Source: an uncultured Verrucomicrobiota bacterium
GTDB lineage: Bacteria > Verrucomicrobiota > Verrucomicrobiia > Limisphaerales > DTLC01
Reading direction: 5' to 3'
DNA length: 64,000 nucleotides
Assembly: GCA_964555645.1 (NCBI GenBank)
Contig: CAZKTA010000004.1
Location: forward strand, 46,742 to 110,741
Shown here: positions 1 to 64,000 of the stretch, piece after piece
Numbering within the stretch: position 1 is the stretch's first letter
How the letters are laid out: each line of letters starts with the position of its first letter
Translations under genes and position numbers: made by a program
Notes under the pieces: model-generated
Told to the model about the DNA's origin: nothing
Seen by the model: the letters and a program-made list of their open reading frames with translations, nothing else
The model's database searches: none

Positions 1-565
<565 letters not shown>

Positions 566-658
566 TCAAGCTAAATCAGTAGCCAAAAAGTTTTGCCAGA
601 TACTAAAGACGGTTCAGGGCGAATGCAAGCATCCGAACTGTACCCACAAAAACCGGGC

Positions 659-687
659 TTGCCATGCGCATCGCCATGTGGCATTGT
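659..687 (+). promoter_or_regulatory. Putative sigma70-type promoter for the riboswitch-antiporter transcript
   Basis: TTGCCA (659-664), 17 bp, CATTGT (682-687) with an extended TG at 679-680. The predicted start near 694-695 coincides with the 5' end of the aptamer. Confidence 0.4.
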
Positions 688-694
688 ACGGCGC

Positions 695-776
695 GTCGGC
701 AATGGAGTTTGCCGACCCCGCGTGTATGCAATCGGGGTAAACCGCCTGAACCAGGTTCAGTGCTGATAACTCCTGC
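695..776 (+). ncRNA. Fluoride riboswitch (crcB motif)
   Basis: GGCAATGGAGTTTGCC...AAACCGC-CTGAAC/GTTCAG-TGCTGATAACTCCTGC matches the fluoride aptamer pattern. P1 is gtcggca/tgccgac, P2 is ctgaac/gttcag, and the pseudoknot is GGAGTT (704-709) with AACTCC (768-773). An extra hairpin accccg/cggggt occupies 715-738. Confidence 0.9.
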
Positions 777-782
777 CAAATA

Positions 783-807
783 ACCGCCATTGGCGGGTGT
801 TTTGTTT
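783..807 (+). terminator. Putative expression-platform hairpin (terminator or start-site sequestering) of the fluoride riboswitch
   Basis: Hairpin ccgcc-att-ggcgg followed by gtgttttgttt, immediately before the ATG at 808. Confidence 0.5.
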
Positions 808-2019
808 ATGCACGAGAACATCTGGTTCACAGCCGCGTTTTGGATGGGGTTGGCATTCGTTGCCAGCCTGGTTTCCATTCGGATTGGTATTTCGGTCGCG
901 CTTGTCGAGATTTTGGTCGGAATTGTGGTTGGCAATGTGCACACAGCCGACCATGTGCCGCTGCTTCACACGACCGAATGGACAAATTTTCTCGCCATGC
1001 TCGGCAGCGGCGTACTCACGTTTCTGGCCGGCACGGAAATTGACCCGAAATCGTTCCGGTCAAACCTGCGCGCCAGCTTGAGCATGGGCTTTCTGTCGTT
1101 TCTGTTGCCATTTTTGGGCGTTTGGTTTTTTGCGCAGTTTGTCCTCGGCTGGCCCCTGCGCCAGGCGTGGATTGCCGGTATCGCGCTTTCGACCACATCG
1201 GTTGCAGTTGTTTACGCGGTGATGATTGAAAGCCGGTTGAACGAAACGCCTCTGGGCAAATTGTTGTTGGCAGCGTGTTTCATCACAGACCTCGGCACCG
1301 TACTAGCGTTGGGAATTCTTTTTGCAGACTTCAACGTCTGGATGTTTGTGTTCGTCGCGGCCACAGCACTCGTGCTGTTCGCAGCACCGAAGTTGACCGA
1401 GCGACTCATCCGCCGTCTGGGCGCAACGCGCGTGAGCGAGCCTGAAGTGAAATTTCTTTTCCTTGTGCTGTTTTTCCTGGGCGGGCTGGCGTCATCCGCA
1501 AAGAGCGAAGCTGTGTTGCCAGCGTATTTGTTGGGCCTTGCCCTGGCTGGGGTGTTCCTGCGCGACAAAACCCTGGTGCTTCGTATGCGCTCGATTGCCT
1601 TTGCAATTTTCACGCCATTTTTCTTCATCAAGGCCGGACTGTATGTGTCGCTGCCGGCGCTGCTGAGTGCAACAGGCAGCGTGGCAGTGTTGCTTGCGCT
1701 GAAACTCATCACCAAATGCATCGGTGTATGGCCACTGTCGCGCGCGTTCCGCATGCGCACCCGCGAGGCCAACTACACCACGTTGCTCATGTCAACCGGC
1801 TTAACCTTCGGCACCATCTCGGCGCTGTTCGGCCTGCAAAACAAAATCATTAACCAGCAGCAATACTCGATTCTTGTCACCGTAGTAATTTTAAGTGCGA
1901 TTGTACCGACCATGATTGCGCAGAGGTTTTTCCAGCCTACGATTGAAAGCATGGATGAATGGGCAAAAATGTATGGTCAAGAACGATCCGGCACACACGG
2001 TAAATCGTTAGACGGTTAA
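808..2019 (+). CDS. Cation:proton antiporter, CPA2/NapA-Kef-like family
   Basis: About 13 hydrophobic segments, with motifs LTFLAGTEID, ALSTTSVAVV, AACFITD, FTPFFFIKAG and GLTFGTI. Likely start is ATG 808 (MHENIW); the ORF-track start at 790 lies in the riboswitch platform. Confidence 0.9.
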   Translation: MHENIWFTAAFWMGLAFVASLVSIRIGISVALVEILVGIVVGNVHTADHVPLLHTTEWTNFLAMLGSGVLTFLAGTEIDPKSFRSNLRASLSMGFLSFLLPFLGVWFFAQFVLGWPLRQAWIAGIALSTTSVAVVYAVMIESRLNETPLGKLLLAACFITDLGTVLALGILFADFNVWMFVFVAATALVLFAAPKLTERLIRRLGATRVSEPEVKFLFLVLFFLGGLASSAKSEAVLPAYLLGLALAGVFLRDKTLVLRMRSIAFAIFTPFFFIKAGLYVSLPALLSATGSVAVLLALKLITKCIGVWPLSRAFRMRTREANYTTLLMSTGLTFGTISALFGLQNKIINQQQYSILVTVVILSAIVPTMIAQRFFQPTIESMDEWAKMYGQERSGTHGKSLDG

Positions 2020-2084
2020 ACCGTCAAACCGGTGAACCAGTTCAACAATCCGATGGTCCCACGATTCAACGAAGCTACAAACCC

Positions 2085-2510
2085 ATGTTCACGAAAATAC
2101 TAGTTGGTTACGACGGTTCAAAAGGCGGGCAGGCAGCCTTGCGCCGCGCTGCAATGCTTGCCAAACAATACAATGCACAAATTACCGCGCTTTGGGTGCG
2201 TCCGCCACTGCCACGGCACGCGGATTTGCCGGGTGAACCCGAAGCCGAGGCCGAAGCTGCTGAGGAATTCTTCCAGCAACGGCAAAGGGAAGTGGCTGAA
2301 GTATCCATGCAACACGGCATAACCATCCAATGCGAAACACGACGCGGTCACCCGGCCAAGACAATTGTCAACTTCGCCAAAGAAGGCGGGTACGACCTGA
2401 TCGTGGTCGGCCACAGCGACCATTCGGAGTTGTGGGGCAGGTTGCTTGGCGACACCGCCGACCGTATCAGCGACCATGCCCACTGCAGTGTGCTGATTGT
2501 AAAAAGTTGA
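2085..2510 (+). CDS. Universal stress protein (UspA family)
   Basis: MFTKILVGYDGS...GHPAKTIV...DLIVVGHS...LLGDTADRISDHAHCSVLIVK is the USP fold signature. Confidence 0.95.
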   Translation: MFTKILVGYDGSKGGQAALRRAAMLAKQYNAQITALWVRPPLPRHADLPGEPEAEAEAAEEFFQQRQREVAEVSMQHGITIQCETRRGHPAKTIVNFAKEGGYDLIVVGHSDHSELWGRLLGDTADRISDHAHCSVLIVKS

Positions 2511-2821
2511 TCCGGCGGCAACTAGAGAAAACGTTTGGTTTTTTGCCTCCAGCAGCACTGCGCTAAACTACCCAATTAGCAAACTAAGTTTTTCCAGCTC
2601 TCGCCCCTGTAACTTGCCTTGCAAAAGGTATCTAAACAGCCATGTGTATCCGCTAGTGAAGTTGCATGCCGGTAGGGTCATAACACACCAGTGTCCCGAT
2701 GAAACGAGTGTATTTGCTCGCCGTGAAAGTTGCGTAATGTGCGCGTGTGGCTTCACTGCTAGTTGCAGAACCGGTTACGGCTGGTTAACGGCTGAGGCAC
2801 CCAGCCAAGTTCTGTTACTAG

Positions 2822-2920
2822 CAGGTTGTTGAAAAATTGGTGTTCTCGAAGAACGACCCTCACATATCTTGGCAACTTTGCAAAGTTTTTGTGGCCGTGA
2901 ATGACTTTTTCACCAGCCTG
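2822..2920. mobile_element. MITE-like miniature inverted-repeat element (99 bp)
   Basis: Terminal inverted repeats caggttgttgaaaaa (2822-2836) and tttttcaccagcctg (2906-2920), 13/15 match, flanked by CTAG and TTAA. No coding capacity. Confidence 0.55.
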
Positions 2921-3084
2921 TTAAGGCCGAGAACTGTCAAGTTGAACCCAATGGTCCAGCTCTGCTACAGCACTGATTCGTTTTGCTTTCCCAATCTGCT
3001 GATTGAAAGGTCAGGCGCAGCAAACTTGACACGAACATGGTGTGCCAGTACAAAACTATCGCAAAGGATAAAACTCAGCGAGCA

Positions 3085-4683
3085 ATGAACAAGACAGGCT
3101 TTCCCGGCAGTGTGCGAGCAGCACTCGTTTGCGTTGCAGCTACGGTTTCGGCCATTGGACTTGCACAGCAACAAGGCCATTTCAGCTACACTGTGGTTGA
3201 TGAACAAGCCATCATAACCGGATTCGATAAATCATACATAGGTGAAGTTAACATCCCCACAACACTTGGTGGTTACCCGGTGGTTGGTATTGGCGAGTCA
3301 GCTTTTGCATATTGCTCTGGGCTCAGTAAGGTCACAATCCCAAACGGTGTGATATGGATCGGCCCCGCTGGATTCTATTGCTGCAACACACTGACTAACG
3401 TTGTCCTGCCGGATAGCCTCACATCAATTGGGCAAGAAGCATTTGCGTATTGTGGTCTGCGGCATCTAACGATACCAAATGGCGTAACGAACATCGGGCC
3501 TCGTGCATTTTGGGCCTGCGGCAACCTTGTTGATGTTGCCTTTGGCAGTGGACTGAGCGCAATTGGTGACGCTGCGTTTGCCTTCTGCTCTGGTTTGCGG
3601 GAGGTTGTTATTCCTGACAACGTGATTGAGGTCGGTGCGTCGGCATTTTTGTGTTGCACCAGTTTAACCAATGCAACTGTAGGCAAAGGTGTTGCATCAC
3701 TCGGCAAAGGTGCTTTCTACGGTTGTTCGAGTTTGCTAGCAATTAACGTTGACCCGGCGAACTCCGCCTACAGCAGTCTCGACGGTGTCCTGTTCAACAA
3801 AGCAAAAACTTTGCTCATTCGATACCCAACCGCGCGCGCTGGGACTTATGCTGTTCCAGTAGGTGTGATTGAAATCGGGCCGGGTGCTTTTTTGAGCTGT
3901 GCAAACTTGACCGGTATCAGTTTCCCAAGTGGCCTATTGAACATTGGCGATAGCGCTTTCAGCGAATGCAACGCGCTGACTGATGTAACAATCCCACATA
4001 CCGTCACCGCATTAGGCGAATCGGCTTTTGAATATTGCTTTGGTCTGACTAATGTCACCATTGGAAACGGCCTTACCAATATCGGGCCGCGCGCGTTCAT
4101 TTCGTGCATTGAATTACGATCCGTCACGCTCGGCGCTAATGTGAGAACAATCGGTTGGTCAGCATTTAACGGTTGCACCAAACTCGGTCATATCGTGCTT
4201 GGCCACAGCCTCACAACTCTGGGGGATTACGCATTTTTATGGTGTACAAACCTAGTCCGGATTGTTTTGCCTAGAACACTGACCAGCGTCGGCACCAATG
4301 CATTCGCAGGATGCTCAAGCTTGGAACGTGTGTATTTCACTGGCAATGCCCCAACGCTTGTTGGCGACGATGTCTTCATGTTTTCGGACAATGTTACAGT
4401 GTATTACTTGCCCAACACGTTAGGTTGGGGGCCGACCTTTGCCGACCGGCCAGCACGATTGTGGAATCCAGTTTTTACCAGGATTAACCTCACCAATGGC
4501 CAGTTGCGTTTGACAGTGACAGGTACAGCAGGCATACCGATCGCACTTGAACTGGGCACGAATATCGTCGTGGGGCATTGGGAACACCGGCTCACCACAA
4601 ACCTTGTTGGCGGCCAGATTGACCTGGCCACGGCAGTTTTCCCAAATGCACAAGCTGGTTTTTGCCGGCTCGTCGGCCCATAA
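3085..4683 (+). CDS. Secreted BspA-type leucine-rich repeat (LRR_5) protein with a C-terminal beta domain
   Basis: Signal peptide (VRAALVCVAATVSAIGLA), about 14 repeats of consensus IPxxVTxIGxxAFxxCxxL, then VYFTGNAP...VYYLPNTLGW and a C-terminal domain ending GFCRLVGP. Start ATG 3085 preferred to 3037. Confidence 0.9.
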   Translation: MNKTGFPGSVRAALVCVAATVSAIGLAQQQGHFSYTVVDEQAIITGFDKSYIGEVNIPTTLGGYPVVGIGESAFAYCSGLSKVTIPNGVIWIGPAGFYCCNTLTNVVLPDSLTSIGQEAFAYCGLRHLTIPNGVTNIGPRAFWACGNLVDVAFGSGLSAIGDAAFAFCSGLREVVIPDNVIEVGASAFLCCTSLTNATVGKGVASLGKGAFYGCSSLLAINVDPANSAYSSLDGVLFNKAKTLLIRYPTARAGTYAVPVGVIEIGPGAFLSCANLTGISFPSGLLNIGDSAFSECNALTDVTIPHTVTALGESAFEYCFGLTNVTIGNGLTNIGPRAFISCIELRSVTLGANVRTIGWSAFNGCTKLGHIVLGHSLTTLGDYAFLWCTNLVRIVLPRTLTSVGTNAFAGCSSLERVYFTGNAPTLVGDDVFMFSDNVTVYYLPNTLGWGPTFADRPARLWNPVFTRINLTNGQLRLTVTGTAGIPIALELGTNIVVGHWEHRLTTNLVGGQIDLATAVFPNAQAGFCRLVGP

Positions 4684-4771
4684 AGTTTGATATAAACGCC
4701 TCGTAACCACACGCTCTCGGAACTAATTGCACTGCCACAACCGTTTGTGCGCGCGGCGCATTTTCGGCGCT

Positions 4772-5159
4772 GCGTTGCGTGCCCAGCCCGTTGAGAAAAC
4801 TTTCATCCTGCCGCCGCAGCTCGATGTCCTCCAGCCGCTGGCCGCCGCTCAAGATGTTGTAAGCGATGTTGAGCACATGATCGCTCTTGTGATAGGGCAG
4901 ATGCACCTTGAGCAACTACAGCTGCTGATCAAATCTCTTCGACAAGACCCAGGCCTTGCACAACCGTGTGCATCGCTCCCAGACCGCCGTAGTTGGTGGC
5001 GGCGACCTTGCCGCTCAGTTCGTAATGAATGTTGCGGGCGCTTATCATCGGCTGGGGTTGGTCCGGCCAATGGCGCACCGCCAAACGGCGTTGGATTCGG
5101 CGCTTGCGGTTGCGCAGGATTTTTGGGTAGGTTCGGCTCACTCGAAATGTCGTTTTCAT
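4772..5159 (-). pseudogene. IS1380-family transposase remnant (frameshift, nonsense codon, truncated)
   Basis: RNRKRRIQRRL...PMISARNIHYE...GGLGAMH, then after a +1 frameshift near 4931 DQQL*LLKVHLPYHKSDHVLNIAYNILSGGQRLEDIELRRQDESFLNGLGTQR. Similarity stops before the expected IPDPTT motif. Confidence 0.8.
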
Positions 5160-5346
5160 GGGTTGTGATCTGTTCTTTACAAAGCCATTTCAACCCATGA
5201 TTACCGGCATTTCGAGCTTTTTCATTCTGTTCGCAGAACTAAATCACGCTTGTTGAAGGACTAGTGCTTTGCACTTGCGATTTTTTGCAAGCACGTAAAT
5301 GTGTGCGTGACTCCAGCACCACAGAGACGTAAAGTGTAGCTCGGTT

Positions 5347-7593
5347 ATGCGCTCTGACACAATCAAAAAAGGTATCGAACGCGCCCCGCACCGCGCGTTG
5401 CTCCGTGCAACCGGCGCAATCGAGTCGGAGGCTGATTTCGATAAACCGTTTGTTGCAATTTGCTGTTCGCACACGGATTGCATCCCCGGACACGTCCACT
5501 TGGATGAAGTTGCAAAACTGCTGAAGAAATTTGTCCGGCAGTTCGGCGGCGTGCCATTTGTATTTCATACAATTGGTATTGACGACGGCATCGCAATGGG
5601 CCACTCGGGCATGAAATACTCGCTGCCATCGCGCGAGTTAATTGCCGATTGCGTCGAAAGCATGGTTAAAGCCCACTGTTTCGACGGCATGATTTGCGTG
5701 CCGAACTGCGACAAGATCATCCCCGGCATGCTCATGGCGGCCATGCGCGTGAACATACCGACCGTGTTTGTCAGTGGCGGGCCGATGGCAGCCGGTGTGT
5801 TGCAACGCGCACCCAAGCCGGGTGTGCCCGAGCCGCTTAGACCGGCAGGGGCGGCTTCGGACCTGATCTCGGTTTTTCAGGGTATAGGCAAGTTGCAAGC
5901 GGGCTCGATTAGCCCTGATGAACTTGCTAGGCTCGAACAGACATCTTGCCCGACCTGCGGATCGTGTTCCGGCATGTTCACGGCGAACTCGATGAACTGT
6001 CTGTGCGAGGCGCTTGGCATGGCATTGCCCGGCAATGGCACAATCTTGGCCACGTCAATTGAACGTGAGGCACTGTATGAATGGGCCGCGCGCCAGATAA
6101 TGCAATTGATCAACTTGGACCTCAAACCGCGTGACATCGCAACGCGCGATGCGTTCGACAATGCATTCACGCTGGACATGGCAATGGGCGGCTCGACAAA
6201 CACGATCCTGCACGGTTTGGCTATTGCAAGAGAAGCTGGCATCGAATACGACATTGGTAGGATCGACGCGTTATCCCGGCGCGTGCCATGTCTGTGCAAG
6301 GTGTCACCGTCTTCGTCGTATCATATACAGGATGTGCATCGTGCTGGTGGGATTCACACTATCCTTGGTGAACTTGCTCGGCTCGGTGTGATCAACACCG
6401 AATGCAAAACTGTTACAGGCAAGACAATCGGCCAAAACATAGCCGAGTGGGATGTGCGGGCCGGTACATGCACCGCATGGGCAAAAGTAGCCCAGGTGTC
6501 TGGGGCGTGTGTCCCACTTTCGCGTGACGGGGAAAACCTGAAAATGGCACTTAAACCTGTGTGGCTTGCCCCCGGCGACGAACGCGCGCTAACGTTGTGG
6601 CGGTTGGCTTGTGCAATAAACAGGTTGGCTTGGTCGGTTGCACAGGTGCTTTTCACCGATGGCGCAACAATCACACTCGACACCGGCGAAGCGCGCTCGG
6701 GCGCATCAAACCTGACCGACCTGTTGAAACAGATGGTCACAAATGTTTCCGGCTCTGTGCGTGCCGAGCTGCGCATTTTGCGCGGTGCACCTGCAGTGGT
6801 GTTCTGGCAATACAATGCCGAGGGCGGTGCGCCGAGTTTGTTTGCCACGCTTACACAGGTGAAGGTCCGGAACTGGCGGGTCGGGCGCGGCGCGCTCTCG
6901 ATGCGGCCGCGTTTGCCGGCAACAGATGAAACCGCAGGCGTCATCCCGTATGATGCTGCAGATGGTTTTGACCCGTTTGATTGTATTCGGACGTCTCAAA
7001 CGGCTTATTCGCCGGATGGCGGGCTAGCGATCTTATTCGGTCAGCTAGCACCTCAGGGTGCAGTGGTCAAAACAGCAGGCATAAGCGAGCAGTTTAAGGC
7101 GCTGTGCGGGCCGGCGTTTGTGTTTGAGGGACCGTGCGTCATCTTCGAAAGCCAGGAAGATGCGTGTGCGGGTATTCTTGCCGGTAAAGTGAAGCCTGGT
7201 GACGTGGTCGTGATCCGATACGAAGGTCCGCGTGGCGGCCCTGGGATGCAGGAAATGCTCTCGCCTACAAGTTACATCGTCGGCATGGGTTTAGGCGACA
7301 AGGTGGCACTAATCACGGACGGCCGATTCAGCGGCGGCACAGCCGGCGCATGCATCGGGCATGTGTCACCCGAAGCTGCTGAGGGCGGGCCCATTTGCCT
7401 GCTTAAGGATGGTGACAGGGTCCGTATAGATTTTCCCAATCGGCGCATTGACATACTGGTGCCTGCTGAAGAACTGGAGATGCGCCGGGCAAGCTGGCAA
7501 CCGATCAGCCGGCCCGTGTCAAGCTGGCTGGCTCGGTACCGTCGGCTCGTGACAAACGCAAGCCAGGGCGCAATCCTCAAATTACCCGACTGA
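5347..7593 (+). CDS. ilvD: Dihydroxy-acid dehydratase with a large internal insertion
   Basis: [80 protein letters not shown] and GHVSPEAA. 748 aa versus the usual roughly 560-620 aa. Confidence 0.96.
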
Positions 7594-7701
7594 CTACCAC
7601 AAGCTCACGCCGCATAGAAGACCAGCACATTGCGCTGCACCTCATGTGCAAGTTGGGGTGTGCCTTTTGCTTTTCGACACCCCGATTACTAGCTGGCCAA
7701 T

Positions 7702-9951
7702 TCAACCCTGGCTCCTTTCAGTGGCCGACGATTCCGGCAAAGGCCGCTTTGCGAGATAATACTTCTGCGTGTATTCTTGTACCATGCGCCAAGTGTTAAA
7801 CCGTGGCACAATAGTCACAAATGCGCGTCGGATCTTTTGTAGCCAGCGGCGCGGGATGCCCTGTTCATCACGGTCGTAAAAGCACGGTATAACCTCCTCG
7901 GTCAACACGCGATACAAGTTCTCGGCGTCAATTTTGTCCTGTTCTTCGACTGACTCCACGTGTGTATCTTGGCCGATTGCGAAGCCGTTTGTGCCGTCGT
8001 ATGCCTCGCGCCACCAACCATCGAGTATGCTCAGGTTCAGACAACCGTTTAGTGCGGCTTTCATGCCGCTAGTGCCGCAGGCCTCGAGCGGCCGGCGCGG
8101 TGTGTTTAGCCACACATCACAGCCGGAGACCATCTGGCGCGCCACGTGCACATCGTAGTTTTCGATGAACACAAGATGCCCCTGCAACGGACTGAATTTG
8201 CTCAGGTGAATGATGTATTGAATGAACCGTTTGCCGTCGTAATCGCGCGGATGCGCTTTCCCGGCGAAGATGAATTGGATCGGCCGTTTTTTGTCGCGGG
8301 CAAGTTTTACGATGTTTTCAAGCTGGTGAAACACAAGCGGCGCGCGCTTGTACGTGGCGAACCTGCGGGCAAAGCCGATGGTAAGCGCGTCCGGGTTCAG
8401 CAGCGCGTCAAACCGGATGTAATCGCCGTACGTAGAGCCGTGTTGCTGGCGCAGCAATCGTCTTCGGGCAAACTCGATCAGTTCACGGCGCAGGTTATAC
8501 CTGAAGGCCCAAAGTTCTTCGTCGGAAACAAACTCAGGGTCGGCCAACCGTTCCCAGAACTCGGGCAAATTGATGAGCTGCTTCCATTCCGTGCGCAGTT
8601 GTGATTCGCGATCGGCATTGTCTTTTTCCGGGGGAGCACTTGATGCATTGTACCATTCGGCGAGCTTACGTTGCCAGAAACGTGCAACTGCGCCTTTCAT
8701 CCAACCCAAAACATGCACGCCGTTTGTGATGTGGCCGATGGGCACCTGTTCAACGGTCTTATCGGGCCAAAGACAATGCCACATACGCCGTGTCACGCGC
8801 TCATGCAGTTCACTGACTGCGTTTGCAGCGCCGGCAAGCCGCAGGCCGAACACCGTCATGCAAAACGGTTCGACAGGGTTTTTCGGTTCGACCCTGCCAA
8901 GCTCGACAAGCGCATGAAACGGTAGCTTCCACTCGGCGCAATACCTATGCAGTGCGTATTCGAGCAGCTCGATGCTGAACCTGTCATGGCCGGCTTCGAC
9001 CGGCGTGTGCGTTGTAAAGATGCATTTGTTGCGAACAGCCCGGATTGCATCATGAAAGTTCAGTCCTTCGGCGAGTTTTTCACGCAACAGTTCAAGCGCA
9101 ACAAATGTAGTGTGTCCTTCGTTGAGATGATACACCGTGGGGCGAATGCCCAATGCGCGTAGCAGCCGTACACCGCCTATGCCGAGCAATAGTTCCTGCA
9201 TCACCCGAGTTGTGCTGTCGCCGCCGTACACGTGCAGTGTCAGGTCACGGTAAAGTTGTTCATTTTCAGTTCGGTTTGTGTCCAACAGGTAAACCTGTGC
9301 GCGGCCAACATCAACCCGCCACGCGTGAAAGTCTGCTTTGCCCATCCCAAGCTCGACACTGCACACGAGCGGTTTACCGGTTGCATCCAGTACGGGCTGA
9401 ACCGGCAACGCAGCCGGGTTCAATACATTGTAGTATTCACTCTGCCAGTTGTTGGGGTCTATTGCCTGCTGGAAATACCCCTCACGATAAAAAAGGCTAA
9501 CACCAACAAACCCTAGCCCGAGGTCACTCGCCGAGCGCGTATGATCACCCGCAAGCACGCCTAAACCGCCTGCTGCAATTGGTAGGGTCTCGTGAAATCC
9601 GACCTCAGCTGAAAAGTACGCAACTGGGTTTGTCAAAAGCGCAGATGCATTTGTCTTTGCCCAAGTATCGGCCTGCTGCATGTACTGGTCGAATGCAGCA
9701 ACCACATTTCGCGCACGCATGGCTAACTCGGGTGTCTGAAGCCGCACACGCAGTTCGTACTCGGACACCTCGCGCAGCACCGCAACTGCATTGTGGTACA
9801 AGTTTTGCCAGCAACGCGGTGATAGCTCACGAAACAGTTCCTGCGCTTCGTAATCCCATGTCCACCACAGGTTCCGTGCAACCCTGTGGATGTTTTCCAC
9901 AAGACGGTTGACTTCTTCCCGCCCGAGCGGGATTAGTGCATTTCGTCCCAT
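7702..9951 (-). CDS. glgP: Alpha-glucan (glycogen/maltodextrin) phosphorylase
   Basis: YFSAEVG, GGLGVLAGD, HLNEGH, FTTHTPVEAGHD, TNGVH, ARRFATYKR, GKAHP and the PLP motif EACGTSGMKA. Confidence 0.95.
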   Translation of the reverse strand: MGRNALIPLGREEVNRLVENIHRVARNLWWTWDYEAQELFRELSPRCWQNLYHNAVAVLREVSEYELRVRLQTPELAMRARNVVAAFDQYMQQADTWAKTNASALLTNPVAYFSAEVGFHETLPIAAGGLGVLAGDHTRSASDLGLGFVGVSLFYREGYFQQAIDPNNWQSEYYNVLNPAALPVQPVLDATGKPLVCSVELGMGKADFHAWRVDVGRAQVYLLDTNRTENEQLYRDLTLHVYGGDSTTRVMQELLLGIGGVRLLRALGIRPTVYHLNEGHTTFVALELLREKLAEGLNFHDAIRAVRNKCIFTTHTPVEAGHDRFSIELLEYALHRYCAEWKLPFHALVELGRVEPKNPVEPFCMTVFGLRLAGAANAVSELHERVTRRMWHCLWPDKTVEQVPIGHITNGVHVLGWMKGAVARFWQRKLAEWYNASSAPPEKDNADRESQLRTEWKQLINLPEFWERLADPEFVSDEELWAFRYNLRRELIEFARRRLLRQQHGSTYGDYIRFDALLNPDALTIGFARRFATYKRAPLVFHQLENIVKLARDKKRPIQFIFAGKAHPRDYDGKRFIQYIIHLSKFSPLQGHLVFIENYDVHVARQMVSGCDVWLNTPRRPLEACGTSGMKAALNGCLNLSILDGWWREAYDGTNGFAIGQDTHVESVEEQDKIDAENLYRVLTEEVIPCFYDRDEQGIPRRWLQKIRRAFVTIVPRFNTWRMVQEYTQKYYLAKRPLPESSATERSQG

Positions 9952-10149
9952 ACATCACTAAAACCAACTCAAAAGCCCCAACTCGAACCTACGAGCGGGC
10001 AACGGGCAAGGACGGTAGTTGTACGTTGCGCGCACGGCAAATCATTTTTCATTGTGTCCTGGTTAACAAACTGCACAGTTGCTCGACTGCAAGTCCCGTG
10101 CCCGGGAAAGCCTGCTGGGTTTAGTTGGCCAATTCCAGCACAGTTTGGC

Positions 10150-11724
10150 TCAATGCCTTACACCGGGGCGGAGCAGTTCGGCGCCCGGCCTCGGCTGGCC
10201 GCGGTCAGCCTTTGGTGGTGCAGGAGTCGGCTTGCGCTGGTAACTGACGACCGGGCTTGCGTTACCGAATCGGTCAATTTGCCTAATGCAAATCACGTCC
10301 GGCGCCGGTCTAGCCAATGTAAATGTCCGGACTGTGCCAGGGAAAATCTTTGTCTCCCATTCCGTGCTTGTCTTAGTTTGCACTAACCACAACCAAAGCG
10401 CCGCAGGGCTGTTATGTGCAGGTTGCACTGTAACTTGCACAGTGGTGCTTGTGGTTCTGATCCCTACTGCGGGTCTGGCTGGGCGTATGGTGTTTGCCCA
10501 CGACAGACCCGGCACAAGAGCAGCTTGACTGTAAAAATTCACCCGAAGAACATCAGCTATTCCACCCCCATTATCCGTAAGCCGCTTGATATGGTAGTGG
10601 ATGTGCCCGGTTGCACCCGGTTGCGCGCGTACAAGCCGCACCTGATTCACCAGTTCGTCGGCTGGCCAGCTTTCACCGACCTTGGCTGTGTACAGGCCCG
10701 GCCACAGATGCCTGCTGCGCACGTTCTGTTCACTCCACCAACGCAGCAGCACCGGGAAACTTTGCTCGCGCGCCTCAATACGCCAGTACAATTGCGGCGC
10801 CAAATAGTCAACCCAGCCGTTTTGCAGCCATGCGCGTGCATCAGCGTACAGTGCCGAATAACTGTCCAGCCCGCGAACTTGCGGGGGATGACCTGAGCGC
10901 CAAATGCCAATCGGGCTGACACCGAACTTGACCCACGATTTCGTGGCCTTGATGCTACGGTAAACTTCCTCGATGAACATGTTCACGTTTTGTCGGCGCC
11001 AATCTGCACGGCTTAACCCGCTGCGCGCACCGTGTCGTGTCCAGCTTGATTCGTCCGGGAACTCAAGTGCGCGGCCAGAAGCATCGCGTTCGGGATAAGG
11101 ATAGAAATAGTCGTCAAAGTGCACTCCATCTATGTCGTAGCGCCGTACCACATCCAGCACCACAGCCAGTACATGCGCGCGTGCATCGGGTTCGCCAGGG
11201 TCTAGCCACAACTGGTTGCCATACTTGCGGACGAGCCTCGGGTGCGTCCGGCTGATGTGGTTGGATGCGACCGGCGACCTAGATGATGCATGCAGAGCGC
11301 GGAACGGATTGAACCACGCGTGCAGTTCAAGGCCGCGTTTGTGCGCTTCTTCAACCGCGAACGCAAGCGGGTCATAAAACGGCTTGGGTGCACGGCCCAT
11401 CGTGCCTGTCAGATACTCCGACCACGGTTCAACCCGCGAAGCATAGAAAGCGTCACATGCAGGTCTGATCTGCAGGATTATTGCGTTGAGCCCGAGCGCA
11501 ACAGCGCGGTCCATAATGGCTCTAAGCTCGGCCTTTTGCTCGGCTGTGCTTAGGCCTTTCTTCGACGGCCACGCAATGTTGTTGACCGTCGGCACCCACG
11601 CACCACGAAACTCACGCATTGGTTCCGGCGGCGTAACTTTCACCGGCTCATAAACCGGCGTGTGTGCAGCCGCACATAACCGCACAGTCCCAACCACCAT
11701 GACCGATGCAACAAACCAGCGCAT
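10150..11724 (-). CDS. GHL10/DUF187 (YddW/DigH-like) glycoside hydrolase, secreted
   Basis: EFRGAWVPTV.NI.WPS, LELHAWFNPFRA, YDIDGVHFDDYFYPY, FGVSPIGIW and DYLAPQLYW. Signal peptide begins at ATG 11724 (MRWFVASV). Confidence 0.88.
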   Translation of the reverse strand: MRWFVASVMVVGTVRLCAAAHTPVYEPVKVTPPEPMREFRGAWVPTVNNIAWPSKKGLSTAEQKAELRAIMDRAVALGLNAIILQIRPACDAFYASRVEPWSEYLTGTMGRAPKPFYDPLAFAVEEAHKRGLELHAWFNPFRALHASSRSPVASNHISRTHPRLVRKYGNQLWLDPGEPDARAHVLAVVLDVVRRYDIDGVHFDDYFYPYPERDASGRALEFPDESSWTRHGARSGLSRADWRRQNVNMFIEEVYRSIKATKSWVKFGVSPIGIWRSGHPPQVRGLDSYSALYADARAWLQNGWVDYLAPQLYWRIEAREQSFPVLLRWWSEQNVRSRHLWPGLYTAKVGESWPADELVNQVRLVRAQPGATGHIHYHIKRLTDNGGGIADVLRVNFYSQAALVPGLSWANTIRPARPAVGIRTTSTTVQVTVQPAHNSPAALWLWLVQTKTSTEWETKIFPGTVRTFTLARPAPDVICIRQIDRFGNASPVVSYQRKPTPAPPKADRGQPRPGAELLRPGVRH

Positions 11725-11995
11725 GTAAACCGTGAAAAAAACGCACGCACAATCTGGCCTACCCCAACCACTTTTTGCAAAGATATTCAGCCTTTTTGAG
11801 GTTAACCGATGTGCAATGAGCAACGAGGCCAAATCTCGGCCGTGAGCGCGTTTGTTAGAAGCACGAATCTGGAAATCTGAAATTCGATTTGTTACCTCGC
11901 AAACATGCCGCGCCAGCGTTTCGATCCCAAGCCCGCTCATTTTGACCCTGCCTTTTCAGATGGCTGTGGAACTGCACCGTGGCCGTGTTTTGGAC

Positions 11996-12829
11996 TCACG
12001 CCAAGGGTAGGGTTGTTCCGGCGCGGGTAAGTTCATCGTGCAGGCTGAGGACAAGTTGCACGTCCGGATGAACATCGCGGCTGCTGAGTGTGCGGATCAA
12101 ATGGCATGTTGCCCATTCCGAGCAGGACTGTTCGTATTTGGCCTGCCATTTGTTGAATTGTTTTTCGCGTTTTGTATCAGGAAAAGGCCAGCGTGTGGGC
12201 GGTTTTTCAATACCACAGCGCCATGGTTTAGGGGTGAGTCGTGCGCGAAAACATTTCTGTCTCCGACACAGTTTGCGGTAAAGCAGGTCTGCGCCAAGTG
12301 TCTCGAACACAGCGTTTGTAACATCGGCATCGGGTTCGAATAGGGCGTGCGTGGTCATCAAGCGTAGCCCGGCGCGCGTGCGGTAAATTCGCCAGCCCCA
12401 GCTCCGGTTGTCATGTGCCCATGTTTCCGCCTTTTTGATCACATCGGCTGCCGGGTCTGGCGCAGGACCGATTTCAGGTTTGCCGAACAGTTTTCTGAAA
12501 AAGCCACCTGAACGTTTTGGCTGGGGCAGATCAACATCCACAAACATCACGCGTGCGGTGTTCAGCACGAGGCTGCCGTATGAATTGCGCGTTATAACGG
12601 CTGCAAGGTTGCCCGTGCGATTTTTGATTTCACGCAGGACAGGCTCGCGAAACGGACGCTCAGGATAACCGTAGCCACGCTCGAGGATGTCGCCTGCACG
12701 AAACCGGTCGGCGAGCTTCTGGGCCGCTTGATTTGCAATGGCCAGTGCTTCTTCGAAGCTGCGATGTGACCAACGCCAGCAATAGAAACCATCGTGTGTG
12801 CCTTTGGCCCAGTACGGTGGAAAGTCCAT
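11996..12829 (-). CDS. Conserved hypothetical protein with DxD and RT..GLR motifs (possibly AEP/primase-like fold)
   Basis: 277-aa ORF with protein-like composition: VLNTARVMFVDVD, WRIYRTRAGLRL, GADLLY...FRARLTPKPWR. Confidence 0.7.
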   Translation of the reverse strand: MDFPPYWAKGTHDGFYCWRWSHRSFEEALAIANQAAQKLADRFRAGDILERGYGYPERPFREPVLREIKNRTGNLAAVITRNSYGSLVLNTARVMFVDVDLPQPKRSGGFFRKLFGKPEIGPAPDPAADVIKKAETWAHDNRSWGWRIYRTRAGLRLMTTHALFEPDADVTNAVFETLGADLLYRKLCRRQKCFRARLTPKPWRCGIEKPPTRWPFPDTKREKQFNKWQAKYEQSCSEWATCHLIRTLSSRDVHPDVQLVLSLHDELTRAGTTLPLA

Positions 12830-13145
12830 GTACAGAGCCTAATTGGGAACAGCGCTGCTTCACAAGGACAATTTTGTTTACTGCCAGTTAAATGGCTGTG
12901 GCATCAGGCGGGGTAGTTGGGCTGATGCATGATAGATGCAACAACAGGCATGAACAGCGAGACAATCACGCTCACAATTAGCTACAGCGTGCTTGCAAAC
13001 CATGTTCTGCTGATGGTCGTCAACCTGCCGATAATCCGTCCCCAAGCCGCGGAACAATAAACTATCTAAGGCTGCGACCAAAGGCCGCCGTAACTGGCCA
13101 AATTTCTGTTGACAATTCGGGGGAAAATAAGATAATGCACACATA

Positions 13146-14384
13146 ATGAGCGGTGACTTGAGAACTGCCGTTACCACAGTCTGTGCAGTTCTGGCCGTGT
13201 CTGCTCCTGGGTTGATTAAGGCTGGTGAGCCGGTCTCATCAACCGACCTACTTAGCAGGTCAATACTTTCGGGCCCGCCTGGAGTCGAGGATTTCAATGC
13301 CAAAGCAAGTTACTCGGGTGGCTGGATGAATTCAGCCGAAGGACATAACTTCGATGCAAGCATTTCGCTGCCCGTGTCGCATACGTTCGGGTTCCAGGCC
13401 GACGGTTTGTACAGTCGGATCAGCGGCTTGGATTTCTACGGCGGTGCGGGGCACTTATTCTGGCGCAATCCCGACATTGGTCTTTTTGGGGTGACAGGTG
13501 GTTTTGTTTCACGTAGCGGGGTTGACACGTTCCAGATCGGTGCCGAGGCGGAATACTATTTTGGGCGGTTCAGCTTTGGCGCTTTTGCCGGTGTGGGTCG
13601 GATTGCCTACGACAGGCCAGTGCCTTTTATTGAGACTGAGCCTACCCGGTTTGTTGGCAGCCTCAGAACCGATTGGTACCCGTTTGACGATTTGCGCTTA
13701 GGCGCATGTTACATCACGGCGTTCGAAAACAACCTCGCCAAAGGCGAGATCGAGTTTCAGACGCCGATATCCGGCCTGGCCTTGACCGCTGAAGGCGCAA
13801 TCGGTAACAATGACTACGATCACGTGCTGTTTGGCGTACGTTACTATTTCGGGGCCAAAAAAAATTTGTGTGACCGACACCGCCGCCTTGACCCACGCAG
13901 TCTTATGCCGCAAATACTGCACAGCCTCGGCCTGTACGGAGCAGAATACAATCGCAAAGCTAAGGCGTATTTCACTCAACTGTCTAGGAGTCGAGGTTAC
14001 AGCCACAGTTATGGGAGCAGTCTCGTTTATAGTCGGTACAGCGTGAGTAGCAGTGTTGACATTTTGTCGCCGGAGAACGTGGTAATTCGTGAATTCGAGG
14101 TACGACCCTTGCCACCAGAATTGGTAATGCCACCAATTCCCCCAAACGACATTCCCCCAGAAATCGACCCTATATTTGGGCCGGGTGGCACAGTGAGAGG
14201 AACGGAAAGAACAAGGAATTACAGACAATTCACGCGAGGAGAGTATGCACCATTTCCGCCCAGTAAGATCTCCAAGGGAACGGTAATCTTCCCCCCTGTA
14301 TTTTTACCAGATGTGATTTCTTATGGCGACATAATTCGTTTTGTCCCGTTGGAACCCGGAGAGTCAATTGAACCTCGACCATAG
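13146..14384 (+). CDS. Putative outer-membrane beta-barrel protein with a Pro-rich C-terminal extension
   Basis: Signal peptide, alternating aromatic/Gly beta-strands (FGFQADG, GHLFWRNPDIGLFG, GAEAEYY, VLFGVRYYF), then a Ser/Pro-rich tail. Confidence 0.6.
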   Translation: MSGDLRTAVTTVCAVLAVSAPGLIKAGEPVSSTDLLSRSILSGPPGVEDFNAKASYSGGWMNSAEGHNFDASISLPVSHTFGFQADGLYSRISGLDFYGGAGHLFWRNPDIGLFGVTGGFVSRSGVDTFQIGAEAEYYFGRFSFGAFAGVGRIAYDRPVPFIETEPTRFVGSLRTDWYPFDDLRLGACYITAFENNLAKGEIEFQTPISGLALTAEGAIGNNDYDHVLFGVRYYFGAKKNLCDRHRRLDPRSLMPQILHSLGLYGAEYNRKAKAYFTQLSRSRGYSHSYGSSLVYSRYSVSSSVDILSPENVVIREFEVRPLPPELVMPPIPPNDIPPEIDPIFGPGGTVRGTERTRNYRQFTRGEYAPFPPSKISKGTVIFPPVFLPDVISYGDIIRFVPLEPGESIEPRP

Positions 14385-14748
14385 GCTGGCGAGGCCGGTG
14401 CAGGTGGGTTGTTTTAACAACACGCTTTAGCTGTGTTTGCTCAGCCTTGCCAGTTGCAGCGGAAGGTTAGCCATCGGGTTCAAAACAAATGAACCAGGTT
14501 TTTGGTTCAGCAGGTGTAACGGCATGTCGAAAAACTTCGCCCAGGCGCGGTGTAAACGAGAAGTTCTCCCTGGCTTTAGCAACTCCAGAGTGAATATTTG
14601 CGGTTGTTTGTTAATACGGGCTTTTGACTCTTAACTTTAGCGGAGGCTATAGCGAATCGAACAGTTAAATACGGCTTGCGATTCTGGCATTGAGGTGTTT
14701 GGTTTTTTGCTATAGCAGGGACAAAAACAATTTAAATCGCGAGCGAAA

Positions 14749-15699
14749 ATGAGTAGGCCAGCGTTAACTGTGTTGGCGGTGTGTGTTTTGTTGTGGACTG
14801 ACCATGCACAAGCCACCAACAATTTGCAAAATACAAACATTCAGGTCGAGCCTGCACAACCGGCGCAGACAAGGTTTAACCCGAGTTTGTTACCACCCGA
14901 CGCGCGAGTGTTCCGTGACATGCAGTACGTCACTAACGGGCACCCACGCCACAAACTCGATTTATACCTGCCAGCGTCCGGCACAAATTTGCCGCTTGTG
15001 GTGTGGATTCACGGCGGCGCGTGGCTCGGCGGTAGCAAGCAACCGTGCCCGGCTTTGTTCCTGTTGAAAGACGGGTTTGCAGTTGCCAGCATCAACTATC
15101 GGTTGAGTCAACACGCGATTTTTCCTGCGCAAATTGAGGATTGCAAAGCTGCGATACGCTGGCTCCGTGCACATGCGCACAAGTATGGGATTGACCCGGA
15201 CCGGATCGGTGTATGGGGCGCGTCTGCTGGTGGGCATCTGGCCGCGCTGCTCGGTACTTCGGGCGACGTGGCCGAGTTCGACAAGGGCGATAACGCGGAC
15301 GTGTCGAGTCGTGTGCAAGCCGTTTGCGATTGGTTCGGCCCGACTGATCTTACGCAAATGAGCAAGTCCCCCAGTGATATGGACCACGACGCGCCCGAGT
15401 CGCCTGAGTCGCGTCTGCTCGGTGGCCCGGTTCACGAGAACAAGGACAAGGCGCAACGCGCGAACCCGATCACGTATGTGAGCAAAGACGACCCGCCTTT
15501 CCTGATCATGCACGGTGACAAAGACAGGCTGGTGCCGCTGAACCAGAGCGAGCTGCTGGCCGAAGCATTGAAGACTGCGGGTGTCGAGGTCACATTCCAC
15601 GCGATAAAAGGTGCCGGGCACGGGTTTGGTGCAAAAGAGCATCACGACCTCGTCCGCGACTTTTTCATAAAACACTTGCACGGCGGCACATCGAAGTGA
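14749..15699 (+). CDS. Secreted alpha/beta hydrolase (HSL-like esterase)
   Basis: Signal peptide, HGGAW oxyanion motif, GASAG nucleophile elbow, HG.KD.LVP and GAGHG. Confidence 0.92.
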   Translation: MSRPALTVLAVCVLLWTDHAQATNNLQNTNIQVEPAQPAQTRFNPSLLPPDARVFRDMQYVTNGHPRHKLDLYLPASGTNLPLVVWIHGGAWLGGSKQPCPALFLLKDGFAVASINYRLSQHAIFPAQIEDCKAAIRWLRAHAHKYGIDPDRIGVWGASAGGHLAALLGTSGDVAEFDKGDNADVSSRVQAVCDWFGPTDLTQMSKSPSDMDHDAPESPESRLLGGPVHENKDKAQRANPITYVSKDDPPFLIMHGDKDRLVPLNQSELLAEALKTAGVEVTFHAIKGAGHGFGAKEHHDLVRDFFIKHLHGGTSK

Positions 15700-15862
15700 G
15701 TTAGAGTGACGCCAGCTGCTCGCACCAGCTCTACAAACGCAGCTGATAGCAGTGTTACACTCGATTGGGGGGAGTTGTAGTGTGGGTGGTACAATTTGCA
15801 TGCCCTGGGTAGAAGTTGTGGGACGGAACATTTTGTGCTAGTTTTGCGCAAGAAAATTTTGT

Positions 15863-16822
15863 ATGGGACGGATTTTCAATGACATAACTGAGACAGTTGG
15901 CAACACGCCGCTTGTACGGCTGAACCGAACGGCGCAAAAGCACGGTGTCCTGGCCGAGATATTGTTGAAGCTCGAATTTTTCAACCCGCTTTCGAGCGTT
16001 AAAGACCGGATCGGCGTGGCGATGATTGACGCGGCAATGCGCGCCGGGCTGATCAAACCAGACACGGTGTTAATCGAGCCGACCAGCGGCAACACCGGTA
16101 TAGCGCTTGCGTTTGTTGCCGCCGCGCGCGGCCTGAAGTTGATCCTGACCATGCCCGACACCATGTCAATCGAACGACGCAAGTTGCTGAAAGTACTGGG
16201 TGCAAAGCTAGTGCTTACTGAGGGTTCAAAGGGCATGCGCGGTGCGGTCGAGAAAGCCGAGGAACTGCGTGCAAAGATCCCGAACAGTTTGATTTTGCAA
16301 CAGTTCGCAAACCCGGCTAATCCGGAGATACACCGGTGCACCACGGCCGAAGAAATCTGGCGTGACACGGACGGGCGTGTTGACATTTTAGTATCTGGGG
16401 TGGGCACTGGGGGTACACTCACCGGTGTTGCCGAGGTGATCAAGTTGCGCAAACCCGGTTTCAAGGCAGTTGCAGTTGAACCTGCGCGGTCGCCCGTGCT
16501 TTCGGGCGGTCAACCCGGGCCACACAAGATCCAGGGGATTGGGGCTGGGTTTGTACCACCCGTGCTAAACACAAAGATCATTGACGAGGTTATTCAGGTG
16601 ACGGAAGAAAACGCCGGTGCAACTGCTAAAGAAGTCAATAAGCTCGATGGCATACCGGTTGGGATTTCCAGTGGTGCAGCTATCTGGGCTGGGTTGCATG
16701 TTGCTAAACGCACTGAGAATGCCGGCAAACAGATTGTTGTGATTGTGCCATCCTGCTGCGAGCGGTATTTGAGCACGTGGTTGTTCAGCGACGTTGACAT
16801 CGAGAGCGACCCGGTGCCATGA
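15863..16822 (+). CDS. cysK: Cysteine synthase A
   Basis: [49 protein letters not shown] and [10 protein letters not shown]. Confidence 0.97.
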
Positions 16823-16937
16823 ATCTAGTGTAAGACTACTTCTGTAACGGTTCAGGTCCTGCCTTAGACTTAAGCAAATAAGGATGTCGTGGTTTGCGTT
16901 GCGGTCCGCAGGATGATTTTAAGTCCAATAATGCGCT

Positions 16938-19900
16938 TTACGTTGGCTGGTTGACAGGTTGATTTGCAGCGTCTGATCGTTTGACGGCTTGAGCCGGTGG
17001 CTCGGTTGAACCATTGCCGTTTTCGGGTGGCGGCTCGATTGGTACTTCCAACACGAAAGTCGCACCTTTGCCGAGCCCGTCACTGTGTACTGTCAACGTG
17101 CCGCCCAGGTCACGAGCGGCCATTGCAGAGCTGTGCAGGCCGAACCCGTGACCGTCTTTGCGGGTGGTAAAGCCGTGCTCGAATATCCGGGTTAGGTTTT
17201 CCGGTGCAATACCAATACCATTGTCGGCTACCTCAATCCGTACAAACCCGGTGCTTCCACGCTTAATCCGCACGATGACCTTTTTATCGGGTCGGCCGCC
17301 TTCGTCGCATGCGTATTTAGCGTTATGCAGCAGATTGACCAGGATTTGCAGTACTCGGTGTCTGTCAATGACGACCTTGGGTACATCTTGGAAATCGCGT
17401 TCGACCTGGATGCCATGCCTGCTATAGGCATTTGCATGCAGCTTGAGCGCGAGCTCGGCAAGTTCGGAAAGCGTTGTGATCTCGCGCGTACCAGCGAGCT
17501 TGGCGGCGCTCTGCTGCAAAGAAATCGTTTCTTTCATGTGGTCAACTTTTTGGGTCAGGTCTTTCAGCTCGGTTAGGAGTGCTTCTTGTTCTTTTGTAAA
17601 GAGTTCGGCCAGACTAGCCAAATACTCAGGCAGCATGCGCCCGCGGTTATCTTTGGTGAGGAAATCCGCCAGACGCGAGCTGTTTTCCTGGAGCATTTGC
17701 AGTGCGCGCGTAAGATTCTGGACCGGGAACCTCTTGATGCGGTCAACCACAATCGAAGTCGAGACGTTGACACTGTTGAGTACGTTACCCACATTGTGTA
17801 ACACACTTGATGCGACCTCAGCTTGGCCGGCGAGCCGTGAAGCGCGCAGCAGTTGCATGTAAATACGCTCAACCTGTACTTCGGCGCGTTTGCGTTCCTC
17901 GATTTCGCTCTTGAGTGCTGCGTTTGTTTCAGCAAGTTCGCGTGTGCGTCGCTCCACCTCGGCTTCGAGCTTATCATGTGCTTCTTGCAGTTTGCCTTGC
18001 TTCACCGCGACGCGCCACTCCCGCCACCTGTAGATGCCCAGCAGTCCCAGCAGAATCGTCCCCACACCAGCAGCCTTAAACCAGCCGGTCTGATAAAACC
18101 ACGGTCTGAGCCAAATTTCAATAACATCGCCTTTTGGTGTCCAAACGCCGTCTTCATTACAGGCCTGGACGTAGAACCTGTATGTACCGGGCTTTAGGTT
18201 TGTGTACATGGCGGTTCGGCGTGGGCCGGCTTGGACCCAATCCTTGTCGAATCCGTCGAGCTTGTACCGGTACTGTACGCGGTGTGGTGCGATGTAACTC
18301 AGCGCGGCATATTGTACCTCTATCTCACCGTCGCCCGGCGGGACCATTACCTGGCCGATGTTTTCAAATTCGTTTCCATTTGCGCGCACGCGCTGGATGT
18401 GCACACGCGGTGGGACCGGGTTTCGCACAAGGCGGCCGGGGTCAATCATTGCAACTCCCTGCGCAGTGGGGAACCAGACGCGACCATCAGCCGTTTTGCA
18501 GCCGGAAGCCCACTGATCAAATTTCTCGGCTGTTTTAATCGAATCCAATGTGTCATAGGCAGTGCATTGGACAGATGAGACCTTGCCGTCTGCGAATTGG
18601 TTTAGCTCGGCGAAGTTGACACTGAATATACCGCGGCCTGAGTCAACCCACAGCCGGCCGTCGTTATCAGCTACCATCGCAATTATAATGTCGTCGAATA
18701 GACCATTTTGGGTTGTTATGTGGGTGAGCTGGCCGTTCTTGAGCCTGACGATGCCGGCGGTCTCAAAGCCGACCCACACGGTGCCCTCGGAATCTTCCAT
18801 GACCCATTTCGCTTTCGATGCCGGCAAGCCATTTGTTTGTGTCCAAAGCTCGAAAGAACCGTCTTTCAACTTACAGAGCCCGATATCCCCCGCAATCCAT
18901 ACGCTACCGTCGCTGCCGTGTGCCATGTGGAATACCCAGCCAAAAGGCGGCCGCTCACCATTGTGAAATGTGTATGGTTCAAAGTATGTGCGACCGACTC
19001 GGTACAGATCGCCCCCAACGGCTACAAGCACGCTCTTGCTGTCCTCGGCAAAGGCAACCGGCCACGTCTTGTTCGGATGCCGCGCGACCACCTTACCATC
19101 TGCCATGACCAAAACGTTCATCGAACCGTCAATCATGTATATGTCGCCGTCTTTTGCTTCATAGGCCAACGTGATGTAAGTGTTTATCAGGCCGGCATCT
19201 GTCGAGTAATGCCGCACAGATTCAAAAAGCGAGTCGAGATCGTTCACGTACGTTAGACCCGTATTGCCAGCGAGCATCAACCCGCCCCGACGGGTTGTGT
19301 TGACTGAGACGACGATACTTGCTGGGACACCCTCAGCCTGGCCGAAGATTGGTATTTTGACATCTGTGACCTGGCTGAGCCCGTTGCGCGTGCCGACCCA
19401 GAGGCTCCCTTCAGCATCTTGGGCAAGGGCAGTTACAAAATCGTCTGCCAGACCGTTTGCTTGGCGTAGCGATGCTAATTTGCCGTCACGATGTTTAATG
19501 AGGCCGGCGCCGCTGGTGCCGATCCAAAGTGTACCGTGTCGGTCAACCAACAGTGCGCGCACCGGATGCCACGGAAACGGAAATTCAACCTGGTTAAGCC
19601 CTTTGTCAAAACACAACAACCCCCAGTCTGTGCCCACCCACAGTTTACCGTCGTCGTCCTCGACAATTGCGCGCACGATAACGTCTTCAAGTGCGCGGTG
19701 TTCAAGTTTTCTGACTATTCCGTTCGTCCAAAAATACAGGCCGCGCTTTGCTGTTCCTAGCCAAATACGGCCAACGGAGTCTTCGTAAACCGCAGTCAAA
19801 TCGTACCGGCCGGTTTCTGACTGGCTGACAAGCACGCGCTCGAAAACATTGCTTCGAGTTATCCGCGCAGCCATGGTTTCCGCGCCGATCCATAGGTCGC

Positions 19901-20399
19901 CTGTTCGTGTCTCCACCATCGCACGAACACGATGCACTTCCTTAACCCAGTCACCCCCCGGCAAGTATTTGACTTCGTTGCCTTCAAAGTATCCGAATGC
20001 GCTGTATTCTAGCCCGAACCATAGTCCACCCCTGTGCGCGCGTGTTTCGGCGAGGCACGATATGCTGACGCCATGCAGCGATCCTGTGTGCCCAAGTTCG
20101 TACAGTTTGAACTCAACACCGTCAAACCGGACAAGGCCGCGCGCTGTGCCGAGCCAAATGTAACCGTCTGGTGTTTGTTTAATTGCATTGATCACACTGG
20201 CCGGGAGGCCATTCTGGCGGCCCCACGACCGGCAGTTGAACTGGAACACGCTTTTTGTCGGGTCCAATGCCAGTGTAACCTGCGCAACAAAGGCCGATGC
20301 AACCACCAGACAGTGTGTAAAAGCAGCCAAGCTGAATGGTGGTTTTACCGCTTTGGCAGGGCTAACACTGGCCACGCACTTGTGGGCTTGAGTGTTCAT
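16938..20399 (-). CDS. Sensor histidine kinase with beta-propeller (Reg_prop) and Y_Y_Y periplasmic region
   Basis: Repeated W.GT..GL blades, YRYKLDGFDKDW...YTNLKPGTYRFYVQACN (Y_Y_Y), one TM segment, H-box LHNVGNVLNS, and HATPase boxes NLLHNA, DNGIGI, FTTRKDGHGFGL, G.GATF. Confidence 0.92.
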   Translation of the reverse strand: MNTQAHKCVASVSPAKAVKPPFSLAAFTHCLVVASAFVAQVTLALDPTKSVFQFNCRSWGRQNGLPASVINAIKQTPDGYIWLGTARGLVRFDGVEFKLYELGHTGSLHGVSISCLAETRAHRGGLWFGLEYSAFGYFEGNEVKYLPGGDWVKEVHRVRAMVETRTGDLWIGAETMAARITRSNVFERVLVSQSETGRYDLTAVYEDSVGRIWLGTAKRGLYFWTNGIVRKLEHRALEDVIVRAIVEDDDGKLWVGTDWGLLCFDKGLNQVEFPFPWHPVRALLVDRHGTLWIGTSGAGLIKHRDGKLASLRQANGLADDFVTALAQDAEGSLWVGTRNGLSQVTDVKIPIFGQAEGVPASIVVSVNTTRRGGLMLAGNTGLTYVNDLDSLFESVRHYSTDAGLINTYITLAYEAKDGDIYMIDGSMNVLVMADGKVVARHPNKTWPVAFAEDSKSVLVAVGGDLYRVGRTYFEPYTFHNGERPPFGWVFHMAHGSDGSVWIAGDIGLCKLKDGSFELWTQTNGLPASKAKWVMEDSEGTVWVGFETAGIVRLKNGQLTHITTQNGLFDDIIIAMVADNDGRLWVDSGRGIFSVNFAELNQFADGKVSSVQCTAYDTLDSIKTAEKFDQWASGCKTADGRVWFPTAQGVAMIDPGRLVRNPVPPRVHIQRVRANGNEFENIGQVMVPPGDGEIEVQYAALSYIAPHRVQYRYKLDGFDKDWVQAGPRRTAMYTNLKPGTYRFYVQACNEDGVWTPKGDVIEIWLRPWFYQTGWFKAAGVGTILLGLLGIYRWREWRVAVKQGKLQEAHDKLEAEVERRTRELAETNAALKSEIEERKRAEVQVERIYMQLLRASRLAGQAEVASSVLHNVGNVLNSVNVSTSIVVDRIKRFPVQNLTRALQMLQENSSRLADFLTKDNRGRMLPEYLASLAELFTKEQEALLTELKDLTQKVDHMKETISLQQSAAKLAGTREITTLSELAELALKLHANAYSRHGIQVERDFQDVPKVVIDRHRVLQILVNLLHNAKYACDEGGRPDKKVIVRIKRGSTGFVRIEVADNGIGIAPENLTRIFEHGFTTRKDGHGFGLHSSAMAARDLGGTLTVHSDGLGKGATFVLEVPIEPPPENGNGSTEPPAQAVKRSDAANQPVNQPT

Positions 20400-21150
20400 T
20401 ACTTTTGTTCTCCTGGTGCGCTCGGTTGCATTTCCGGCTCGTTGCGACCTCAGCCGGTGCCCTGGCCTTAGTTTTTTGCTGTCGCACCTGCTCGCAAACT
20501 CCCGAGCCGTGCTTCAGTGCAACCGACCAAAATTGCGCACCAAAAAGTTTCTGTGCCAAGAAAAGCCAGTTCCGTTCCAACCCGACCCAAATTGGTTCAA
20601 ACCGAAATCAATTCCGCGCTTTTTGCGTGGCAACCACGTGCCTGACCCAGCCGAAGTTCGTCTCGGGCGCCCCGGGGAACATCAATTAAACGGCAATAGC
20701 CTCAAAACATGTCTTTTACTTGGACAAGTTTGGCTCTTAAAAAGGCAAAAAACAGTTTAACGTCTGGAGATACAAATCTTGGCTGTGCTCTGGATTAGGA
20801 AGGCTTCTAACGCGGAGCTTTCAGTGCGCGTTGAGCAGAATGTGAGGGAGACGATTGTGTTGTGCATGTGATTGCACCGCAGAACGGCTCGATGTTCAAA
20901 TCTGGGTCGGGTATGTCTTGGAAAAGAACACTGTGCACATCATTACATCTGCGCTTGCAAAATGGAACCTTCACCATCACCACAATCGGACGCAGAGTCA
21001 TTGGTGTTTCTCAGTAGATGGTATCCCCAACTGTTGATTCGCGTGCAGTTGATCAGGCTGTCGGTTCAAATTTTTTAGTCTGCGACATGCGGCGTGTCGC
21101 AGGCTGGCTGCAGCGTATTAGTAGGGCTGGGTTGTCCGGAAAGACCCGCA

Positions 21151-22566
21151 TCAAGAGCGCTTTCTTCCCAACGTATGGGTGGCATAACCGTAAAAGGCTT
21201 CGGCGCATTCCATCAGCGTCTCTGAAAGTGTCGGATGCGGATGCACCGTCAGTGCAATGTCAGCCGCGGTTGCGCCCATCTCGAGCGCAAGCACCGCCTC
21301 TGATATCAGCTCGCCTGCGCCTGCGCCCACTATGCCTACGCCGAGCACACGCTCAGTTTCTGGATCAACAAGCATTTTTGTCATGCCGTCGGTGCGATCA
21401 AAAGACACCGCTCTACCCGACGCTGACCACGGGAACTTTGTTACTTCGCACTTTATGCCGCGCACGCGTGCTTCGGCTTCGGTCAGGCCGCACCACGCAA
21501 GTTCTGGATCTGTGTAAACCACTGCTGGGATGACAACATTTTCAAATGCGCTCGGTGTACCGTGGATAACCTCAACCGCAACCCGTGCTTCTCTGTGCGC
21601 TTTATGGGCAAGCATCATACCCCCTACAACGTCTCCGATGGCAAATATTGCTGGGTCATCCGTCTGCTGGTGTGCGTTTACTTTGATGAATCCCTTGTCA
21701 TCCAGGTTGACCTTGGTGTTTTCGAGGCCGAGGTCGTTTGTATTTGGCACACGCCCAACAGCCACCAACACCTTGTCGTATAACTCTTCTACCTCGCGAT
21801 CTTGGTAGAGCATTTTGACCTTGATATGTTTGCCGGCTGTTGCCACGTGCGTGACTTTTGTGCTCAGTCGGATCTCTTTGAAAGCTTCTTTTGCTTTTGC
21901 AACCACGAATGTCGCGAGGTCCGGATCTGCCCCAGCCAGCAACCGGTCGAGCATCTCAACTAGCACAACCTTGCTGCCGAGCCTGGCATAGACCGTGCCC
22001 AGCTCCATTCCAATATAGCCTCCACCCACAACAAGCAGTGTTTCTGGCACTTCCTCAACAGCAAGTGCCTCGTCAGAGGTCATCACGCGTGGATTGCCAA
22101 GATCGAACAACTTCGGCATGGCCGGCACTGAGCCAACGGCAATAATTGCATGCTCGAACTGGATAAAACGCTGGCCTAGCTCGGTCTCCACACGCAATGT
22201 GTGCGAATCTTCGAAATACGCACGTCCATGAATCACTTGCACGCCGCGCTTGTTTGCCAGCCACATGACACCACCTGCCAGCTTTTCCAAGACCGAATCT
22301 TTCCACGAGCGCAACGCCGACAGATCAACCGTCGGTTGCTCAAATCTGATGCCGCGATGCGCAGACTCAGCCGCAGCCACAATCTGGTGTGTGGCATGCA
22401 GCAGTGCCTTTGACGGAATGCAGCCGCGGTGTAAGCATACACCGCCCAATTTGTTGTCGCGTTCGACCAGAATGGCTTCCATCCCGAGATCAGCCGCATA
22501 AAATGCAGCCGCATAACCACCCGGTCCGGCCCCCACCACGACAAGTTTGCTCTTGATCGGTTCCAT
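21151..22566 (-). CDS. lpdA: Dihydrolipoyl dehydrogenase (E3)
   Basis: GAGPGGY, GGVCLHRGCIPSKAL, GGGYIGME and HPHPTLSE. Confidence 0.97.
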   Translation of the reverse strand: MEPIKSKLVVVGAGPGGYAAAFYAADLGMEAILVERDNKLGGVCLHRGCIPSKALLHATHQIVAAAESAHRGIRFEQPTVDLSALRSWKDSVLEKLAGGVMWLANKRGVQVIHGRAYFEDSHTLRVETELGQRFIQFEHAIIAVGSVPAMPKLFDLGNPRVMTSDEALAVEEVPETLLVVGGGYIGMELGTVYARLGSKVVLVEMLDRLLAGADPDLATFVVAKAKEAFKEIRLSTKVTHVATAGKHIKVKMLYQDREVEELYDKVLVAVGRVPNTNDLGLENTKVNLDDKGFIKVNAHQQTDDPAIFAIGDVVGGMMLAHKAHREARVAVEVIHGTPSAFENVVIPAVVYTDPELAWCGLTEAEARVRGIKCEVTKFPWSASGRAVSFDRTDGMTKMLVDPETERVLGVGIVGAGAGELISEAVLALEMGATAADIALTVHPHPTLSETLMECAEAFYGYATHTLGRKRS

Positions 22567-22572
22567 AGTGTT

Positions 22573-23859
22573 TTAGGCAACAAGGTTTTGTTCGTCGAAC
22601 TGTTCGAGCGCCTTCACAAGATCAACCATAAACCGTGCTGCCATTGCGCCGTCAATCACGCGGTGGTCGTAGGACAGCGCCAGTGGCAACATTTGCCGCG
22701 GCTCGATTTTGCCGTCGCGCACAACCGGCTTTAGCACTGCGCGACCCACGCCAAGAATTGCCACCTCTGGTTTGTTGATTATGGGTGTAAAATGTGCGCT
22801 GCCGATCGCACCCTGATTTGAGATTGTGAATGTGCCGCCCTTTAACTCGTCGCTGCTCACCTTGCGTTCGCGTGTTTTCTGGACCAACTGTTCAAGCTCC
22901 AACGCAAGCTCGAGCATGGTTTTTCTGTCGGTGTCGCGCAATACCGGCACAATCAGGCCGTGTTCAGTATCAACTGCGATGCCGATGTGAATGTATTGTT
23001 TCAGCACCAACTCCTGCCGCAGTTCATCCAAACTCGAATTAAATGCGGGATACTTCTTCAGCAGTGCAGTTACAGCTTTGATCAAGAACACTGTCGGCGT
23101 CAGGCGCGTACCGCGCTGCTTATAAACGGGGTCAAATTTGGTGCGTAACTGGTTGACCACGGTCAAGTCTGCTTCATCGAATTGGGTGACGTGTGGGATG
23201 GTGGTCCAGTTCTCGAGCATCCGGCGCGCTATGACCTGGCGCAGTGGCGTAAGCGATTCGCGTTTGATCGGTCCCCACTTGGCAAAGTCAATCTGCTCGA
23301 CACTCGGTGGCGCAGGTTTTGCAGGGGCAGGCTTTGGCTTTTCAGCCGCTTTCTGAAGGCGCAGGATGTAAGCCCGGATGTCAGCCAGCCCGATTCGGCC
23401 GCCGGGGCCGCTGCCGTGTACTTTGGCAAGGTCGATCCCAAGCTCGCGCGCAAGCTTGCGGATTGAAGGGGGTGCAACCGGCGCTGCAACACGCGCCGAC
23501 ACGGGTTCTTCGACTGCTTCAACGGCTGCGCCGAGTTGCTCTGGCTCGGCCTGGGGCTCTGGCGCCGGCTCAGGCTGTGCGGACACGGGTTCGACCCCTG
23601 CAGATTCATGGGCCGAACGCGGCGCTGCGGCCCCGGCAAACGTCAGCAGTAGTTGGCCCACACTGACCTTGTCGCCTTGCTTGACGTGCAGCTTTGCGAC
23701 TACACCCGCAGCCGGCGCCGGCAACGTTGCAATTGCCTTGTCGCTTTCAAGCTCGAGCAATGGTTGATCTTTGGCAATCGTGTCGCCCTCTTTGACAAGC
23801 ACATTCACAACCACTGCTGCCTCAGTACCCTCGCCGAGTTTTGGGAGTCTAACTTCCAT
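22573..23859 (-). CDS. aceF: Dihydrolipoamide acetyltransferase (E2)
   Basis: Lipoyl domain LESDKA, E3-binding motif PSIRKLARELGIDL...GSGPGGRI, and catalytic SYDHRVIDGA. Confidence 0.93.
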   Translation of the reverse strand: MEVRLPKLGEGTEAAVVVNVLVKEGDTIAKDQPLLELESDKAIATLPAPAAGVVAKLHVKQGDKVSVGQLLLTFAGAAAPRSAHESAGVEPVSAQPEPAPEPQAEPEQLGAAVEAVEEPVSARVAAPVAPPSIRKLARELGIDLAKVHGSGPGGRIGLADIRAYILRLQKAAEKPKPAPAKPAPPSVEQIDFAKWGPIKRESLTPLRQVIARRMLENWTTIPHVTQFDEADLTVVNQLRTKFDPVYKQRGTRLTPTVFLIKAVTALLKKYPAFNSSLDELRQELVLKQYIHIGIAVDTEHGLIVPVLRDTDRKTMLELALELEQLVQKTRERKVSSDELKGGTFTISNQGAIGSAHFTPIINKPEVAILGVGRAVLKPVVRDGKIEPRQMLPLALSYDHRVIDGAMAARFMVDLVKALEQFDEQNLVA

Positions 23860-23928
23860 GAGCTGTTGAGTTTTCGCGTTTTGCTTGCATCACATTTCGG
23901 TCAGAGCCAAATCCATGTTGGGTTGTGG

Positions 23929-26628
23929 TCACACCACCTCAGGATACGCTTTCTCTGGGTTTACGCCTAAGTCTTTTATCGCACTCATGACAAGCTTGCG
24001 TGGCACAAGCCCTTTTTCGGCCAGCGCAAAAAGGCTCGCGATAACAATAAACTCTGCGTCCACTTCGAAAAACCTGCGCAGGCGCGGCCTGATGTCACTT
24101 CGACCAAAGCCATCTGTTCCAAGCGAGACCAACCCGCCTGGCACCCACGGCGCGATTTGGTCTGGCACAGCTTTAACGTAGTCTGAGACAGCCACAAACA
24201 CACCATTTTCACCGGCCAGCACGGTTTCCAAATACGACTTACGCGGCTCAGCTTCGGGATGGAGCATATTCCACCGCCGGCACCGCAATGCGTCTGTGCG
24301 AAGCAACCTGTAGCTTGTTGCACTCCAGACATCGGCGGACACATCATAAGCTTTGGCTAGAAGCTCCTGTGCACGCAATGCCTCGTTTACTAGTGGCCCA
24401 CTGCCAAAGATGTGTACCTTGAACTTTTTGCCGTCTGGCCCAGGCTTGAACTTGTACAGGCCTTTCAGAATGCCGTCTTCCACACCGCGTGGCATGGGTG
24501 GCATTGGATAGTTCTCGTTGTACAGCGCTAAGTAATAAAAAATGTCCTCACCCTCAACGTACATTCGGCGCAGACCATCGGCTATTATCACAGCCAGTTC
24601 ATAAGCAAACGCCGGGTCGTAGTTCAGCACGGTCGGCAACACACTTGTCAGCAGCATACTGTGCCCGTCCTGATGCTGCAGCCCTTCGCCGTTCAACGTT
24701 GTGCGTCCGGCTGTTGCGCCCAGTACAAACCCACGTGCACGCATGTCGCCGGCAAGCCAGAACAGGTCACCCACGCGTTGGTAACCGAACATCGAGTAAT
24801 AGATGTAGAACGGTATCATGGGTTGCCCGAGCGTGGCGTATGCAGTTGCAGCAGCAATAAACGATGACATCGCGCCTGCCTCGGTTATGCCTTCCTCGAG
24901 TATTTGGCCGTTATTTGCCTCGTGATAGTAAAGAAGCGATTTTTTGTCCACCGGCTCGTAAAGCTGGCCTTTAGAGCTGTAAATGCCGACCTCGCGGAAC
25001 AGCGCGTCCAGGCCGAACGTGCGTGCTTCATCTGGGATAATCGGCACAATGCGTCGGCCGATCTCGCCGTGGCGCAGGAGCAAACTCAACAGCCGCACAA
25101 ACGCCATTGTGGTTGACACAGCCATGTTGCCCGAGCCGTTTATGAACTCTGCAAAGTAGTCTAAGCCGGGCGTTGCCAGCGGTTTGGCAACCACAGTGCG
25201 CGTTGGTACAGACCCGCCGAGTGCTTCGCGCCGTTTTAGCAGGTACTGCATTTCTGGACTGTCAGGTGCAGGCCGGTAAAACGGTGTTTCGGCAATTTCC
25301 TCGTCGCTGATCGGTATGCCGAACCGTGTGCGAAACTCGCGCAGTTCTTTTTCGTTGAGTTTCTTTTGTTGATGCGTGACGTTGCGGCCCTCGCCGGCCT
25401 CGCCCAAGCCATAGCCCTTGATTGTCTTGGCGAGGATCACGGTTGGTTTCCCCTTGCATTCAACTGCAGCCTTGTAAGCGGCATATACTTTCTTGGGGTC
25501 GTGCCCACCTCGAAGCAATTTTCGAATCTGCGCATCTGTGAGATGATTCACCAACTCGAGCAACTCCGGGTACTTACCGAAGAAATGTTTGCGTGTGTAA
25601 CTGCCAGGTTCGACCGAGTATTTCTGGTAATCGCCGTCGAGTGCTTCTTCCATTCGTTTTCTGAGCAGGCCGTTTTTATCTGCTGCAAGCAGCGGGTCCC
25701 AGTCCGAACCCCAAATGACCTTAATCACGTTCCAGCCTGCCCCGTGGAAGATAGCCTCTAGCTCTTGGATAATCTTGCCGTTGCCGCGCACCGGGCCGTC
25801 CAACCGCTGCAGGTTACAGTTCACAACCCAGATCAGGTTGTCGAGATTCTCGCGCGAGGCCAGTGTGATTGAGCCTAGTGTTTCAGGCTCATCGCATTCG
25901 CCGTCGCCAACAAAGCACCAAACCTTGGGTTCTTCACCCGCAAGAAGTCCGCGTGCCTGCATGTATCGGATAAACCGCGCTTGGTAGATTGACAAGAGCG
26001 GGCCGAGCCCCATCGAAACGGTTGGGAACTGCCAAAAATCCGGCATCAGATACGGATGCGGGTAAGAGGATAACCCACCGCTTTCGGCAAGTTCTTGTCG
26101 AAAATTTTCTAAGTGTTTCTCGTCGAGCCGACCTTCCAAAAACGCACGTGCATACACCCCCGGCGCTGCATGACCTTGGAAGTAAACCAGGTCGCCCGGA
26201 AAATCTTTTGTCGGCGCCCGGAAGAAATGATTAAACCCAACCTCGTACAGTGTAGCGCATGACGCGAAAGTCGAAATATGCCCGCCCACGTTTGTGCGCG
26301 AGTTTGCGCGCACGACCATTGCCATTGCATTCCACCGCACATAGCTTTTGATGCGGCGTTCAAGCTCGCGGTCGCCAGGGTACGGCGGTTCGTCTTCCGG
26401 CGGTATGGTGTTGACATAAGGTGTGTTAAGCGGCCACTCGATCGACAGACCGCCCTCGTAAAGCTTTCTAGCTACATGCGACGCCAGCCTTGTGCTCACG
26501 CGGCGATTTGTTCCCTGCACAAGCAGATGTGCGAGCGAATCAACAAATTGGCGCCACGCGGTGTCCTGAGAATCTGTTACTTGTAGACCGTTTGATGACA
26601 TTTGATTTGGTTTTCCGTTAGCTTTCAC
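23929..26628 (-). CDS. aceE: Pyruvate dehydrogenase E1, homodimeric type
   Basis: GGHISTFAS, QGHAAPG, SSYPHP..MPDFWQFPTVSMGLGP, GDGECDEPE, CNLQRLDGPV and EGLQHQDGHS. Confidence 0.97.
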   Translation of the reverse strand: MKANGKPNQMSSNGLQVTDSQDTAWRQFVDSLAHLLVQGTNRRVSTRLASHVARKLYEGGLSIEWPLNTPYVNTIPPEDEPPYPGDRELERRIKSYVRWNAMAMVVRANSRTNVGGHISTFASCATLYEVGFNHFFRAPTKDFPGDLVYFQGHAAPGVYARAFLEGRLDEKHLENFRQELAESGGLSSYPHPYLMPDFWQFPTVSMGLGPLLSIYQARFIRYMQARGLLAGEEPKVWCFVGDGECDEPETLGSITLASRENLDNLIWVVNCNLQRLDGPVRGNGKIIQELEAIFHGAGWNVIKVIWGSDWDPLLAADKNGLLRKRMEEALDGDYQKYSVEPGSYTRKHFFGKYPELLELVNHLTDAQIRKLLRGGHDPKKVYAAYKAAVECKGKPTVILAKTIKGYGLGEAGEGRNVTHQQKKLNEKELREFRTRFGIPISDEEIAETPFYRPAPDSPEMQYLLKRREALGGSVPTRTVVAKPLATPGLDYFAEFINGSGNMAVSTTMAFVRLLSLLLRHGEIGRRIVPIIPDEARTFGLDALFREVGIYSSKGQLYEPVDKKSLLYYHEANNGQILEEGITEAGAMSSFIAAATAYATLGQPMIPFYIYYSMFGYQRVGDLFWLAGDMRARGFVLGATAGRTTLNGEGLQHQDGHSMLLTSVLPTVLNYDPAFAYELAVIIADGLRRMYVEGEDIFYYLALYNENYPMPPMPRGVEDGILKGLYKFKPGPDGKKFKVHIFGSGPLVNEALRAQELLAKAYDVSADVWSATSYRLLRTDALRCRRWNMLHPEAEPRKSYLETVLAGENGVFVAVSDYVKAVPDQIAPWVPGGLVSLGTDGFGRSDIRPRLRRFFEVDAEFIVIASLFALAEKGLVPRKLVMSAIKDLGVNPEKAYPEVV

Positions 26629-26759
26629 GGTTCATCCAACTGTGTTGCCCTGCCTGACGGTGCAAGTCCGGCATTGCCGAACTATGCGTTCACGGCCTTG
26701 CAACGCGTACGTCAGGCAATCGGCTCTAATATAGCACCGACCCATTTGTGCCCACGTTG

Positions 26760-27344
26760 TTACAAGTTTTGGTTTTTTTCAGCTAATGCGGCCTTACTCT
26801 TTGCCAGTATCTCGTCGTGCAACGAGCGGCCATGTGCGTCAATTGTGACCACAGCCGGAAAATCTTCAACCTCAAGTTCCCACATTGCTTCCGGCGAGCC
26901 GAACCGGTCGAGAAAAAACACGTTGCGCACCCGCTTGACGCACTCGGCCAGCACCTGGGCCGCGCCGCCAACTGCGTGCAGGTACACGCAGCCGTGTTCT
27001 TTGCACGCTGCTAAGGTTGCATTGCCCATGCCGCCTTTGCCGATGACAGCGCGCAGGCCGTGTTCACGAATTATCTTCGCCTGGTACGGTTCGTGACGCG
27101 TGGAGGTGGTCGGTCCTGCTGCAACGACTCTCCAGTTACCTTTTTGGTCTTTGAGCACCACAGGTCCGCAATGGTATATGACACCGTCGCGGAGGTTAAT
27201 GCCGGCTGGCAACGGCCCGCCTTCGTACAAGTACTTGTGCACCGCGTCGCGCCCGGTGAACACGACTCCCGAAATCCACACCTCGTCGCCAACCTTCAGA
27301 GCGCGAATCTCATGTTCGCTGATTGGAGTTCTCAGACGATTCAT
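26760..27344 (-). CDS. Fe-S hydro-lyase beta subunit (class I fumarate hydratase / tartrate dehydratase beta type)
   Basis: TGRDAVH, YHCGPV, AGPTTSTR, GKGGM, GGAA and EAMWELEVEDFPAVVTIDAHG. Confidence 0.9.
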   Translation of the reverse strand: MNRLRTPISEHEIRALKVGDEVWISGVVFTGRDAVHKYLYEGGPLPAGINLRDGVIYHCGPVVLKDQKGNWRVVAAGPTTSTRHEPYQAKIIREHGLRAVIGKGGMGNATLAACKEHGCVYLHAVGGAAQVLAECVKRVRNVFFLDRFGSPEAMWELEVEDFPAVVTIDAHGRSLHDEILAKSKAALAEKNQNL

Positions 27345-28017
27345 GCTTCAGTCACGCTATCTAACTATCCAGCCTGCGCAAGCATCTTTGCCGAATCCGG
27401 CGCTGCTGATGGAAGCTTCTCGGCACGAATACACCAAGAACTGGTAATTAAAACAAATCGCTAACCCATGGTCGGCTTTGAGAGAACAGCCCAACCAAGT
27501 TCGTGGTCCGACCACGCTGTTCGCGCTGCTGGATCTGCTGGCAGCCCAGTCTGCGGTTAGACCTATTGTTCGTGGGCACGACAGGCAGGTGCGTAAGTTG
27601 GAACTTTCTGTCCACGGGATTAAACTTGATTTTGTACGCGCGGCGGCTCTTTAAGAACATTTTGCAGAAATGACATTGCAGCCACCACACCACTGGAACC
27701 GTTTCTGCGCACCAAAATTTCCAAAATGATCGAGAATTAGCTTGTCTATTCTGCTGCAAATTGCGGCCGAAATTTGCCTTTTGCATCGGCGATGCCCGTC
27801 GGGCGCTTTTCATTAGAACCTGCAACGCGCACCTCAACCACGCCGAACCAATAAAGCATCGGGTCGTATTATGTCTCGAGTTTGGGCCCCAAAGTCGCTT
27901 CAAAAAACCCGGGCAACGTGATTTAGTTTGCTGAAAACAGTTCGGAGCCTCGCGCATTCTTTCCAGATGATGCATGAGTCTGCTTGCGCACGAGCACCGG
28001 CAGTTTATCCTCAGCAC

Positions 28018-29139
28018 ATGCGCGTTGTTAAGGTGCCCTTGGGCAAGCGGAGTTATCGAATCCTGATCGGGTGCGGGCTGCTGGACCGGCTCGGGCTCGA
28101 GTGCGCCCGGCTTGGGTTGGGCAAACGCTGCGCGGTTATTTCCGACCGGAACGTCGCGCCTTTGTACGCCGATGCCGCGCAACGTAGTCTTCGTGCAGCC
28201 GAGTTCGAGCCTGTGTTGATCGTCGTGCCTGCAGGCGAAACGGCGAAGAACCTCCGCACCGTCGAGTCATGTTACAACCAACTTGCTGCAAACAGACTCG
28301 AACGCACATCGTTCATAGTCGCCCTTGGTGGGGGTGTGGTAGGTGACCTTGCCGGGTTTGTCGCAGCAACGTATCTGCGCGGAATTGCGTTTGTACAAGT
28401 GCCAACCACGTTGCTTGCCGCAGTTGACAGCTCAGTTGGCGGCAAGGTCGGCGTGAACCTCGATGCAGGTAAGAACCTCGTAGGCGCGTTTTACCAGCCG
28501 CGGCTTGTGCTGTGCGACCTCGCCACGATGGACACGCTTGATATGCGCGAGTATCGCGCCGGGCTTGCTGAAGTAATCAAGTACGGTGTGATTAACGACG
28601 CGATGCTGTTCAGACGACTCGAGCGCGACATGCCCAAACTGCTTGCGCGTGAGCCAGGTGCACTCGCCGCTGTCATAGCGCGGTGTTGTCAGATCAAGGC
28701 CGAGGTTGTCGCCAAGGACGAAACCGAGGGCGGGCTGCGGCAGATACTCAACTTTGGTCACACAATCGGGCACGCACTCGAAGCAATATCGCGTTACGGC
28801 AAGTACTTGCATGGCGAGGCGGTCGCGGTTGGTATGGTTGCTGCCGCGCATATCTCGGCTAGGGCTATTGGTCTGTCCGATGGAGATGTCGAGAGGATTA
28901 CGCAGTTGCTCCAGCACGCCGGGTTACCTGTCAGTGTGCGTTTGACCCCTGCGCAGACGCAACGACTGTTTGAGGCAATGCGGCTGGACAAAAAGGTCAG
29001 GGCCGGCCAGATCAGGTTTGTGCTGGCGCGTCGGATCGGCGAGGTTGTTTGGGGCCGGCACGTTAGCGATGAGCTTGTGCGTCAAGTACTCACTAAAATT
29101 GCCGATACAAAGTCGAAAATCCCAAATCACAAATCGTAG
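28018..29139 (+). CDS. aroB: 3-dehydroquinate synthase
   Basis: GETAK, ALGGGVVGDLAGF, PTTLLAAVDSSVGGKVGVN, KN.VGAFYQP, LNFGHTIGHALE and LHGEAV. Start ATG 28018. Confidence 0.97.
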   Translation: MRVVKVPLGKRSYRILIGCGLLDRLGLECARLGLGKRCAVISDRNVAPLYADAAQRSLRAAEFEPVLIVVPAGETAKNLRTVESCYNQLAANRLERTSFIVALGGGVVGDLAGFVAATYLRGIAFVQVPTTLLAAVDSSVGGKVGVNLDAGKNLVGAFYQPRLVLCDLATMDTLDMREYRAGLAEVIKYGVINDAMLFRRLERDMPKLLAREPGALAAVIARCCQIKAEVVAKDETEGGLRQILNFGHTIGHALEAISRYGKYLHGEAVAVGMVAAAHISARAIGLSDGDVERITQLLQHAGLPVSVRLTPAQTQRLFEAMRLDKKVRAGQIRFVLARRIGEVVWGRHVSDELVRQVLTKIADTKSKIPNHKS

Positions 29140-29150
29140 TTTGGTGAATA

Positions 29151-29759
29151 GTGATGGCTGCTGTAAGTGAAACGATAGTTCGCGAATTTTTCGAGCTGCA
29201 CGGGTTTCTGGTGCAGCAACGGCGCAAATACATCACACCCACCAGACGCGGTGTTGAGGAAGACGTTGATTTCCTCGTATACAATCCGCACCCGCGCCAG
29301 TTGAAACCGGATGAACAATTACCTTTCGTGCTCGGGTCCGAAGACGTCGAACGGCTTAGCCGGGCGGTTGTGGTTGTCAAAGGTTGGCATACTGAAACAT
29401 TTGGTCCAGGGGTCTTGGCTAGTTCACCCGAGATTTTTCGGTTCGTGCATGCTGCGGTTTTCAAGGAGGCCGCACGCGCGCTCGGCGCTGAAGGCGCGCT
29501 GGCAAGGATCCTGGTTGTACCTGGGCTACCCCAAAGCGCTGAGCCGCGTCAGAAAAGTATTGAACTGCTACGGTCCAAGGGCATTGACGCTGTGATTCCA
29601 TTTCGGACGATGTTGGCTGCGTTGATTGACCGGGTCGAGGTAAACCGCAATTACCAAAAGTCCGACCTGTTGCAGATCATCCGGATTTTGAAGAATTACG
29701 ATTTTGTCAAAGGTCCACAGCTTGATCTGTTCAAGCCACGCCGCCGCCGCGTGCGCTAA
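29151..29759 (+). CDS. Conserved hypothetical protein, PD-(D/E)XK-like fold
   Basis: E..VREFFELHGFLV...DVDFLV...VVVVKGWH follows the Hjc/restriction-endonuclease core pattern. Tightly spaced behind aroB. Confidence 0.6.
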   Translation: MMAAVSETIVREFFELHGFLVQQRRKYITPTRRGVEEDVDFLVYNPHPRQLKPDEQLPFVLGSEDVERLSRAVVVVKGWHTETFGPGVLASSPEIFRFVHAAVFKEAARALGAEGALARILVVPGLPQSAEPRQKSIELLRSKGIDAVIPFRTMLAALIDRVEVNRNYQKSDLLQIIRILKNYDFVKGPQLDLFKPRRRRVR

Positions 29760-29958
29760 GCGTGAGAGTAAAGGGCCGAGTAGTGAAGCCATCGGACGGG
29801 CAGACTGGCAAACAGCGACAAATGCTTTTGGGTCAAGATGGCTAGCCCAAGGACGCGTATGGTCCGTCCGCGGTAAACTCCGACTCACCTGAGCGGCTCT
29901 GCGGCTTCGGCTGAGGGTTTTCGGTCTCGCCAAAGCATCGTATTGTGCTAGTTTCGTA

Positions 29959-30531
29959 ATGATCATGGTGCTGGTGATAGATAATTACGATTCGTTCACG
30001 TACAACCTGGTGCAGTACCTAGGCGAGCTGCAGGTTGAACTGCAGGTGTTCAGAAACGACCAGATCACACTCGAGCAAATCTGGCAGCTTAAACCTGAGC
30101 GCATACTGATCTCGCCCGGGCCATGCACTCCGCGCGAAGCTGGCATCTCGAACGACATCATCCGCACTTTTGGCCCGAGCATACCGGTGTTTGGTGTATG
30201 CTTGGGCCATCAGTGTATCGGCCATGTGTTTGGTGGTGAAGTTGTGGTGAACTACCGGCTGATGCACGGCAAGGTTTCGCCAATCAAGCACAACGGAAAA
30301 GAACTGTTCGAAGGTATGCCGAACCCGTTCCTTGCCACGCGGTATCACTCACTGGTCATCAAGCGCGACACACTGCCTGAGTGTCTCGAAATTACAGCCG
30401 AGTCTGATGAGGGCGAGATCATGGGTGTGCGTCACAAGCAATACCCAATCTGGGGCGTGCAGTTCCATCCTGAGAGTATCCTCACTGAGAACGGCCGGCG
30501 CATCGTGGAAAACTTTTTGAAGCTGAGGTAA
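29959..30531 (+). CDS. trpG: Glutamine amidotransferase component II (anthranilate synthase / PabA)
   Basis: [28 protein letters not shown] and QFHPES. TrpG versus PabA cannot be resolved from sequence alone. Confidence 0.9.
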
Positions 30532-30742
30532 AAGTTTGCCTGCGTTTGCCACCCCTAACGAATAGAAGGCGCTTACACGCTGGCAAAGCCGATGCTTCTG
30601 ATGTTTGTAAGCAGTCCCGAGCGCCTGAACTCTAATCTTGGCAACATGCAGTGCGGTGAAGCTGTGATTGGCCCGTTTGATGTCTTTGGGGCCTAGTTGT
30701 CAAAGCTTGCTAGCATACCGGCACAGGTGTAAGTGCGTTTGG

Positions 30743-31195
30743 CTATTCACGGCGCTTTGTGTCAATGATGATTGTGACTGGGCCGTCGTTGGTGAGGGTG
30801 ACCTTCATGTCCGCGCCAAACACGCCCGATTGCACTGGCCTGCCGAGGTCTTGCGCCAGGCGCGACACGAACGCGTCATAAACAGGAATCGCTTTCTCGG
30901 GTTTAGCGGCGGAACTGTACGACGGCCGGTTGCCTTTCTTTGTGCTCGCGAACAGCGTGAACTGGCTCACAACAAGTATGTCACCCCCGATGTCCTGCAC
31001 CGAAAGGTTCATCACGCCGGTTTCGTCCGGGAAAACGCGGAGTCTTACAATCTTGCCGCTGAGCCATTCAATGTCCTCGGGGCTGTCTGCGTCTTCGATG
31101 CCCACCAACACAACCAACCCGCGCCCGATCGCAGCGTGTGTTTGGCCGGCAATCGCGACCGACGCAGACGAAACCCTTTGGATAACAGCGCGCAC
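30743..31195 (-). CDS. dtd: D-aminoacyl-tRNA deacylase
   Basis: MRAVIQRV, VSQFTL, KGNRPS, GVFGADM and NDGPVT. Confidence 0.97.
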   Translation of the reverse strand: MRAVIQRVSSASVAIAGQTHAAIGRGLVVLVGIEDADSPEDIEWLSGKIVRLRVFPDETGVMNLSVQDIGGDILVVSQFTLFASTKKGNRPSYSSAAKPEKAIPVYDAFVSRLAQDLGRPVQSGVFGADMKVTLTNDGPVTIIIDTKRRE

Positions 31196-31209
31196 GGTCA
31201 GTTAGTGGT

Positions 31210-31752
31210 TTAACTTTTTGTCTCAAAGATTTCGCGTAATGCGGCTTGGTAAGCCTCAAGCGCCGCCTTACCGAAACACACAAGATAGACCTTTTCGATC
31301 GTTCGATTTGTTTTGAGGAACTGGATTGTCTCGCGCACGGCAATGCGCGCTGCGCGGTCAATTGGGAATCCGTATGCGCCGGTGCTTATTGCCGGGAACG
31401 CGATCGTCTTTATTCTGTGTTGTTCGGCCAGGGCAAAGCAGCTCTTGTAACAACTGGCCAGCAACGCGTCTTCGCCTTTTGTCCCACCGTGCCAGACCGG
31501 GCCAACCGTGTGAATGACCCATTTGGCGGGCAACCGGTATCCCTTGGTGATTTTCGCCTCGCCAGTTTTGCATCCGCCTAGTTTACGACATTCATCGAGT
31601 AACTCTGGTCCAGCAGCGCGATGGATCGCGCCGTCAACGCCGCCGCCACCCAGAAGCGTCGGGTTCGCCGCGTTCACTATGGCGTCAACGGCGAGCTTGG
31701 TAATGTCGCCTTCGACAACTTGAATCCTGTCTTTGACTGTACCCGTTTCCAT
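31210..31752 (-). CDS. Macro-domain protein (YmdB-like O-acetyl-ADP-ribose deacetylase)
   Basis: [37 protein letters not shown] and [13 protein letters not shown]. Start ATG 31752. Confidence 0.95.
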
Positions 31753-31924
31753 CGTTTGGCTGCATGATACCGAGGCCGACCGCCAGGCGCGAGCTGGGAA
31801 TCTGTGCTCGGCAGAAATCATTTGCAATTGTGCGTTAGATGTGTCGGAAAAACAGTTGCGGCGAGCCCAAGATTGACCAAAATTATTTCCGAACCAGTCG
31901 GGCATGACCCGACCGAAAAACAGC

Positions 31925-32014
31925 GGAGAGATGGCAGAGTGGTCTAATGCGCACGCCTGGAGAGCGTGAGTGGGCTAAAACCCACCGGGAGTTCGAATCT
32001 CCCTCTCTCCGCCA
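31925..32014 (+). tRNA. tRNA-Ser (anticodon GGA)
   Basis: Acceptor ggagaga/tctctcc plus GCCA, anticodon arm cacgc-ctGGAga-gcgtg, long variable arm, T-loop gttcgaatc. Confidence 0.96.
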
Positions 32015-32154
32015 GTTAAGTTTGGTGCCTGCGGTTCATCAACCGACGACCAAACAATAGCCTGCAATACCGGTTAGCGGGTTTTTGTTGCTACCAGCCG
32101 TTGTTGCGAAAGCCCGAAAAGTTCGCCCCAGAAAATTCAGCATGCGGTTTTGGA

Positions 32155-33303
32155 CTACGCAAGCTCGCGTTCGGTTTTGAGCCGCAACTGACCGCACGCA
32201 GCGTCAATTTCAGCACCTTTTTCGCGTCTGAGTGTCACGTGTGGGTACAGTCGTTTCAATGCCATGTAAAATGCGACCTGCGCAAACCGACTTGGCGGTT
32301 CCCACGGCAACCCTTCAACCCTGTTGAACGGGATAAGATTAATCTTGGCATTGAGCTTTCGGGCGAGGCTGGCCAGACGCTCAGCCTGCTCAAGCCCGTC
32401 ATTCAATCCGTTAATCATCACATACTCGAAAGTGATCATCTTGCCTTTCTTGAGCTGGTAATACTCGCATGCTGCGATGAGGTCTTGCAGTGGGTATCTG
32501 CGGTTGACCGGCATAATTCGGTTACGGACCGCGTCTGTTGCACCGTGTAACGAGATCGCGAGCTTGAACTGGTAGGGTTCATCCGCAAGACGTCGGATTT
32601 GTGGTGCAAGACCACAGGTCGAGATGGTTATTTTGCGCGCGCCGATGCCACCACCCCAAGGTGCGTTGAGAATACGCACAGCTTTAAGCACATTATCATA
32701 ATTCGCCAGCGGTTCGCCCATGCCCATCAGCACAACGTTGTCAACAACGCGGCCCGAGCCTGGAACGGCCTTGCACTGCGGCGCGGCACTGTGGTCGGGT
32801 TGCGCGATTCCAAAAACTGCTGGTTGCGTTGCAAATACGCGCTCGGTCGCAATGACCTGCTCGACAATCTCCTCGACAGCGAGGTTCCGGTGTAGTCCGC
32901 GCATGCCACTTGCGCAAAATCTGCACCTGAAGGCGCATCCGACTTGCGTCGAAATGCATAATGTGCGTCTGTCGCTCGGCTGGCCGTACAGTGCCGGGCT
33001 GGCTGGGATCAATACACTTTCGATAAATGCGCCGTCCGGCAGTTCCCAAAGCAGCTTCACCGTGCCGTCACGCGCAATCTGCGTGCGGCGCAAATTGAGC
33101 ACCACTAAACTGAGCCTTTGGCGGAGCGCTTCACGTAGCGCGGCTGGCAGATTGCTCATTGCGTCCCAGTCAGTAACGCGCTTTTGATACAGCCACTGTA
33201 GCAGTTGTGTCACACGGTACTGCGGCTGGCCCAGCGCCTTGAACAGCTCAAGCAGCTCATCGCGCGTGAACGACTTGATGTCAGGTTTCGCTTTGTGGGT
33301 CAT
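32155..33303 (-). CDS. rlmN: 23S rRNA m2A2503 / tRNA radical-SAM methyltransferase
   Basis: TLCISTQVGCAFRCRFCASG, VLMGMGEPLANY, LAISLHG, EYVMI, NLIPFN and IDAACGQL. Start ATG 33303. Confidence 0.97.
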   Translation of the reverse strand: MTHKAKPDIKSFTRDELLELFKALGQPQYRVTQLLQWLYQKRVTDWDAMSNLPAALREALRQRLSLVVLNLRRTQIARDGTVKLLWELPDGAFIESVLIPASPALYGQPSDRRTLCISTQVGCAFRCRFCASGMRGLHRNLAVEEIVEQVIATERVFATQPAVFGIAQPDHSAAPQCKAVPGSGRVVDNVVLMGMGEPLANYDNVLKAVRILNAPWGGGIGARKITISTCGLAPQIRRLADEPYQFKLAISLHGATDAVRNRIMPVNRRYPLQDLIAACEYYQLKKGKMITFEYVMINGLNDGLEQAERLASLARKLNAKINLIPFNRVEGLPWEPPSRFAQVAFYMALKRLYPHVTLRREKGAEIDAACGQLRLKTERELA

Positions 33304-33862
33304 CTTGACTGAAAAGATTTTTGGAAGCCGCCAGTGCCATATTATCGGTCTATTCTCATGTCGTTTCAAAAGCATCATATCGGCTATGCTGCCCCCTATA
33401 AACGTTTATTTATTCCTGAGCCGTCAAATTCCACGTGCGCACAAACAAAACGAACAATAAGTTGGAGCCGGAAGCTTTTGTCAGGCCTGTCCAGCGCGCC
33501 TAAAAATCGGGCTGGTTAGCTCTTTGAGACTCTGGAAATGCAAAGTTCGGTTTGGCGTGGTTTGCTTTGTTCCGTTGCGACAACAACGCGTCGCGCGTAT
33601 GCGAGGTGAAATGGAATTTGGGCTCCGGCCGAGCCGGTTTGCAGTGGGATCTTTAGTTTGTTCGACGCCGACGCGGACTTTAGTGAGCGACTTTTTCAGT
33701 CCTGCATGTGACCGGATTGCACTACATACACTGAGCCGAGCTGTGGGTGCTGCATGGCAAACGCAGTGAATTTGTGGCTGTGACACAGCGTGGCACTCTA
33801 ATTCGTTAACGATTCAGACGCCTTGGGCCCGGTTGCCTGCGCGCACAAAATTTGTGTGTCAT

Positions 33863-33891
33863 TTGACAAGACGCGATTTCAGTTCTAGCTT
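33863..33891 (+). promoter_or_regulatory. Putative sigma70 promoter of the 1920-aa protein gene
   Basis: TTGACA (33863-33868), 17 bp, TAGCTT (33886-33891), just upstream of ATG 33913. Confidence 0.55.
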
Positions 33892-33912
33892 TGACATAAA
33901 AGTTACAAAATA

Positions 33913-36900
33913 ATGAGATTTCATTTAGTTGGCCGCGCAACTGCGCGATTGGGGGTAGGGAATTTGGTGCTCGCAGGGTTGATTCTCGGTGCTGGCTCAC
34001 TCAACGGTTCCTATCCGTTTTTTGACAACTTTGAGTCTGGTCTGGGCAACTGGAGCGCAGGTGGCACATGGGGCTTGACAACCGTGCGCTATGCATCGGC
34101 TACGCGCTCGGTTACGGATAGTCCGGGCGCCTTCTACACAAATAACACTGACGCGGCGTTGACCTTGGCTGGTTCGATCGGCTTGGTGGGCGCAACGCGG
34201 CCTGCGTTGAGTTTCTTCCACCAATACGCGTTGGAAACCGGCTACGATTTCGGGCGCGTTGAAGTCTCCACCAACGGCGGCGCAACCTGGCTGCCCACGC
34301 CGCTGGCTGCTTACACCGGCAACCTCGGCACGATGAGCCGCGAGCAACTGGACCTCTCGGCCTACACCGGGCAGGCGAACGTCCGCATCCGCTTCCGGCT
34401 CGTTACTGACAGCTCGGTGGTCATGGACGGCTGGTATGTGGACGACGTGCTTATTGCCCAAGCGCCCCCGCCGGTCACGCTCAGCGCCACGATGACCAAC
34501 CGCAATTCAGCGGCCCTCGCCTGGACCGCCTCTGCTGCACCGGATTTCGCCGCCTACCGACTTTACCGTGCGATGTCACCCGGCGTGGACTGGCGCACCG
34601 CCGGGGTTGTGGCCGAGGTTTCGCTCGCAAGCACGACCAACCTGACTGACATCACACTCAGCCCGAAAACGACCTACTACTATCGCTTGGCCGTGGTCAG
34701 CACCAATGGCCTGCTCACACTCGGCAACGAAATCGCCGTCACGACGCATCCGGGTATGGACTATCCGTTTGTGGACAACGGTGAGGGCGGGCCGAACACA
34801 TGGATCGCCGACGCGCCCTGGGCGTTGACCACCGAGCAGTCTGCCTCGCCCACGCGCGCCTGGAGCGATTCACCGGGCACGAACTACGCCAACGGCATTC
34901 CGTCGCAATCACTGACGCTGGCCGCGCCGTTGTTTCTTGCCGGCAACGCTGTGTCGCCGGTGCTCTCGTTCAACCATAAATACGACTTTGCCTCCGGCGA
35001 TTCGGCCAACGTGGAAATCTCGACCAACACCGGCGCAAGCTGGGTCACTCTCGCCAGCTTCACTGGCACGGCCACCAACACATGGCAGCGCGGGCGCATC
35101 AGTCTGGCCGCTTACACCAACGCCACGGTGCTCATCCGTTTCCGCATCACCACCGATCCCTCGGCCAACGCAGATGGCTGGTATCTGGACGACATTTCAG
35201 TGGCTGAGGCGCCCACGGTTGTCAACGCGCCCGTGCTCGATCAGGTCACCTCGCACTCGACCCGCGTCAGTTGGCCGGCCAACACCAACCAGTTCTTTTC
35301 CCATTACGCCATCTTCCGGTCCACCGCGCCGGGCGTCGGCATCAACTCGGCGCTTGTCGCCACCATCAGCAACCGCGCCACGACCAGCCTCGTGGACACC
35401 AACCTCGCGCTCGACACGGTCTATTACTACCGCGTTTATGCGGTGAACCCGTGGGGCACATTCTCCCCGGACAGCCCCACCGAGAGCAGCACGCGCACGC
35501 TCAATAACCCGCTGCCGTTTGGCGACGGCTTCGAAGACTCGTTGCAATCGTGGAATCTGACCGGCACGTGGGGACGCGCCACCAACCACGCCCGCAGCGG
35601 CGTCGCCTGCCTGAGCGATTCACCCGGATTCAATTACGGCAACAACTCCGATTCCTCCGCCCAAACCGCGGTGAACCTGGCGGGGAGCACCTGGCCGGTA
35701 TTGAAGTTCTGGGACAGGTTCCGGCTGGCGGACGGGGACTGGGCGCGGGTTGAGGTTTCGACCGATGGCAGTGGTTGGACGCCAGTGTATGGTGCTTGGG
35801 GAGTGCGGGAGAGCTGGCGCGAGCAGCAGATTGACCTCTCGCCGTGGAAGAACCAGAGCAACCTGCGCATCCGTTTCCGGCTGATCACCGACGGGAGCAC
35901 CACCGAGGACGGCTGGAGCATAGACGATGTGGTGGTGGCCGAGCAGGCGCCTGTGGCGGTGAGCCTGCCGTTTGTGGAGGGCTTTGAGTCGGGGCTGAGC
36001 AACTGGCTGGCGTCGAGCTGGGCTGTGGACACGAACAGTCCCTACGAAGGCAACTTAGCGGTGCGGGACGTGCCTGGGCGGATGAACCCGGACACAAGTT
36101 ATGCGCTGGTGTTGGGCGGGGAATTGAACCTGAACAACGCGGTGAATCCGCAGTTGGTGTTCTGGGTGCGTGGGCAGTTGTGGTATCGGTCGCGTTTCCG
36201 GGTGCAGTATTCGACCGATGGCGGGTTGAGCTGGCCGGAGTTGACGGGGCTGAACTATGACTGGAATGCGGGCTGGACGCGGATGCAGGTGAGCTTGCAA
36301 GGCCTGATCAACCAGACCGTGCGGCTGCGGTTTGTGACGTGGTGCGAGTGGGGCAGCGCACCGGCCCAAAGCCTCTGGCTAGACAAGGTCGTCATCGAGG
36401 AGATGCCGGCGGCGGTGACGCTGGCCGCGCCCGTGCCGGGGCTGCGCACGGTGAATCTGACCTGGACGCCATCGACGCTGGGCACGGCGTTCAAGCGTTA
36501 TGAGGTGCGGCGTTCGACTGGTCCGAATGTGACGTGGGACTCGACGTTGATCGGCAGCTTCACCAACGCGGCGGTGACGAATCTCACTGACACCGGCCTG
36601 AGCATCGGGGCAACTTACTATTACCGCGTCTTTACGGTGGACACCAACGATGTGTTCATTCCGTCCAACGAGCGTTCGACGACGACCGTGCCGGTGTTGT
36701 TGCCGCTGACGGATGCGTTTGACACGACGGCGCAGTGGGTGACGACGGGTAGTTGGGGTATTGCGCCCAGCGGGCGCACCGGCACCTGCCTGAGCGACTC
36801 GCCGACCGGGGATTACGCCAACAGCACCGACACGTATGCGATGACGGCGGTGAACCTGGCGGGGAGCACCTGGCCGGTATTGAAGTTCTGGGACAGGTTC

Positions 36901-39675
36901 CGGCTGGCGGACGGGGACTGGGCGCGGGTTGAGGTTTCGACCGATGGCAGTGGTTGGACGCCAGTGTATGGTGCTTGGGGAGTGCGGGAGAGCTGGCGCG
37001 AGCAGCAGATTGACCTCTCGCCGTGGAAGAACCAGAGCAACCTGCGCATCCGTTTCCGGCTGATCACCGACGGGAGCACCACCGAGGACGGCTGGAGCAT
37101 AGACGATGTGGTGGTGGCCGAGCAGGCGCCTGTGGCGGTGAGCCTGCCGTTTGTGGAGGGCTTTGAGTCGGGGCTGAGCAACTGGCTGGCGTCGAGCTGG
37201 GCTGTGGACACGAACAGTCCCTACGAAGGCAACTTAGCGGTGCGGGACGTGCCTGGGCGGATGAACCCGGACACAAGTTATGCGCTGGTGTTGGGCGGGG
37301 AATTGAACCTGAACAACGCGGTGAATCCGCAGTTGGTGTTCTGGGTGCGTGGGCAGTTGTGGTATCGGTCGCGTTTCCGGGTGCAGTATTCGACCGATGG
37401 CGGGTTGAGCTGGCCGGAGTTGACGGGGCTGAACTATGACTGGAATGCGGGCTGGACGCGGATGCAGGTGAGCTTGCAAGGCCTGATCAACCAGACCGTG
37501 CGGCTGCGGTTTGTGACGTGGTGCGAGTGGGGCAGCGCACCGGCCCAAAGCCTCTGGCTAGACAAGGTCGTCATCGAAAACTCGCCCCCGCCGGTCACCT
37601 TGGCCGCGCCCACCGATATCACGCCCAATTCGATGCGCCTGACCTGGACCGAAACGACGATCCCGAACTTCAAGGCGTATCGGGTCTATCGCTCGGAGTC
37701 GCCCGAACCGACCGAAAGCGCGACACTGGTCGCAGTCATCACCAACCGCGCCACCACTACATTCACCGACAGCGGGTTGATGGCGCGCCGGACCTATTAC
37801 TACCGCGTCTATCTCAACAACGAGAACGACACGAGCGTCGGCTCGAACCAGTCGTCCGCCATGACGACGGGTGTGGGACTGCCCTTCGCCGATGGCTTTG
37901 AAACCAACCAGTCCGGCTGGACGTTCACCGGCACGTGGTCGCGCGCGGCGGGCATCGGTCGCAACGGCTCGTGGGCTTTGCAGGATTCGGCGGGCGACTA
38001 TCCCAACAACGCCAGTCACTACGCGCAGTTCGCAGTGGATTTGCGCGGTCTCAACTGGCCGGTGCTGCGGTTCTGGGACCGGCACGCCTTCGCCGACAAC
38101 GACTGGGGTCGGCTCTTCGTCTCAGGCGATGGCGGCGCGAACTGGACCTGTGTGTATGGCGTCTCGGCCACGCGCACGGACTGGGCCGAACAGGCCATTG
38201 ACCTGTCGCCGTGGAAAAACTCCGGCCAGGTCTGGCTGCGTTTCCAGGTTAACAGCGACGGCGGCACGCAAAACGACGGATGGTATGTGGACGACGTGTC
38301 GCTGGCCGAGCACGTGCCTGCCGCCATGGTGTATCCGTTCCACGAGAACTTCGAGTCCGGCCTGGACAACTGGCTGCGCGCATCATGGACGTTGGACACC
38401 AACTTGCCCTATGCCGGGCAGGTTGCGGTGCGCGACACCGTGCCGCCGCGCATGCCGCCCGACGCGCAATTGGTGCTCGCGCTGGGCCGCCAGTTGAACC
38501 TGAGCAATGCCGTGAACCCGGCGCTGACCTTCTGGTTGCGCGGGCAGCTTTGGTATCGCAGCCGCTTCCGCGCGCAAGCCTCGACCGACGGCGGCCTCAA
38601 CTGGAGCGACCTGGTGGCTTTGAACAACGACTGGAACCAGAACTGGACGCGCATGCAGGTGCCGCTCACGACCTACACCAACCGCAGCATCCGCCTGCGC
38701 TTCATCGTGTGGAGCGAATGGGGCACCGCACCGGATCAGGATTTGTTCCTCGACAACATTGGCATCGGCGAACCCGCCCCCGGCGCGCCCACGCTGGCCG
38801 CGCCCGCAAACTTCACCATCGTCGGCGTTTCACGTCCGACACTGGTTGTGAGCAACGCCGTGGATTTCCAAGGCGACCCGCTGACGTATCGCTTCGAGGT
38901 CTATGCCGACCCGGCGCTCTCGCAGGTCGTCGCGCAAGTGCCGGCCATTGCGTCCGGCCCGCTCACAACCAGTTGGCAGGTGGACACCGACCTGCCCAAC
39001 AACACGCAATTTTGGTGGCGCAGCCGCGCCACCGACGGGACGAACACCGGCCCGTGGATGACCACGGCGACGTTCTACGTCAACGAAACCAACCGCCCGC
39101 CCGTCGCGCCGGTCATTGCTGGCCCGCCGCCGGGCTTGATGCTGACCAACCTCGACGTGCTGCTGCTCTGGTGGCCGTCGGCAGGTGATCCGGACGAAGG
39201 CGACCGCGTAGTGTCCTACAACATTCAGGTTGCGGACAATCCGGCGTTCGCGCTGCCGGTGATCAACGCCACGAATATTCCGGCCATCGAACTGCCGCCG
39301 GGCACAAACTGGGTGCTCAGCCTGCCGCTGAACAGCCTGCCCGGTGCGCAGAACTTCGTCTGGCGCACGCTCTATCACTGGCGTGTCAGCGCCCAAGACC
39401 AGCGCGGGCTTAGTTCGGCGTGGTCGGCGGCCTGGCCGTTGCAATACGGCCCGCCTGCGCCGCGCGCCGGCACCATCACTGCCATCCGACGTGAACCGGA
39501 TGGGAAGGTGACGTTGGAATGGACTGGCGCAGCCGGGTTCGTTTACGTCGAGTTCTCGCAGACATTGGACCCAGCGCAATGGTACACAGTGGCTGGGCCG
39601 TTGCATGGCACAAATTGGACATTTAGGCCCGTGCCAGGCATCCCAATTGGCTTTTACCGGCTCCGTGCTCAGTAA
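33913..39675 (+). CDS. Giant secreted modular protein: 8 jelly-roll (InhA/MAM/cleaved-adhesin-like) modules, about 6 FN3-like domains and a C-terminal domain
   Basis: Signal-peptide-like N-terminus; modules begin (Y/L)PF.(D/E).FE...W and end W..D(D/K)V; FN3 segments end TYYYR; terminus GFYRLRAQ. Confidence 0.85.
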   Translation: MRFHLVGRATARLGVGNLVLAGLILGAGSLNGSYPFFDNFESGLGNWSAGGTWGLTTVRYASATRSVTDSPGAFYTNNTDAALTLAGSIGLVGATRPALSFFHQYALETGYDFGRVEVSTNGGATWLPTPLAAYTGNLGTMSREQLDLSAYTGQANVRIRFRLVTDSSVVMDGWYVDDVLIAQAPPPVTLSATMTNRNSAALAWTASAAPDFAAYRLYRAMSPGVDWRTAGVVAEVSLASTTNLTDITLSPKTTYYYRLAVVSTNGLLTLGNEIAVTTHPGMDYPFVDNGEGGPNTWIADAPWALTTEQSASPTRAWSDSPGTNYANGIPSQSLTLAAPLFLAGNAVSPVLSFNHKYDFASGDSANVEISTNTGASWVTLASFTGTATNTWQRGRISLAAYTNATVLIRFRITTDPSANADGWYLDDISVAEAPTVVNAPVLDQVTSHSTRVSWPANTNQFFSHYAIFRSTAPGVGINSALVATISNRATTSLVDTNLALDTVYYYRVYAVNPWGTFSPDSPTESSTRTLNNPLPFGDGFEDSLQSWNLTGTWGRATNHARSGVACLSDSPGFNYGNNSDSSAQTAVNLAGSTWPVLKFWDRFRLADGDWARVEVSTDGSGWTPVYGAWGVRESWREQQIDLSPWKNQSNLRIRFRLITDGSTTEDGWSIDDVVVAEQAPVAVSLPFVEGFESGLSNWLASSWAVDTNSPYEGNLAVRDVPGRMNPDTSYALVLGGELNLNNAVNPQLVFWVRGQLWYRSRFRVQYSTDGGLSWPELTGLNYDWNAGWTRMQVSLQGLINQTVRLRFVTWCEWGSAPAQSLWLDKVVIEEMPAAVTLAAPVPGLRTVNLTWTPSTLGTAFKRYEVRRSTGPNVTWDSTLIGSFTNAAVTNLTDTGLSIGATYYYRVFTVDTNDVFIPSNERSTTTVPVLLPLTDAFDTTAQWVTTGSWGIAPSGRTGTCLSDSPTGDYANSTDTYAMTAVNLAGSTWPVLKFWDRFRLADGDWARVEVSTDGSGWTPVYGAWGVRESWREQQIDLSPWKNQSNLRIRFRLITDGSTTEDGWSIDDVVVAEQAPVAVSLPFVEGFESGLSNWLASSWAVDTNSPYEGNLAVRDVPGRMNPDTSYALVLGGELNLNNAVNPQLVFWVRGQLWYRSRFRVQYSTDGGLSWPELTGLNYDWNAGWTRMQVSLQGLINQTVRLRFVTWCEWGSAPAQSLWLDKVVIENSPPPVTLAAPTDITPNSMRLTWTETTIPNFKAYRVYRSESPEPTESATLVAVITNRATTTFTDSGLMARRTYYYRVYLNNENDTSVGSNQSSAMTTGVGLPFADGFETNQSGWTFTGTWSRAAGIGRNGSWALQDSAGDYPNNASHYAQFAVDLRGLNWPVLRFWDRHAFADNDWGRLFVSGDGGANWTCVYGVSATRTDWAEQAIDLSPWKNSGQVWLRFQVNSDGGTQNDGWYVDDVSLAEHVPAAMVYPFHENFESGLDNWLRASWTLDTNLPYAGQVAVRDTVPPRMPPDAQLVLALGRQLNLSNAVNPALTFWLRGQLWYRSRFRAQASTDGGLNWSDLVALNNDWNQNWTRMQVPLTTYTNRSIRLRFIVWSEWGTAPDQDLFLDNIGIGEPAPGAPTLAAPANFTIVGVSRPTLVVSNAVDFQGDPLTYRFEVYADPALSQVVAQVPAIASGPLTTSWQVDTDLPNNTQFWWRSRATDGTNTGPWMTTATFYVNETNRPPVAPVIAGPPPGLMLTNLDVLLLWWPSAGDPDEGDRVVSYNIQVADNPAFALPVINATNIPAIELPPGTNWVLSLPLNSLPGAQNFVWRTLYHWRVSAQDQRGLSSAWSAAWPLQYGPPAPRAGTITAIRREPDGKVTLEWTGAAGFVYVEFSQTLDPAQWYTVAGPLHGTNWTFRPVPGIPIGFYRLRAQ
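35668..37577 (+). repeat. Intragenic direct repeat, 2 x 731 bp (35668-36398 and 36847-37577)
   Basis: Offset 1179 bp. Alternate-frame ORFs in the two copies translate identically over the shared span, and the boundaries were read by eye. Confidence 0.92.
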
Positions 39676-40645
39676 TTTTCGGCGTCGGCTGTATTGGGTG
39701 CATACAGTTGAATTGTGTGGTGAGCGAATCAGTGCTCGAAAAGCAATCTGCGCTAATGCTTCGCCAGCGCCGTTTATACAAGCGGGAGTTTTTGTGACGA
39801 AGAATTGTTGGTGATTACACCGGTTTTCTGCCCGCGATGAAATCCCCGGTTTAGCACACGCATCCAATTAACCATGTTTGATGCGCCTCTGCGCACAATA
39901 AAGGGGGTTGCAGCACGTCGGTCGAATTCAACGGGTCCGTATTGGCCGAGTACTCGTGCTTATCCGTCATGCCGCGCGCGGGCTAATGTGGTTTGCAAAG
40001 CTAAACGCCGTGAGTGCATTGGGCTAGCTCAGTTCTCGCCCGTCTGCAGTGCCGTAGCGACCTGAGCTGGCCTCGGAGGCAATTTATGGTGTTTGAAACC
40101 ACAGCACGAGCATTGCTGTGGCTAAGCCAGCCGCAGTCGGCGCTCTACCAGGGATAAAATGAAATGGTTAGCGCTTGCTTACCCTTTGCCTGACCGAATC
40201 CGTCAACCAAAGAATACTTCGAACCACGTGTCTGGCGGCCTTTGCATGATCTTTGCGCCATAGCCACGTCAATGCCAAGAGGCGCAACAACAATAAAGGC
40301 AACTTGCAAACCGTAAAAACCGCTTATGCCAACCCCTTAGCGCAACCTAAACTCCCAGTTTACATTTGGTAGAGGTAAGCAGGATGAACAGGTGTGGGCG
40401 GCTTTTTAGGTCGGGCGCGGATAACAGCGTGCGCGAGGCGGCCCAGACCTGCATCGCACAGAAAAGAATCGTGAGCCAACGTCTCATACCGTTACCTGCA
40501 CCAGGGTCTATGAAACACCAAACTCCGCCAATTCAAATCCACTCTGGCAATCTTGTCTCGTCAACACAAGGCCAGCCGTCGGCGGCCGTCCACAGCATAA
40601 CAATCGAAATACTAGTGACATCCCGACGCTACCGGCTTTAAGAGG

Positions 40646-40980
40646 TCACTCGACCTTAAGGCCGAGCGAAACCACGTCCTGCACATCGGCAGGAACAAAT
40701 TCCCACTCGGCGAGTAAAGCGCCGATCTCGAATCGTGGTTGTTCCTTTGGCTCGCCCACTGTTGTGGGCCGTGTGTCACCGACGACTTGGCCGTCCGCAG
40801 CCTACCGAAACAGAAAGACGCCGCCGGGCTTTTCTTCGATAACGATCATGGCAGTGGCTCCGAGTGGTTCGCGCAGGTCCGCCCACCTATCGATCCAGGT
40901 GGCAAACCGCCATAGCGTTTGACCTTGGGTTCGGTTTCGCCGCCGGTGATTTTGGCTGTTAGGTGGTTAGGCTTATTCAC
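40646..40980 (-). pseudogene. Decayed small gene, immunity-protein-like
   Basis: GTG 40980: MNKPNHLTAKITGGETEPKVKRYGGLPPGSIGG, frameshift, ADLREPLGATAMIVIEEKPGGVFLFR*(TAG 40804-40802)AADGQVVGDT...EWEFVPADVQDVVSLGLKVE*. The start overlaps the upstream stop (GTGA). Confidence 0.55.
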
Positions 40981-41665
40981 GGATTGGTTATCCCAGCGTT
41001 GGGGTGGCTTTTAACGATGGGGCGCCCATCAGAATCGATTGCTTCAAAATGCACGTGCTGCCCTTGTTTCAGGTCTGCCAAGTCGCTCAGGGGCAGACTG
41101 AACTGGTGTGTGTTGTCGGCCGACCGATGCACGCCAGGATGCAATTACCTTGGATCTCGGGCTAAGCTATTTTTGCCCGTGCTCTAATGGCAGCTCTGCT
41201 GTGGTTGCGCCGCCACCGATGTCACCTAAACCTTTTTACGACTGGCTGCGTGACGTCGGGGCAGCCTTTACGGCTAGCCTCAGACCCATAACCTGTGCGA
41301 TGAGCCAGTGTGCCGTTGACAACTGTATTGACTGGCTCCAGGCATTCTGTAGCTTGGCCAGCGTCCCAAAACTCAAAACCGCTGCCAGCCGCCCGAGACT
41401 GTAGCCAGCGCATAGGTTGCCCAAGTGCTGGTAGTAAAGCACAATCTCGATGGCTCGTTCTGCTCCAGCCCAGCCAGACCCGCCTCTACCAAAGCACGCT
41501 GGTCCAGAAACAGCACGTCCATGCCAGCATACACCACCACCGCATTGATGATCGAGGCAATGCTGGTGGTGGCGTACGCCTCGCGTTAGGGTAAGGTAGC
41601 CTGATGGATCCTGGCAGTTGATAGGGTTATTCCGACAATATGTACTTGGGCAGAGGCTGGATAGA
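40977..41665 (-). pseudogene. RHS-repeat core end plus C-terminal toxin-like region, multiply frameshifted
   Basis: YCRNNPINCQDPSG is the RHS core terminal motif. It is followed, after a frameshift, by hydrophobic TEAYATTSIASIINAVVVYAG, and a final segment HQFSLPLSDLADLKQGQHVHFEAIDSDGRPIVKSHPNAGITNP* ends at 40977. Confidence 0.6.
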
Positions 41666-42068
41666 TCAGTCGCGACTTTTATAAGACCTCTACAATTGTT
41701 TCTGCAAGCAGCAAGGTTGTTATAAGCTGCGTTGCCGGTTGAATGCGCACCCGCTTTTGTGAAGAGACTAAAAAATCCGCGCACTTCCCTTCTCGCTCTT
41801 GTTTCAGCAGTGCGAAAGTACATGTTGGGTGGAAACAAAACATTGGCTGTTTTGCGCAGGGGTCAATACTGTGGTCAATGCCGTGTTTGCTGGCGTATAG
41901 CGCAGCGGCCTAAAAAGGTTGTGTGGCAAAAGACCCGGATACCTTACAAGGCTCCGACTCAGAAGCGGTTTGGTCACCGAATTTTTCAGTGAGAGATTTG
42001 AGCAGATTGTGGTTTGAGCTTTTTCGTTCGTATGAGTCCGGAAAAGCCCGCATGAACGGTTCGGAATT

Positions 42069-44105
42069 TCACGGCGCAAGCTGCTTTACCGCTGTGTTCC
42101 CTGCGGTGTTTGTCATCACTAAGAAAACCGCGCCGTTTGCATTGACAAAAGCCCAATTCGTTTTCCCTCCCACACCCGTTGTGCTTACCGGTACCTCTGC
42201 CCACGGGATAGAGCTGAGCTGGGTTAGTGCAAGAAGGTTCGTCGCCACAATCGAGTTGGCGTGGATTCTCACAAATGAGTTCGAGCCGAATGTGTCACCC
42301 GAAGTAAAGGCCAGTCTGCGGCGTTCCAGATTTGTCGAGTTAAAGTATCCGTACAACCAGACACCATCAGTGTTGTTTGCGACTGCGTCTTGGGGGTTTA
42401 AGATTACGGCCAGCCGACCCCGAGAATGCATGTTTATGGCAGGGTGGTCGGCGGATGTGTAAGACTGGACCATGGCAGCCGCTCGATAGACCCATGTGTT
42501 GCCTGATTTTGATCGCCAGAAACCGTAATTGGCATTGCAGAACAGTTTTGCATTGGGACTTTCAGTTTCAAACCAGAGTGTGCCCGTGGACCCGTCGGGA
42601 GCCACATGTCCCCACCAATCATTTGGCGATGGCGCAAGAATCGTCACATTTAATTGTACTCCGGAACCCTTACCTAAAACCAGCGCATTTGTATTGCCGC
42701 CAACGGAGATTCTTCCGCCGAAAAAGTTAAGAGTCAAATTTGCGTCCGACACAATCATGTTTGTAGAAGCAAGGTGGCGTTCTATGTTGTTGTTGACAAA
42801 AGTAATTGTCCCGCCGCCACCGCCGAGAATTACAGGCCCGGTGTCCCCAATTTCGCAGTTTTCCACGATCAGACTTTTCAGTCCCGGGCCGTTTACTCTA
42901 ATACCCGGTATGTAACGCGGTTGGTTTTGCGCATTTCGGTTGTAGCCGATATTGCAATTTACGATGGACAACGAGTCTATCAGCCCCTCCAAAAGAATAT
43001 TTGCGTGCCCTTGATTGTAAATGTAGCAGTTTTCCAGTCGAATTGAACTTGGGCCGGATTGGTAAAAACCAAAACCAAAACCGCGAATACCGACGTTATG
43101 CGCAAAGAACTGCTCGCCATTTGCGGTGTAGTTGGCGTTGCTAATTGAAAGGCCGACGTTGACTACAGCACCGGTGGGTCCACTTAGCGAAACATCACGA
43201 ATCCACTGATTGTGAATGTAAGGAAAGCAAAGCCCGTTATACGATGGGTTGGTTTGAATTATCCGGCTTGCCCGCGGATTTTGTTCGTTATGGTTGTCTG
43301 ATCCGTCGCCGAATACATTCACAGCCCACGGGACTATTATGTTGGTGGAGATGTAGTACGTGCCTCCGGGAATATAGACTGTTGTTCCGTAGCCGCTTTG
43401 TTTTGCGGCGTTCAACGCTGCTTGTATAGCGGCTGAATCATCATTGGCATCACTGCCGTTGGCTCCAAACCAGCGCACGTCAATCCACCAGAACTGGTTG
43501 GTGCGCGCCACATTATGCGCCAAGCGTGCATCTGGTACAGTGCCAGAGACGAGTTGACTGGCATTGAGTGCGGTCAACCCAGCGCCATTGCCACTGAAGT
43601 GGTTAGCTGAGTTGACGAACGCGACTGCGCCGGTGTAAGTGCCGGCTAGGTTGGCAGATGGGATTATGCCTGTTAGTTGATTGGCAGGCAACAGACCGCT
43701 GAGTCTGCCCGCTGTAATTGCGTACGGGATGGGTGTAAGTTGCTGACGCGGTGAAAGCACAGTAAACTCAGCATCGCCGGTTGCGCGCACAGCAATTTCC
43801 AACCATCGGATGTCACCTGAGAAAACGCTTGGACCGAAATCTAACACGGCGGTGAGCAATCCATTTGTGACCCACAGCGTATTGTTTGTGATTGGGCCGG
43901 CAACGAGGACACCGCCGGTCGCAGCGTCGTAAATCGTAAATCGAAAATCGTAAAGTCCTTCTACAGGGACGCCGTTGGTGCTCAATCGGCCTTGGTAAGT
44001 GATAGCTGTGCCTTGAGCCAGCAGCCTGTGGCACTGCGCATTGAAGTGAAAACAAACTGCTAATGCAATGAGTAACCGTCGTGTTTTCGATTTGACTGAA
44101 GTCAT
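42069..44105 (-). CDS. Secreted fibre/tailspike-like protein with a pectate-lyase-3-type beta-helix
   Basis: Signal peptide; N-domain GTAITYQGRL...YDFRFTIYD...RWLEIAVR...PRQQLTPIPYA; short fibre repeats (ASQLVSGTVPDARL); beta-helix cap IDVRWFGANG...DDSAAIQAALNAA...VYIPGGTY. Confidence 0.75.
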   Translation of the reverse strand: MTSVKSKTRRLLIALAVCFHFNAQCHRLLAQGTAITYQGRLSTNGVPVEGLYDFRFTIYDAATGGVLVAGPITNNTLWVTNGLLTAVLDFGPSVFSGDIRWLEIAVRATGDAEFTVLSPRQQLTPIPYAITAGRLSGLLPANQLTGIIPSANLAGTYTGAVAFVNSANHFSGNGAGLTALNASQLVSGTVPDARLAHNVARTNQFWWIDVRWFGANGSDANDDSAAIQAALNAAKQSGYGTTVYIPGGTYYISTNIIVPWAVNVFGDGSDNHNEQNPRASRIIQTNPSYNGLCFPYIHNQWIRDVSLSGPTGAVVNVGLSISNANYTANGEQFFAHNVGIRGFGFGFYQSGPSSIRLENCYIYNQGHANILLEGLIDSLSIVNCNIGYNRNAQNQPRYIPGIRVNGPGLKSLIVENCEIGDTGPVILGGGGGTITFVNNNIERHLASTNMIVSDANLTLNFFGGRISVGGNTNALVLGKGSGVQLNVTILAPSPNDWWGHVAPDGSTGTLWFETESPNAKLFCNANYGFWRSKSGNTWVYRAAAMVQSYTSADHPAINMHSRGRLAVILNPQDAVANNTDGVWLYGYFNSTNLERRRLAFTSGDTFGSNSFVRIHANSIVATNLLALTQLSSIPWAEVPVSTTGVGGKTNWAFVNANGAVFLVMTNTAGNTAVKQLAP

Positions 44106-44489
44106 ATCGCAGATTGTTTCCTTAGTCGGCTTCGCGTTTTGAGGTTAGCTTTTGGTTTTGTTTCGACCCATCGTAGTCTTTTGTAAACCTTACGGAGCGC
44201 TATGCGCGCATGGCGATTTTTTAAAGCATGGTTTTTAACCTTTCAAGTCTGAAGTTGAGAGACCTAGAAGCGGCGTTTCCGCTGTGCGCAACTGGCACGA
44301 GCGTGTGATTGGTTGTCCTCAAAACATGCCAGGGCCAAAGAATAACGCAGGCCAATGCGGTGGGCAGAAAGCTTTGCCCGGAAAAAGCTTCGGCGTCGCT
44401 TGCTTTGGCTTCGTGAAGTGCAGAGTTACTAGCCGATTGATTTGGTTTGTGAGTTTGACCGGCTCGCTCATTTACACCAAACTAGCGGC

Positions 44490-45569
44490 ATGGGCAATGT
44501 ATTTGGCCGCTTGTTTAGAGTCATGACCTGGGGCGAGTCGCACGGTGGTGGTGTGGGTGTGGTTGTGGATGGTTGCCCGCCGCGCTTGGCGTTGAGCGAA
44601 GCCGACATCCAAGCCGAGCTTGACCGGCGCAGGCCCGGTCAATCTGACCTCGTGACGCCCCGGAAAGAAAGTGATGTAGTCCACATTTTGAGCGGTGTGT
44701 TCGAGGGCAAAACGCTTGGGACACCGATTTGCATGTGGGTCAGAAATGAAGACACACGACCACAGGATTACAAGGAGTTGCAGACGAAGTTCCGCCCGTC
44801 ACATGCTGACTACACTTACTTCGCAAAGTACGGGATCCGCAACTGGCATGGCGGGGGCCGTGCAAGCGCACGCGAGACAGTTGGTCGGGTAGCCGCAGGT
44901 GCAATTGCGAAGAAAATCTTGCGTTTGTATTACAACGTTGAGGTGCTTGCGTATGTCAAACAGGTGCACCGGATTGCAGCCGAGGTCAATCCCGAGAAGG
45001 TCACCTTTGCCCAGGTTGAGTCCAACCCGGTACGGTGCCCGGACAAACAAGCGGCTGCGCAGATGGCGCGACTTATCGAGCGTATGCGACAGCGCGGCAA
45101 CAGTGTGGGTGGCGTGATTGAATGCGTTGCGCGGGGTGTGCCGGCAGGTTGGGGCGACCCCGTATTTGACAAGCTCGAGGCCGACCTTGCCAAAGCAATG
45201 CTGAGTTTACCGGCTACAAAAGGATTCGAGATCGGTTCCGGGTTTGCCGGCGCGCTCATGACCGGTTCGGCGCATAACGATCCGTTCAGGGTCATAGGCG
45301 GCAAGGTTCGCACAACCAAGAATTACTCTGGCGGTGTGCAGGGCGGCATCTCAAATGGCGAAACGATTTATTTCAGGGTAGCGTTCAAGCCGACAGCGAC
45401 CGTCCTGGTCGAGCAGCAGACTGTGGACGTTCAGTTGCGCAACACCAAGATCAAGATGACAGGTCGGCACGACCCGTGTGTATTGCCTCGGGCGGTGCCG
45501 ATTGTCGAGGCAATGACGGCGCTGGTGTTGGTTGACCACGCGCTTCTGCACAAGGCACAGTGCGGATAA
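44490..45569 (+). CDS. aroC: Chorismate synthase
   Basis: [45 protein letters not shown] and GRHDPCV. Start ATG 44490. Confidence 0.97.
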
Positions 45570-45587
45570 TTTGCATACGACGGCAAA

Positions 45588-46088
45588 ATGGCCAGCTCGT
45601 ACAGTGCGCGCGCCCCGGCCTATCAATGGCTGGTGCTGGCGTTGTTTATTGGAATCTGTCTTGGAGTGGGTGCAGTTGGGGGTGTGGTCACGAGCGGGTC
45701 GGTCCAATCGTGGTACCCGCAGTTGCGCAAGCCGAACTGGACGCCGCCAAACTGGTTATTTGGTCCTGTATGGACAACGCTTTACATTTTGATGGCCGCG
45801 GCAGCCTGGCTGGTGTGGCGGGAAAGAAAAACAATCCGCGTGACTAAACCGCTTATGGCATTTTGGGTGCAACTGGGTCTAAACCTGCTCTGGTCTGTGT
45901 TGTTTTTCGGGTTGCGCAGTCCAGGCGCTGCATTCGCCGAAGTGCTGCTGTTGTGTTTAGCAGTGGGTGTGACGCTTGTGCTGTTTTGGCGCGTGAACAG
46001 GGTTTCGGGGTTGTTGCTCGTTCCGTACGCAATGTGGCTTGGCTTTGCTAGTGTGTTGAACGGTGTGGTTTGGTGGTTGAACTGGTAG
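45588..46088 (+). CDS. tspO: TspO/MBR tryptophan-rich sensory protein
   Basis: WYPQLRKPNWTPPNWLFGPVWT.LY, QLGLNLLWS.LFF and LLVPY..WL.FA..LN. Confidence 0.95.
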   Translation: MASSYSARAPAYQWLVLALFIGICLGVGAVGGVVTSGSVQSWYPQLRKPNWTPPNWLFGPVWTTLYILMAAAAWLVWRERKTIRVTKPLMAFWVQLGLNLLWSVLFFGLRSPGAAFAEVLLLCLAVGVTLVLFWRVNRVSGLLLVPYAMWLGFASVLNGVVWWLNW

Positions 46089-46338
46089 AAAGCCCGGGCG
46101 TTGACCCATATATTTCAAGCACTCGTTAAGGAGCGCATCCCGTACCGTTGTGTCCAACCGCGAGCGGCGGTTGTTTTGGTGAGCGGAATTTTGCCGATTT
46201 GCTCAGGCTCACAGGTGCACTATGTGCTATTCGGATAATTACCGGGCCAACCTGAAAAGGTTTTAACGGGCCGCTGAAAAATCCCGCATGCGCAAGACCG
46301 GCGGCGTATGTTCCTGCGTAACTATGAAAAAAACCTGA

Positions 46339-46728
46339 TTACGCCGATTCGATGATGATATTAGCATATTGGATAGTGTCGCCGGTTCGGATCAGGCCGA
46401 TTGCATGCGGCACACGTTTTTTGAACTGCACATGCGGTTCGTAATGCACTGGGATACCTTTCAGTGCCTCGGCAAAGGCAATTTGCACAGCTTTAGTATT
46501 GTGCAGTAGGAATTCTTTCGCCATCCATGCTTTGCCGATTACGAAGTTTGGTTTTATTGCCCTGAGCACTTGCAGCACGGTCGGCACATCGTCAACGAGC
46601 GATATGTCCACGGTCTCGATTTGCGGCCAAAATGGAAACCCCCTGTCGGCTATCACAAGTGCGTTAGTGTGCCGTACGCGGCTGAGTAAACTGTTTATGT
46701 GCGGATTGAGTATGCCTGACTTAAGCAT
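46339..46728 (-). CDS. RbsD/FucU family sugar pyranase/mutarotase
   Basis: MLKSGILNPHINSLLSRVRHTNALVIADRGFP, VDISL and IRTGDTIQYANIIIES. Start ATG 46728. Confidence 0.92.
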   Translation of the reverse strand: MLKSGILNPHINSLLSRVRHTNALVIADRGFPFWPQIETVDISLVDDVPTVLQVLRAIKPNFVIGKAWMAKEFLLHNTKAVQIAFAEALKGIPVHYEPHVQFKKRVPHAIGLIRTGDTIQYANIIIESA

Positions 46729-46851
46729 TGCACAAGGTTGTTTTGCGTGCATTATGATGAAAATGAATTGGATTTGGAAGTGCAAATATGGCAATTTAAA
46801 GCCCAACGCGACCTTGGTCGGCAGGAGTGTAAAAACCGGATACAAACGCTT

Positions 46852-47895
46852 ATGGAAACAAAACGTGTAATTGAAAAGGACCCCGAACTCAAAAAAGACG
46901 ACCTAATAGTTATAACTGGCGCAGGCGGATTCATTGGGGGCGCACTGGTGCGGTATTTCCACAACAAAGGATTTACCCGAATTCGCGCGGTTGATAAAAA
47001 ACCGCTTTCGGAATGGTACCAGCGTGTGCCAGGGGTCGAGTCGCTGTGCCTTGATCTGAGCCAGGAGGAAAACTGCAGGCGCGCCTGCGAAGGTGCAGTG
47101 GAGGTGTATCAACTTGCGGCTGACATGGGCGGCATGGGGTTCATCGAGCGGTTCAGGATCGAGTGTATGCGCAGCGTGCTCATAAACACGCACATGCTCG
47201 AGTCGGCGTACCGGGCAGGTGCACGGCGGTATTTCTTTTCGTCATCGGCGTGCGCTTACAACATTGCGTTACAGCAGGACCCGAATGTGCGCGCTTTGAA
47301 GGAATCGGATGCGTTTCCAGCAATGCCCGAGCGCGGGTACGGGTGGGAAAAATTGTACTCGGAACTGTTTTGCCAAGAGTACTGGGCCGAACGCGGCATG
47401 AAAACACTCATCGCACGGTTCCACAACGTTTACGGCCCGTTCGGTACGTGGGATGGGGGTCGTGAAAAGGCGCCCGCGGCGATTTGCCGCAAGGTGGTCG
47501 AAGCCATTGATAAAAACGACCTGCGAATTTCGATTTGGGGCGACGGTAAACAAACGCGCAGCTTCATGTACATAGACGACTGCGTCAAAGGCATTGACAT
47601 GATCATGCATTGCGACAAGCTGATTGCCACGCCGATCAACCTTGGCACAAGTGAGCTTGTCACAATTGACGAGTTGGTTAGCAAGGTTGAGCGAATTGCT
47701 GGGGTTACACTAAAGCGCGAATACGACCTGACCGCACCGCGTGGCGTGGCCGGGCGCAACAGCGACAATACCTTTATCAAGCAAGTGCTTGGGTGGGAAC
47801 CGAACACACCTCTGGACGTTGGCCTGCGGGTTACATACGATTGGATTAAAGAACAATACTACCGGCGCAAAGAAGGCAAACATGTTGTTGAATGA
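46852..47895 (+). CDS. Extended SDR NAD-dependent epimerase, GDP-mannose 3,5-epimerase-like
   Basis: TGAGGFIG, LAADMGGMGFI, SSACAY, YGWEK, RFHNVYGPFGTWDGGREKAPAAICRK, IWGDGKQTRSF and GRNSDN all resemble plant-type GME motifs. Start ATG 46852. Confidence 0.88.
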   Translation: METKRVIEKDPELKKDDLIVITGAGGFIGGALVRYFHNKGFTRIRAVDKKPLSEWYQRVPGVESLCLDLSQEENCRRACEGAVEVYQLAADMGGMGFIERFRIECMRSVLINTHMLESAYRAGARRYFFSSSACAYNIALQQDPNVRALKESDAFPAMPERGYGWEKLYSELFCQEYWAERGMKTLIARFHNVYGPFGTWDGGREKAPAAICRKVVEAIDKNDLRISIWGDGKQTRSFMYIDDCVKGIDMIMHCDKLIATPINLGTSELVTIDELVSKVERIAGVTLKREYDLTAPRGVAGRNSDNTFIKQVLGWEPNTPLDVGLRVTYDWIKEQYYRRKEGKHVVE

Positions 47896-48233
47896 CAGCG
47901 TGGCTTTAACCTTGGTGGTGGGCTTGGGAAACGGTGCGACGCATGTCTGGATCGAAAGGCGAATTTAAGCGTGGAATTTTCGGTTGGGGCGACCCGGTTA
48001 ATTGGCCATGTTGAAAAATTCGAATCGGCTCTGCCAATTTACCAGCGTCGGTTTGTAAATCATGACAGCCTTGCTTACGAGCCAGACGTGCGGTTTTAGT
48101 GGCGAAGTTTATGTTCGGCATTTGGGCTGAGCCACGATAGCGCGCATCAATGTTCACTAAACAACCTGAGGTCAGACTTGACCGCTTAATCCCAGCGCAG
48201 TAAGGCCACGTGCAACGCAGCAAAAATTTTACA

Positions 48234-49091
48234 ATGAAGTGTTCTGGCCAGCTTGACATCGCTCGGGTAATCGGTCGGATTCCGTACCGGATCGCCCTGG
48301 CAGGCGGTTGGATAGACCAGCCGTTTGTATCGCGGCACAATCCGGCCCCGCCCGGCTCGATGGTCGTGGTACAAATCGAGCCGACTTTTCGTGTGATGGA
48401 CCGCGCCGGGTTTGCCACCGGCACACGCGAGGTCGCGCTGCGACTTTGGAAGAGGCGGCTGCCGAAGAGGTCGCCAGAAAAGCTCGTGCGTGAGTTGTAC
48501 GAAGCTGAAAACAAAGGTAAAGCCGAGCCGAGCGGTTCACAGGACATGATCGGGTTGATTTACCCCGGGATTAACCGGCTCGATTACGATTTCGCCGTCA
48601 ATGGCGGTGTGTTCCCGGTACACATTGAGTCGTTGAATGACGCGCGCATTGCGCGGTGGCTCGAGCGTGTGCTGTATGTGTTGCCAGTCAACCAAAGGCC
48701 GGAAGGGTACAGCCCACTCGGCGTGAAAAATCTTGACCCGAAATGGATAGCGCGCCTTGGTCGGAGTGGCAGAGATTGTTTCGATGCGATTCGAAATTGC
48801 GATCTTAAAGGGCTCGGCGCCTCGATGAACGAATGCATGTTATGCTGGCAAAAGATTCTACCCTGTGTTGTACGGCATCCGACGATCAAGGTTGATCTTG
48901 TTGGATTATTACGTGTGTACCAGCAACGCTACCCGGGCGCGATGTTCTCCGGTTGTGGGGGCGGATATTTGTTTGTTGTATCAGACGAACCCGTGCCGGG
49001 CGCATTCAAGGTAAACATACGAATTGCAGCTAGCCACAACCTACCACCGCACATTCGCAATGGCCAGCGTAGGGCATTATCAGAAGGCTGA
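48234..49091 (+). CDS. Atypical GHMP-superfamily sugar kinase-like protein
   Basis: IPYRIALAGGWIDQP (compare HddA-type PxRIxxxGGGTD), SGSQDMIG and C-terminal SGCGGGY. The canonical GLGSS loop is replaced by RAGFATGT. Confidence 0.72.
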   Translation: MKCSGQLDIARVIGRIPYRIALAGGWIDQPFVSRHNPAPPGSMVVVQIEPTFRVMDRAGFATGTREVALRLWKRRLPKRSPEKLVRELYEAENKGKAEPSGSQDMIGLIYPGINRLDYDFAVNGGVFPVHIESLNDARIARWLERVLYVLPVNQRPEGYSPLGVKNLDPKWIARLGRSGRDCFDAIRNCDLKGLGASMNECMLCWQKILPCVVRHPTIKVDLVGLLRVYQQRYPGAMFSGCGGGYLFVVSDEPVPGAFKVNIRIAASHNLPPHIRNGQRRALSEG

Positions 49092-49130
49092 TGCCATGGG
49101 CAATCTTTGAATACCGAATCCCGCTAAAAC

Positions 49131-49985
49131 ATGCATGACCACGTCATAGTCACAGGCAGTTTCGACGACCTGCGCTCGAGCCAAGTTAGGTTTTTGCATG
49201 AGGCATCGCGGCTTGGGCCGGTGACAGTACTGATGTGGCCGGATGAACTGCTGGTGCGGCAGTTTGGTAGTCCGCCAAAGTTTCCCGAGCCGGAGCGTGT
49301 TTATCTAGTGGGTGCGCTTCGGTATGTTAACCGGGTGATTGTGGTTCCAGCGGGTTTGGCGGCGGGGGCAGGTTCGAATTTTTGGACTGAAATCGTTTCA
49401 TTCGCAAAACGGCTCGGGTTGGGACAGCTGCGATTGGTATTGAGGCAGTCGGAAGCTTCAGCTGACAAAGCCGCTGCGGCAGTTGGACATGGTATGGGCT
49501 ACACAATTATTCCCGACGATAAACTTGCTGGTTTTCCGGTGATTCAGCCAGAGTCGCGCGCAGATGAACCGCCGCGCAAAAAAGTGATCGTCACAGGGTG
49601 TTTTGATTGGCTCCATTCTGGTCACGTCAGGTTTTTTGAAGAGGTAAGCGCTCTGGGTGATCTGTACGTTGCTGTTGGTAACGATGCGAATGTGCGCATG
49701 CTCAAAGGGCCGGGGCATCCGCTGCATTCGCAGGACGAGCGCCGGTACATGGTGGCTTCTGTCCGGTACGTGAAACAGGCGCTCATTACGAGCGGCTCGG
49801 GCTGGCTTGATGCAGAGCCTGAGATTCTGTGGCTCAAACCTGACATCTATGCTGTGAACGAGGACGGTGACCGCGGCGGCAAACGCGAGTTCTGCAGGGC
49901 ACACGGCATTGAATATGTTGTACTAAAGCGCGAGCCCGCGCCGGGGTTACCCAGGCGCACTAGCACCGAGCTGCGGGGGTTCTAG
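49131..49985 (+). CDS. Tandem two-domain HxGH-type nucleotidyltransferase (RfaE/TagD-like)
   Basis: Domain 1 reads VTGSFDDLRSSQVRF (degenerate). Domain 2 reads VTGCFDWLHSGHVRFF...KPDIYAVNEDG...RRTSTELR. Confidence 0.88.
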   Translation: MHDHVIVTGSFDDLRSSQVRFLHEASRLGPVTVLMWPDELLVRQFGSPPKFPEPERVYLVGALRYVNRVIVVPAGLAAGAGSNFWTEIVSFAKRLGLGQLRLVLRQSEASADKAAAAVGHGMGYTIIPDDKLAGFPVIQPESRADEPPRKKVIVTGCFDWLHSGHVRFFEEVSALGDLYVAVGNDANVRMLKGPGHPLHSQDERRYMVASVRYVKQALITSGSGWLDAEPEILWLKPDIYAVNEDGDRGGKREFCRAHGIEYVVLKREPAPGLPRRTSTELRGF

Positions 49986-50169
49986 TTTGGTGGAGCTACA
50001 GTTAAGTCGACTGGCCCAAATGTGTCCCTGGGAGCCAAACCAAAAACTTGCAGTCAAAGAGTTTGCCCTGCAATATAATAAGCGCGCATGACAATTACTG
50101 TAGTCGCATCCAGCAGGACGGATTCGGCGGGGCATCGGAAACCCAAATGAAACCGGGAGAGTTTTGACC

Positions 50170-52278
50170 ATGACACACGTGTTTGCTGCAGCCACAGGTG
50201 GGTCAGCAAGTCTGCTGCGCCTGACGTTTATTGACCTTGTAATAATCGTTATTTATTTCGGTGCGGTTCTTGCCATTGGGTTTTACCTCAAGAAATACGC
50301 TCGCACCGGTGAAGATTTCTTTTTGGCCGGACGCAAAATGACGGCTTGGATCGCCGGTTTGAGTTTCATATCTGCTAACCTTAGCTCGCTCGAGACCATG
50401 GGCTGGAGCGCAATGGCTTATCAGTACGGTATGCTGGGCGCCCACGCATATTTCATCGGTGCGATTCCAGCCATTCTGTTTCTGGCGATTGTGATGATGC
50501 CGTTTTATTACATCTGCAGGACGCACTCGGTCCCGGGTTATCTGAAGTTGCGGTATGGCGAAGGCCCACGCGCAATTGCCGGGGTTACGTTCAGTTTCAT
50601 GACGGTAATGGTCAGTGGCGCGAGCATGTTTGCGATGGCAAAAATTTTGAATCTGTTGCTCGGCTGGAACATGAACGTGAGCATATGGGTCTCGTCGCTT
50701 ACAGTGGCGATCTACGTTGCGCTGGGCGGACTGCGCTCGGCGGTGTTCAACGAAGTGTTGCAGTATTTTCTGATCTGGGGTGGCTCACTCCTGATACCGA
50801 TTCTGGGTTTGATCGAGGCCGGCGGTTGGAACGGCATGATCCAGAAAATCCAGCAGCACGCCCCGATCATTCATCCTACCGTGCCAGATGCGGATTTCAC
50901 CAGTCTATGGCGCAATCTCGGCTCATTCGACACTAACCCGATGGGTATTGACTGGTTCGGTATGGTTTTTGGGCTGGGCCTGGCTGTGAGCTTTGGCTAT
51001 TGGTGCACGGACTTTTTGCAAGTCCAACGCGTGATGGTGGCCAAAGACCTCCGGTCCGCACAGAACGGCACGATTATAGGTGCGTTCCTCAAAATGATTG
51101 TACCGATTATTGTGACGATTCCCGGACTGCTTGGGCTTGCGGTCCTACTGAACGCGGACGGCTCACCCATGGTGCTTGTGCCAGAGCACGACCCGCGCGC
51201 AGGTATCACACACCATACATACAACGAGGTCTTGCCTTTGCTGATGGGTAAATATCTCGGGCCGGGCCTGCTCGGGCTGGGTGTGACAGCCATGATCGCC
51301 GGGTTCATGAGCGGCATGGCGGGCAACGTAAGCGCGTTCACGACCGTGTGGACGTATGACGTGTATCGCGCGTTATTGGTGAAGAACGCTTCAGATAAAC
51401 ACTACCTGCTCATGGGGCGGTTGAGCTCGATTGTAGGCGTATTGCTTTCGATAGCCACTGCTTACGCGCTGTTCTATTTCTCGAACATTCTGGAGTTTTT
51501 GCAAGTTCTGGTCTTTTTCTTCATCGTGCCATTGTTCGGTACGATTTTACTTGGCATGCTCTGGAAGCGCGCCACACCCGCAGGTGGCTTTTGGGGGTTC
51601 CTGACAGCGATCCTTGTCTCGATCTCGATGTGGGTTTTTGTGCATACTTTCCCCGACGGTCACCAGCCGCAACCGAAGGTCACGCTCAGCCGCGGCGCAA
51701 TTGTGAGCTTAGAAAAGGGTAGCGACGGTAAATTCAACACCATCATAGTTGAAAGCGGCGAAGTCGAGGTTGTAAACGTGGCCGGCTTACCGAAAGGTAA
51801 GGTTACCGCGCCGCTAACAATCCCGCCTAGGGTTGTTCAGAAAGATGCCGAAGTAAACGTGCAAGTGCTTGCCCCCGAGGTCGTTCTTTCGGACAAGCAG
51901 GAAAAGACCGGTTTCGGTGTAGATGCCATCCCGATTGTGCTTAAGCCTGGGGTGGAATTACAAACAGTGCAAATTACAAAGAAGTTCGCGCCCGCAGCGT
52001 TTAATCCGGCGCATACCAAGCTTATCGCCAGATCTGAGAAGGCAAAACCGATGGCTGTCAACATGTACAGCGCGTGGTGGTCTTTTGTAGTGTGCGTGTG
52101 TGTGACTTTTCTGGTAAGCCTGTTCACGAAACCGAAGCCGGAGCCAGAACTCAAAGACCTTGTAATGGGCCTGACTAAGCTGCCGGATGAAGGGCCGTGT
52201 CCGTGGTACAAGAAACCAATTCTGTGGGCGACTGTCTGCGCAGTGGTATTAGTGGCGATCAACATCATTTTCTGGTGA
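50170..52278 (+). CDS. Sodium:solute symporter (SSS/SLC5), sugar-type, with an inserted soluble domain
   Basis: EDFFLAGRKM, ISANLSSLE, VPGYLKLRYG, YVALGGLRSAVFNEVLQ, YWCTDFLQVQR, FTTVWTYDVY and GMLWKRAT. Confidence 0.93.
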   Translation: MTHVFAAATGGSASLLRLTFIDLVIIVIYFGAVLAIGFYLKKYARTGEDFFLAGRKMTAWIAGLSFISANLSSLETMGWSAMAYQYGMLGAHAYFIGAIPAILFLAIVMMPFYYICRTHSVPGYLKLRYGEGPRAIAGVTFSFMTVMVSGASMFAMAKILNLLLGWNMNVSIWVSSLTVAIYVALGGLRSAVFNEVLQYFLIWGGSLLIPILGLIEAGGWNGMIQKIQQHAPIIHPTVPDADFTSLWRNLGSFDTNPMGIDWFGMVFGLGLAVSFGYWCTDFLQVQRVMVAKDLRSAQNGTIIGAFLKMIVPIIVTIPGLLGLAVLLNADGSPMVLVPEHDPRAGITHHTYNEVLPLLMGKYLGPGLLGLGVTAMIAGFMSGMAGNVSAFTTVWTYDVYRALLVKNASDKHYLLMGRLSSIVGVLLSIATAYALFYFSNILEFLQVLVFFFIVPLFGTILLGMLWKRATPAGGFWGFLTAILVSISMWVFVHTFPDGHQPQPKVTLSRGAIVSLEKGSDGKFNTIIVESGEVEVVNVAGLPKGKVTAPLTIPPRVVQKDAEVNVQVLAPEVVLSDKQEKTGFGVDAIPIVLKPGVELQTVQITKKFAPAAFNPAHTKLIARSEKAKPMAVNMYSAWWSFVVCVCVTFLVSLFTKPKPEPELKDLVMGLTKLPDEGPCPWYKKPILWATVCAVVLVAINIIFW

Positions 52279-52286
52279 GGTAAACC

Positions 52287-52556
52287 ATGCACGAGCACGA
52301 TAAACAGATTCCAATTTGGTTTTTCATTGGCGCGTTACTGACGCTTTATGGGGTACTCATCTTTGGCGCAGGCATTTACGGGGCGCTTAATCCGCCGCCC
52401 GAGACGCAACGTGTTGCCCTTTGGCATCTGCATGCCGACATTTGGTGGGGCGCGTTACTTGCCGTGTTCGGCCTGATTTACGTCATCCGGTTCTGGCCAT
52501 CGAAGGAAGAAACCCTAACTGGGCTGGCCGAGCACCAACAGCAAAGCCGCAACTGA
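52287..52556 (+). CDS. Small two-TM membrane protein, probable accessory partner of the SSS transporter
   Basis: IWFFIGALLTLYGVLIFGAG...LHADIWWGALL; starts 8 bp after the SSS stop. Confidence 0.75.
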   Translation: MHEHDKQIPIWFFIGALLTLYGVLIFGAGIYGALNPPPETQRVALWHLHADIWWGALLAVFGLIYVIRFWPSKEETLTGLAEHQQQSRN

Positions 52557-52758
52557 CGCGCACCGGCGCGGTTCGGGTCTTTAGACTGCATTGCGGTTGG
52601 CGAGCCATTAGTTGCTCGTGAGCGCGCATAACTCTTCGAATTGTAAAAAACACCGCCAGTTGGCGCCCCTTGCCGGCAACACCGTCCTGGTTGATTCGAA
52701 TTCGGCGGAGGTGCCGCGGGAGCAGAACGGCACAACAACAAGTGTGAAAACATCCAGG

Positions 52759-53259
52759 CTAAAGCTTGAGTGCCCTGAGGGTTTGTGCATGGCTGATTCG
52801 CCAGGTGCGTTCAACTTTGCGCAACTGCAATTTGACGGCTTGCACGAGGAATTCTTTTGACCCGGGTTGAGTAGCTTTCACAGTCAACTGTGCTGTGGCG
52901 GTGCGTTTATCGGGTGCAAGTGCCACTGTCACATCCAAGAACTGTACCTTTAGCTCGCCCAGATTCTTGTGTGCCAATAGAGCGGCATCGCGCACTTCTT
53001 CCCGGCCGGATAATGTAAATCTACCTTCGGCAGGCACTTCGACGTCAACTTCGATGTCTGGAGTGGCGAATCTGAGCAACTTGTCCACGGCCAGTCCCAT
53101 TTGCACGGCAGATTCGTTTGGCGGTATCGAGGCTGCCTTGGCCACTGCATCCAGCGTTTTAAGTATCCGCTTTTGTTCATTGGGAAAAAGATATTGCCAC
53201 CCCAGCCAGGCGAGCCAGGCTAGAACCAACAATCCAATGATTCGTTTGATTGTTTTCAC
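52759..53259 (-). CDS. Membrane-anchored NTF2/SnoaL-like hypothetical protein
   Basis: N-terminal TM segment, then helices and a curved beta-sheet pattern (VQFLDVTV...ATAQLTVKA...LQLRKVERTWRI). Overlaps the lepB stop. Confidence 0.65.
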   Translation of the reverse strand: MKTIKRIIGLLVLAWLAWLGWQYLFPNEQKRILKTLDAVAKAASIPPNESAVQMGLAVDKLLRFATPDIEVDVEVPAEGRFTLSGREEVRDAALLAHKNLGELKVQFLDVTVALAPDKRTATAQLTVKATQPGSKEFLVQAVKLQLRKVERTWRISHAQTLRALKL

Positions 53260-53831
53260 CAGAGTATCTTTCCGACGATCCTATTTGCTTCAGCTCGACC
53301 GAATTCGTGTTCGCGCTGGTCCATGCCCCGGTTGTCACCTATAAGGAAGTACTCGTTGTCAGCGAGTTTGATGGGCCGCAGTTGCCATTGTCCGCGTGCT
53401 TTGACATACGGCTCGGCCAACGGTTCGCCATTGATGTACACGATGCCGTTTGTGATTGCGATTGTCTCGCCCGGCAACGCAACAATCCGTTTGAGCAACA
53501 GGACCGATGGCCCTGCAAAAACCCGCCTGAGTGTCGTAATGTGCATGCTCGCATCGGATGGCGGGTTCGAGTACCGCACCGCAACAACATCACCCCGATG
53601 CGGTTTGTCGACCACATAAGCTAGCCGGTTGATAAAGTTGATCGCGTCAGACCTGTAGGTTGGTTCCATGCTTACCCCCACAATGCGCACCGGCAGAAGA
53701 ATGAACTTGCATGTCCCAAATACAACCACTGCAAGCACAGCGGCGCGGATCAAGGTGCGTTTCGGTTTGCGCCCGAAAATAATCCGTTTCAGCACTTGCT
53801 TCCACCGTATGCCCGTGTCTGGTTCGGCCAT
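53256..53831 (-). CDS. lepB: Signal peptidase I
   Basis: GVSMEPT (Ser), LLKRIVALPGE (Lys) and YFLIGDNR. Confidence 0.93.
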   Translation of the reverse strand: MAEPDTGIRWKQVLKRIIFGRKPKRTLIRAAVLAVVVFGTCKFILLPVRIVGVSMEPTYRSDAINFINRLAYVVDKPHRGDVVAVRYSNPPSDASMHITTLRRVFAGPSVLLLKRIVALPGETIAITNGIVYINGEPLAEPYVKARGQWQLRPIKLADNEYFLIGDNRGMDQREHEFGRAEANRIVGKILW

Positions 53832-54175
53832 ATGCACGCGTCACACTGCTTCGGCGCATAAACCTGCCACAATTAATTGTACATCTGCAAGCGTAACGGT
53901 AACGTCCAGTCCCACCGAGGTTGACATCGAACACGCTAATTTGTCTAAAGGCGCTCGGGTCGGAGCCAATGCACAGTTTTCGACCTGAACCGTGGAATTA
54001 AAATTGTTGGCCGTTGTGGGTGGGAAAAAAGAACAGATTCGATCTCACAGAGCGCAACTTTTGCATTGTGATACGCTCATGCGGTGCAGGACCATGGTTT
54101 TTAGACATGCATCCGTTTTTTTTGGCTTGTGCAGATGTGCGCGCCCGGTTTTCTTATGTAAAAGATTGAGTTAGC

Positions 54176-55267
54176 GTGCAGAAAGTCTTGGTTCATAGCT
54201 TGCACCTGGTTTTTTGGCGGCTACGCGCCCGAAAATACACCACGTTTCTTGCCACGTATGCCGCGGTTGTTATTGGCTGTACAGCGTTTGCGCGAGAGAA
54301 ACTTGTGGTGCGTGTCGGGCATTTCCCGAATTTGACTCACGCGCAGGCTGTGATTGGACACGCACTGAGCCGGCAAGGCAAGGGCTGGTTCGAGCAACGG
54401 CTCGGCACAAACGTGCAAGTGCAGTGGCTTGTGTATAACGCAGGCCCAAGCGCAATGGAGGCTATTTTTGCTAGGTCACTGGATCTGGCTTATGTCGGAC
54501 CAAATCCGGCAATCAATGCGTACTTGAAATCGCGCGGGAAAGAGATTCGGATCGTGGCCGGTGCGTGCAATGGTGGTGCTGCGCTTGTTGTTCAGCCGGA
54601 CGGGCGGATCCGGACCGATGCAGATTTTCGAGGTAAAAAAGTTGGTACACCGCAGCTTGGCAATACGCAAGACGTAGCCGCGCGTGCGTGGCTGCAATCG
54701 AAGGGGTATCGTATCACATTGACTGGTGGTGACGTGTTGGTTTTACCGACACAGAATCCAGATCAGTTGGCACTTTTTCGCAAGGGCGGACTCGATGCGG
54801 TTTGGACGATCGAGCCGTGGGTAAGCCGGCTTGTATTTGAAGCGGGGGCGCAAGTTTATCTGGAAGAAAAATCGCTTTGGCTACAGACAGCCGGCCGATA
54901 TGTCACAACACATCTGGTCAGTAGCGTACGATTTGCGAAGGAACAACCTGAACTATTGAAAAAATGGATTGCAGCGCATGTGGAGCTTACGCAGTGGATT
55001 GCTGAGCATCCTGCCGAGGCGAAAAAGCTCCTTAACGACGAGATTAAAGCCGAGACAGGCCGTGCATTACCCGAACAAGTGCTTGAGCGTGCATGGGACA
55101 AGATCGAGTTGACCTGGGACCCGGTGCGCGAGTCGCTGTTCAAATGCGCTGCGGACGCATACAGTATCGGGTTTTTGAAGAGCAAACCTGAACTGGCCGG
55201 TATTTACGATCTACGGTTGTTGAATGAGGTATTGGCACAAAAGAATTTGCCCGGCGTAAACGAATGA
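54176..55267 (+). CDS. ABC transporter substrate-binding protein, sulfonate/nitrate (SsuA-like)
   Basis: VGHFPNLTHAQA, NAGPSAMEA, YVGPNPAIN and TPQLGNTQDV. Start uncertain. Confidence 0.88.
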   Translation: MQKVLVHSLHLVFWRLRARKYTTFLATYAAVVIGCTAFAREKLVVRVGHFPNLTHAQAVIGHALSRQGKGWFEQRLGTNVQVQWLVYNAGPSAMEAIFARSLDLAYVGPNPAINAYLKSRGKEIRIVAGACNGGAALVVQPDGRIRTDADFRGKKVGTPQLGNTQDVAARAWLQSKGYRITLTGGDVLVLPTQNPDQLALFRKGGLDAVWTIEPWVSRLVFEAGAQVYLEEKSLWLQTAGRYVTTHLVSSVRFAKEQPELLKKWIAAHVELTQWIAEHPAEAKKLLNDEIKAETGRALPEQVLERAWDKIELTWDPVRESLFKCAADAYSIGFLKSKPELAGIYDLRLLNEVLAQKNLPGVNE

Positions 55268-56076
55268 ACGGCACCGACCAAACTGCCCACGGCACACCGG
55301 TCAAGCTAGCAGTTGAAAACGTCTCAAAGACTTTTCACAGCCGGCATGGAAGTGTGCACGCGCTTGGCGAGGTGACACTGCACATTCGTGAGGGCGAGTT
55401 TGTGTGTGTGGTTGGGCCGAGCGGCTGTGGCAAGACAACGCTGCTTAATATCATTGCCGGGCTTGAAACGCCGGATTCTGGGCGCGTGTTGGCTGATGGC
55501 AAACCTGTTACAGGGGCGGGCAGCGATAGACTGGTGTTATTTCAGGAACCGGCACTGTTTCCGTGGCTGGATGTGATGGGCAATGTCATGTTCGGCCTGA
55601 AACTCAAGCCAAACCTCAACAACAAAGAACGACGCGAGGTTGCCGAGTTTTACCTGCGCCTTGTAGGGCTTGAAAGGTTCATGCACGCGAACATTCATGA
55701 ACTGTCAGGGGGCATGAAACAACGCGTTGCACTTGCGCGCGCGTTAGCGCCGAACCCGCGCGTGTTGCTCATGGACGAACCTTTCGGCTCACTTGACGCA
55801 TTGACACGCGAACAACTCTACGGCGATTTGCAGCTCATCTGGCAGAAACGCCCTAAAACTATCATTTTCGTCACGCATAATGTACGCGAGGCAGCTTGTC
55901 TTGGTGACCGTGTTGTGTTGTTGTCAGCGCGGCCTGGGCGCGTGCGTGAGCAGTTCCAGATACCCTTGGCGCGGCCGCGTGACATTAACAGTGTTGATGT
56001 GGCAAAACATTCAGTTGAAATCATCCGCGCACTCAAACCGCATCTGACACCGGACATTGAATCAATAGCCGAATGA
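55264..56076 (+). CDS. ABC transporter ATPase (SsuB/TauB-like)
   Basis: GPSGCGKTT, LSGGMKQR, LLMDEPF and FVTH. Confidence 0.95.
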   Translation: MNGTDQTAHGTPVKLAVENVSKTFHSRHGSVHALGEVTLHIREGEFVCVVGPSGCGKTTLLNIIAGLETPDSGRVLADGKPVTGAGSDRLVLFQEPALFPWLDVMGNVMFGLKLKPNLNNKERREVAEFYLRLVGLERFMHANIHELSGGMKQRVALARALAPNPRVLLMDEPFGSLDALTREQLYGDLQLIWQKRPKTIIFVTHNVREAACLGDRVVLLSARPGRVREQFQIPLARPRDINSVDVAKHSVEIIRALKPHLTPDIESIAE

Positions 56077-56840
56077 AACGTTTGTTGTCGGCAATTTTGT
56101 TTTTTGGCCTGATCGTTGCCGCGTGGGAATGGCTGGTACGTGCGGGGGTGTGGCCTCCGACCATCGTACCTGCGCCCTCAGAGGTTGCGCGTTACCTGAC
56201 AAGTTCGATTGCCGACGGTACATTACTCGGGGCAACCTGGGTGACAATCAGACGACTGGTGCTTGGCTATGCATTCGGGTTTGCCCTTGGGCATCCGATG
56301 GGTGTGTTGATTGCTCGATTCAAGTTCTTCAAAAACACAATTGGCTTGCTTGCACTTGGTTTGCAATCGTTACCGAGCATTTGCTGGGCGCCGCTTGCGC
56401 TGTTGTGGTTTGGTCAGACCGAGGCCGCGATGTTTTTCATCGTTATCATGGGTTCGGTTTGGTCAATCATGTTGGCCACAGACGCAGGCGTCAGGCATGT
56501 ACCACCTATATACCGTTGGGCAGCCATGACAATGGGATCGCACGGAGTTCATCTCTGGGCGAAGGTAATACTACCGGCTGCGCTCCCGTTCATCGTCAGC
56601 GGTATGAAACAGGGCTGGGCGTTTGCTTGGCGGTCGCTCATGGCGGCGGAGATTTATGTCACGATCCTGACCGGGTTTGGCCTTGGCCACGTGCTACATT
56701 ATGGGCGCGAATTACACGCCATGGATGCCGTGCTTGGCATCATGTTGGTGATAATTTTGATCGGGTTGACAACGGACAAGCTGCTCTTTTCGCCGCTCGA
56801 GCGGTTCATCCACAGACGTTGGGGAACAGAGCGTGCATGA
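56073..56840 (+). CDS. ABC transporter permease (SsuC/TauC-like)
   Basis: LQSLPSICWAP, ILPAALP...GMKQGWAFAWRSLMAAE and GLG. Confidence 0.93.
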   Translation: MKRLLSAILFFGLIVAAWEWLVRAGVWPPTIVPAPSEVARYLTSSIADGTLLGATWVTIRRLVLGYAFGFALGHPMGVLIARFKFFKNTIGLLALGLQSLPSICWAPLALLWFGQTEAAMFFIVIMGSVWSIMLATDAGVRHVPPIYRWAAMTMGSHGVHLWAKVILPAALPFIVSGMKQGWAFAWRSLMAAEIYVTILTGFGLGHVLHYGRELHAMDAVLGIMLVIILIGLTTDKLLFSPLERFIHRRWGTERA

Positions 56841-57006
56841 GCGCAGAATTGTTGTCTGGCAGGCTGACGCATTGGGTACTTAACGTTCAGAGCGGACTTG
56901 ATTCGCGTAAGGGTCCGTATTGTCTTGTTCGACCTCGCTTGGCCTCGGCCGGCTGCAACATGTTTCAATATGCATGGTCTAGGCAAATGCGACGCGGTTT
57001 TGCGGG

Positions 57007-57034
57007 TTGACATTGGTTGGTTTGGGGATAGGAT
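57007..57034 (+). promoter_or_regulatory. Putative sigma70 promoter for tRNA-Glu and the RelE-like gene
   Basis: TTGACA (57007-57012), 16 bp, TAGGAT (57029-57034). Confidence 0.5.
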
Positions 57035-57056
57035 TTGCTGGAAGTTAAAACCGAGC

Positions 57057-57131
57057 GGCGCGTTCGTCTATCGGTTAGGACACGGCCCTCTCAAGGCTGA
57101 AAGATGGGTTCGATTCCCATACGCGCCGCCA
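57057..57131 (+). tRNA. tRNA-Glu (anticodon CTC)
   Basis: Acceptor ggcgcgt/acgcgcc plus GCCA, anticodon arm cggcc-ctCTCaa-ggctg, T-loop gttcgattc. Confidence 0.95.
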
Positions 57132-57141
57132 AAGCTTTTGT

Positions 57142-57510
57142 ATGAGACCGTTTCAGATCATATTCAACCCGACAAGTGCAGCCGAGCTAGCTCGCATGCC
57201 GAAAGAATTACAGTTGCAGATTCTGGGCGAGTTTCGCGGTTTACCGCAGCAGGCGATCGGGACTGAGCTTGAGCAATTTGGCAAGCTGGAGCGTGGCGGT
57301 CGGACGCTTTACCGGTTTAGGGTTGGTGATTACCGGATTTATTTCGAGCGGCACGAGCTTGGGCTGGTTGTGCATCGGATTTTGAACAAGCACACACTTA
57401 AAGATTTTCTGTATCGGTCGGGTCTCAAGAGCAGCGAAGACGAGATGCTTCAGGCGAACCCGAAGTTTTGGGATCTGATCGAGTCGGCAAAAACGGAGCG
57501 CAAAACCTAG
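57142..57510 (+). CDS. RelE/ParE-fold protein with a C-terminal extension
   Basis: FQIIFNPTSAAELARMP...LYRFRVGDYRIYF...VVHRIL fits the RelE superfamily pattern. Confidence 0.75.
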   Translation: MRPFQIIFNPTSAAELARMPKELQLQILGEFRGLPQQAIGTELEQFGKLERGGRTLYRFRVGDYRIYFERHELGLVVHRILNKHTLKDFLYRSGLKSSEDEMLQANPKFWDLIESAKTERKT

Positions 57511-57805
57511 CTAAAACGAGCGGGTTTGTGCCGAGCAGGTAGTAATGCTGCTATTGGGAGTCCGTTTTGGTTTGACAGAACTGTTTTTTCCCAAACGCAA
57601 CGGGGGGATTTAAGCATGAATGATTTCTCGCTGGCGGATTTCCGGTGCTGCTGCAATTCTTGAACGGCGTGTGTGCCGTAGTGTGCTGAGTATTGGAGCC
57701 GAGCGCAATTTGCTGATGCAGGAGCTGCGAGCGTGTGCGGCTGCGCGCGTAAACCGTACATTGTAGCGGGGTTAATTTGCGGATTTTTGGTGGGTACGTT
57801 TTGCG

Positions 57806-60187
57806 GTGAAAGCAAAGAAGGACACTTTTGACCACGTTTGGTTTGTATATGCGGGGTTGGCGCTGGCCACGTTGCTCAGCTATGCGCAAGTGATCAATTT
57901 CGGGTTCACCAACTACGACGACCCGTACATTGTGTGGCAAAATCCAGTTGTATCCAGCGGATTAACATTGCGCGGGACATATTGGGCATTGACAACCGGT
58001 TTTTTTGATTTCTGGCGTCCGATGACGTGGTTGTCGCACATGCTTGATTGTGAGCTGTTTGGGCTGCGTGGTGGCATGCATCGGCTAATGAACGTGTTGT
58101 ATCACACGGCAGGCACGTTGTTTCTTTTTCACGCGCTTAAGATAATGACACGCTCAGTATGGCGCAGTGCGGTTGTAGCTGGGTTATTTGCGCTGCACCC
58201 GTTGCGTGTCGAGTCGGTCGCATGGGTAGCCGAGCGCAAAGACGTGTTGAGCGGGCTATTCGCATTTTTGAGCATGGTATGTTACGCGCGCTATGCCGAG
58301 TTACAACGAACTGTTTCTTGCACGAGTGCGCAGCAGCACGGGTCGGTTGTGCAGAAAGTGCCGTGCAAAACGCGCAGTATGCGTTGGTACTGGGGATCAA
58401 TTGTGTTTTTCGGACTGGGTTTGATGAGCAAACCGGCGTTGGTAACCCTCCCTTTTGTGCTATTGCTATTTGACTGTTGGCCGTTGAAACGGCTGCCTTT
58501 GCCGACGCCGCAATCGGCAGTGGCGCCGGTCACAAAAGCGATGTGGTGTGGTTGGACGGAACTTGCGCGTGAAAAATGGCCATTTTTCATGTTGAGCATT
58601 GTATCCAGCGGGATCACGTACGCTGTGATGAAAGCCGGCGGGAACGTCCTGTCGGGTGAAGTTGTTCCTTGGGGGTTACGTTTGGCGAATGTGCCAATCT
58701 CGTACGTGCGCTATTTGATCAAGACAATTGTGCCGATCAACCTTGCGCCGTTTTATCCGATGCCCGACTCATGGCCAGTTTGGTATGTAGCAGGGGCAAC
58801 ATTGATTCTTTGTGCAGTAACGATAATTGCAATTCGGCTCGTACGGTCTGCGCCGTACATCATAGTTGGCTGGCTGATATTTTTGGGGATGCTTGTGCCG
58901 ACGATCGGGATAGTACAGATGGGGTATCACTCAATTGCGGACAGGTACACTTATTTGCCGTTGGTAGGTTTATTTGTAGCAGCGGTATGGGGCGGCGCGG
59001 ATTTGGCAACCAAATTACGTCTGCCCGTGTTTTTGACGTTTACAATAGGTGCCGCTGTACTTGGTGCTGCGGGGCTGTTGACCTGGCGTCAAGTCCGGCA
59101 TTGGCGGGATGACGTGTCGCTTTGGTCATGGTGCATTGCTGTTACGAAAAACAATCCAAACGCACATTACGGTCTGGGTCGTGCATACCACGAGTTAGGT
59201 CAGCTCGACAAGGCAATCGAACAATATCAGGCTGCATTGCAGCTTGAGCCAGGTCATCTTCTGGCCAACTTGAATCTTGGTGTGGTACTTGCCAGGCAAG
59301 GCAGGTTAACGGATGCAACCAACTACTTCGGTGCGGTATTGGCGCGTGAACCTAAGATGGTGGAAGCGCACTTGAACATGGGCAACGCACTGTTTCTGCT
59401 CAAAGACTACGCGGGCGCAACTAATCACTTCGCGCACGTGCTTGCGCTGGTTCCGCAGCATCCCGAGGCGCATCGTACGTACGCGGCAGCGTTGGTCGAG
59501 TTGGGTGATTTCAACAGTGCGCTTGGGCACGTTAATGAGGCAATCCGGCTGGTCCCAAAGGACGTTTGGCTGCATGTGTTCAAGGGGCGGGCATTGAGTG
59601 GTCTGGGCAGGTCAGACGAAGCTTTGGATGCCTATTTCACGGCACTGAACATCAACTATGAATGTGCAGAGGCGCATTTCTACCTGGCGCTTCAATGGCT
59701 CAAGCGCGGCCGGTTGCAGGATGCAATTGCAAGTTTCAAAGAGGCTGTGCGAATCAACCCGAGTTGGGCTGAAGCACATGTGCAGCTTGGTATCGTTTTG
59801 ACCACACAAGGCATGCTTGCTGAGGCAATCGCACATTACCGACAGGCATTGAGTCTCAGACCATACGATCCAATAGCGCTTAACAACCTTGCCTGGCTGC
59901 TGGCCACCACCGCCAGCCCACAGCTCAGAGATGGGAAAGAAGCGGTGCAGTTGGCCGAACGCGCCTGTGCGCTGACTGGCTACAGAGAAACAGTTTTTGT
60001 GGGCACACTTGCCGCTGCGTATGCTGAAGCTGGCCAGTTCGATAAGGCAGTGGAGACCGCACGGCGTGCCTGCGAACTTGCCGTTGCGCAGGGGCAAACG
60101 AACCTTTTGTTGCGCAACCAACAACTGCTTGAGCTTTTCAAGGCTGGGCAAGCCTATCATGGGGGTGCACCGAGGCAAACTGAATGA
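57806..60187 (+). CDS. TMTC-like GT-C membrane glycosyltransferase with a TPR array
   Basis: FTNYDD, FWRPMTWLSH, HPLRVESVAWVAERKDVL, SKPALVTLP and ADRYTYLP, followed by about 9-10 TPRs ending LNNLAWLL...GTLAAAYAEAG. Confidence 0.85.
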   Translation: MKAKKDTFDHVWFVYAGLALATLLSYAQVINFGFTNYDDPYIVWQNPVVSSGLTLRGTYWALTTGFFDFWRPMTWLSHMLDCELFGLRGGMHRLMNVLYHTAGTLFLFHALKIMTRSVWRSAVVAGLFALHPLRVESVAWVAERKDVLSGLFAFLSMVCYARYAELQRTVSCTSAQQHGSVVQKVPCKTRSMRWYWGSIVFFGLGLMSKPALVTLPFVLLLFDCWPLKRLPLPTPQSAVAPVTKAMWCGWTELAREKWPFFMLSIVSSGITYAVMKAGGNVLSGEVVPWGLRLANVPISYVRYLIKTIVPINLAPFYPMPDSWPVWYVAGATLILCAVTIIAIRLVRSAPYIIVGWLIFLGMLVPTIGIVQMGYHSIADRYTYLPLVGLFVAAVWGGADLATKLRLPVFLTFTIGAAVLGAAGLLTWRQVRHWRDDVSLWSWCIAVTKNNPNAHYGLGRAYHELGQLDKAIEQYQAALQLEPGHLLANLNLGVVLARQGRLTDATNYFGAVLAREPKMVEAHLNMGNALFLLKDYAGATNHFAHVLALVPQHPEAHRTYAAALVELGDFNSALGHVNEAIRLVPKDVWLHVFKGRALSGLGRSDEALDAYFTALNINYECAEAHFYLALQWLKRGRLQDAIASFKEAVRINPSWAEAHVQLGIVLTTQGMLAEAIAHYRQALSLRPYDPIALNNLAWLLATTASPQLRDGKEAVQLAERACALTGYRETVFVGTLAAAYAEAGQFDKAVETARRACELAVAQGQTNLLLRNQQLLELFKAGQAYHGGAPRQTE

Positions 60188-60240
60188 TCCCCTGATTTTG
60201 TGCTGTCTTTGCCGAGCGCGAGGATGAGGCCGGAGCAAAA

Positions 60241-60861
60241 TTACCGGACGTCTTCGCCCAGCTCGACGTTCCAGTAAGCGAGGTCAATGAAATGTTTCCA
60301 GCTATCGTGCTGGTACAAGTTGAGATTGATCTGTACGAACGGGCGCCACTTGGGCCGTTTGGGCTTTCGGATGAGCCGCATCCCAGCTTCCTGTGGGGTA
60401 CGGTTGCCCTTGCGCGCATTGCACTCGAGGCATGAACAAACCACGTTTTCCCACGTGGTTGGTCCGCCGCGGTCACGTGGTATAACGTGATCTAGATTAA
60501 GGTCCTGCCGTTGGAACACGCGTCCGCAGTATTGGCAAGTGTTCTTGTCCCGTTCGAAAATGTTATGCCGAGTGAACTTGACTTCTTTCTTTGGCAGCCT
60601 GTCGTAAACAAGCAGCAGAATGATGCGCGGCACGCGAATCCGAAAAGACACAGTGCGCACGCATTCCGGACTAGGATCGCGCTCGGAGAAATCGCGCCAT
60701 TCTTTGAAGTCGTATGTACGGAACGAGCCGTCCGGGCCGTTGACAACAACCTGCGCGTGGCCCTGGAACAGCAGGATCAACGCCCGTTTCACCGTGCAGA
60801 TGTTAACCGCTTGCCATAGGCGGTTTAACACAAGCACCTGCTGGTTCAACAACGCTACCAT
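60241..60861 (-). CDS. HNH endonuclease (McrA/HNH_5-like)
   Basis: VLVLNRLWQAVN, CQYCG and LNLDHVIPRDRGG..TWENVVCSC..CNARKGNR. Confidence 0.93.
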   Translation of the reverse strand: MVALLNQQVLVLNRLWQAVNICTVKRALILLFQGHAQVVVNGPDGSFRTYDFKEWRDFSERDPSPECVRTVSFRIRVPRIILLLVYDRLPKKEVKFTRHNIFERDKNTCQYCGRVFQRQDLNLDHVIPRDRGGPTTWENVVCSCLECNARKGNRTPQEAGMRLIRKPKRPKWRPFVQINLNLYQHDSWKHFIDLAYWNVELGEDVR

Positions 60862-60882
60862 ACCAACAGTAAAGCTCGGCTG

Positions 60883-60912
60883 AAGTTAGCATTTTGCGCA
60901 TTAAGATGTCAA
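60883..60912 (-). promoter_or_regulatory. Putative sigma70 promoter of the HNH gene
   Basis: Minus strand: TTGACA (60912-60907), 18 bp, extended TGcTAACTT (-10 at 60888-60883). Confidence 0.45.
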
Positions 60913-61027
60913 CGACGCCGAAAAAGTCACTAGCTTGCATGTACGCAGGAATGCAGGGGTGCAGCGGTTTGTCGGGGTTAGAAGAGATTTTTGTGGGTGG
61001 GACAACAGTGGTGTACGGCTGGCTTGT

Positions 61028-63394
61028 TTATCGCATAGCTGTGCCGTAGCTTAGGCTTTGGTCGTGGAAAGGTTTACCTGCCTGGTACAGTTGCAGCAGT
61101 TCGGTATTACGCCTGGCGATGTTTGTTAGGCCGCGCGCCTCGGCAAGTGCAACAGCTTGTTCCGCAGTGCGGATTGCGTCATCGAACCTGCCGAGCTCGG
61201 CATAGGCTGCTGCGAGCGTGCTAAGATAGACCGGCACCGAGGATTGCGTGAGTGCACAAGCGCGTTCGGCAAGAGCAACTGCCTCAGGGCCGTTTCGTAC
61301 CCGTTCGTCGGGGTGTGTGGCAAGGATCAAAGCCAGGTTGTTGTACGCTTGTGGCCAGTCCGGCTTCAGCTCAAGGGCAATGCGGTAATACGAGATGGCA
61401 ATTTCAGCTTTCCCCGTTTGCACAAGCAGTTGCGCAAGGTCGAACGCAGTGTTTGGGTTGGGCTCGAGCTTGACCAACTCGGCCAAGTTTGTAATAGCAC
61501 CGTTGATGTTTTGTTGCTTTAGCATCACATCCGCAAGTAGCCTTCGGGCTTTGGCATCTTGCGGTCTGAGTCGGAGGCACTTTAGGAGTGCAGTGCCGGC
61601 CAAGTCGAGCTTGCCCAAAGCGGCTGAGGCAGCGCCCAGGTTAAACTGTGCATCTGGATGGTCTGGCCGTAGTTTGGCTGCGGCAATAAAGTGCGGAAGC
61701 GCATCTTGGACCCTGTGGAGGTGTGTCAATGCAGTACCCAGGTTCATGCGCGCATTGAAGGAATCCGGCTGTAACTGTACAGCCAATCGTAAGTAGTCGG
61801 CTGCTTCGGCGTAGTTGCCAGTGTCAAGCAGCGCAGTAGCTAGCGTGTGGTACGCAATGGCAGTTGGCCATTCCGCAACCAGTTGACGGAGCTTTGCCGT
61901 GCCTTCCTCGATTTCGCCGGTCTGCACCTGGATTGCCCCCAGGTTCATCCGCGCCCACTGGTGGCGCGGATTAATGCGCAAAGCTGACTCGAAATGTCGC
62001 CGTGCGTTTTTGAGGTCACCCTCGACCATCAGTGCGGCACCGAGATTGTTGTGCGCGACCTCGTTTTGTTGCGTGACGCGAAGAGCTTGCTCGAACAAAA
62101 GTTTGCTGTTTTCCCAATGCCGCAACTGGTGGCGCGTTACCACAGCAGCGGCAATGACCAGCGCCGTGGCTCCAAGGCTCAGCGCTAGCCGCAGCCTAGG
62201 CAAGTGCCTTGCAATCTGTTGTCCACCCCACGCCGCCATAATAAAGATGCCAATGAGCGGGATGTAGGTGTACCTGTCGGCAATGGATTGCCGGCCCACC
62301 TGGATTAGGCCGATCACGGGCACAAGTGTGCCTAGAAACCAGAACCACCCCATCAGCAGGTATGGTTGACGGTGTGCTCGTGTCACAACAGCAATTGTGA
62401 TCGCGAGCAACGCTAATCCAGCCACATAAGGTGTTGCTGAATCAAAACCGATTATCTTGTAAGGGTAGAATACGGCCAGATTATCCGGCCAAAGCGTTTT
62501 GCCGATATACCGCATGTATGCAACAGGTACGTGCGCCAAACGGTTTGTAAACTGCAGCAGACGCGGCGACGCAATCGCATCTGTTTGGCTTTGGGTAAGC
62601 AGTGTGACCACGCTTATGACTGCCGACAAAACAAAGAACGGCACCTTTTCGAGTAATAATTTTTTGAAATGGCCGTAAGCGGTGTCGCCACGTGCATTTT
62701 CGGTAGGGGTAGTTTCCTCGCCGTTGGAACAGACTGTATAGGTATGTCGCTTGAATTTGATCCTTTGTAACGGCCAGAAATCAAGCAGCAACATAACAAA
62801 CGGCCATGTCACAAGCATTGCTTTGCTCATTAGGCCAAGGCTAAAAAACGCTATTGTTAGGAGGTAAAACTTCCGGCGGATTGAATGCTGGGCAGGGGCC
62901 GCCTTTGCGTAGCGGACATATGTAATTAGGGCAAGCAAACCAAAAAATGTGCTTAGCACATCCTTGCGTTCAGCTACCCATGCGACCGACTCGACATGTA
63001 GCGGATGCAGGGCAAACAGCGCAGAGACAAACCCGCTACGCCAAACCGTGCCTGTGGTCGTATGCAGCAGGATGAACAGCAACAGTGTGTTTGCAACGTG
63101 CAAGAGCAGATTCGTGAGGTGAAACCCGCCCGCCCAGTCGCCATAAAGCTCGCTGTCGAGCATCAGTGACAACCACGTAACGGGATGCCAGTTACCGCTA
63201 CGACCTGTTTTGAATGCCCAGGTTACACTTTCCAGGCTCAAGCCCGACAGCACGTGCGGGTTCTCGGTTACGTACACTGGGTCGTCGTAGTTAATGAACT
63301 GGTGCCGTGTGACCGGCAAATAAATCGCTGTGGTCACAACGCACAGTAACAAGCCTACGAACCACACCTGCGTGGTAACCGATCGATCCGTCAT
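61028..63394 (-). CDS. TMTC-like GT-C membrane glycosyltransferase with a TPR array (paralogue 2)
   Basis: FINYDD, NWHPVTWLS, HPLHVESVAWVAERKDVL, SKAMLVTWP and ADRYTYIP, followed by TPRs. Start ATG 63394 preferred. Confidence 0.85.
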   Translation of the reverse strand: MTDRSVTTQVWFVGLLLCVVTTAIYLPVTRHQFINYDDPVYVTENPHVLSGLSLESVTWAFKTGRSGNWHPVTWLSLMLDSELYGDWAGGFHLTNLLLHVANTLLLFILLHTTTGTVWRSGFVSALFALHPLHVESVAWVAERKDVLSTFFGLLALITYVRYAKAAPAQHSIRRKFYLLTIAFFSLGLMSKAMLVTWPFVMLLLDFWPLQRIKFKRHTYTVCSNGEETTPTENARGDTAYGHFKKLLLEKVPFFVLSAVISVVTLLTQSQTDAIASPRLLQFTNRLAHVPVAYMRYIGKTLWPDNLAVFYPYKIIGFDSATPYVAGLALLAITIAVVTRAHRQPYLLMGWFWFLGTLVPVIGLIQVGRQSIADRYTYIPLIGIFIMAAWGGQQIARHLPRLRLALSLGATALVIAAAVVTRHQLRHWENSKLLFEQALRVTQQNEVAHNNLGAALMVEGDLKNARRHFESALRINPRHQWARMNLGAIQVQTGEIEEGTAKLRQLVAEWPTAIAYHTLATALLDTGNYAEAADYLRLAVQLQPDSFNARMNLGTALTHLHRVQDALPHFIAAAKLRPDHPDAQFNLGAASAALGKLDLAGTALLKCLRLRPQDAKARRLLADVMLKQQNINGAITNLAELVKLEPNPNTAFDLAQLLVQTGKAEIAISYYRIALELKPDWPQAYNNLALILATHPDERVRNGPEAVALAERACALTQSSVPVYLSTLAAAYAELGRFDDAIRTAEQAVALAEARGLTNIARRNTELLQLYQAGKPFHDQSLSYGTAMR

Positions 63395-63578
63395 GCCACC
63401 GGCTGTAAAACAGTTTTTGTTTTCGATTGGCAGAAACTGTATCAAGCCCACGCTTCAACAGCACGTAATTTTGGTGTTTCTCATAAAGCCAATCGTTGCT
63501 CAGGAAAATCGTCAAAAAACGAAGATGCTCCGCGGCAGGAAGCGTGTTTCCGCCTGCAACAGCCGGCATCGGCAGAGT

Positions 63579-64000
63579 TTACGGAGCGCTTGTGACAGTG
63601 CCGGTGTCTAATGCGGGATCGCGGTACGGTTTACCTGCGCGGTAAAGTTGGAGCAGTTCTTGGTTTCGTAAGACCAGGTTTGTCTGGCCGGCTGTTTCTG
63701 CCAGTGTACGCGCTAGTTCGGCTGTACGAGTTGCGTCATCGAACCTACCGGCCTCGGCGTATGCGGCTGCGAGTGTGCCAACAAACAAAGCTTGTTTGTA
63801 CTGGGTAAGTTTGCAGGCTTTTTCGGCCAGTTGGACGGCTTCGTTGCCATTGCGGAGCGCATCGTTTGGGGCGGCTGCCAGCAGCCATGCAAGGTTGTTT
63901 AGCACATCAGGTGAATCAGGTTTGATCTGGAGCGCTTCTCGATACAGTGCAGTTGCCTCGGCGAGGTTACCTTCGCTGGTGAGGATAACTGCAAGTTTGG
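63579..64000 (-). CDS. C-terminus of a TPR protein, probably a third TMTC-like paralogue (truncated by window)
   Basis: Open to the window edge: KLAVILTSEGNLAEATALYREALQIKPDSPDVLNNLAWLLAAAP...GTLAAAYAEAGRFDDA...LYRAGKPY, closely matching the C-termini of the other two. Confidence 0.75.
   Translation of the reverse strand, partial: KLAVILTSEGNLAEATALYREALQIKPDSPDVLNNLAWLLAAAPNDALRNGNEAVQLAEKACKLTQYKQALFVGTLAAAYAEAGRFDDATRTAELARTLAETAGQTNLVLRNQELLQLYRAGKPYRDPALDTGTVTSAP

Follow-up and report, generated by a model that had tools for sequence, protein, structure and literature searches.

The bacterial fluoride regulon is delimited by fluoride riboswitches, and its exporters have been studied in detail. 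Two kinds of bacterial fluoride exporter, Fluc (CrcB) and CLC(F), have been characterised, and about 15% of the Flucs and about 30% of the CLC(F)s are associated with a riboswitch (PMC11139923). According to the same paper, Na+/H+ antiporters come next in frequency, behind the exporters, among riboswitch-associated genes, and they are linked to pH homeostasis, a reading that is traced there to Baker 2012. In the riboswitch operon of E. cloacae FRM, uspA and eno are induced by fluoride 120-fold and 176-fold, respectively (PMC5533749). The association of the riboswitch with antiporters is itself not new, having been described since 2012, and for this reason the novelty of the locus reported here is lower than an earlier note on the same DNA had implied. 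No published biochemical study of the riboswitch-associated antiporter class was found, and full-text searches, aimed at the antiporter or at DUF190, returned no published experimental data for any member of the antiporter clade.

The stretch of verrucomicrobial DNA that was analysed, here called the window, is 64 kb long. The features of the riboswitch locus are listed below by position in the window and strand, together with the source of each assignment.

2-537, minus strand: enolase gene, N-terminal part, divergent to the riboswitch operon (Pfam Enolase_N/C)
659-687, plus strand: possible weak sigma-70-like promoter, TTGCCA, 17 nt, CATTGT (read by eye from the sequence)
689-782, plus strand: fluoride riboswitch aptamer, crcB motif, RF01734 (Rfam model, positions 1-64 of 64)
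698-701 with 710-713, plus strand: P1 helix, GGCA/UGCC (Rfam alignment)
704-708, plus strand: pseudoknot 5' strand, G704-U708 (GGAGU), within the P1 loop (Rfam alignment)
715-738, plus strand: extra hairpin, 6 bp, ACCCCG/CGGGGU, 12-nt loop, between P1 and the linker (Rfam insertion)
744-763, plus strand: second aptamer helix, extended, G744-C763, C745-G762, U761 bulged, C746-A750 with U756-G760 (Rfam alignment)
769-773, plus strand: pseudoknot 3' strand, ACUCC, pairing with G704-U708 (Rfam consensus positions)
772-807, plus strand: intrinsic terminator, stem C772-A779 with U790-G797, U-rich tail 798-807 (terminator scan, RNA folds)
808-2019, plus strand: CPA2-type cation/proton antiporter, 403 aa, ATG start (Pfam PF00999)
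2085-2510, plus strand: universal stress protein (USP), 141 aa (Pfam PF00582 Usp)

The covariance-model search suggested in the earlier note matched RF01734 along the whole model, scoring 38.6 bits where the gathering score is 34 (E 3.8e-7), and this is the sole riboswitch match found by Rfam on both strands of the window. The score is modest because of a 23-nt insertion at 714-738; under a custom covariance model, made from 22 related aptamers, the segment 689-782 reaches 65.9 bits. The conserved loop of P1 reads AUGGAGUU, and its columns are invariant, or nearly so, in the 22 related aptamers. Fourteen columns do not vary among these aptamers, and the window aptamer agrees in every one of them; its two pseudoknot strands are complementary; C84, C85 and T86, which correspond to columns of the 3' strand, are invariant in alignment A3. 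At the site of the extra hairpin, 20 of the 22 related aptamers form a stem of 4-9 bp, with differing sequence, and the insertion is accordingly a real hairpin, typical of the lineage and covarying among relatives. The bulged and extended second helix is also found in the aptamers of loci L005, L006, L007 and L010. Both the extra hairpin and the longer bulged helix are common to many verrucomicrobial relatives. Judged from these alignments, the segment is a genuine and complete fluoride riboswitch.

The terminator stem begins within the pseudoknot: C772 and C773 are common to the terminator 5' arm and to the pseudoknot strand, and the RNA folds also give a shorter alternative stem at 784-796. 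This competing expression platform, made of an ACUCCU arm, a U-run and an ATG placed right behind it, recurs in at least ten related loci (L005, L015, L016, L018, L019, L024, L030, L035, L042, L061). In several relatives, a Shine-Dalgarno sequence, AAGGAG, lies within the 3' arm of the terminator. A TTG at 790 was discarded as a start of the antiporter gene, since it falls within the terminator and is not used by the public gene calls, which start at ATG 808; a look-up of the protein read from this TTG gave no match. The arrangement supports an aptamer wired, as a predicted ON switch, to the antiporter and USP genes. With low confidence, the putative promoter at 659-687 would begin transcription a few bases ahead of P1; nothing was reported there by the promoter scan, the candidate being below its threshold.

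The USP gene lies 65 nt downstream of the antiporter gene, on the same strand, and no terminator was predicted between them (2019-2085) by the terminator scan. Enolase is a classical fluoride target, and elsewhere its gene is a frequent member of riboswitch operons. The window copy, which is 61-67% identical by tblastn to the enolases of four antiporter loci (L023, L050, L056, L078), is outside riboswitch control, because it is transcribed divergently. Among the ORFs of the window scanned with Pfam, which left out a few overlapping or shadow ORFs (e.g. 38830-39867, minus strand), no match to CrcB (PF02537) or Voltage_CLC was obtained, the antiporter included. Nothing real was found in the window by tblastn with 10 CrcB and 21 DUF190 proteins of related loci: the single CrcB match, of 26 aa, falls on the aptamer, the query ORF having overrun a riboswitch. 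PADLOC defence models gave no match. Thus the structural part of the earlier note, namely a complete fluoride aptamer directly ahead of a two-gene antiporter and USP unit, with no crcB/fluc or eriC(F) gene in the window, is confirmed by these searches.

The antiporter matches PF00999 (Na_H_Exchanger) over residues 15-371 (E 5e-43, 147.8 bits against a cut-off of 26.2); this is the only domain detected, and the protein does not extend beyond its membrane part. Its best NCBIfam match is the CPA2 model TIGR00932, with 102.6 bits, below the cut-off of 238.3. By HMM comparison with PDB proteins, it was matched to NapA (E 1.6e-20, family profile) and KefC (E 1.1e-13). The AF2 model (pLDDT 93.1, pTM 0.92) shows helix breaks at 128-131 and 328-331, as in the two discontinuous helices that cross over in the 6-TM core of the CPA superfamily (NhaA fold), and the top Foldseek matches, NapA, PaNhaP, KefC and NHA2, all with probability 1.00, are all CPA exchangers. 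The CPA motif reads T129 T130 S131 V132 / A156 / T160 D161 / K303. D161, the essential ion-binding aspartate of TM5 (motif position 7), aligns with NapA D157 and KefC D156; K303, the TM10 lysine (position 8), with NapA K305 and KefC K307; T160 (position 6) with NapA D156 and KefC Q155; T333 stands where NapA and KefC carry a glutamate. The CPA2 branch is marked by the lack of Glu at motif position 5 and by a basic residue (Lys) at position 8 (Masrati 2018), and here A156 and K303 are found; A156 is four residues ahead of position 6. The protein is a divergent CPA2 member, and on the structural model it has the NapA/KefC fold.

Every genomic relative that was scored has the aspartate corresponding to D161 (80 of 80) and the lysine corresponding to K303 (79 of 79). 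At position 6, 62 of the 80 carry T, 16 carry N and 2 carry C. The DD pair of the electrogenic NapA/NhaA-type CPA2s is missing both here (T160-D161) and in the relatives (TD 62, ND 16, CD 2). Some metagenomic relatives of TN type (L085, L094, L120, L129, L133) have lost D161 and carry a Glu in the unwound part of TM4, at position 129, so that the site keeps a carboxylate, as expected of a cation/H+ site; the idea that distant relatives lacking the TM5 Asp have no carboxylate at the site is countered, for these loci, by this Glu. Neither residue is present in a few representatives at greater distance (P0165, P0200, P0234, P0239). From the alignments, the antiporters form a discrete subfamily across phyla, with the clade motif TTSV / [TN]D / K and Thr in place of the dipole-neutralising Glu of NapA and KefC. 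The site has fewer acidic residues than that of NapA (D156 to T, E333 to T), and its chemistry may differ from that of the characterised exchangers. The signals of ion selectivity are in conflict, V132 being NapA-like, and the polar position 6 and the Lys being Kef/CHX-like.

The USP matches PF00582 over residues 1-140 (E 6.7e-33, 114.6 bits against a cut-off of 24). The ATP-binding USP subclass (MJ0577 type) is characterised by the motif G-2x-G-9x-G-[ST]. In the USP alignment, the nucleotide-binding motif of the window protein is degenerate (G-HS-D-HSELWGRLL-G-D-T) and does not conform to this pattern; the canonical motif is kept in the more distant operon USPs of L050, L061 and L036.

Related loci were searched starting from alignments A2 and A5, A1 and A4 being too diverse. 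A hand-written regular expression for the aptamer proved too strict (11 of 80 loci), and Rfam and the custom covariance model were used in its place. The custom model places a fluoride riboswitch upstream of the antiporter in 67 of the 77 loci that could be evaluated, or about 65 of 77 (about 85%) when two adjacent, weak matches unconfirmed by Rfam (L038, L044) are set aside; since two aptamers found by Rfam (L134, L137) were missed by the custom model, the riboswitch percentages are approximate. Among more distant metagenomic relatives, the riboswitch is found in at least 52 of 78 (at least 67%). The loci belong to at least 8 phyla, with canonical aptamers of up to 62 bits. Many relatives stem from metagenome-assembled genomes of peat and soil.

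Gene neighbours were counted by tblastn in 80 loci. In 19 of them a crcB gene shares the strand of the antiporter and lies within 4 kb of it; DUF190 occurs in 26 and enolase in 12, and 44 have a USP homologue at up to 4 kb, which in 43 is on the antiporter strand. Over both sets of loci, 47 of the 144 that could be evaluated have the USP gene directly downstream of the antiporter, on the same strand, and one relative (P0133) is a natural antiporter-USP fusion. Operons of crcB, DUF190, antiporter and USP behind a single riboswitch are found in L007, L025, L027 and L036, and aptamers of the same variant precede crcB in L007, L013 and L017. In orthologous loci the antiporter is combined with crcB, DUF190, enolase, USP, MFS and MutS-like genes behind Rfam-level aptamers. 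This linkage supports the assignment of the antiporter-USP unit to the fluoride regulon. Since 19 of the 80 loci have crcB alongside, in some cases in an operon behind a common riboswitch, the antiporter would accompany Fluc rather than replace it; the USP linkage and the fusion back the functional tie between USP and antiporter that the earlier note had put forward.

We consider it fairly probable that the locus is a fluoride-inducible two-gene operon, in which an electroneutral cation/H+ exchanger resets pH beside a fluoride exporter, with the USP as regulatory partner. At low fluoride, the nascent RNA would adopt the terminator (772-797 and the U-run), and transcription would halt just ahead of ATG 808. 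When cytoplasmic fluoride rises, the aptamer is expected to bind it and to lock G704-U708 to A769-C773 as a pseudoknot, which would withhold part of the terminator 5' arm and let the polymerase continue into both genes. The antiporter would be a NapA/Kef-like CPA2 protein with a single site carboxylate, D161, an uncharged T160, and K303. As it has no DD motif, no Asp-Lys salt bridge and hence electroneutral exchange are expected, presumably of one Na+ or K+ per H+; the same argument has been made for the QD motif of KefC on the basis of its structure (PMC11150392). Such an exchanger could restore the pH of the cytoplasm, and with it the pH gradient, as HF enters by leakage and dissociates, acting beside a fluoride exporter and not as its substitute, and the USP, through a presumed signal of its own, may regulate it. 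Depending on the net direction of H+ movement, the cytoplasm would be alkalinised or acidified, both being compatible with the sequence. The second option of the earlier note, that the antiporter counters an HF-driven pH disturbance, gives the best fit to these data and agrees with the published consensus (PMC11139923, citing Baker 2012).

The E. coli KefC and KefB proteins, glutathione-gated electroneutral K+/H+ exchangers, suggest a different use of the same fold, in which K+ would leave and H+ enter, lowering the pH and collapsing the pH gradient that traps fluoride, in analogy to the KefC electrophile defence and with no outward proton pumping. The antiporter resembles them in the CPA2 fold, the stress-protective role, the uncharged polar position 6 and the Lys at position 8, the last two being common to Kef/CHX-type CPA2s, and several sources annotate its relatives as KefB-type. 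When KefC is activated, the cytoplasmic pH drops by 1-2 units as a means of defence (PMC11150392), and in yeast acclimated to fluoride a lower homeostatic pH is tolerated (PMC11139923). The peat and soil origin of many relatives would also fit, if a low external pH favours HF entry there. This reading is nonetheless rather unlikely. The motif is TD and not QD, and the K+-coordinating Thr127 of KefC is V132 here, as in the Na+-selective NapA; the T127V change abolished K+ binding in KefC (PMC11150392). A C-terminal RCK/KTN gating domain is absent, and the NCBIfam KefC model gives 42 against a cut-off of 752, KefB being likewise far below its cut-off. Further differences from KefC are T333 in place of Glu337 and the lack of a KefF/G partner, a USP being encoded downstream instead. 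A chance match of the aptamer, or a variant for another ligand, ahead of a housekeeping Na+/H+ exchanger unrelated to fluoride, is very improbable: the Rfam score exceeds the gathering score by just 4.6 bits and includes the 23-nt insertion, but the E value in the window, the presence of every nucleotide invariant across the 22 relatives, the covarying nature of the inserted hairpin, the same-variant aptamers ahead of crcB and the canonical aptamers of orthologous antiporters across phyla all argue against it.

The earlier note had given first place to the antiporter as a candidate non-Fluc, non-CLC fluoride exporter, here taken as a third kind (F-/H+, F-/cation or HF) that would replace Fluc and CLC(F) in this organism. 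The lack of crcB and CLC genes in the window favours it, and so does the riboswitch linkage of the clade in the two samples of relatives, tighter than that of the Flucs and CLC(F)s (PMC11139923). Moreover, Thr (T160, T333) takes the place of two of the three carboxylates in the NapA core, and the positive half-helix dipoles at the crossover are left without the neutralising Glu of NapA and KefC. However, a window of 64 kb represents about 1-2% of a verrucomicrobial genome, and little can be concluded from its lack of crcB. The Asp essential to cation/H+ exchange and the Lys are conserved in all the genomic relatives scored (79-80), and loss of the Asp in the TN-type relatives is offset by a nearby Glu; the close structural matches (NapA, PaNhaP, KefC) are all cation/H+ exchangers; and a second exporter would be redundant where crcB is adjacent, in the single-riboswitch operons as well. 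Exporter function in place of Fluc and CLC(F) thus finds no support and is improbable. That the clade transports fluoride or HF, by itself or together with the USP, instead of performing plain cation/H+ exchange, is given a similarly small chance; if true, it would make the clade a third family of fluoride exporters. The pH-resetting exchanger beside an exporter is retained as the preferred reading.

The locus is a clean minimal example, made of riboswitch, antiporter and USP only, and the comparison sharpens the question posed by this gene class: the antiporters constitute a discrete cross-phylum subfamily with an ion site predicted to be electroneutral and to hold a single carboxylate, and they travel with crcB and with a USP partner that is sometimes fused. 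The direction of proton movement, out or in, would settle how bacteria manage pH under fluoride stress, a matter of relevance to oral microbiology and to the engineering of microbes for organofluorine degradation.

When set against the known systems, the riboswitch resembles the transcriptional ON riboswitch of Bacillus cereus crcB in P1 with its AUGGAGUU loop, in the AAACCGCC linker, in the second helix, in the GAUxACUCCU 3' strand that forms the pseudoknot, and in the terminator 5' arm that competes with it; it differs from that type in the extra 6-bp hairpin (715-738), in the longer, bulged second helix and in the start codon placed immediately after the U-tract. With the known antiporter/USP fluoride regulon (PMC5533749 and Baker et al. 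2012, the latter as given in PMC11139923) the locus has the same gene classes and the same riboswitch in common, but the E. cloacae FRM operon carries crcB, ppaC, eno and gpmA and no antiporter, whereas the window operon is composed of antiporter and USP only. Fluc and CLC(F) share riboswitch and regulon with the antiporter, to which they are unrelated in sequence and fold. The closest characterised protein, by both sequence and structure (TM-score 0.76), is NapA of Thermus thermophilus (PDB 4BWZ, 5BZ2), an electrogenic CPA2 Na+/H+ antiporter: its D157 and K305 correspond to D161 and K303, and the T-S-V of its unwound TM4 to T130-S131-V132, while its D156 and E333 are replaced by T160 and T333 in the window protein.

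The Rfam scan of the whole window returned a single riboswitch match, Fluoride (RF01734), at 689-782 of the forward strand. The match spans the full model (positions 1-64 of 64), and its 38.6 bits exceed the gathering score of 34 (E 3.8e-7), so that the complete fluoride aptamer proposed in the earlier note is upheld by the covariance model. The elements of the aptamer were read from the sequence, whereas the terminator comes from a terminator scan and RNA folds.

Features of the riboswitch locus, with strand
698-701 with 710-713 (+): P1 helix, GGCA paired with UGCC
AUGGAGUU (+): conserved loop of P1
AAACCGCC (+): aptamer linker
744-763 (+): second aptamer helix
GAUAACUCCU (+): 3' strand of the aptamer
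C772-A779 with U790-G797 (+): terminator, followed by UGUUUUGUUU and then by ATG 808
808-2019 (+): antiporter gene, 403 aa, Pfam Na_H_Exchanger (E 5e-43)
2085-2510 (+): universal stress protein (USP) gene, 141 aa, Pfam Usp (E 6.7e-33)
2-537 (-): enolase gene, upstream and back to back with the riboswitch operon, ending at 537

The Rfam score is modest because of a 23-nt insertion (714-738) after P1. When 22 aptamers of related loci were aligned, 20 proved to carry an insert at the same point, each a hairpin of 4-9 bp with its own sequence, and the insertion is not noise. A covariance model built from this alignment (the custom model) gives the window aptamer 65.9 bits. G704-U708 are complementary to A769-C773, making a pseudoknot possible, and C772 and C773 are common to the pseudoknot strand and the 5' arm of the terminator; an overlap of this kind is how fluoride switches of the transcriptional ON type usually work. 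A clearer version of the platform, ACUCCUUC...GGAAGGAGU UUUUUUU AUG, is found in related loci such as L015, L016, L018 and L019, where the terminator 3' arm also contains the Shine-Dalgarno AAGGAG. Sequence analysis could hardly make the riboswitch assignment more secure.

The public gene calls start the antiporter at ATG 808; TTG 790, considered as an alternative, was rejected, as no recorded product begins there. The top NCBIfam match is a CPA2 subfamily model, under its cut-off (102.6 vs 238.3). The USP gene follows after 65 nt, with no terminator predicted in between, which agrees with a two-gene unit directly behind the aptamer. The enolase, the classical fluoride target, is divergent and therefore outside the control of the riboswitch. 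Among the window ORFs covered by the Pfam scans none matched the CRCB or Voltage_CLC families, and tblastn with 10 CrcB and 21 DUF190 queries from related loci detected neither in the window, in line with the note's statement that it has no crcB/fluc or eriC(F) gene. The earlier description is thus correct on every point that could be checked within the window.

Elsewhere in the window, a BspA-type LRR protein gene (3037-4683, +; LRR_5 E 7e-96) starts 527 nt past the USP gene. A 1920-aa ORF (33913-39675, +) carries InhA-like MAM, Reelin subrepeat B and fibronectin type III domains, with no exact copy recorded in the gene index. Two tRNA genes lie at 31925-32011, with a long variable arm, and 57057-57128 (both +).

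Relatives of the antiporter number in the thousands and reach across Verrucomicrobiota at 75-80% identity. With each species represented by one genome, a scan gave at least 597, the best 80 of which (53-77% identity) form the genomic sample; they span Verrucomicrobiota, Acidobacteriota, Chloroflexota, Nitrospirota, Actinomycetota, Proteobacteria, Bacillota, Gemmatimonadota and others. In 17 of the first 19 loci, Rfam reported Fluoride aptamers that reached the gathering score or exceeded it. By the custom model, 53 of the 80 loci have an aptamer no more than 250 nt upstream of the antiporter, and 14 others have one up to 2.5 kb upstream on the same strand; 10 have none and 3 are truncated. An Rfam recheck of 19 weaker or negative loci upheld most of these calls, leaving the adjacent hits in L038 and L044 unconfirmed and agreeing that four Actinomycetota loci have no aptamer. 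Association thus reaches about 85% of the 77 evaluable genomic loci; among 80 metagenomic loci that formed a second sample of more distant relatives, it was seen in at least 52 of 78. Both proportions may be enriched, since the loci were picked for their resemblance to a query that is itself riboswitch-linked. By comparison, riboswitch regulation is stated for only about 15% of Flucs and 30% of CLC(F)s (PMC11139923).

Neighbours were counted with tblastn searches of the 80 genomic loci, taking in 4 kb on either side.

Neighbours of the antiporter, loci out of 80
USP: 44 (43 on the same strand)
DUF190: 26
CrcB: 20 (19 on the same strand)
Dynamin-family GTPase: 15
MFS transporter: 13
Enolase, in or next to the locus: 12
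MutS-domain protein: 4

Counting both sets, 144 loci have enough downstream sequence, and in 47 of them a USP gene follows the antiporter directly on the same strand; in one relative (P0133, 47% identity) antiporter and USP are naturally fused. The nucleotide-binding motif is degenerate (G-HS-D...G-D-T) in the window USP and its nearest relatives, while more distant operon USPs retain the canonical G-2x-G-9x-G-[ST]. DUF190 (PF02641, uncharacterised), the most regular neighbour after USP, usually shares an operon with crcB and the antiporter and stands between the two (for example L007, 3629-3988); the literature searched yielded no study of a role in fluoride defence. Single-riboswitch operons of the order crcB-DUF190-antiporter-USP occur in L007, L025, L027 and L036. 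The GTPase (Pfam Dynamin_N), a recurrent member of the fluoride regulon, is found directly 3' of the antiporter (L015, L016, L019, L022, L030, L035) or behind its own Rfam-level fluoride riboswitch; examples are L008 7081-8403, L011 5764-8579, L042 5738-7651 and L050 5548-7441. No mention of fluoride, riboswitch and dynamin together was found in the literature searched. Many related loci are small fluoride "islands", with two or three fluoride riboswitches inside 9 kb (L008, L011, L015, L017, L019, L025, L027, L032, L042, L050, L061); the genes they precede differ from switch to switch (antiporter, dynamin-like GTPase, MFS, enolase, ABC ATPase). Other RNAs in the flanks were a c-di-GMP-I riboswitch (L052, 886-971, -) and two Acido-Lenti-1 hits (L069, 5915-5959, -, and 6072-6116, +).

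Among solved structures, the antiporter sequence is closest to T. thermophilus NapA (E 1.6e-20, family profile), along with E. coli KefC (E 1.1e-13). In the confident AlphaFold2 model (pLDDT 93.1, pTM 0.92), helices broken at 128-131 (STTS) and 328-331 (MSTG) form the crossover that defines the NhaA fold, and the top Foldseek matches are all CPA exchangers: NapA (TM-score 0.76), then PaNhaP, KefC and NHA2. Masrati et al. 2018 (PMC6181914) define a CPA motif of eight positions; placed through HMM alignments, it falls on T129-T130-S131-V132 (1-4), A156 (5), T160-D161 (6-7) and K303 (8). The essential ion-binding Asp (NapA D157, KefC D156) is kept as D161 and the TM10 Lys (NapA K305, KefC K307) as K303; the Asp is present in 80/80 genomic relatives and the Lys in 79/79 scored. 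The CPA1-type Glu at position 5 is absent, and Thr333 stands in place of the Glu (KefC E337) by which NapA and KefC neutralise their half-helix dipoles. Position 6 is uncharged (T 62, N 16 and C 2 among the 80), and both PMC6181914 and PMC11150392 (the KefC structure) argue that CPA2 proteins lacking a second acidic residue there should be electroneutral. In a few metagenomic relatives with Asn for D161 (LSETS...TN; L085, L094, L120, L129, L133), Glu replaces Thr129 in the unwound TM4 stretch, so that the carboxylate looks relocated rather than lost; two of the four evaluable loci have Rfam-level aptamers (L129, 62 bits; L133, 43 bits).

The antiporter is best seen as an accessory that deals with protons or cations during fluoride stress, because it appears to keep cation/H+ exchanger chemistry and is repeatedly encoded beside a Fluc gene. 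The same two points speak against the fluoride exporter envisaged in the earlier note, and, although the ion site has few carboxylates and the link to the riboswitch is very tight, we consider direct export highly improbable. The other suggestion, that the antiporter counters HF-driven acidification, fares better in its general sense. For the accessory role, HF would enter the cell and dissociate, and Fluc would take out F-, leaving a proton load or pH gradient for the antiporter to manage. The exchanger might expel protons or, Kef-like, admit them, thereby reducing the pH gradient that concentrates fluoride; the sequence could accommodate either direction. This accessory role matches the published reading; a USP in a fluoride-riboswitch operon of E. 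cloacae FRM was induced 120-fold (PMC5533749).

Literature searches aimed at this riboswitch-linked antiporter class found no biochemical study of it, so that the window locus would be a sensible place to start experiments, and concrete predictions follow from the family's motif and co-occurrence data. Signals of ion selectivity are mixed: V132 is NapA-like (in KefC a Thr at the equivalent position binds K+; PMC11150392), whereas the polar position 6 and the Lys are Kef/CHX-like. The association of fluoride riboswitches with antiporters has been known since 2012 (PMC11139923), and the window locus is a new, tidy example of it.

Follow-up and report, generated by a model that had tools for sequence, protein, structure and literature searches.

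A dihydroxy-acid dehydratase of Verrucomicrobiota with a predicted NTF2/SnoaL_2-fold domain inserted between its catalytic domains

Results

The ilvD locus and its host enzyme

The window (the whole stretch of 64,000 nucleotides that was analyzed, derived from an uncultured member of the Verrucomicrobiota) encodes an IlvD protein, a dihydroxy-acid dehydratase (DHAD), in which an extra domain separates the two catalytic domains (Table 1). Both catalytic domains score above the Pfam gathering threshold (ILVD_EDD_N, 438.9 bits with a cut-off of 27, and ILV_EDD_C, 249.6 bits with a cut-off of 27.7), and the protein possesses all of the Fe-S, CDK, acidic Mg-ligand, and catalytic Ser residues, the roles of which are those established in DHAD structures. 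The Fe-S and Mg motifs of the N-terminal catalytic domain comprise D79/D80, C121-D122-K123, and C201/C204/C207. C121, D122, K123, C207, E636, and S662 are invariant across all 105 IlvD sequences aligned, as are T657, D658, and R660; among the insert-bearing sequences, hereafter long forms, little or no variation is seen at D79, D80, C201, and C204, whereas a few of the short or standard forms differ at these positions.

Table 1. Features of the long-form ilvD gene in the window
Feature	Residues	Position	Strand	Basis or remark
ilvD CDS, long form, dihydroxy-acid dehydratase with inserted domain		5347..7593	+	748 aa ORF
N-terminal catalytic domain	33-364	5443..6438	+	PF00920, E 1.3e-131
12-aa mini-insertion, N-terminal domain	155-166	5809..5844	+	in 86 long forms, absent in 15 closest short forms
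Connector 1, including C375	368-410	6448..6576	+	WD.RS..C motif; conservation and predicted secondary structure
NTF2/SnoaL_2-fold domain	411-520	6577..6906	+	AF2, Foldseek, SnoaL_2 matches of relatives
Connector 2	521-545	6907..6981	+	GLMPYD..F.F...DCIR motif, runs into C-terminal domain
C-terminal catalytic domain, with E636 and TDGRFS662GG motif	545-742	6979..7572	+	PF24877, E 2e-74
7-aa mini-insertion KALCGPA, C-terminal domain, with invariant C587	584-590	7096..7116	+	long-form-specific

A preliminary description of this DNA, made from the sequence alone, had compared the host enzyme with Bacillus-type IlvD, but by motif and by its 51% identity to IlvD of E. coli K-12 it belongs to the E. 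coli-like subfamily. E. coli-type enzymes have both catalytic domains and the same Fe-S, Mg, and Ser motifs, and a solved DHAD structure can be superposed on the core of the window model (6ovt_A, TMt 0.86); the window form differs from the E. coli type in its two mini-insertions and six extra conserved cysteines. It is the sole IlvD/Edd homologue in the window genome, which is 96% complete and in which ilvI, ilvH, ilvC, ilvE, and leuABCD were all found. Because it is the only such homologue and the remaining branched-chain pathway is present, the genomic evidence strongly predicts that it is an active DHAD of branched-chain amino acid synthesis.

Pfam is silent between residues 364 and 545. 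Alignments with solved DHADs cover residues 2-367 and 547/554-744 of the window protein, and the junction in those enzymes is only ~10-18 residues long. The same preliminary description had placed an in-frame insertion of ~170 aa at 6460-6975 (residues 372-543); the extra stretch measures ~175 aa, and every peptide quoted there could be located in the ORF. The nearest relatives lacking the insert are verrucomicrobial IlvDs of 555-561 aa, with 55-69% identity in the N-terminal domain, and these have ~6 residues (AKILDP) in place of window residues 371-545. E. coli IlvD carries an elaboration of 30 aa at the same junction, as opposed to ~175 residues here, and structure comparison found no solved member of the IlvD/Edd family with a domain at this position. 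Homology of connector 1 to the 30-aa linker of E. coli is unproven, as MAFFT co-aligns their helices yet a profile of the insert recovers no significant E. coli-type IlvD. Connector 1 consists of a helix (377-385), a β-hairpin (389-400), and a proline-rich hydrophobic lead-in, and W368, D369, R371, C375, G386, K403, P404, and P409 are at least 95% conserved; in the region of connector 2, G531, L532, P534, D536, F541, D545, and C546 occur in at least 95% of long forms.

The insert adopts an NTF2/SnoaL_2 fold

The resemblance of the insert to SnoaL/NTF2 domains, initially proposed from the order of its helices and strands and from a G.PAV motif, is borne out by several lines of evidence. Among homologous inserts, 11 of 12 match Pfam SnoaL_2 (PF12680; best E 7.7e-8), several long forms in databases bear precomputed PF12680/PF13577 matches, and a profile of the insert clade matches ketosteroid isomerase (KSI; E ~6e-4). 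The insert of the window itself (residues 366-548) matches zero Pfam families at E values up to 10, being too diverged for detection, so the SnoaL assignment depends on homologous inserts and on structure prediction. The AF2 model of the insert (pLDDT 83, pTM 0.83) has the element order α-α-β-α-β-β-β-β, with α1 at 412-425, α2 at 429-434, a β segment at 436-451, α3 at 453-465, and strands β3 at 470-478, β4 at 481-489, β5 at 497-508, and β6 at 511-518. In the full-length model, the NTF2 part has a pLDDT of 85-94 save for one loop block at 77.

Foldseek returned 145 PDB matches for the insert model at E ≤ 0.001, and the best 50 listed were NTF2-fold proteins without exception (50/50), one of them a de novo design. 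The insert is predicted neither to be disordered nor to have an unrelated fold. The likeness to the SnoaL extensions of sigma factors suggested earlier also holds at the level of fold, the SnoaL_2 extension of SigG1 (ECF56, 7qh5_A; E 8e-6) giving the best compact superposition, with an rmsd of 2.6 Å over 120 columns; a sigma-SnoaL_2 protein is likewise among the weak sequence matches of the insert profile. Taken together, the protein is almost certainly an E. coli-like DHAD with an NTF2/SnoaL_2 domain inserted between its catalytic domains. The domain shares the α+β cone of the SnoaL_2/NTF2-like superfamily (three helices on a curved antiparallel sheet), but it is embedded within another enzyme instead of being free-standing. 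A profile search of 1.84 billion representatives for a free-standing donor gave strong matches only to IlvD fragments, and the best matches other than IlvD were generic SnoaL_2 proteins at E ~1e-7 or weaker.

KSI-type catalysis was rejected, as the columns of Tyr14 and Asp38 (tKSI numbering) are variable in long forms: Tyr14 aligns to residue 420, where the commonest residue has a frequency of 0.30, and Asp38 to the variable region 444-445. An assignment of pocket and exterior strand faces from the KSI alignment was dropped, since an indel within β4 breaks the register.

A single insertion retained across a verrucomicrobial clade

Insert-bearing IlvD is encoded in 218 species genomes and falls into at least 467 protein clusters, and it can be aligned across 86 retrieved orthologues; because of its recurrence in these orthologues and clusters, a chance insertion can be ruled out. 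Carriers are Limisphaerales-type lineages and some Opitutaceae, among the latter the cultured Opitutus terrae PB90-1, which has a closed genome. On an insert-free tree, the 86 long forms make up a single clade, to which a short form is sister, and no losses of the insert were observed inside the long clade. These data show that the domain was inserted once, in an ancestor within the Verrucomicrobiota, and was then held by purifying selection in hundreds of species. Its dN/dS is 0.12-0.17, compared with 0.04 for the core; the low value could mean only that the domain must fold within an essential enzyme. No conserved partner gene or operon emerged from the neighborhoods, as no neighboring gene family was common to more than 4 of 73 loci.

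The most conserved parts of long forms are the connectors (368-411 and 531-548), α1, and the β3-β4 hairpin, with α2, α3, β1-β2, and β5-β6 of the NTF2 domain variable. W418, R419, N425, and E474 are invariant, and R472, W487, and Y489 occur in 97-99% of long forms. The core carries long-form-specific features as well, namely the two mini-insertions, 34 substitutions, and several cysteines. C353, C546, and C587 are present in 86/86 long forms and C375 in 85/86; among the 15 closest short forms, C353 occurs in 20% and C546 in 40%, while C375 is absent, as is C587, which lies inside the long-form-specific 7-aa insertion. C45, C315, and C597 are further cysteines specific to long forms. The combination suggests that the core has become co-adapted to the insert.

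Discussion

The best overall explanation for these findings, and one to which we would give an even chance, is that the inserted domain is a docked structural or regulatory module of DHAD. A whole NTF2/SnoaL_2 domain, together with two connectors, entered the surface linker that joins the two catalytic domains, where it would be neither catalytic nor a freely tethered sensor. We infer that it is rigidly docked onto the enzyme body via the connectors, α1, and the β3-β4 hairpin, and that it may serve in structure, assembly, or intramolecular regulation by bracing the interdomain junction, probably extending a subunit interface or partly covering the mouth of the active site with its oxygen-labile Fe-S cluster. 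A docked module of this kind is favored over a generic ligand sensor because conservation concentrates in the connectors, α1, and one β-hairpin and because the core appears to have co-evolved. The conservation pattern also makes a generic conserved pocket less likely. The AF2 model of the full-length monomer has a pTM of 0.85, with the NTF2 part its most confident region, which does not in itself prove a fixed orientation. Taken by itself, the assignment of a docked structural or regulatory role to the domain is tentative, and the four conserved polar and aromatic residues on one face of the hairpin would also fit a binding pocket.

Such a pocket is central to the foremost alternative, already raised in the preliminary description as a ligand-sensing module. 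Here a small molecule, for instance a branched-chain amino acid, a 2-keto acid, or some other metabolite, would bind in the NTF2 cone, and the signal would pass via the connectors to the junction of the catalytic domains. NTF2/SnoaL folds typically possess a hydrophobic ligand cavity, as in the KSI, LEH, polyketide cyclases, and OCP C-terminal domain found among the Foldseek matches, and the domain is placed exactly at the hinge of the two catalytic domains. R472, E474, W487, and Y489, found in 97-100% of long forms, lie on the same side of the β3-β4 hairpin, and an Arg-x-acid pair on one NTF2 strand is reminiscent of the triad in the limonene epoxide hydrolase pocket. However, α3 and β5-β6, the usual lining of the cavity, are conserved only at hydrophobic positions, and the α1 position aligned to the pocket Tyr of KSI is variable. 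To our knowledge, DHAD is not among the control points of the branched-chain pathway, and IlvH, the AHAS small subunit through which feedback on this pathway is usually sensed, is present in the genome; there is thus no regulatory gap for the insert to fill, and the idea that it replaces a missing regulator was discarded. Even for the SnoaL extensions of ECF41 sigma factors, no ligand is known despite long study (PMC8999054). We therefore regard an allosteric sensor as unlikely, although if correct it would give DHAD a form of feedback control that no characterized member is known to have.

A broader version of this idea, about as doubtful, combines the NTF2 domain, the connectors, the quartet C353, C375, C546, and C587, and the mini-insertions into a built-in control module of DHAD, with either a candidate pocket formed by R472/E474/W487/Y489 or a second metal or redox site. 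Were it true, this would be the first allosterically or redox-regulated dihydroxy-acid dehydratase. A second catalytic site handling the enol product is less likely than either the pocket or the metal/redox site.

It is also conceivable that the domain is a tolerated passenger, which sits in a permissive surface linker, adds no function, and is kept only since its deletion or misfolding would harm an essential enzyme. The 30-aa elaboration of E. coli IlvD demonstrates that the site is permissive, the evolutionary rate of the insert is three to four times that of the core, and sister lineages do equally well with short-form and standard IlvDs. Against this, the domain has been kept in at least 218 species with zero losses observed inside the long clade, its dN/dS is well under 1, polar residues at exposed positions, R419, R472, and E474 among them, are retained in 97-100% of long forms, and the core has acquired insertions and cysteines that appear to have co-evolved with it. 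On balance, a passenger seems improbable.

Roughly as improbable is an additional metal or redox site, in which C353, C375, C546, and C587 would surround the base of the insert and either coordinate structural Zn or another Fe-S cluster or pair as disulfides, and the NTF2 domain would be the scaffold of a redox-sensitive or stabilizing clamp on the oxygen-labile [4Fe-4S] dehydratase. The presence of these four cysteines in 99-100% of long forms and their lower frequency or absence in the closest short forms are in line with such a site, as are the other long-form-specific cysteines. However, canonical CxxC spacing is absent, disulfides are unlikely in the cytoplasm, and no pattern of co-loss that would indicate pairing was seen in the few sequences lacking one of the less strictly conserved cysteines.

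Finally, there is practically no chance that the insert is an artefact or a removable element absent from the mature enzyme: the same in-frame insert recurs in independent assemblies (Logan, ENA, JGI), in closed genomes including that of O. terrae PB90-1, and in 218 species genomes, which rules out an assembly chimera, and an intein or other removable element, for which no motifs had been noticed from the outset, is ruled out by the NTF2 rather than HINT fold, by the lack of any intein/Hint match in Pfam, and by junctions (…WDVR/AG… and …PFD/CIR…, the insert ending in …DPFD ahead of C546) that lack the C-terminal His-Asn.

DHAD is an essential Fe-S enzyme, a target for herbicides and antimicrobials, and a bottleneck in engineered isobutanol pathways. 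We know of no characterized DHAD with an accessory domain or allosteric control, and no literature was found that links IlvD/DHAD with NTF2 or SnoaL or that reports an insertion in verrucomicrobial IlvD. What is new here is an NTF2-domain-bearing variant of an already known enzyme, in which a whole clade of Verrucomicrobiota keeps a folded module in the interdomain hinge together with core changes that appear to have co-evolved. Should the module prove to stabilize the oxygen-labile cluster, to sense a metabolite, or to alter the oligomeric state, it would represent a new way of tuning this class of enzyme and, in addition, a naturally occurring case of a domain placed within an interdomain linker. 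Even as a mere brace, it would remain a clear instance of a domain inserted only once, for which a short-form sister can serve as the comparison.

The closest analogy for a docked module would be the SnoaL_2 extensions that dock on σ2/σ4 of ECF41/ECF56 sigma factors, such as SigJ of M. tuberculosis and SigG1 of S. tsukubaensis (7qh5), in which SnoaL_2 is likewise fused to an unrelated functional protein. The SnoaL-like extensions of ECF41 work through intramolecular docking and contact (PMC8999054, PMC7730460). There, however, the host is a sigma factor and SnoaL_2 is C-terminal, whereas in the window the host is a metabolic Fe-S dehydratase and the domain lies internally, flanked by two connectors; Pfam finds no σ2 or σ4 domain in the window protein, only ILVD_EDD_N and ILV_EDD_C. 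The motifs NPDKL and DGGGK, considered as ECF41 signatures, were set aside as a criterion, as they are absent from the text of PMC3426412 and PMC8999054. The ACT-domain feedback modules of IlvH/IlvN, IlvA, and LeuA differ in fold and would be functional analogues only if the domain were a sensor, in which case both would be small folds that bind ligands and are attached to branched-chain enzymes. A precedent for covalently joining a SnoaL-fold domain to an enzyme that converts small molecules is the 4OT-SnoaL fusion (9mua), which was the first Foldseek match by E-value but superposes poorly (rmsd 12.9 Å, TM 0.37) and in which, unlike in the window protein, the domain is joined end to end with a partner enzyme that is unrelated.

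An NTF2 domain in the interdomain linker of IlvD

It is clear from our results that the sole dihydroxy-acid dehydratase (DHAD) of this genome carries a folded NTF2 domain within its interdomain linker, and that this domain has a single origin and is selectively maintained. The preliminary description had placed an in-frame insert of about 170 aa in IlvD at nucleotides 6460-6975, and this is confirmed, as the interval encodes residues 372-543, within a gap between the two Pfam domains that stayed free of Pfam matches even in a separate scan of residues 362-551 with an E cut-off of 1. Solved DHADs (6nte, 6ovt, and plant DHADs), in which the N/C-domain junction is about 10-18 residues, align to the window's IlvD as two blocks, residues 2-367 and 547/554-744, and the junction spans 164 residues here (370→535) versus 30 in E. 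coli IlvD (366→397). Among 301 genomes surveyed across the phylum, the closer insert-less relatives are IlvDs of 555-561 aa with 55-69% N-domain identity; in these short forms a linker of ~6 residues ('…NISEAKILDP-EVIR…') aligns opposite residues 371-545, which puts the insert at about 175 aa, in keeping with the size first proposed.

Features of the window's ilvD gene and its product
Feature	Residues	Nucleotides (strand)	Description
ilvD long ORF (P0001)	748 aa	5347..7593 (+)	
ILVD_EDD_N	33-364		Pfam E 1.3e-131
Long-form mini-insertion, N-domain	155-166	5809-5844	12 aa
Connector 1	368-410		W-D-x-R-S-x-x-C motif, helix 377-385, β-hairpin 389-400, Pro-rich hydrophobic lead-in
NTF2 cone	411-520		
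Connector 2	521-545		End: G-L-M-P-Y-D-x-x-F-x-F-x-x-x-D-C-I-R
ILV_EDD_C	545-742		Pfam E 2e-74
Long-form mini-insertion, C-domain	584-590	7096-7116	7 aa, 'KALCGPA'

SnoaL_2 was matched by 11 of 12 homologous inserts in Pfam (best E 7.7e-8), with weaker matches to DUF4440, SnoaL_4, SnoaL_3, and NTF2; the window's own copy gave no match. In the window's lineage the 'N-A-G-D' turn has been lost, together with 9 residues of connector 1. A profile built from these 12 inserts matches ketosteroid isomerase (KSI) chains in the PDB (E about 6e-4 to 4e-3), and AlphaFold2 run on the insert only (window sequence, 12-row alignment) predicted the elements α-α-β-α-β-β-β-β at a mean pLDDT of 83.2 and a pTM of 0.83. 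Foldseek with this model gave 145 PDB matches at E of 0.001 or better, the best 50 of which are all of the NTF2 fold; among the matches listed are 4OT-SnoaL, SigG1, KSI-like proteins, putative polyketide cyclases, limonene epoxide hydrolase, OCP C-terminal-domain homologues, and one de novo design. The SnoaL_2 extension of SigG1, an ECF56 sigma factor, gives the best compact superposition (7qh5_A, rmsd 2.6 Å, 120 columns). Both the SnoaL/NTF2-like fold and the likeness to sigma-factor SnoaL extensions that had been proposed are thus supported. The reported lack of intein motifs also holds, and an intein is ruled out by the absence of a Hint match, the NTF2 fold, and a junction without His-Asn.

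In the structure models and an 86-sequence alignment, conservation of 95-100% is found in both connectors, helix α1 (A-I-T-L-W418-R419-x-A-A-A-x-N425), and the β3-β4 hairpin (G469, R472, E474, L475, P482, W487, and Y489), and the hydrophobic pattern alone is kept in helices α2 and α3 and strands β1-β2 and β5-β6. A KSI-type active site is absent, the insert columns aligned with the catalytic Tyr14 and Asp38 being variable.

Subfamily and probable catalytic competence

The 'Bacillus-type' comparison made in the preliminary description does not stand. The protein shares 51% identity and an 18-residue motif with E. coli K-12 IlvD, and where the [2Fe-2S] class has its first cluster Cys (TPC motif, 6nte), the alignment shows Gly48; the protein therefore belongs to the E. 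coli-like subfamily. Its cluster is presumably [4Fe-4S], as established for the E. coli enzyme. The catalytic motifs are kept, most of them invariant across all 105 sequences checked, and the core of the full-length model superposes on solved DHADs (6ovt_A, TMt 0.86). The genome (96% complete) holds no second IlvD/Edd homologue and encodes ilvI, ilvH, ilvC, ilvE, and leuA-D; this IlvD is very probably a functional enzyme, and it is the only DHAD present. Other carriers, e.g. O. terrae, Nibricoccus, and the surveyed genomes G017, G025, and G037, encode the long form together with a standard paralogue (~40% identical).

A tblastn search detected no ilvA (threonine deaminase) homologue in the window's genome. 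Two LeuA-like genes are encoded there, at C4:5390-6907 (50% identical to E. coli LeuA) and C2:76464-77981 (29%), on contigs that lie outside or partly within the window. The latter gene possibly encodes a citramalate synthase, and isoleucine would then be made by a threonine-independent route.

Distribution and origin of the long form

Among 41 genomes from the window's order, 13 carry this same in-frame insert at full length. The distribution among IlvD homologues, which the first description had proposed to survey, extends to 218 species-representative genomes, labelled almost entirely as Verrucomicrobiota, Verrucomicrobiia, or Limisphaerales, and to at least 467 protein clusters at 90% identity. 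The insert is also found in independent assemblies (Logan, SRR8369793; ENA; JGI) and in closed genomes, including that of cultured Opitutus terrae PB90-1 (ACB76756.1 / WP_012376285.1 / UniProt B1ZV89, 754 aa), and together these occurrences exclude an assembly chimera. Verrucomicrobial long forms also appear in MAGs labelled Acidoferrum, Limnocylindrales, Bifidobacteriaceae, Methylacidiphilum, and Solibacter (loci L018, L030, L043, L052, L057, L073, and L074); apart from the verrucomicrobial Methylacidiphilum, these labels probably reflect mis-binned contigs or mislabelled records rather than true occurrence beyond the phylum.

In a maximum-likelihood tree of core columns only (insert excluded), the 86 long forms make up a single clade (support 0.85), with the short form of genome G044 as sister (joint support 1.0) and both nested among short forms, a topology that points to a single insertion event. 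The long clade has the window's lineage among its earliest branches, and the two Opitutaceae long forms nest within it. O. terrae PB90-1 (G229, 4523888-4526143) has the long form, whereas its congener (G148:C5:58412-60082) has a short form of 561 aa from the same subfamily, and both retain a standard paralogue (~40% identical); the nesting and the congener's short form therefore imply transfer or differential loss, and the difference between the two species suggests that the IlvD gene was replaced or transferred within Opitutaceae. No close free-standing donor emerged from a profile search of 1.84 billion representatives: the strong matches were IlvD fragments, and the weak ones (E of 1e-7 or weaker) were ordinary SnoaL_2 proteins plus a single sigma-SnoaL_2 protein.

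The source names found for long-form proteins are all plain 'dihydroxy-acid dehydratase', and an automatic SnoaL_2 match is already attached to some members. Our literature search found no paper tying IlvD/DHAD to NTF2 or SnoaL or mentioning this insertion, and none of the solved structures of the IlvD/Edd family has a domain at the N/C junction site. The insert-bearing IlvD is a new variant of a known enzyme.

Possible roles of the insert

Relative to the 15 closest short forms, 34 substitutions conserved at 90% or more are specific to the long forms, which also carry two mini-insertions (see table) that probably belong to the docking surface of the large insert. In the full-length model (pTM 0.85), the NTF2 part is the best predicted (pLDDT 85-94 except for one loop block at 77). 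The domain would be rigidly docked on the enzyme, because of this prediction, the strongest constraint falling on the connectors and adjoining elements, and the co-evolved core. We favour a docked module with a structural, assembly, or intramolecular-regulatory role, which would brace the hinge and perhaps enlarge a subunit interface or shield the cluster; the docking SnoaL_2 extensions of ECF41 sigma factors offer an analogy (PMC8999054).

It is also possible that the NTF2 domain is a ligand sensor binding a small molecule, as R472, E474, W487, and Y489 lie on one hairpin face and could line a pocket. An additional Cys-based metal site is another possibility. Six conserved cysteines are specific to long forms (C45, C315, C353, C375, C587, and C597), and C546 has become invariant; C353, C546, and C587 are found in every one of the 86 long forms and C375 in 85 of them, and these four, which flank the insert base in sequence, may together make up a Cys4 metal or redox site. 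A regulatory or metal-binding role, if shown, would raise the significance of this variant. A nearly neutral passenger domain is possible as well. Between the window and locus L117 of a relative (dS about 1.2 for the core and 1.0 for the insert), the whole insert has a dN/dS of 0.12, its NTF2 part 0.17, and the core 0.04. Purifying selection on the insert is thus clear, although three to four times weaker than on the core.

Genomic neighbourhood

No partner gene is dedicated to long-form ilvD, each neighbour family being common to at most 4 of 73 loci. In the relative with a 90%-identical IlvD (L117:185-1500 and L118; ENA and JGI contigs), the Usp gene of an antiporter-Usp operon lies ~890 bp upstream of ilvD, versus ~2.8 kb in the window (2500-5346), where the interval holds a gene for a 548-aa leucine-rich-repeat surface protein (3037-4683) and a decayed transposase remnant. 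Because of this difference in spacing, the leucine-rich-repeat gene looks like a lineage-specific insertion. A 97%-identical Logan contig (L116) carries a DDE_Tnp_1_4 ORF upstream of ilvD.

Follow-up and report, generated by a model that had tools for sequence, protein, structure and literature searches.

A probable pathway for scavenging and activation of an L-fucose-configured sugar, with an attached GDP-mannose 3,5-epimerase-type enzyme, in Verrucomicrobia and Planctomycetes

The gene cluster described here, located at positions 46339 to 52556 of the window (the whole stretch of 64,000 nucleotides that was analysed), probably encodes a pathway that scavenges and activates a sugar with L-fucose configuration, acting as a non-orthologous counterpart of the Fkp route to which a nucleotide-sugar 3,5-epimerase has been added. 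The order of its core genes recurs in 60 to 72 of 81 species-representative genomes, which is far beyond chance. New is the tie of the epimerase to the kinase and the nucleotidyltransferase. An earlier note on this DNA had called the entire pathway a candidate undescribed one; this holds for the epimerase link, but the idea of a kinase acting together with a nucleotidyltransferase is no longer wholly undescribed, since a 2026 Akkermansia paper connects Amuc_1591, a fused homologue, genetically with L-fucose and D-arabinose (PMC13313206).

Results

All six genes listed in the earlier note were found, with refined boundaries. An RbsD/FucU-family sugar mutarotase/pyranase of 129 aa (46339-46728, minus strand; PF05025, E 1.5e-25) is encoded divergently from a run of plus-strand genes, and direct reading of the sequence gave exactly the 123 bp of separation reported before (46729-46851). 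This region presumably contains the promoters; its one weak sigma-70-like match (46729-46758) was equalled by shuffled controls. The run consists of the genes for a GDP-mannose 3,5-epimerase (GME)-type SDR (347 aa, 46852-47895), a minimal GHMP-fold sugar kinase (285 aa, 48234-49091), a tandem HIGH-motif, cytidylyltransferase-like nucleotidyltransferase (284 aa, 49131-49985), an SGLT-type Na+/sugar symporter of the SSS family (704 aa, 50164-52278) and a small two-helix membrane protein (89 aa, 52287-52556). The genes are indeed co-oriented but not tightly packed, with a gap of 178 bp ahead of the symporter gene and a spacer of 338 bp (47896-48233) between epimerase and kinase. This spacer has no visible part in the mechanism: it shows no conservation against the closest relative (L005), its RNA fold z-score is -1.9 and an Rfam search returned no family. 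As the earlier note had observed, neither a glycosyltransferase nor an aldolase nor rbsK/rbsABC lies within or next to the cluster.

The kinase had no match in Pfam or NCBIfam, and its more than 7000 homologues are without exception unnamed. Its AlphaFold2 model (pLDDT 90) shows the GHMP fold that had been proposed, and Foldseek placed it closest to the heptokinase WcbL (top match), the Fkp fucokinase domain (9iip), GalK and mevalonate kinase. In the profile search Fkp was best (E 4e-15), with heptose kinases scoring more weakly (3e-9 to 3e-6), and to judge from these profiles the fucokinase domain of Fkp is the closest relative of solved structure. An anomeric, L-fucokinase-like activity is therefore predicted. 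Six invariant residues of the kinase, R19, W26, D28, G101, Q103 and D104, have as their counterparts in Fkp R592, W599, D601, G759, Q761 and D762, of which Q761 and D762 were matched by motif and not by residue-level structural alignment. In Fkp these six residues contact fucose-1-P (PMC11982464).

Only the second domain of the nucleotidyltransferase (residues 153-265) is covered by PF01467, and the NCBIfam models rfaE_dom_II (2e-19) and TagD (9e-14) both stay under their cut-offs. The first domain has RSSQ where HxGH is expected, and the second carries HSGH together with a C-terminal R-x-S-T-x-L-R-G-F motif; the N-terminal domain is predicted to be degenerate and the C-terminal domain to be catalytic. 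The full AlphaFold2 model (pLDDT 88.9) superimposes on the tandem human ECT with a TM score of 0.71, and the single domains match HldC and TagD.

The epimerase aligns with plant GDP-mannose 3,5-epimerase structures at E values of 2e-80 to 5e-80, with an identity of about 50% over the aligned region as estimated from the alignment. All eight GM35E fingerprint residues as defined previously (PMC8787198) are kept, namely S143, C145, Y174, K178, N203, K217, R243 and R306.

The synteny search proposed in the earlier note was positive for the core of the operon, which is widely conserved in soil and freshwater Verrucomicrobia and Planctomycetes. In 72 of the 81 loci the nucleotidyltransferase gene directly follows the kinase gene (median gap 2 bp), and epimerase orthologues with 70-95% identity are found directly upstream of the kinase in 60 (median gap 18 bp). 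About a quarter of the loci have no adjacent GME, some of them with ample flanking sequence, thus the epimerase is not obligatory. In distant homologues, nucleotidyltransferase and kinase are fused; fusions of about 380 aa show 35-47% identity to the kinase of the window. An LPS-core glycosyltransferase cluster (L086-L088) and a cluster with sulfotransferase and ABC-2 genes (L093) each contain distant fusions of this kind. Another fusion joins a RhaM mutarotase to nucleotidyltransferase and kinase and adjoins genes for an MFS transporter and a GH29 enzyme.

The remaining genes of the cluster are accessory and do not belong to the core, above all the symporter and its small partner. RbsD/FucU orthologues (63-92% identity) were present in 17-18 loci (about 22%), mostly on the same strand directly after the nucleotidyltransferase. 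The protein of the window scores 91.7 bits against the NCBIfam D-ribose pyranase model (cut-off 93) and matches a solved RbsD (4.5e-15) better than it does a FucU homologue (0.009). The symporter (PF00474, 2.4e-49; TIGR00813, 235 bits against a cut-off of 184) has SGLT1, SGLT2 and vSGLT as best solved relatives. Only three of the 81 loci (L005, L022 and L077) link the symporter and its small partner to the kinase, the small protein being 53-89% identical there; a linkage of the symporter was also seen in L089/L090. The 89-aa membrane protein had no Pfam match, and its assignment as SSS partner rests on its constant position: a gene for 72-87 aa follows the SSS gene by 8-11 bp in every context examined, including the operon-free loci L089, L091 and L092.

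The neighbours that recur include regulators, glycosidases and transporters. AraC regulators were found in 27 and GH29 alpha-L-fucosidases in 23 of the 81 loci, the latter often among the operon genes, and GH95 fucosidases recur as well. FucP, scoring above its equivalog cut-off, is present in 7-8 loci, and ManC adjoins the operon in eight, each of which has GME. The fullest locus (L089) contains AraC, RbsD, SSS, the small protein, GH3, GH29 and GH31 opposite GME, kinase and nucleotidyltransferase. A glycosyltransferase was not present among 140 flanking genes, and none recurs in this clade; likewise, recurrent neighbours of the operon include neither flippase or export genes nor rbsK, rbsABC, tag or heptose genes.

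Discussion

The presence of GH29, GH95 and FucP together with the invariant Fkp-type fucose-binding residues points to L-fucose, L-galactose or D-arabinose, and the sugar is most likely one of the first two and possibly D-arabinose. This speaks against the unusual sugar that the earlier note had suggested. Import of the free sugar would be the task of the SSS symporter and its small subunit, or of FucP in other genomes, and the RbsD/FucU-type enzyme would equilibrate anomers or ring forms to give the beta-L-pyranose. The kinase would then phosphorylate O1, and the second domain of the nucleotidyltransferase would convert the resulting beta-L-sugar-1-phosphate and an NTP to the NDP-beta-L-sugar. 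Since a GDP-sugar epimerase acts next and ManC recurs as a neighbour, the nucleotide used here would be GTP. Finally, the epimerase would interconvert the L-galacto-configured nucleotide sugar and its D-manno-configured 3,5-epimer, that is GDP-L-galactose and GDP-D-mannose, or GDP-L-fucose and GDP-6-deoxy-D-mannose if the sugar is fucose. We infer the identity of sugar and nucleotide as well as which way the flux runs and what becomes of the product. The logic of this series, from import over anomer conversion, phosphorylation and activation to epimerisation, is that of the earlier note and is backed by the core synteny and the fusions.

Several observations do not fit this pathway easily. 3,5-epimerisation of GDP-L-fucose yields GDP-D-rhamnose, which has no obvious use here, and the sequence of the RbsD/FucU protein resembles D-ribose pyranase more than FucU. 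In the window, the operon is interrupted by the two larger gaps, and AraC and GH29 are absent. The HIGH/cytidylyltransferase family uses CTP and ATP and is not known to use GTP, therefore the product could be a sugar linked to CDP or ADP, which a GDP-specific GME would refuse.

A more specific and more novel version of this pathway would be a Leloir-like catabolism of L-galactose, in which the plant Smirnoff-Wheeler pathway is reversed for carbon assimilation: L-galactose would be converted via L-galactose-1-phosphate to GDP-L-galactose, by GME downhill to GDP-D-mannose, then by a reversed ManC to mannose-1-phosphate, and from there to mannose-6-phosphate and fructose-6-phosphate. We consider this possible but rather doubtful. 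The enzyme set parallels GalM, GalK, GalT and GalE, the recurring AraC, glycosidase (GH3, GH29, GH31, GH95), FucP and SSS genes without glycosyltransferases look catabolic, ManC accompanies GME, Fkp-type kinases accept L-galactose, and the GME equilibrium lies on the side of GDP-mannose, 100 g/L of which gave about 15 g/L GDP-L-galactose and 5 g/L GDP-L-gulose (PMC6678494). However, most habitats contain L-galactose only as a minor sugar, and GH29 and FucP indicate first of all L-fucose, from which this route cannot produce a central metabolite. In addition, some operons with GH29 have no GME (L008, L020, L025), a NudF-like NDP-sugar hydrolase is adjacent in just 2-3 loci, fused homologues reside in LPS or sulfated-glycan clusters, and the Akkermansia data were taken as biosynthetic by their authors (PMC13313206).

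Another explanation would be a purely biosynthetic salvage, in which the cell turns scavenged L-fucose into GDP-L-fucose for LPS or exopolysaccharide of its own and GME separately provides GDP-L-galactose/GDP-L-gulose or a 6-deoxy epimer for the same glycans. The distant fusions in the LPS-core and the sulfotransferase and ABC-2 clusters speak for it. Bacteroides Fkp is the precedent, the same has been proposed for Amuc_1591 on the basis of its genetics and of the fucose in Akkermansia LPS (PMC13313206), and the Methylacidiphilum GM35E is assumed to serve LPS synthesis (PMC6678494); kinase and nucleotidyltransferase units without GME show that the NDP-sugar can be the end product. The clade context, with regulators, glycosidases and importers in place of glycosyltransferase, flippase and export genes, does not support a surface-glycan purpose, which the earlier note had favoured as well, and GME as translationally coupled first gene in 60 of 81 loci is left unexplained. 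We regard this explanation, too, as possible but rather doubtful. It is very improbable that the neighbourhood does not represent one pathway, with glycerol-3-phosphate, phosphoethanolamine or heptose-1-phosphate as substrate of the nucleotidyltransferase or with an RbsD-like protein that belongs to a D-ribose/D-allose pathway. The best family scores of the nucleotidyltransferase (HldC/RfaE domain II, TagD, ECT), the RbsD-like protein practically at the D-ribose pyranase cut-off and WcbL as top structural match would agree with it, but fusion or translational coupling ties the kinase to the nucleotidyltransferase, the kinase is nearer to Fkp by profile and keeps the fucose-contacting Trp and Asp, and the genes recurring nearby are GH29, GH95 and FucP and not rbsK, rbsABC, tag or heptose genes.

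Comparison with known systems

The scavenging and activation pathway favoured here shares with Fkp the two-step logic of an anomeric GHMP kinase followed by a pyrophosphorylase as well as the GGW-x-D and GxQD (catalytic) motifs of the kinase; the substrates of Fkp are L-fucose, L-galactose and D-arabinose. In contrast to Fkp, the proteins are separate and an epimerase is attached to the operon, the kinase is shorter (about 265-285 aa versus about 360 aa) and missed by the Pfam GHMP models, and the nucleotidyltransferase is of the HIGH/cytidylyltransferase-like fold class instead of NTP_transferase plus beta-helix. Amuc_1591 of Akkermansia muciniphila, from the same phylum, likewise combines adenylyl/cytidylyltransferase-like and fucokinase-like domains, and the fusions of about 380 aa resemble it in architecture. 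It was proposed as a "fucose-nucleotidyltransferase" in 2026, suppressors of D-arabinose toxicity map to it and L-fucose rescues growth (PMC13313206). In contrast to the operon described here, it combines both parts in one polypeptide and has a single transferase domain. Its gene reportedly shares a transcription unit with murJ and was read as serving LPS biosynthesis, and linkage to GME, a fucosidase or a transporter is absent from its report (PMC13313206).

Coupling of an anomeric sugar kinase to a nucleotidyltransferase is also found in HldE, HldA-HldC and HddA-HddC, where ADP- or GDP-heptose is made. HddA and WcbL are GHMP anomeric kinases, as predicted for the kinase described here, and among single-domain structures HldC matches the catalytic transferase domain best (29-30% identity). 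Heptose kinases typically have a glycine at the position of the fucose-stacking W599 of Fkp, whereas its equivalent is an invariant tryptophan here; furthermore, heptose-pathway neighbours are absent and the transferase is built as a tandem whose first domain is predicted to be dead. The same tandem duplication of the cytidylyltransferase fold makes human ECT/Pcyt2 (PDB 3elb, 4xsv) the best whole-chain match, but in the first domain HxGH is lost here, and the context suggests a sugar-1-phosphate and not phosphoethanolamine. With the Leloir pathway the locus shares mutarotase, GHMP kinase, nucleotidyl transfer and epimerisation of a nucleotide sugar by an SDR, yet none of the proteins is orthologous, epimerisation would concern C3 and C5 instead of C4, and the nucleotide would be attached by pyrophosphorylase chemistry instead of UMP exchange. 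The only characterised bacterial GM35E, from Methylacidiphilum fumariolicum, is verrucomicrobial as well. The known roles of this enzyme and of plant GME lead from GDP-mannose to L-sugars, for ascorbate and cell wall in plants and presumably for LPS in bacteria, whereas the gene here stands first in an operon that also encodes a salvage kinase and a nucleotidyltransferase and is located near fucosidases, suggesting that the substrate enters from the L-sugar side.

Organisation of the locus

The RbsD/FucU-family gene (46339-46728, minus strand, with the inner ATG as true start) is separated by a divergent spacer of exactly 123 bp (46729-46851), as read from the sequence, from a run of plus-strand genes. 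These encode a GME-type epimerase (46852-47895), a GHMP-fold kinase of 285 amino acids (48234-49091), a tandem nucleotidyltransferase of 284 amino acids (49131-49985), an SSS symporter of 704 amino acids (50164-52278) and a small membrane protein of 89 amino acids (52287-52556). Both flanks contain unrelated housekeeping genes, namely those for chorismate synthase, TspO, a SnoaL-like protein, signal peptidase and an ABC transporter (chorismate synthase and signal peptidase were identified from translation only). Therefore, the boundaries of the six-gene cluster (46339-52556) are those drawn in the earlier note, and the cluster as well as the divergent arrangement described there are confirmed.

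The window version of the operon lacks AraC and GH29 genes and contains two sizeable intergenic gaps. Epimerase and kinase genes are about 18 bp apart in most genomes; the window stands out in this respect together with its closest relative, L005, with which it shares the length of this spacer (338 bp in the window, 47896-48233, and about 340 bp in L005), not its sequence. The 338-bp spacer was considered as a possible regulatory RNA or remnant of a gene and was rejected as a feature, since it has no Rfam match, is unconserved in comparison with L005 and reaches a fold z-score of only -1.9. Because a GH29 gene fills the same position in two other loci (L007 and L050), a gene may have been lost here and have left the spacer behind as a scar. 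Promoter and terminator scans returned no more sites than shuffled sequence. Of the read sets compared, only DNA metagenomes, from soil and hot springs, contained the region, and one metatranscriptome matched 7% of the sampled words. The window is from a soil or hot-spring metagenome, and its source is a Limisphaerales-type verrucomicrobium.

Conservation of the gene order and gene fusions

A scan of one genome per species yielded 569 relatives of the kinase, and 81 non-redundant loci were analysed (the best 80 of the 569 and L003, fetched earlier). They come mostly from Verrucomicrobia, with some from Planctomycetes and Acidobacteria, and include one cultured organism, Limisphaera sp. VF-2. 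The nucleotidyltransferase gene lies 3´ of the kinase gene in 72 of the 81 loci (median spacing 2 bp) and the GME-type epimerase gene 5´ of it in 60 (median spacing 18 bp). An RbsD/FucU orthologue, usually as fourth gene, was present in 17-18 of the 81 loci, and the symporter with its small protein in three. Thus, of the synteny between kinase, nucleotidyltransferase, SSS symporter and RbsD/FucU that the earlier note suggested looking for, the pairing of the first two held up, and the latter two proved to be occasional partners.

Distant homologues combine the kinase with a cytidylyltransferase domain in one polypeptide. Such Rosetta stone proteins indicate that kinase and nucleotidyltransferase act in sequence. 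Some of the fusions carry an additional L-rhamnose-mutarotase, nucleoside-phosphorylase or GT2 domain; the architectures seen in the retrieved proteins P0225, P0197, P0177 and P0150 are PNP_UDP_1 + cytidylyltransferase + kinase, GT2 + kinase, RhaM + cytidylyltransferase + kinase and tandem cytidylyltransferase + kinase. On a putative Bacteroidota contig, mutarotase, nucleotidyltransferase and kinase form one triple-fusion protein, whose gene adjoins those of an MFS transporter and a GH29 enzyme, with no epimerase gene. In L093 (1276-9170), the nucleotidyltransferase-kinase fusion P0511 occurs together with a second, stand-alone cytidylyltransferase, an ABC-2 exporter, sulfotransferases and sulfate-activation genes (PAPS reductase-like, CysN/C-like and inositol-phosphatase-like), which looks like a cluster making a sulfated glycan or glycolipid.

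Several neighbours were rejected as pathway members. The NUDIX gene in L001 and L003 encodes MutT, and a gene for a NudF-like NDP-sugar hydrolase, located 3´ of the nucleotidyltransferase gene in L089 and L077, was found in only 2-3 loci. Genes for UDP-glucose/GDP-mannose dehydrogenase, TPR and NDK proteins, which appeared as neighbours in the two contexts inspected first, are lineage-specific.

The kinase

The window kinase has no Pfam or NCBIfam match at E<=0.01 and is thus missed by the Pfam models GHMP_kinases_N and GHMP_kinases_C; weak matches to GHMP_kinases_C were obtained for some distant fused homologues only. Its AlphaFold2 model (pLDDT 90, pTM 0.87, built on 25 diverse homologues) has the two-domain GHMP fold: Foldseek returned 124 PDB matches at E<=1e-3, and the top 50 are all GHMP members. 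The leading matches are anomeric sugar kinases, namely WcbL, the fucokinase domain of Fkp (the textbook bifunctional enzyme of L-fucose salvage) and HddA-like proteins, with a TM score of 0.63 to both WcbL and Fkp. Searches with a profile of the kinase family found the Fkp fucokinase domain first (E 4e-15), followed by heptose kinases (3e-9 to 3e-6) and then mevalonate kinases. The description as GHMP-like in the earlier note is borne out by the fold and by the profile search, not by the curated GHMP models. Motif III reads S-G-C-G-G-G-Y (SGAGGGGY in relatives; the family loop is GAGGGG), and at the position of motif II G-x-A-T-[SG]-T-R replaces the canonical GLGSSA.

In Fkp, beta-L-fucose-1-phosphate is held by R592, W599, D601, T602, G759, Q761 and D762 (PMC11982464). 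The motif P-x-R-x-x-x-A-G-G-W-x-D-Q-P of the kinase family was aligned by HMMER onto Fkp 590-603, and G101-S-Q103-D104 fits G759-x-Q761-D762 of Fkp by motif, not by structural superposition. The window kinase thus has the residues of the L-fucokinase subfamily that correspond to R592, W599, D601, Q761 and D762, and has Q29 at the T602 position; R19, W26, D28, G101, Q103 and D104 are invariant in the 25 diverse homologues. Several lines place the enzyme in the GHMP superfamily, closest to fucokinase; its predicted activity would be the ATP-dependent phosphorylation of beta-L-fucose at position 1. Its family comprises 7036 clusters among the scored candidates, annotated as 'hypothetical' only.

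The nucleotidyltransferase

The partner enzyme is a duplicated cytidylyltransferase-like fold (model pLDDT 88.9), with matches to PF01467 at 8e-13 in residues 153-265 and to TIGR00125 with 61.6 bits (cut-off 27.7). The whole model superposes on the tandem human ECT (TM 0.71), and Foldseek also found HldC and TagD, which are the most similar structures to the second domain alone. The scores stay below the equivalog cut-offs of rfaE_dom_II (69.8 vs 181.5 bits) and TagD (51.7 vs 165.4 bits). The C-terminal domain has an invariant H162-S-G-H165 and a C-terminal R-x-S-T-x-L-R-G-F motif. The N-terminal domain has R-S-S-Q at the HxGH site (R-S-R-x in relatives) and, since the motif has been lost, is probably non-catalytic. 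This family counts 7258 clusters among the scored candidates, labelled 'hypothetical' or generic cytidyltransferase-like.

The epimerase

The epimerase matches PF01370 (1e-36), as an extended SDR, and the plant GME structures 8sg0 and 2c59 (E 2e-80 and 5e-80, over residues 45-378). Diagnostic for GDP-mannose 3,5-epimerase (GM35E) are the triad S143/Y174/K178, the acid-base pair C145/K217 and the residues R306, R243 and N203 (PMC8787198). All eight are kept in the alignment, in the segments SSSACAY, YGWEKL, RFHNVYGP, GGREKAP, GDGKQTRSF and GVAGRNSDN. By this fingerprint the window epimerase is a member of the GM35E family, with a putative specificity for GDP-sugars and a putative activity on GDP-Man/GDP-L-Gal. 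Among bacterial GM35E enzymes only one has been characterised, and its assignment to LPS synthesis was made from gene neighbourhood alone (PMC6678494).

Accessory proteins

The RbsD/FucU protein contains the full-length PF05025 domain (E 1.5e-25, profile positions 1-135 of 138) and is nearer in sequence to D-ribose pyranase than to FucU. With 91.7 bits it falls below the cut-off of the D-ribose pyranase equivalog (93), and the orthologue in L089 reaches 95 bits. A ribose pathway was rejected because rbsK and rbsABC are missing: they are absent from the window cluster, as already observed from the sequence, and are not recurrent beside the other loci.

The symporter belongs to the SSS family (TIGR00813 235.4 bits, cut-off 184; PF00474 2.4e-49) and is of the SGLT type, with SGLT1, SGLT2 and vSGLT as nearest structures. 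Together with the small protein it forms a fixed two-gene unit that is also found away from the operon. The small protein, a two-helix membrane protein of 72-89 amino acids without Pfam family, is always encoded 8-11 bp 3´ of the SSS gene, operon-less loci included; the units compared were those of the window (50164-52556) and of the loci L089 (7001-9329), L091 (7001-9410) and L092 (7001-9479). This points to a small subunit, undescribed so far, of a bacterial SGLT-type symporter.

Identity of the sugar

A GH29 alpha-L-fucosidase orthologue group was found in 23 of the 81 loci, in 21 of them within 5 kb. The gene is often part of the operon, where it lies in the gap between kinase and nucleotidyltransferase (five loci), in that between epimerase and kinase (two loci) or directly 3´ of the nucleotidyltransferase gene. 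Other recurrent neighbours are a divergent AraC-family regulator (27 loci), a ManC-type mannose-1-phosphate guanylyltransferase (8 loci, all of them with the epimerase), an MFS transporter scoring above the FucP equivalog cut-off (7-8 loci) and GH95 (2-3 loci). In the fullest locus, L089/L090, genes for AraC, RbsD/FucU, SSS, the small protein, GH3, GH29 and GH31 are located opposite those for epimerase, kinase and nucleotidyltransferase. When the 140 genes directly adjoining the core were counted by Pfam family, AraC (19), GH29 (9), ManC-like (7), RbsD (5), MFS (4) and esterase (4) were found, and no glycosyltransferase family was among the top 25.

Fkp accepts L-fucose, L-galactose and D-arabinose (PMC11982464). 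The earlier note had proposed an unusual sugar; the GH29, FucP and GH95 neighbours and the conserved fucose-contact residues instead point to L-fucose or one of two closely similar sugars, L-galactose and D-arabinose.

Proposed pathway and its purpose

According to our model, the sugar would be freed by GH29 or GH95 (in relatives), taken up here by the SSS symporter and its small subunit and in other genomes by FucP, and supplied as beta-L-pyranose by the RbsD/FucU-type enzyme. The minimal GHMP kinase would generate the beta-L-sugar-1-phosphate, which the tandem nucleotidyltransferase, with its second domain as the active one, would convert to an NDP-sugar, and the GME-type enzyme would epimerise the latter at C3 and C5. 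We infer that the nucleotide is GTP, since the epimerase keeps the GDP-mannose-epimerase fingerprint, ManC recurs nearby and GDP-fucose is the donor of all known fucosyltransferases. This step is the least secure one because the cytidylyltransferase (HIGH) superfamily is not known to include a GTP-using member.

Catabolic and biosynthetic readings of the operon appear about equally probable to us. The catabolic one, which we hold to be less likely than not, is a Leloir-like catabolism of L-galactose that reverses the plant ascorbate route, leading from L-galactose via beta-L-galactose-1-phosphate and GDP-L-galactose to GDP-D-mannose and thereby into central metabolism. Such a pathway, unrecognised before, would be widespread in Verrucomicrobia, Planctomycetes and Acidobacteria; the tandem enzyme would be without precedent in the HIGH superfamily as a sugar-1-phosphate nucleotidyltransferase that uses GTP, and the bacterial GME would act from the L-sugar side. 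The context of regulator, glycosidase and transporter genes without glycosyltransferases is consistent with catabolism, as are the ManC neighbours and the equilibrium of GME, which lies towards GDP-mannose (PMC6678494). For L-fucose, whose 3,5-epimer is GDP-D-rhamnose, the route would not be a sensible one.

Alternatively, the cell might activate scavenged fucose for use in envelope glycans of its own. This would agree with a 2026 study of Akkermansia, in which every suppressor of D-arabinose toxicity lies in Amuc_1591, whose product joins a nucleotidyltransferase to a fucokinase-like domain. In that study growth is rescued by L-fucose or mucin, and the authors proposed a role of Amuc_1591 in LPS (PMC13313206). 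The fused homologues found here, whose homology to Amuc_1591 we infer from architecture, not from sequence, occur inside LPS-core and sulfated-glycan clusters, and operons without GME exist, both of which argue for salvage. Biosynthetic salvage leaves unexplained, however, why, in three quarters of the loci, the epimerase gene comes first and is translationally coupled.

Other features of the window

A fluoride riboswitch (crcB motif, RF01734; 38.6 bits, gathering score 34) is located at 689-782 on the plus strand, directly 5´ of an ORF of 409 amino acids (790-2019). The minus strand encodes a hybrid sensor kinase of 1153 amino acids with Reg_prop/Y_Y_Y beta-propeller domains (16938-20399), 26 kb from the operon; sensor kinases of this type commonly sense oligosaccharides in polysaccharide-utilisation systems. 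A single plus-strand ORF of 1920 amino acids with InhA-like MAM, Reelin subrepeat-B and fn3 domains (33913-39675) forms a block of 63% G+C, compared with about 53-55% elsewhere in the window, and as a compositional outlier may have been acquired horizontally. The minus-strand gene at 42069-44105 encodes a protein of 678 amino acids that has a beta-helix domain of the pectate-lyase-like (rhamnogalacturonase A/epimerase) type and an N-terminus resembling a signal peptide; in other genomes this gene and the operon are unlinked. Two large TPR proteins (793 and 807 amino acids), encoded on opposite strands, flank a gene for an HNH endonuclease of 206 amino acids (60241-60861) in the region 57806-63451, and a tRNA gene lies just 5´ of this region (57057-57128).

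Significance and comparison with known systems

The operon would provide a second, non-orthologous activation of L-fucose-type sugars in soil, freshwater and hot-spring organisms that degrade polysaccharides and are abundant yet poorly represented in culture. Two protein families of great size (>7000 clusters apiece in public data), of which that of the kinase has neither a Pfam nor an NCBIfam model, would be assigned a function, and bacterial GDP-mannose 3,5-epimerase would for the first time gain a physiological context beyond the LPS-synthesis guess. If catabolic, it would constitute a new route for L-galactose into central metabolism. The compact kinase and nucleotidyltransferase of thermophilic relatives could serve the production of GDP-L-fucose, GDP-L-galactose and analogues.

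In the searchable literature, we found no description of the separate-gene form, of the tandem pseudo-dimeric transferase, of a link between kinase/transferase and a GME-type epimerase or of the fucosidase, FucP and AraC context, and none of a bacterial L-galactokinase or GDP-L-galactose salvage. The idea of a kinase joined with a transferase has one recent precedent in Amuc_1591, which is a purely genetic one (PMC13313206). The pathway, a candidate undescribed one in the earlier note, is accordingly undescribed only in part, the GME link and the separate-gene form being among the features for which we found no description.

The operon works like Fkp, with the kinase step followed by nucleotide attachment. 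Nevertheless, it falls outside the Fkp family, because the kinase is a much-reduced GHMP enzyme that curated models miss and stands alone, and because the pyrophosphorylase is of another fold class, PF01467 (HIGH) and not PF00483 (NTP_transferase fold). In its functional logic it resembles the pairs of heptose kinase and nucleotidyltransferase found in HldE and HddA/HddC, and in its overall layout the Leloir pathway.

Follow-up and report, generated by a model that had tools for sequence, protein, structure and literature searches.

TMTC-like GT-C/TPR paralogues of an uncultured Verrucomicrobiota bacterium and their possible role in glycosylation

The end of the window, i.e. of the whole stretch of 64,000 nucleotides that was analysed, encodes proteins that are almost certainly GT-C enzymes homologous to the animal TMTC proteins. 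Two complete neighbouring genes and the tail of a third were found at positions 57806-64000 (Table 1), and these are three of the seven TMTC-like GT-C/TPR paralogues in the whole genome. All three proteins consist of an N-terminal membrane domain of 11 helices, about eight tetratricopeptide repeats (TPRs) and a conserved C-terminal cap. As a whole, the data are best explained by a bacterial branch of the TMTC family of glycosyltransferases acting on an acceptor held by the TPRs, a reading to which we give a slight preference.

Table 1. Features of the TMTC-like locus at the end of the window
Feature	Position	Strand	Details
Gene 1, TMTC-like GT-C glycosyltransferase with TPR array	57806..60187	+	793 aa; ORF, translation
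Gene 1, membrane domain	57806-59125	+	aa 1-440
Gene 1, TPRs and C-terminal cap		+	aa 441-793
D38-D39 codons, DD motif, first periplasmic loop	57917..57922	+	aligned with TMTC1 D52/D53
H131-D146 codons, HPLRVESVAWVAERKD, loop EL2	58196..58243	+	TMTC equivalent HPIHTEAVAGIVGRAD, containing RxD motif M3
K209-T214 codons (KPALVT), loop EL3	58430..58447	+	equivalent of TMTC KE(T/Q)xxT (M4)
D379-Y383 codons (DRYTY), loop EL5	58940..58954	+	equivalent of TMTC ERxxY (M7); aligns with AERVLY
HNH endonuclease-domain gene, between genes 1 and 2	60241..60861	-	206 aa; PF14279, E 4e-16
Gene 2, TMTC-like GT-C/TPR paralogue	61028..63451	-	longest ORF 807 aa
Gene 3, 3' end (last 139 codons and stop)	63579..64000	-	139-aa ORF piece 63579-63998

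Gene content and conservation of the locus

In agreement with the initial annotation, ORFs, translations and Pfam TPR matches confirmed two full genes (genes 1 and 2) with the expected motifs and TPR arrays. They are 41% identical over their full length (E 7e-170), so that their kinship is far beyond chance. The third matching C-terminus, noted at the edge of the window, was confirmed as well: it is 59% identical to the C-terminus of gene 1 and 56% to that of gene 2, and in the whole genome it belongs to an intact gene of 665 aa (C4:110320-112317) with the same motifs. Translation of gene 2 probably starts at the ATG at 63394 (MTDRS...), giving 788 aa, because its orthologues are 789-796 aa long; the one in one relative has 796 aa and 68% identity.

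Each of genes 1-3 has a 1:1 orthologue (68-78% identical) at the matching position in relatives, and the conserved block comprises an ABC transporter, a ParE-like gene, gene 1, the HNH gene, gene 2 and gene 3, while the genes upstream of it differ between relatives. That the HNH gene might signal a mobile element or a recent rearrangement was considered and rejected, since relatives keep it in the identical position with 96% identity. PADLOC gave generic HNH-domain matches only, and the gene is a conserved neighbour of genes 1 and 2. Scanning of 56800-64000 for promoters and terminators gave counts at or below the shuffled expectation and therefore says nothing on operon structure.

Relationship to animal TMTCs

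Animal TMTC1-4 (CAZy family GT105) are protein O-mannosyltransferases of the ER that act on cadherins and protocadherins. In these as in the bacterial proteins an 11-TM GT-C domain precedes a TPR array, and the homology of the N-domains spans their whole length. A profile of 16 bacterial N-domains was compared by hhalign with 12 animal N-TMTCs taken from the PMC7801869 supplement; the local alignment reached 99.7% (E 4.4e-26, 386/434 columns) and the global one E 1.3e-35, whereas nine other GT-C ORFs of PMT_2 type from the same genome, used as controls, remained below 2% against both profiles. On the evidence of these profiles, the bacterial membrane domain is specifically homologous to the TMTC N-domain among GT-Cs. 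Of the comparison with TMTC/DUF1736 proposed in the initial annotation, this part stood and the other did not: a search of the whole genome with Pfam TMTC_DUF1736 (PF08409) gave nothing at E<=10, and the bacterial proteins, compared with TMTC1-4, have no recognisable TMTC_DUF1736 loop, the DNPA signature between TM7 and TM8 being absent.

Full-length prokaryotic homologues of TMTCs, e.g. AMJ42_05695 of a deltaproteobacterium, were already noted by Eisenhaber et al. (2021; PMC7801869) as equivalent proteins with a GT-C domain and TPRs from poorly characterised prokaryotes. That paper only mentions their existence; what is added here is family size, copy number, the differences in motifs and the conservation of the three-gene block. 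The locus is an ordinary member of a large family, which comprises about 30,000 clusters at 50% identity (E<=1e-30) and has a copy number of 1-14 in the phylum. Some close homologues of gene 1 are labelled 'protein O-mannosyl-transferase' by JGI.

Fold and topology of the membrane domain

A HMMER profile of the 16 N-domains gave no match among all PDB sequences at E<=10, so that links to solved GT-Cs by sequence only fail. A Pfam scan restricted to the membrane domains (residues 1-436) gave no match at E<=10 either, and the PDB copy searched contained no TMTC structure. The full-length AF2 model of gene 1 (pLDDT 92.2, pTM 0.85, about 20 helices in the TPR part) was swamped in Foldseek by TPR proteins (OGT, SPINDLY, APC), and the N-domain was therefore refolded alone (pLDDT 82.7, pTM 0.88). 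The top 22 PDB matches of this second model were all GT-C enzymes (probability 0.95-1.00), with TM-scores of 0.35-0.47 and modest E-values, which bears out, as a fold, the earlier assignment to GT-C. They include AglB (3wak, E 2.4e-4), PglB, STT3, ArnT (5f15, E 2.2e-3, and 5ezm), Pmt4, Pmt1/2, AftD, DPY19 and AftA. The domain has the GT-C helical core, a long first extracytoplasmic loop with juxtamembrane helices (AF2 model, Foldseek) and the acidic pair D38-D39 in this loop, and the helix pattern of the model agrees with the 11-TM scheme of TMTCs. Predicted cytoplasmic loops have a K+R density of 0.15-0.43, the long periplasmic ones of 0.05-0.06. From the 11-TM helix count, the loops that carry the motifs and this positive-inside pattern, the TPR array is predicted to be periplasmic; in TMTC1-4 the TPR side is non-cytoplasmic.

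The best matches, AglB, PglB and STT3 (GT66; 3wak, 6gxc, 5ogl and 8age), are protein-modifying GT-Cs, but they use a different donor class (lipid-PP-oligosaccharide) and possess a WWDYG-type periplasmic domain that the bacterial proteins lack; at 9-13% identity there is no sequence similarity between them. The PMT family (GT39; Pmt1/2, Pmt4 and actinobacterial Pmt) and ArnT (GT83) share the GT-C_A fold and the loop-1 acidic pair, and their donor, a lipid-phosphate-monosaccharide, is of the class proposed below for the bacterial TMTC-like proteins. Sequence relation to PMT/ArnT is not significant, as judged from Pfam and from the own-genome hhalign controls, and TPRs stand in the place of the MIR or ArnT-type periplasmic domain. 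With PMT_2 (PF13231), gene 1 scored 16.6 bits (E 0.014) and the paralogue C3:174835-176991 18.3 bits (E 0.004), both below the cut-off of 26.1, which six other genes of the genome pass.

Conserved motifs

The membrane domain of each protein carries the motifs NYDD, W(R/H)P, HPLxVESVAWVAERKDVLS, SKP..VT and ADRYTY. Gene 1 has F34-T-N-Y-D38-D39, W70-R71-P72, H131-P-L-R-V-E-S-V-A-W-V-A-E-R-K-D146-V-L-S in EL2, K209 and D379-R-Y-T-Y383, and gene 2 has FINYDD, NWHP and HPLHVESVAWVAERKDVLS. Across 68 homologues 43 positions of the membrane domain are invariant, including the DD pair, the HP..VESV.W..ERKD loop (H131, P132, V135-V138, W140 and E143-D146), K209 and R380; Y381 and Y383 are invariant in this set as well. 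In both the 16- and the 68-sequence alignments D38-D39 is invariant or nearly so, K209 invariant and P210 nearly invariant.

When aligned with TMTCs, the DD pair corresponds to M1, W(H/R)P to the end of M2, HPxHVESVAW..ERKD to HPIHTEAVAG..GRAD (M3), K209..T214 to M4, P365 to the second Pro of M6 and DRYTY to M7. The residues in these equivalences do not vary among the 68 homologues. Motifs M1 (DD), M3 (RxD within HPxHTEAV..GRAD) and M7 (ERxxY) are all present and conserved in the 68 homologues. Motifs M2 (SHKSYRP), M4, M5 (DW) and M6 (PxxP) are incomplete, with W-(H/R)-P, K209 and T214, the aromatic Y317 without Asp, and P365 being kept, respectively. The pattern common to TMTC1-4 and the bacterial proteins can be written as loop-1 DD, (Y/W)(R/H)P, HPxHxExVA....R.D, EL3 K...T, TM9 Pro and EL5 (E/D)RxxY. 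In contrast to TMTC1-4, the bacterial proteins lack SHKS in M2, the KE Glu, which is replaced by Pro210 in the profile alignment of gene 1, and the DW Asp, where a variable residue stands. The last two have been modelled as metal ligands in TMTCs, and catalytic details may therefore differ. By analogy with PMC7801869, D38-D39 is presumed to be the catalytic and acceptor-binding site, while R380 may, from the alignment, be the counterpart of the phosphate-binding Arg of M7.

The two missing ligands, together with public annotation that mostly reads 'tetratricopeptide repeat protein', PilF or TadD, could suggest that the proteins are devoid of catalytic activity and act as TPR scaffolds or chaperones anchored in the membrane. 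This is very improbable, since the 43 invariant positions include donor- and acceptor-binding positions of solved GT-Cs and a mere anchor would not be expected to stay so conserved over about 30,000 clusters.

TPR arrays and divergence of the paralogues

The C-terminal halves are TPR arrays (Pfam TPR_2, E 1.7e-43 and 1.2e-33 for genes 1 and 2), whose best structural matches in Foldseek are the TPRs by which OGT and SPINDLY bind their substrates. The cap (consensus NNLAWLLAT..RNG.EAV.LAE.AC.LT...GTLAAAYAEAG), which the bacterial proteins add in comparison with TMTC1-4, is better conserved than the TPR body. Divergence of the TPRs, also put forward in the initial annotation, was seen clearly: identity of the TPR body is 26-40% between paralogues versus 65-78% between orthologues, where it is conserved as well as the catalytic domain. 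At the sequence level, this pattern fits paralogue-specific binding. The divergence of genes 1-3 is ancient and each paralogue is conserved on its own, an argument for separate functions.

Candidates for the donor pathway

A search for a polyprenol-P-mannose synthase, as had been suggested, yielded a DPMS-like GT2 (C19_52160-52960) matching the Pyrococcus dolichol-P-mannose synthase 5mlz (E 2.3e-37). The genome also contains a ManC-like gene (C1:288857-289942) and four further ArnC/AglJ/PpgS-like GT2 genes. Both the DPMS-like and the ManC-like gene are unlinked to the TMTC-like genes, no GT2 gene is adjacent to any of the seven paralogues, and neither a donor synthase nor an obvious acceptor gene was found in the block conserved among relatives. 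The sole GT2/GT-C pair, on contig 8, was rejected as a donor link, its GT-C being of PMT_2 type. A lipid-phosphate-sugar is very probably the donor, with a bacterial polyprenol instead of dolichol as the carrier lipid; mannose, suggested by analogy with TMTCs, would be the sugar with somewhat less than an even chance.

Proposed mechanism and nature of the acceptor

The following scheme is what we infer for the activity, topology, sugar and, above all, acceptor. The products of genes 1-3 would be inner-membrane GT-C_A enzymes with 11 TM helices and a cytoplasmic N-terminus, the approximately eight TPRs and the conserved four-helix cap lying in the periplasm. A polyprenyl-phosphate-sugar would be bound at the periplasmic face, its phosphate being held by K209 (EL3) and R380 (EL5); the simplest candidate is undecaprenyl/polyprenyl-P-mannose, which the DPMS-like GT2 of contig 19 would produce from GDP-mannose. 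The loop-1 DD pair and the HPxxVESVAW..ERKD loop would form the catalytic and acceptor site, where a single sugar would be moved to a hydroxyl of the TPR-held acceptor. The latter would most likely be a protein, periplasmic or secreted, and the acceptor set would differ from paralogue to paralogue. No reported activity or acceptor for any bacterial family member was found in the literature searched; by analogy with TMTCs, whose cadherin substrates are absent on the bacterial side, we lean towards a protein acceptor. The fullest version, in which the three syntenic paralogues, retained 1:1 in related Verrucomicrobiae and devoid of the two metal ligands modelled for TMTCs, O-glycosylate (probably mannosylate) different sets of folded periplasmic, outer-membrane or secreted proteins selected by the TPR bodies, is tentative and rather less likely.

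ArnT glycosylates a lipid, and TPR scaffolds directed toward export or assembly machinery occur in BcsC, PgaA, PelB and AlgK. It is possible, although not probable, that the proteins are active GT-C transferases with a non-protein acceptor, i.e. lipid (lipid A/LPS core), peptidoglycan or exopolysaccharide, and that the TPRs serve as a periplasmic scaffold. ArnT is among the fold matches and is the closest template for TMTCs in PMC7801869; the polysaccharide GT-Cs AftD and AftA were matched too. TPRs are also fused to polysaccharide machinery, and NCBIfam TPR matches below cut-off include BcsC, PgaA and PEP-CTERM PrsT, while gene 2 has a sub-threshold match to Wzy_C_2 (E 4.4e-4) and no acceptor-protein gene is linked to the TMTC-like genes. 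However, the specific sequence kinship is with TMTCs and not with the genome's own GT-Cs of ArnT/PMT_2 type. Protein glycosyltransferases (AglB, PglB, STT3, PMT, DPY19) make up most of the best fold matches, and the long retention of seven paralogues, each with a conserved TPR body of its own, suits many different macromolecular clients better than a single lipid or glycan.

With a protein acceptor, as preferred here, the Ser/Thr-rich secreted FN3/jelly-roll, LRR and fibre proteins of the window would be the substrates according to the initial annotation. These FN3/MAM, LRR and beta-helix 'fibre' proteins have signal-peptide-like N-termini, beta-sandwich or beta-helix domains and an S+T content of 15-18% versus 9-12% in cytoplasmic proteins; on contig 5, a TMTC-like paralogue precedes two secreted-protein genes of the same strand (FGE-sulfatase/BNR and pectate-lyase-like with Ig domains). 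The S/T enrichment is, however, only mild, and mucin-like S/T tracts are absent from the secreted proteins of the window (maximum 35% in any 40 aa). No link to the TMTC-like genes emerged: the genes are absent from the conserved block and at least 13.7 kb away, this being the distance from gene 1 to the closest one (42069-44105), and the interval contains housekeeping operons and other genes (chorismate synthase, TspO, a sugar-activation operon, a symporter and an ABC transporter). Proximity within 64 kb is uninformative, because genomes of the phylum are rich in secreted proteins of this sort throughout. Glycosylation of these particular proteins is thus unlikely.

Implications

The locus adds little beyond many others alike, and its value lies in the rigorous kinship, in the record of kept and lost TMTC motifs and in the old, conserved paralogues. 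Animal TMTCs are important for cadherin function and disease. Their bacterial relatives exist in very large numbers, and a tractable one could be the first enzyme of this type to be studied biochemically and structurally; it might also disclose a protein O-glycosylation route that is common among diderm bacteria. Paralogue-specific protein O-glycosylation, if true, would mean a widespread, unrecognised TMTC-type pathway in these bacteria and would offer a simple model for substrate choice by TMTCs.

The TMTC-like genes and their copies in the genome

The final 6.2 kb of the window, which spans positions 46742-110741 of contig 4, contains three related genes. Full-length comparison of genes 1 and 2 gives 41% identity (E 7e-170), and the motifs quoted for them in the initial annotation (NYDD, W(R/H)P and HP.xVESVAWVAERKDVLS) were all found where it had placed them. 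The most likely start of gene 2 is the ATG at 63394, since its orthologues span 789-796 aa. The third matching C-terminus noticed at the window edge (gene 3) was also borne out: it is 56-59% identical to the C-termini of genes 1 and 2, and the whole genome (3.33 Mb, 96% complete) shows it to be the end of an intact gene of 665 aa that carries the motifs of the other two. Four more paralogues are located elsewhere in the genome, on contigs 3, 5 and 7.

Coordinates of the features discussed (window positions unless a contig is named)
Feature	Position	Strand	Length	Remark
Gene 1, TMTC-like	57806-60187	+	793 aa	
Gene 1, C-terminal cap	59876-60160		~95 residues	last residues, 4-helix
Gene 2, TMTC-like	61028-63451	-		ORF
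Gene 3, TMTC-like	63579-63998	-		fragment, open-ended reading frame at window edge
ParE-like ORF	57142-57510	+	122 aa	directly upstream of gene 1
HNH-domain protein	60241-60861	-	206 aa	between genes 1 and 2
MAM/Reelin/FN3 giant	33913-39675	+	1920 aa	proposed acceptor
BspA-LRR protein	3037-4683			proposed acceptor
Pectate-lyase-like protein	42069-44105			proposed acceptor
Contig-5 paralogue and two secreted-protein genes	contig 5, 170260-177982			same strand; outside window
PMT_2-type GT-C and GT2 pair	contig 8, 46679-49662		652 aa; 260 aa	outside window
GT2 synthase candidate	contig 19, 52160-52960			

Fold and kinship of the membrane domain

The C-terminal halves of the products of genes 1 and 2 are TPR arrays. 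Pfam gave no match to the N-terminal 430-436 residues of either protein, even at E<=10, and a HMMER profile of 16 bacterial N-domains (the membrane domains preceding the TPR arrays) matched no PDB sequence. With the full-length predicted model (pLDDT 92.2, pTM 0.85), every Foldseek match was a TPR protein. When the N-domain was modelled alone (pLDDT 82.7, pTM 0.88), the top 22 PDB matches were exclusively GT-C glycosyltransferases: archaeal AglB, PglB, yeast STT3, ArnT, Pmt4, Pmt1/Pmt2, AftD, DPY19 and AftA; no TMTC structure was among them. To test kinship with TMTC, the bacterial profile was aligned by hhalign with 12 animal TMTC N-domain sequences from the supplement of PMC7801869, giving a probability of 99.7% in local mode (E 4.4e-26, 386/434 columns) and an E of 1.3e-35 in global mode. 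The two most divergent paralogues, on contig 3, matched TMTC at 99.4% and 98.2%, and nine other GT-C (PMT_2-type) ORFs of the same genome, used as controls, stayed below 2% against both profiles. The match to TMTC and the low controls show that these proteins are specifically TMTC-type GT-Cs, not generic PMT/ArnT-like enzymes. The identity proposed in the initial annotation is thus supported. The comparison with DUF1736 that it suggested was negative: PF08409 had no match in the proteins or in the whole genome, and the TMTC loop with DNPA is unrecognisable in the bacterial proteins.

Motifs M1-M7 of TMTC (PMC7801869) were placed on the bacterial proteins through the hhalign alignment (numbering of gene 1). 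M1 (D52/D53), M3 (HPIHTEAVAGIVGRAD) and M7 (AERxxY) are kept, as D38-D39, H131..E136..R144-K-D146 and D379-R380..Y383, respectively. M2 (SHKSYRP) is partly kept, W70-(R/H)71-P72 pairing with YRP while SHKS is lost. In M4 (K219, E220, T224; bacterial K209, P210, T214) the lysine and threonine are retained, but Glu220, modelled as a metal ligand in TMTC, is replaced by the nearly invariant Pro210. M5 (DW) corresponds to a variable residue followed by Y317, so that the aromatic residue is retained and the Asp lost, and of M6 (PxxP) the second proline alone remains (P365). Across 68 homologues, 43 membrane-domain positions are invariant, which argues strongly for a catalytically active enzyme. The helix pattern agrees with the 11-TM topology of TMTC and basic residues cluster in predicted cytoplasmic loops, so the motif loops and the TPRs are probably periplasmic.

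Divergence of the paralogues and the conserved block

The membrane domains of the five close paralogues are 42-52% identical to each other and 26-33% identical to those of the two contig-3 copies, and the TPR bodies share just 26-40% identity between paralogues. Across genes 1-3 and one of the contig-3 copies, the C-terminal cap is 55-63% identical; in gene 1 and a contig-3 paralogue it reaches 58% identity, with only 26% in the membrane domain. Docking onto the enzyme, or onto a partner shared by the paralogues, is a possible role of the cap; the contig-5 paralogue lacks it. Its pattern, NNLAWLLAT..RNG.EAV.LAE.AC.LT...GTLAAAYAEAG.F..A, is conserved family-wide, even in distant paralogues.

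In relatives, with orthologues 65-78% identical, the cluster belongs to a conserved block: an NMT1-type binding protein, an ABC ATPase, a permease, the 122-aa ParE-like gene and gene 1 (+), followed by the HNH gene, gene 2 and gene 3 (all -) and a MiaB-like radical-SAM gene. In that block every one of the three window genes is matched by an orthologue of its own (68-78% identity, versus about 40-46% to the other copies), and between orthologues the TPR body is conserved to the same degree as the catalytic domain. The triplication is therefore old and each copy under selection. Distinct functions and paralogue-specific TPR partners for the three copies would fit this pattern.

The HNH protein is 96% identical to its counterparts at the same position, compared with just 68-78% for the flanking GT-C genes, and behaves like a resident gene under strong constraint, not like a mobile homing endonuclease or the scar of a rearrangement. 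The 122-aa ORF is about 93-95% identical in relatives, where it invariably separates the ABC transporter from gene 1; it has a weak match to the ParE toxin PF05016, below the cut-off (E 0.0015), and no antitoxin partner was identified for it.

Acceptor and donor

The other part of the initial annotation, that the paralogues glycosylate the FN3, LRR and pectate-lyase-like proteins of the window, was not supported. Housekeeping and sugar-metabolism operons intervene before the cluster, leaving these proposed acceptors without support from gene order; they are missing from the block conserved in relatives, and their S/T enrichment is only mild. A serious rival is that the acceptors are not proteins but lipids or polysaccharides; precedents are the glycosylation of lipids by ArnT-type enzymes and polysaccharide systems built on TPR scaffolds. 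The gene of the secreted MAM/FN3 protein is compositionally distinct (in a stretch of 63% G+C versus 51-57% in the rest of the window), being either a repeat-rich gene or foreign DNA. On contig 5, the paralogue is followed by genes of two secreted proteins, one an FGE-sulfatase/BNR protein of 802 aa, the other pectate-lyase-like with Ig domains and 820 aa long; that these are its clients is possible, as a lead only.

No lipid-sugar synthase gene is located next to any paralogue of the genome. Five Dpm1/ArnC/AglJ-like GT2 proteins are encoded, one of which, on contig 19, resembles the Pyrococcus dolichol-P-mannose synthase (E 2.3e-37), so the suggested search for a polyprenol-P-mannose synthase yielded a candidate, although one adjoining no paralogue. 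Since a ManC-like guanylyltransferase is also present, a polyprenyl-P-mannose route unlinked to the paralogues is plausible. The classic arrangement of lipid-sugar synthase and GT-C does occur on contig 8, where an ArnC/AglJ-like GT2 directly follows a PMT_2-type GT-C gene; this pair has no relation to the TMTC-like family.

Extent of the family

Full-length TMTC homologues are present in many prokaryotes (Eisenhaber et al. 2021, PMC7801869), and our literature search found no paper on a characterised one. Among 1.84 billion representatives, the N-domain profile matched 29,939 clusters (50% identity) at E<=1e-30; at E<=1e-3 the number rose to 105,402. A word-indexed search gave at least 8,000 candidates; among the matches listed, most came from Verrucomicrobiota metagenome bins, under names such as 'tetratricopeptide repeat protein', 'PilF', 'TadD' and, at JGI, 'protein O-mannosyl-transferase'. 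In one NCBI homologue (P0009, 1065 aa), a single polypeptide contains a tandem pair of complete TMTC-like membrane domains. In a sample of the phylum, 57 genomes out of 151, from 38 of the 79 genera, had TMTC-like genes, with 1-14 copies per carrying genome, often in tandem. The genes described here are unremarkable members of a family that is known and very large, with a putative function, and the special handle that this locus offers on the substrates of bacterial TMTC-like enzymes is just its three individually conserved paralogues.
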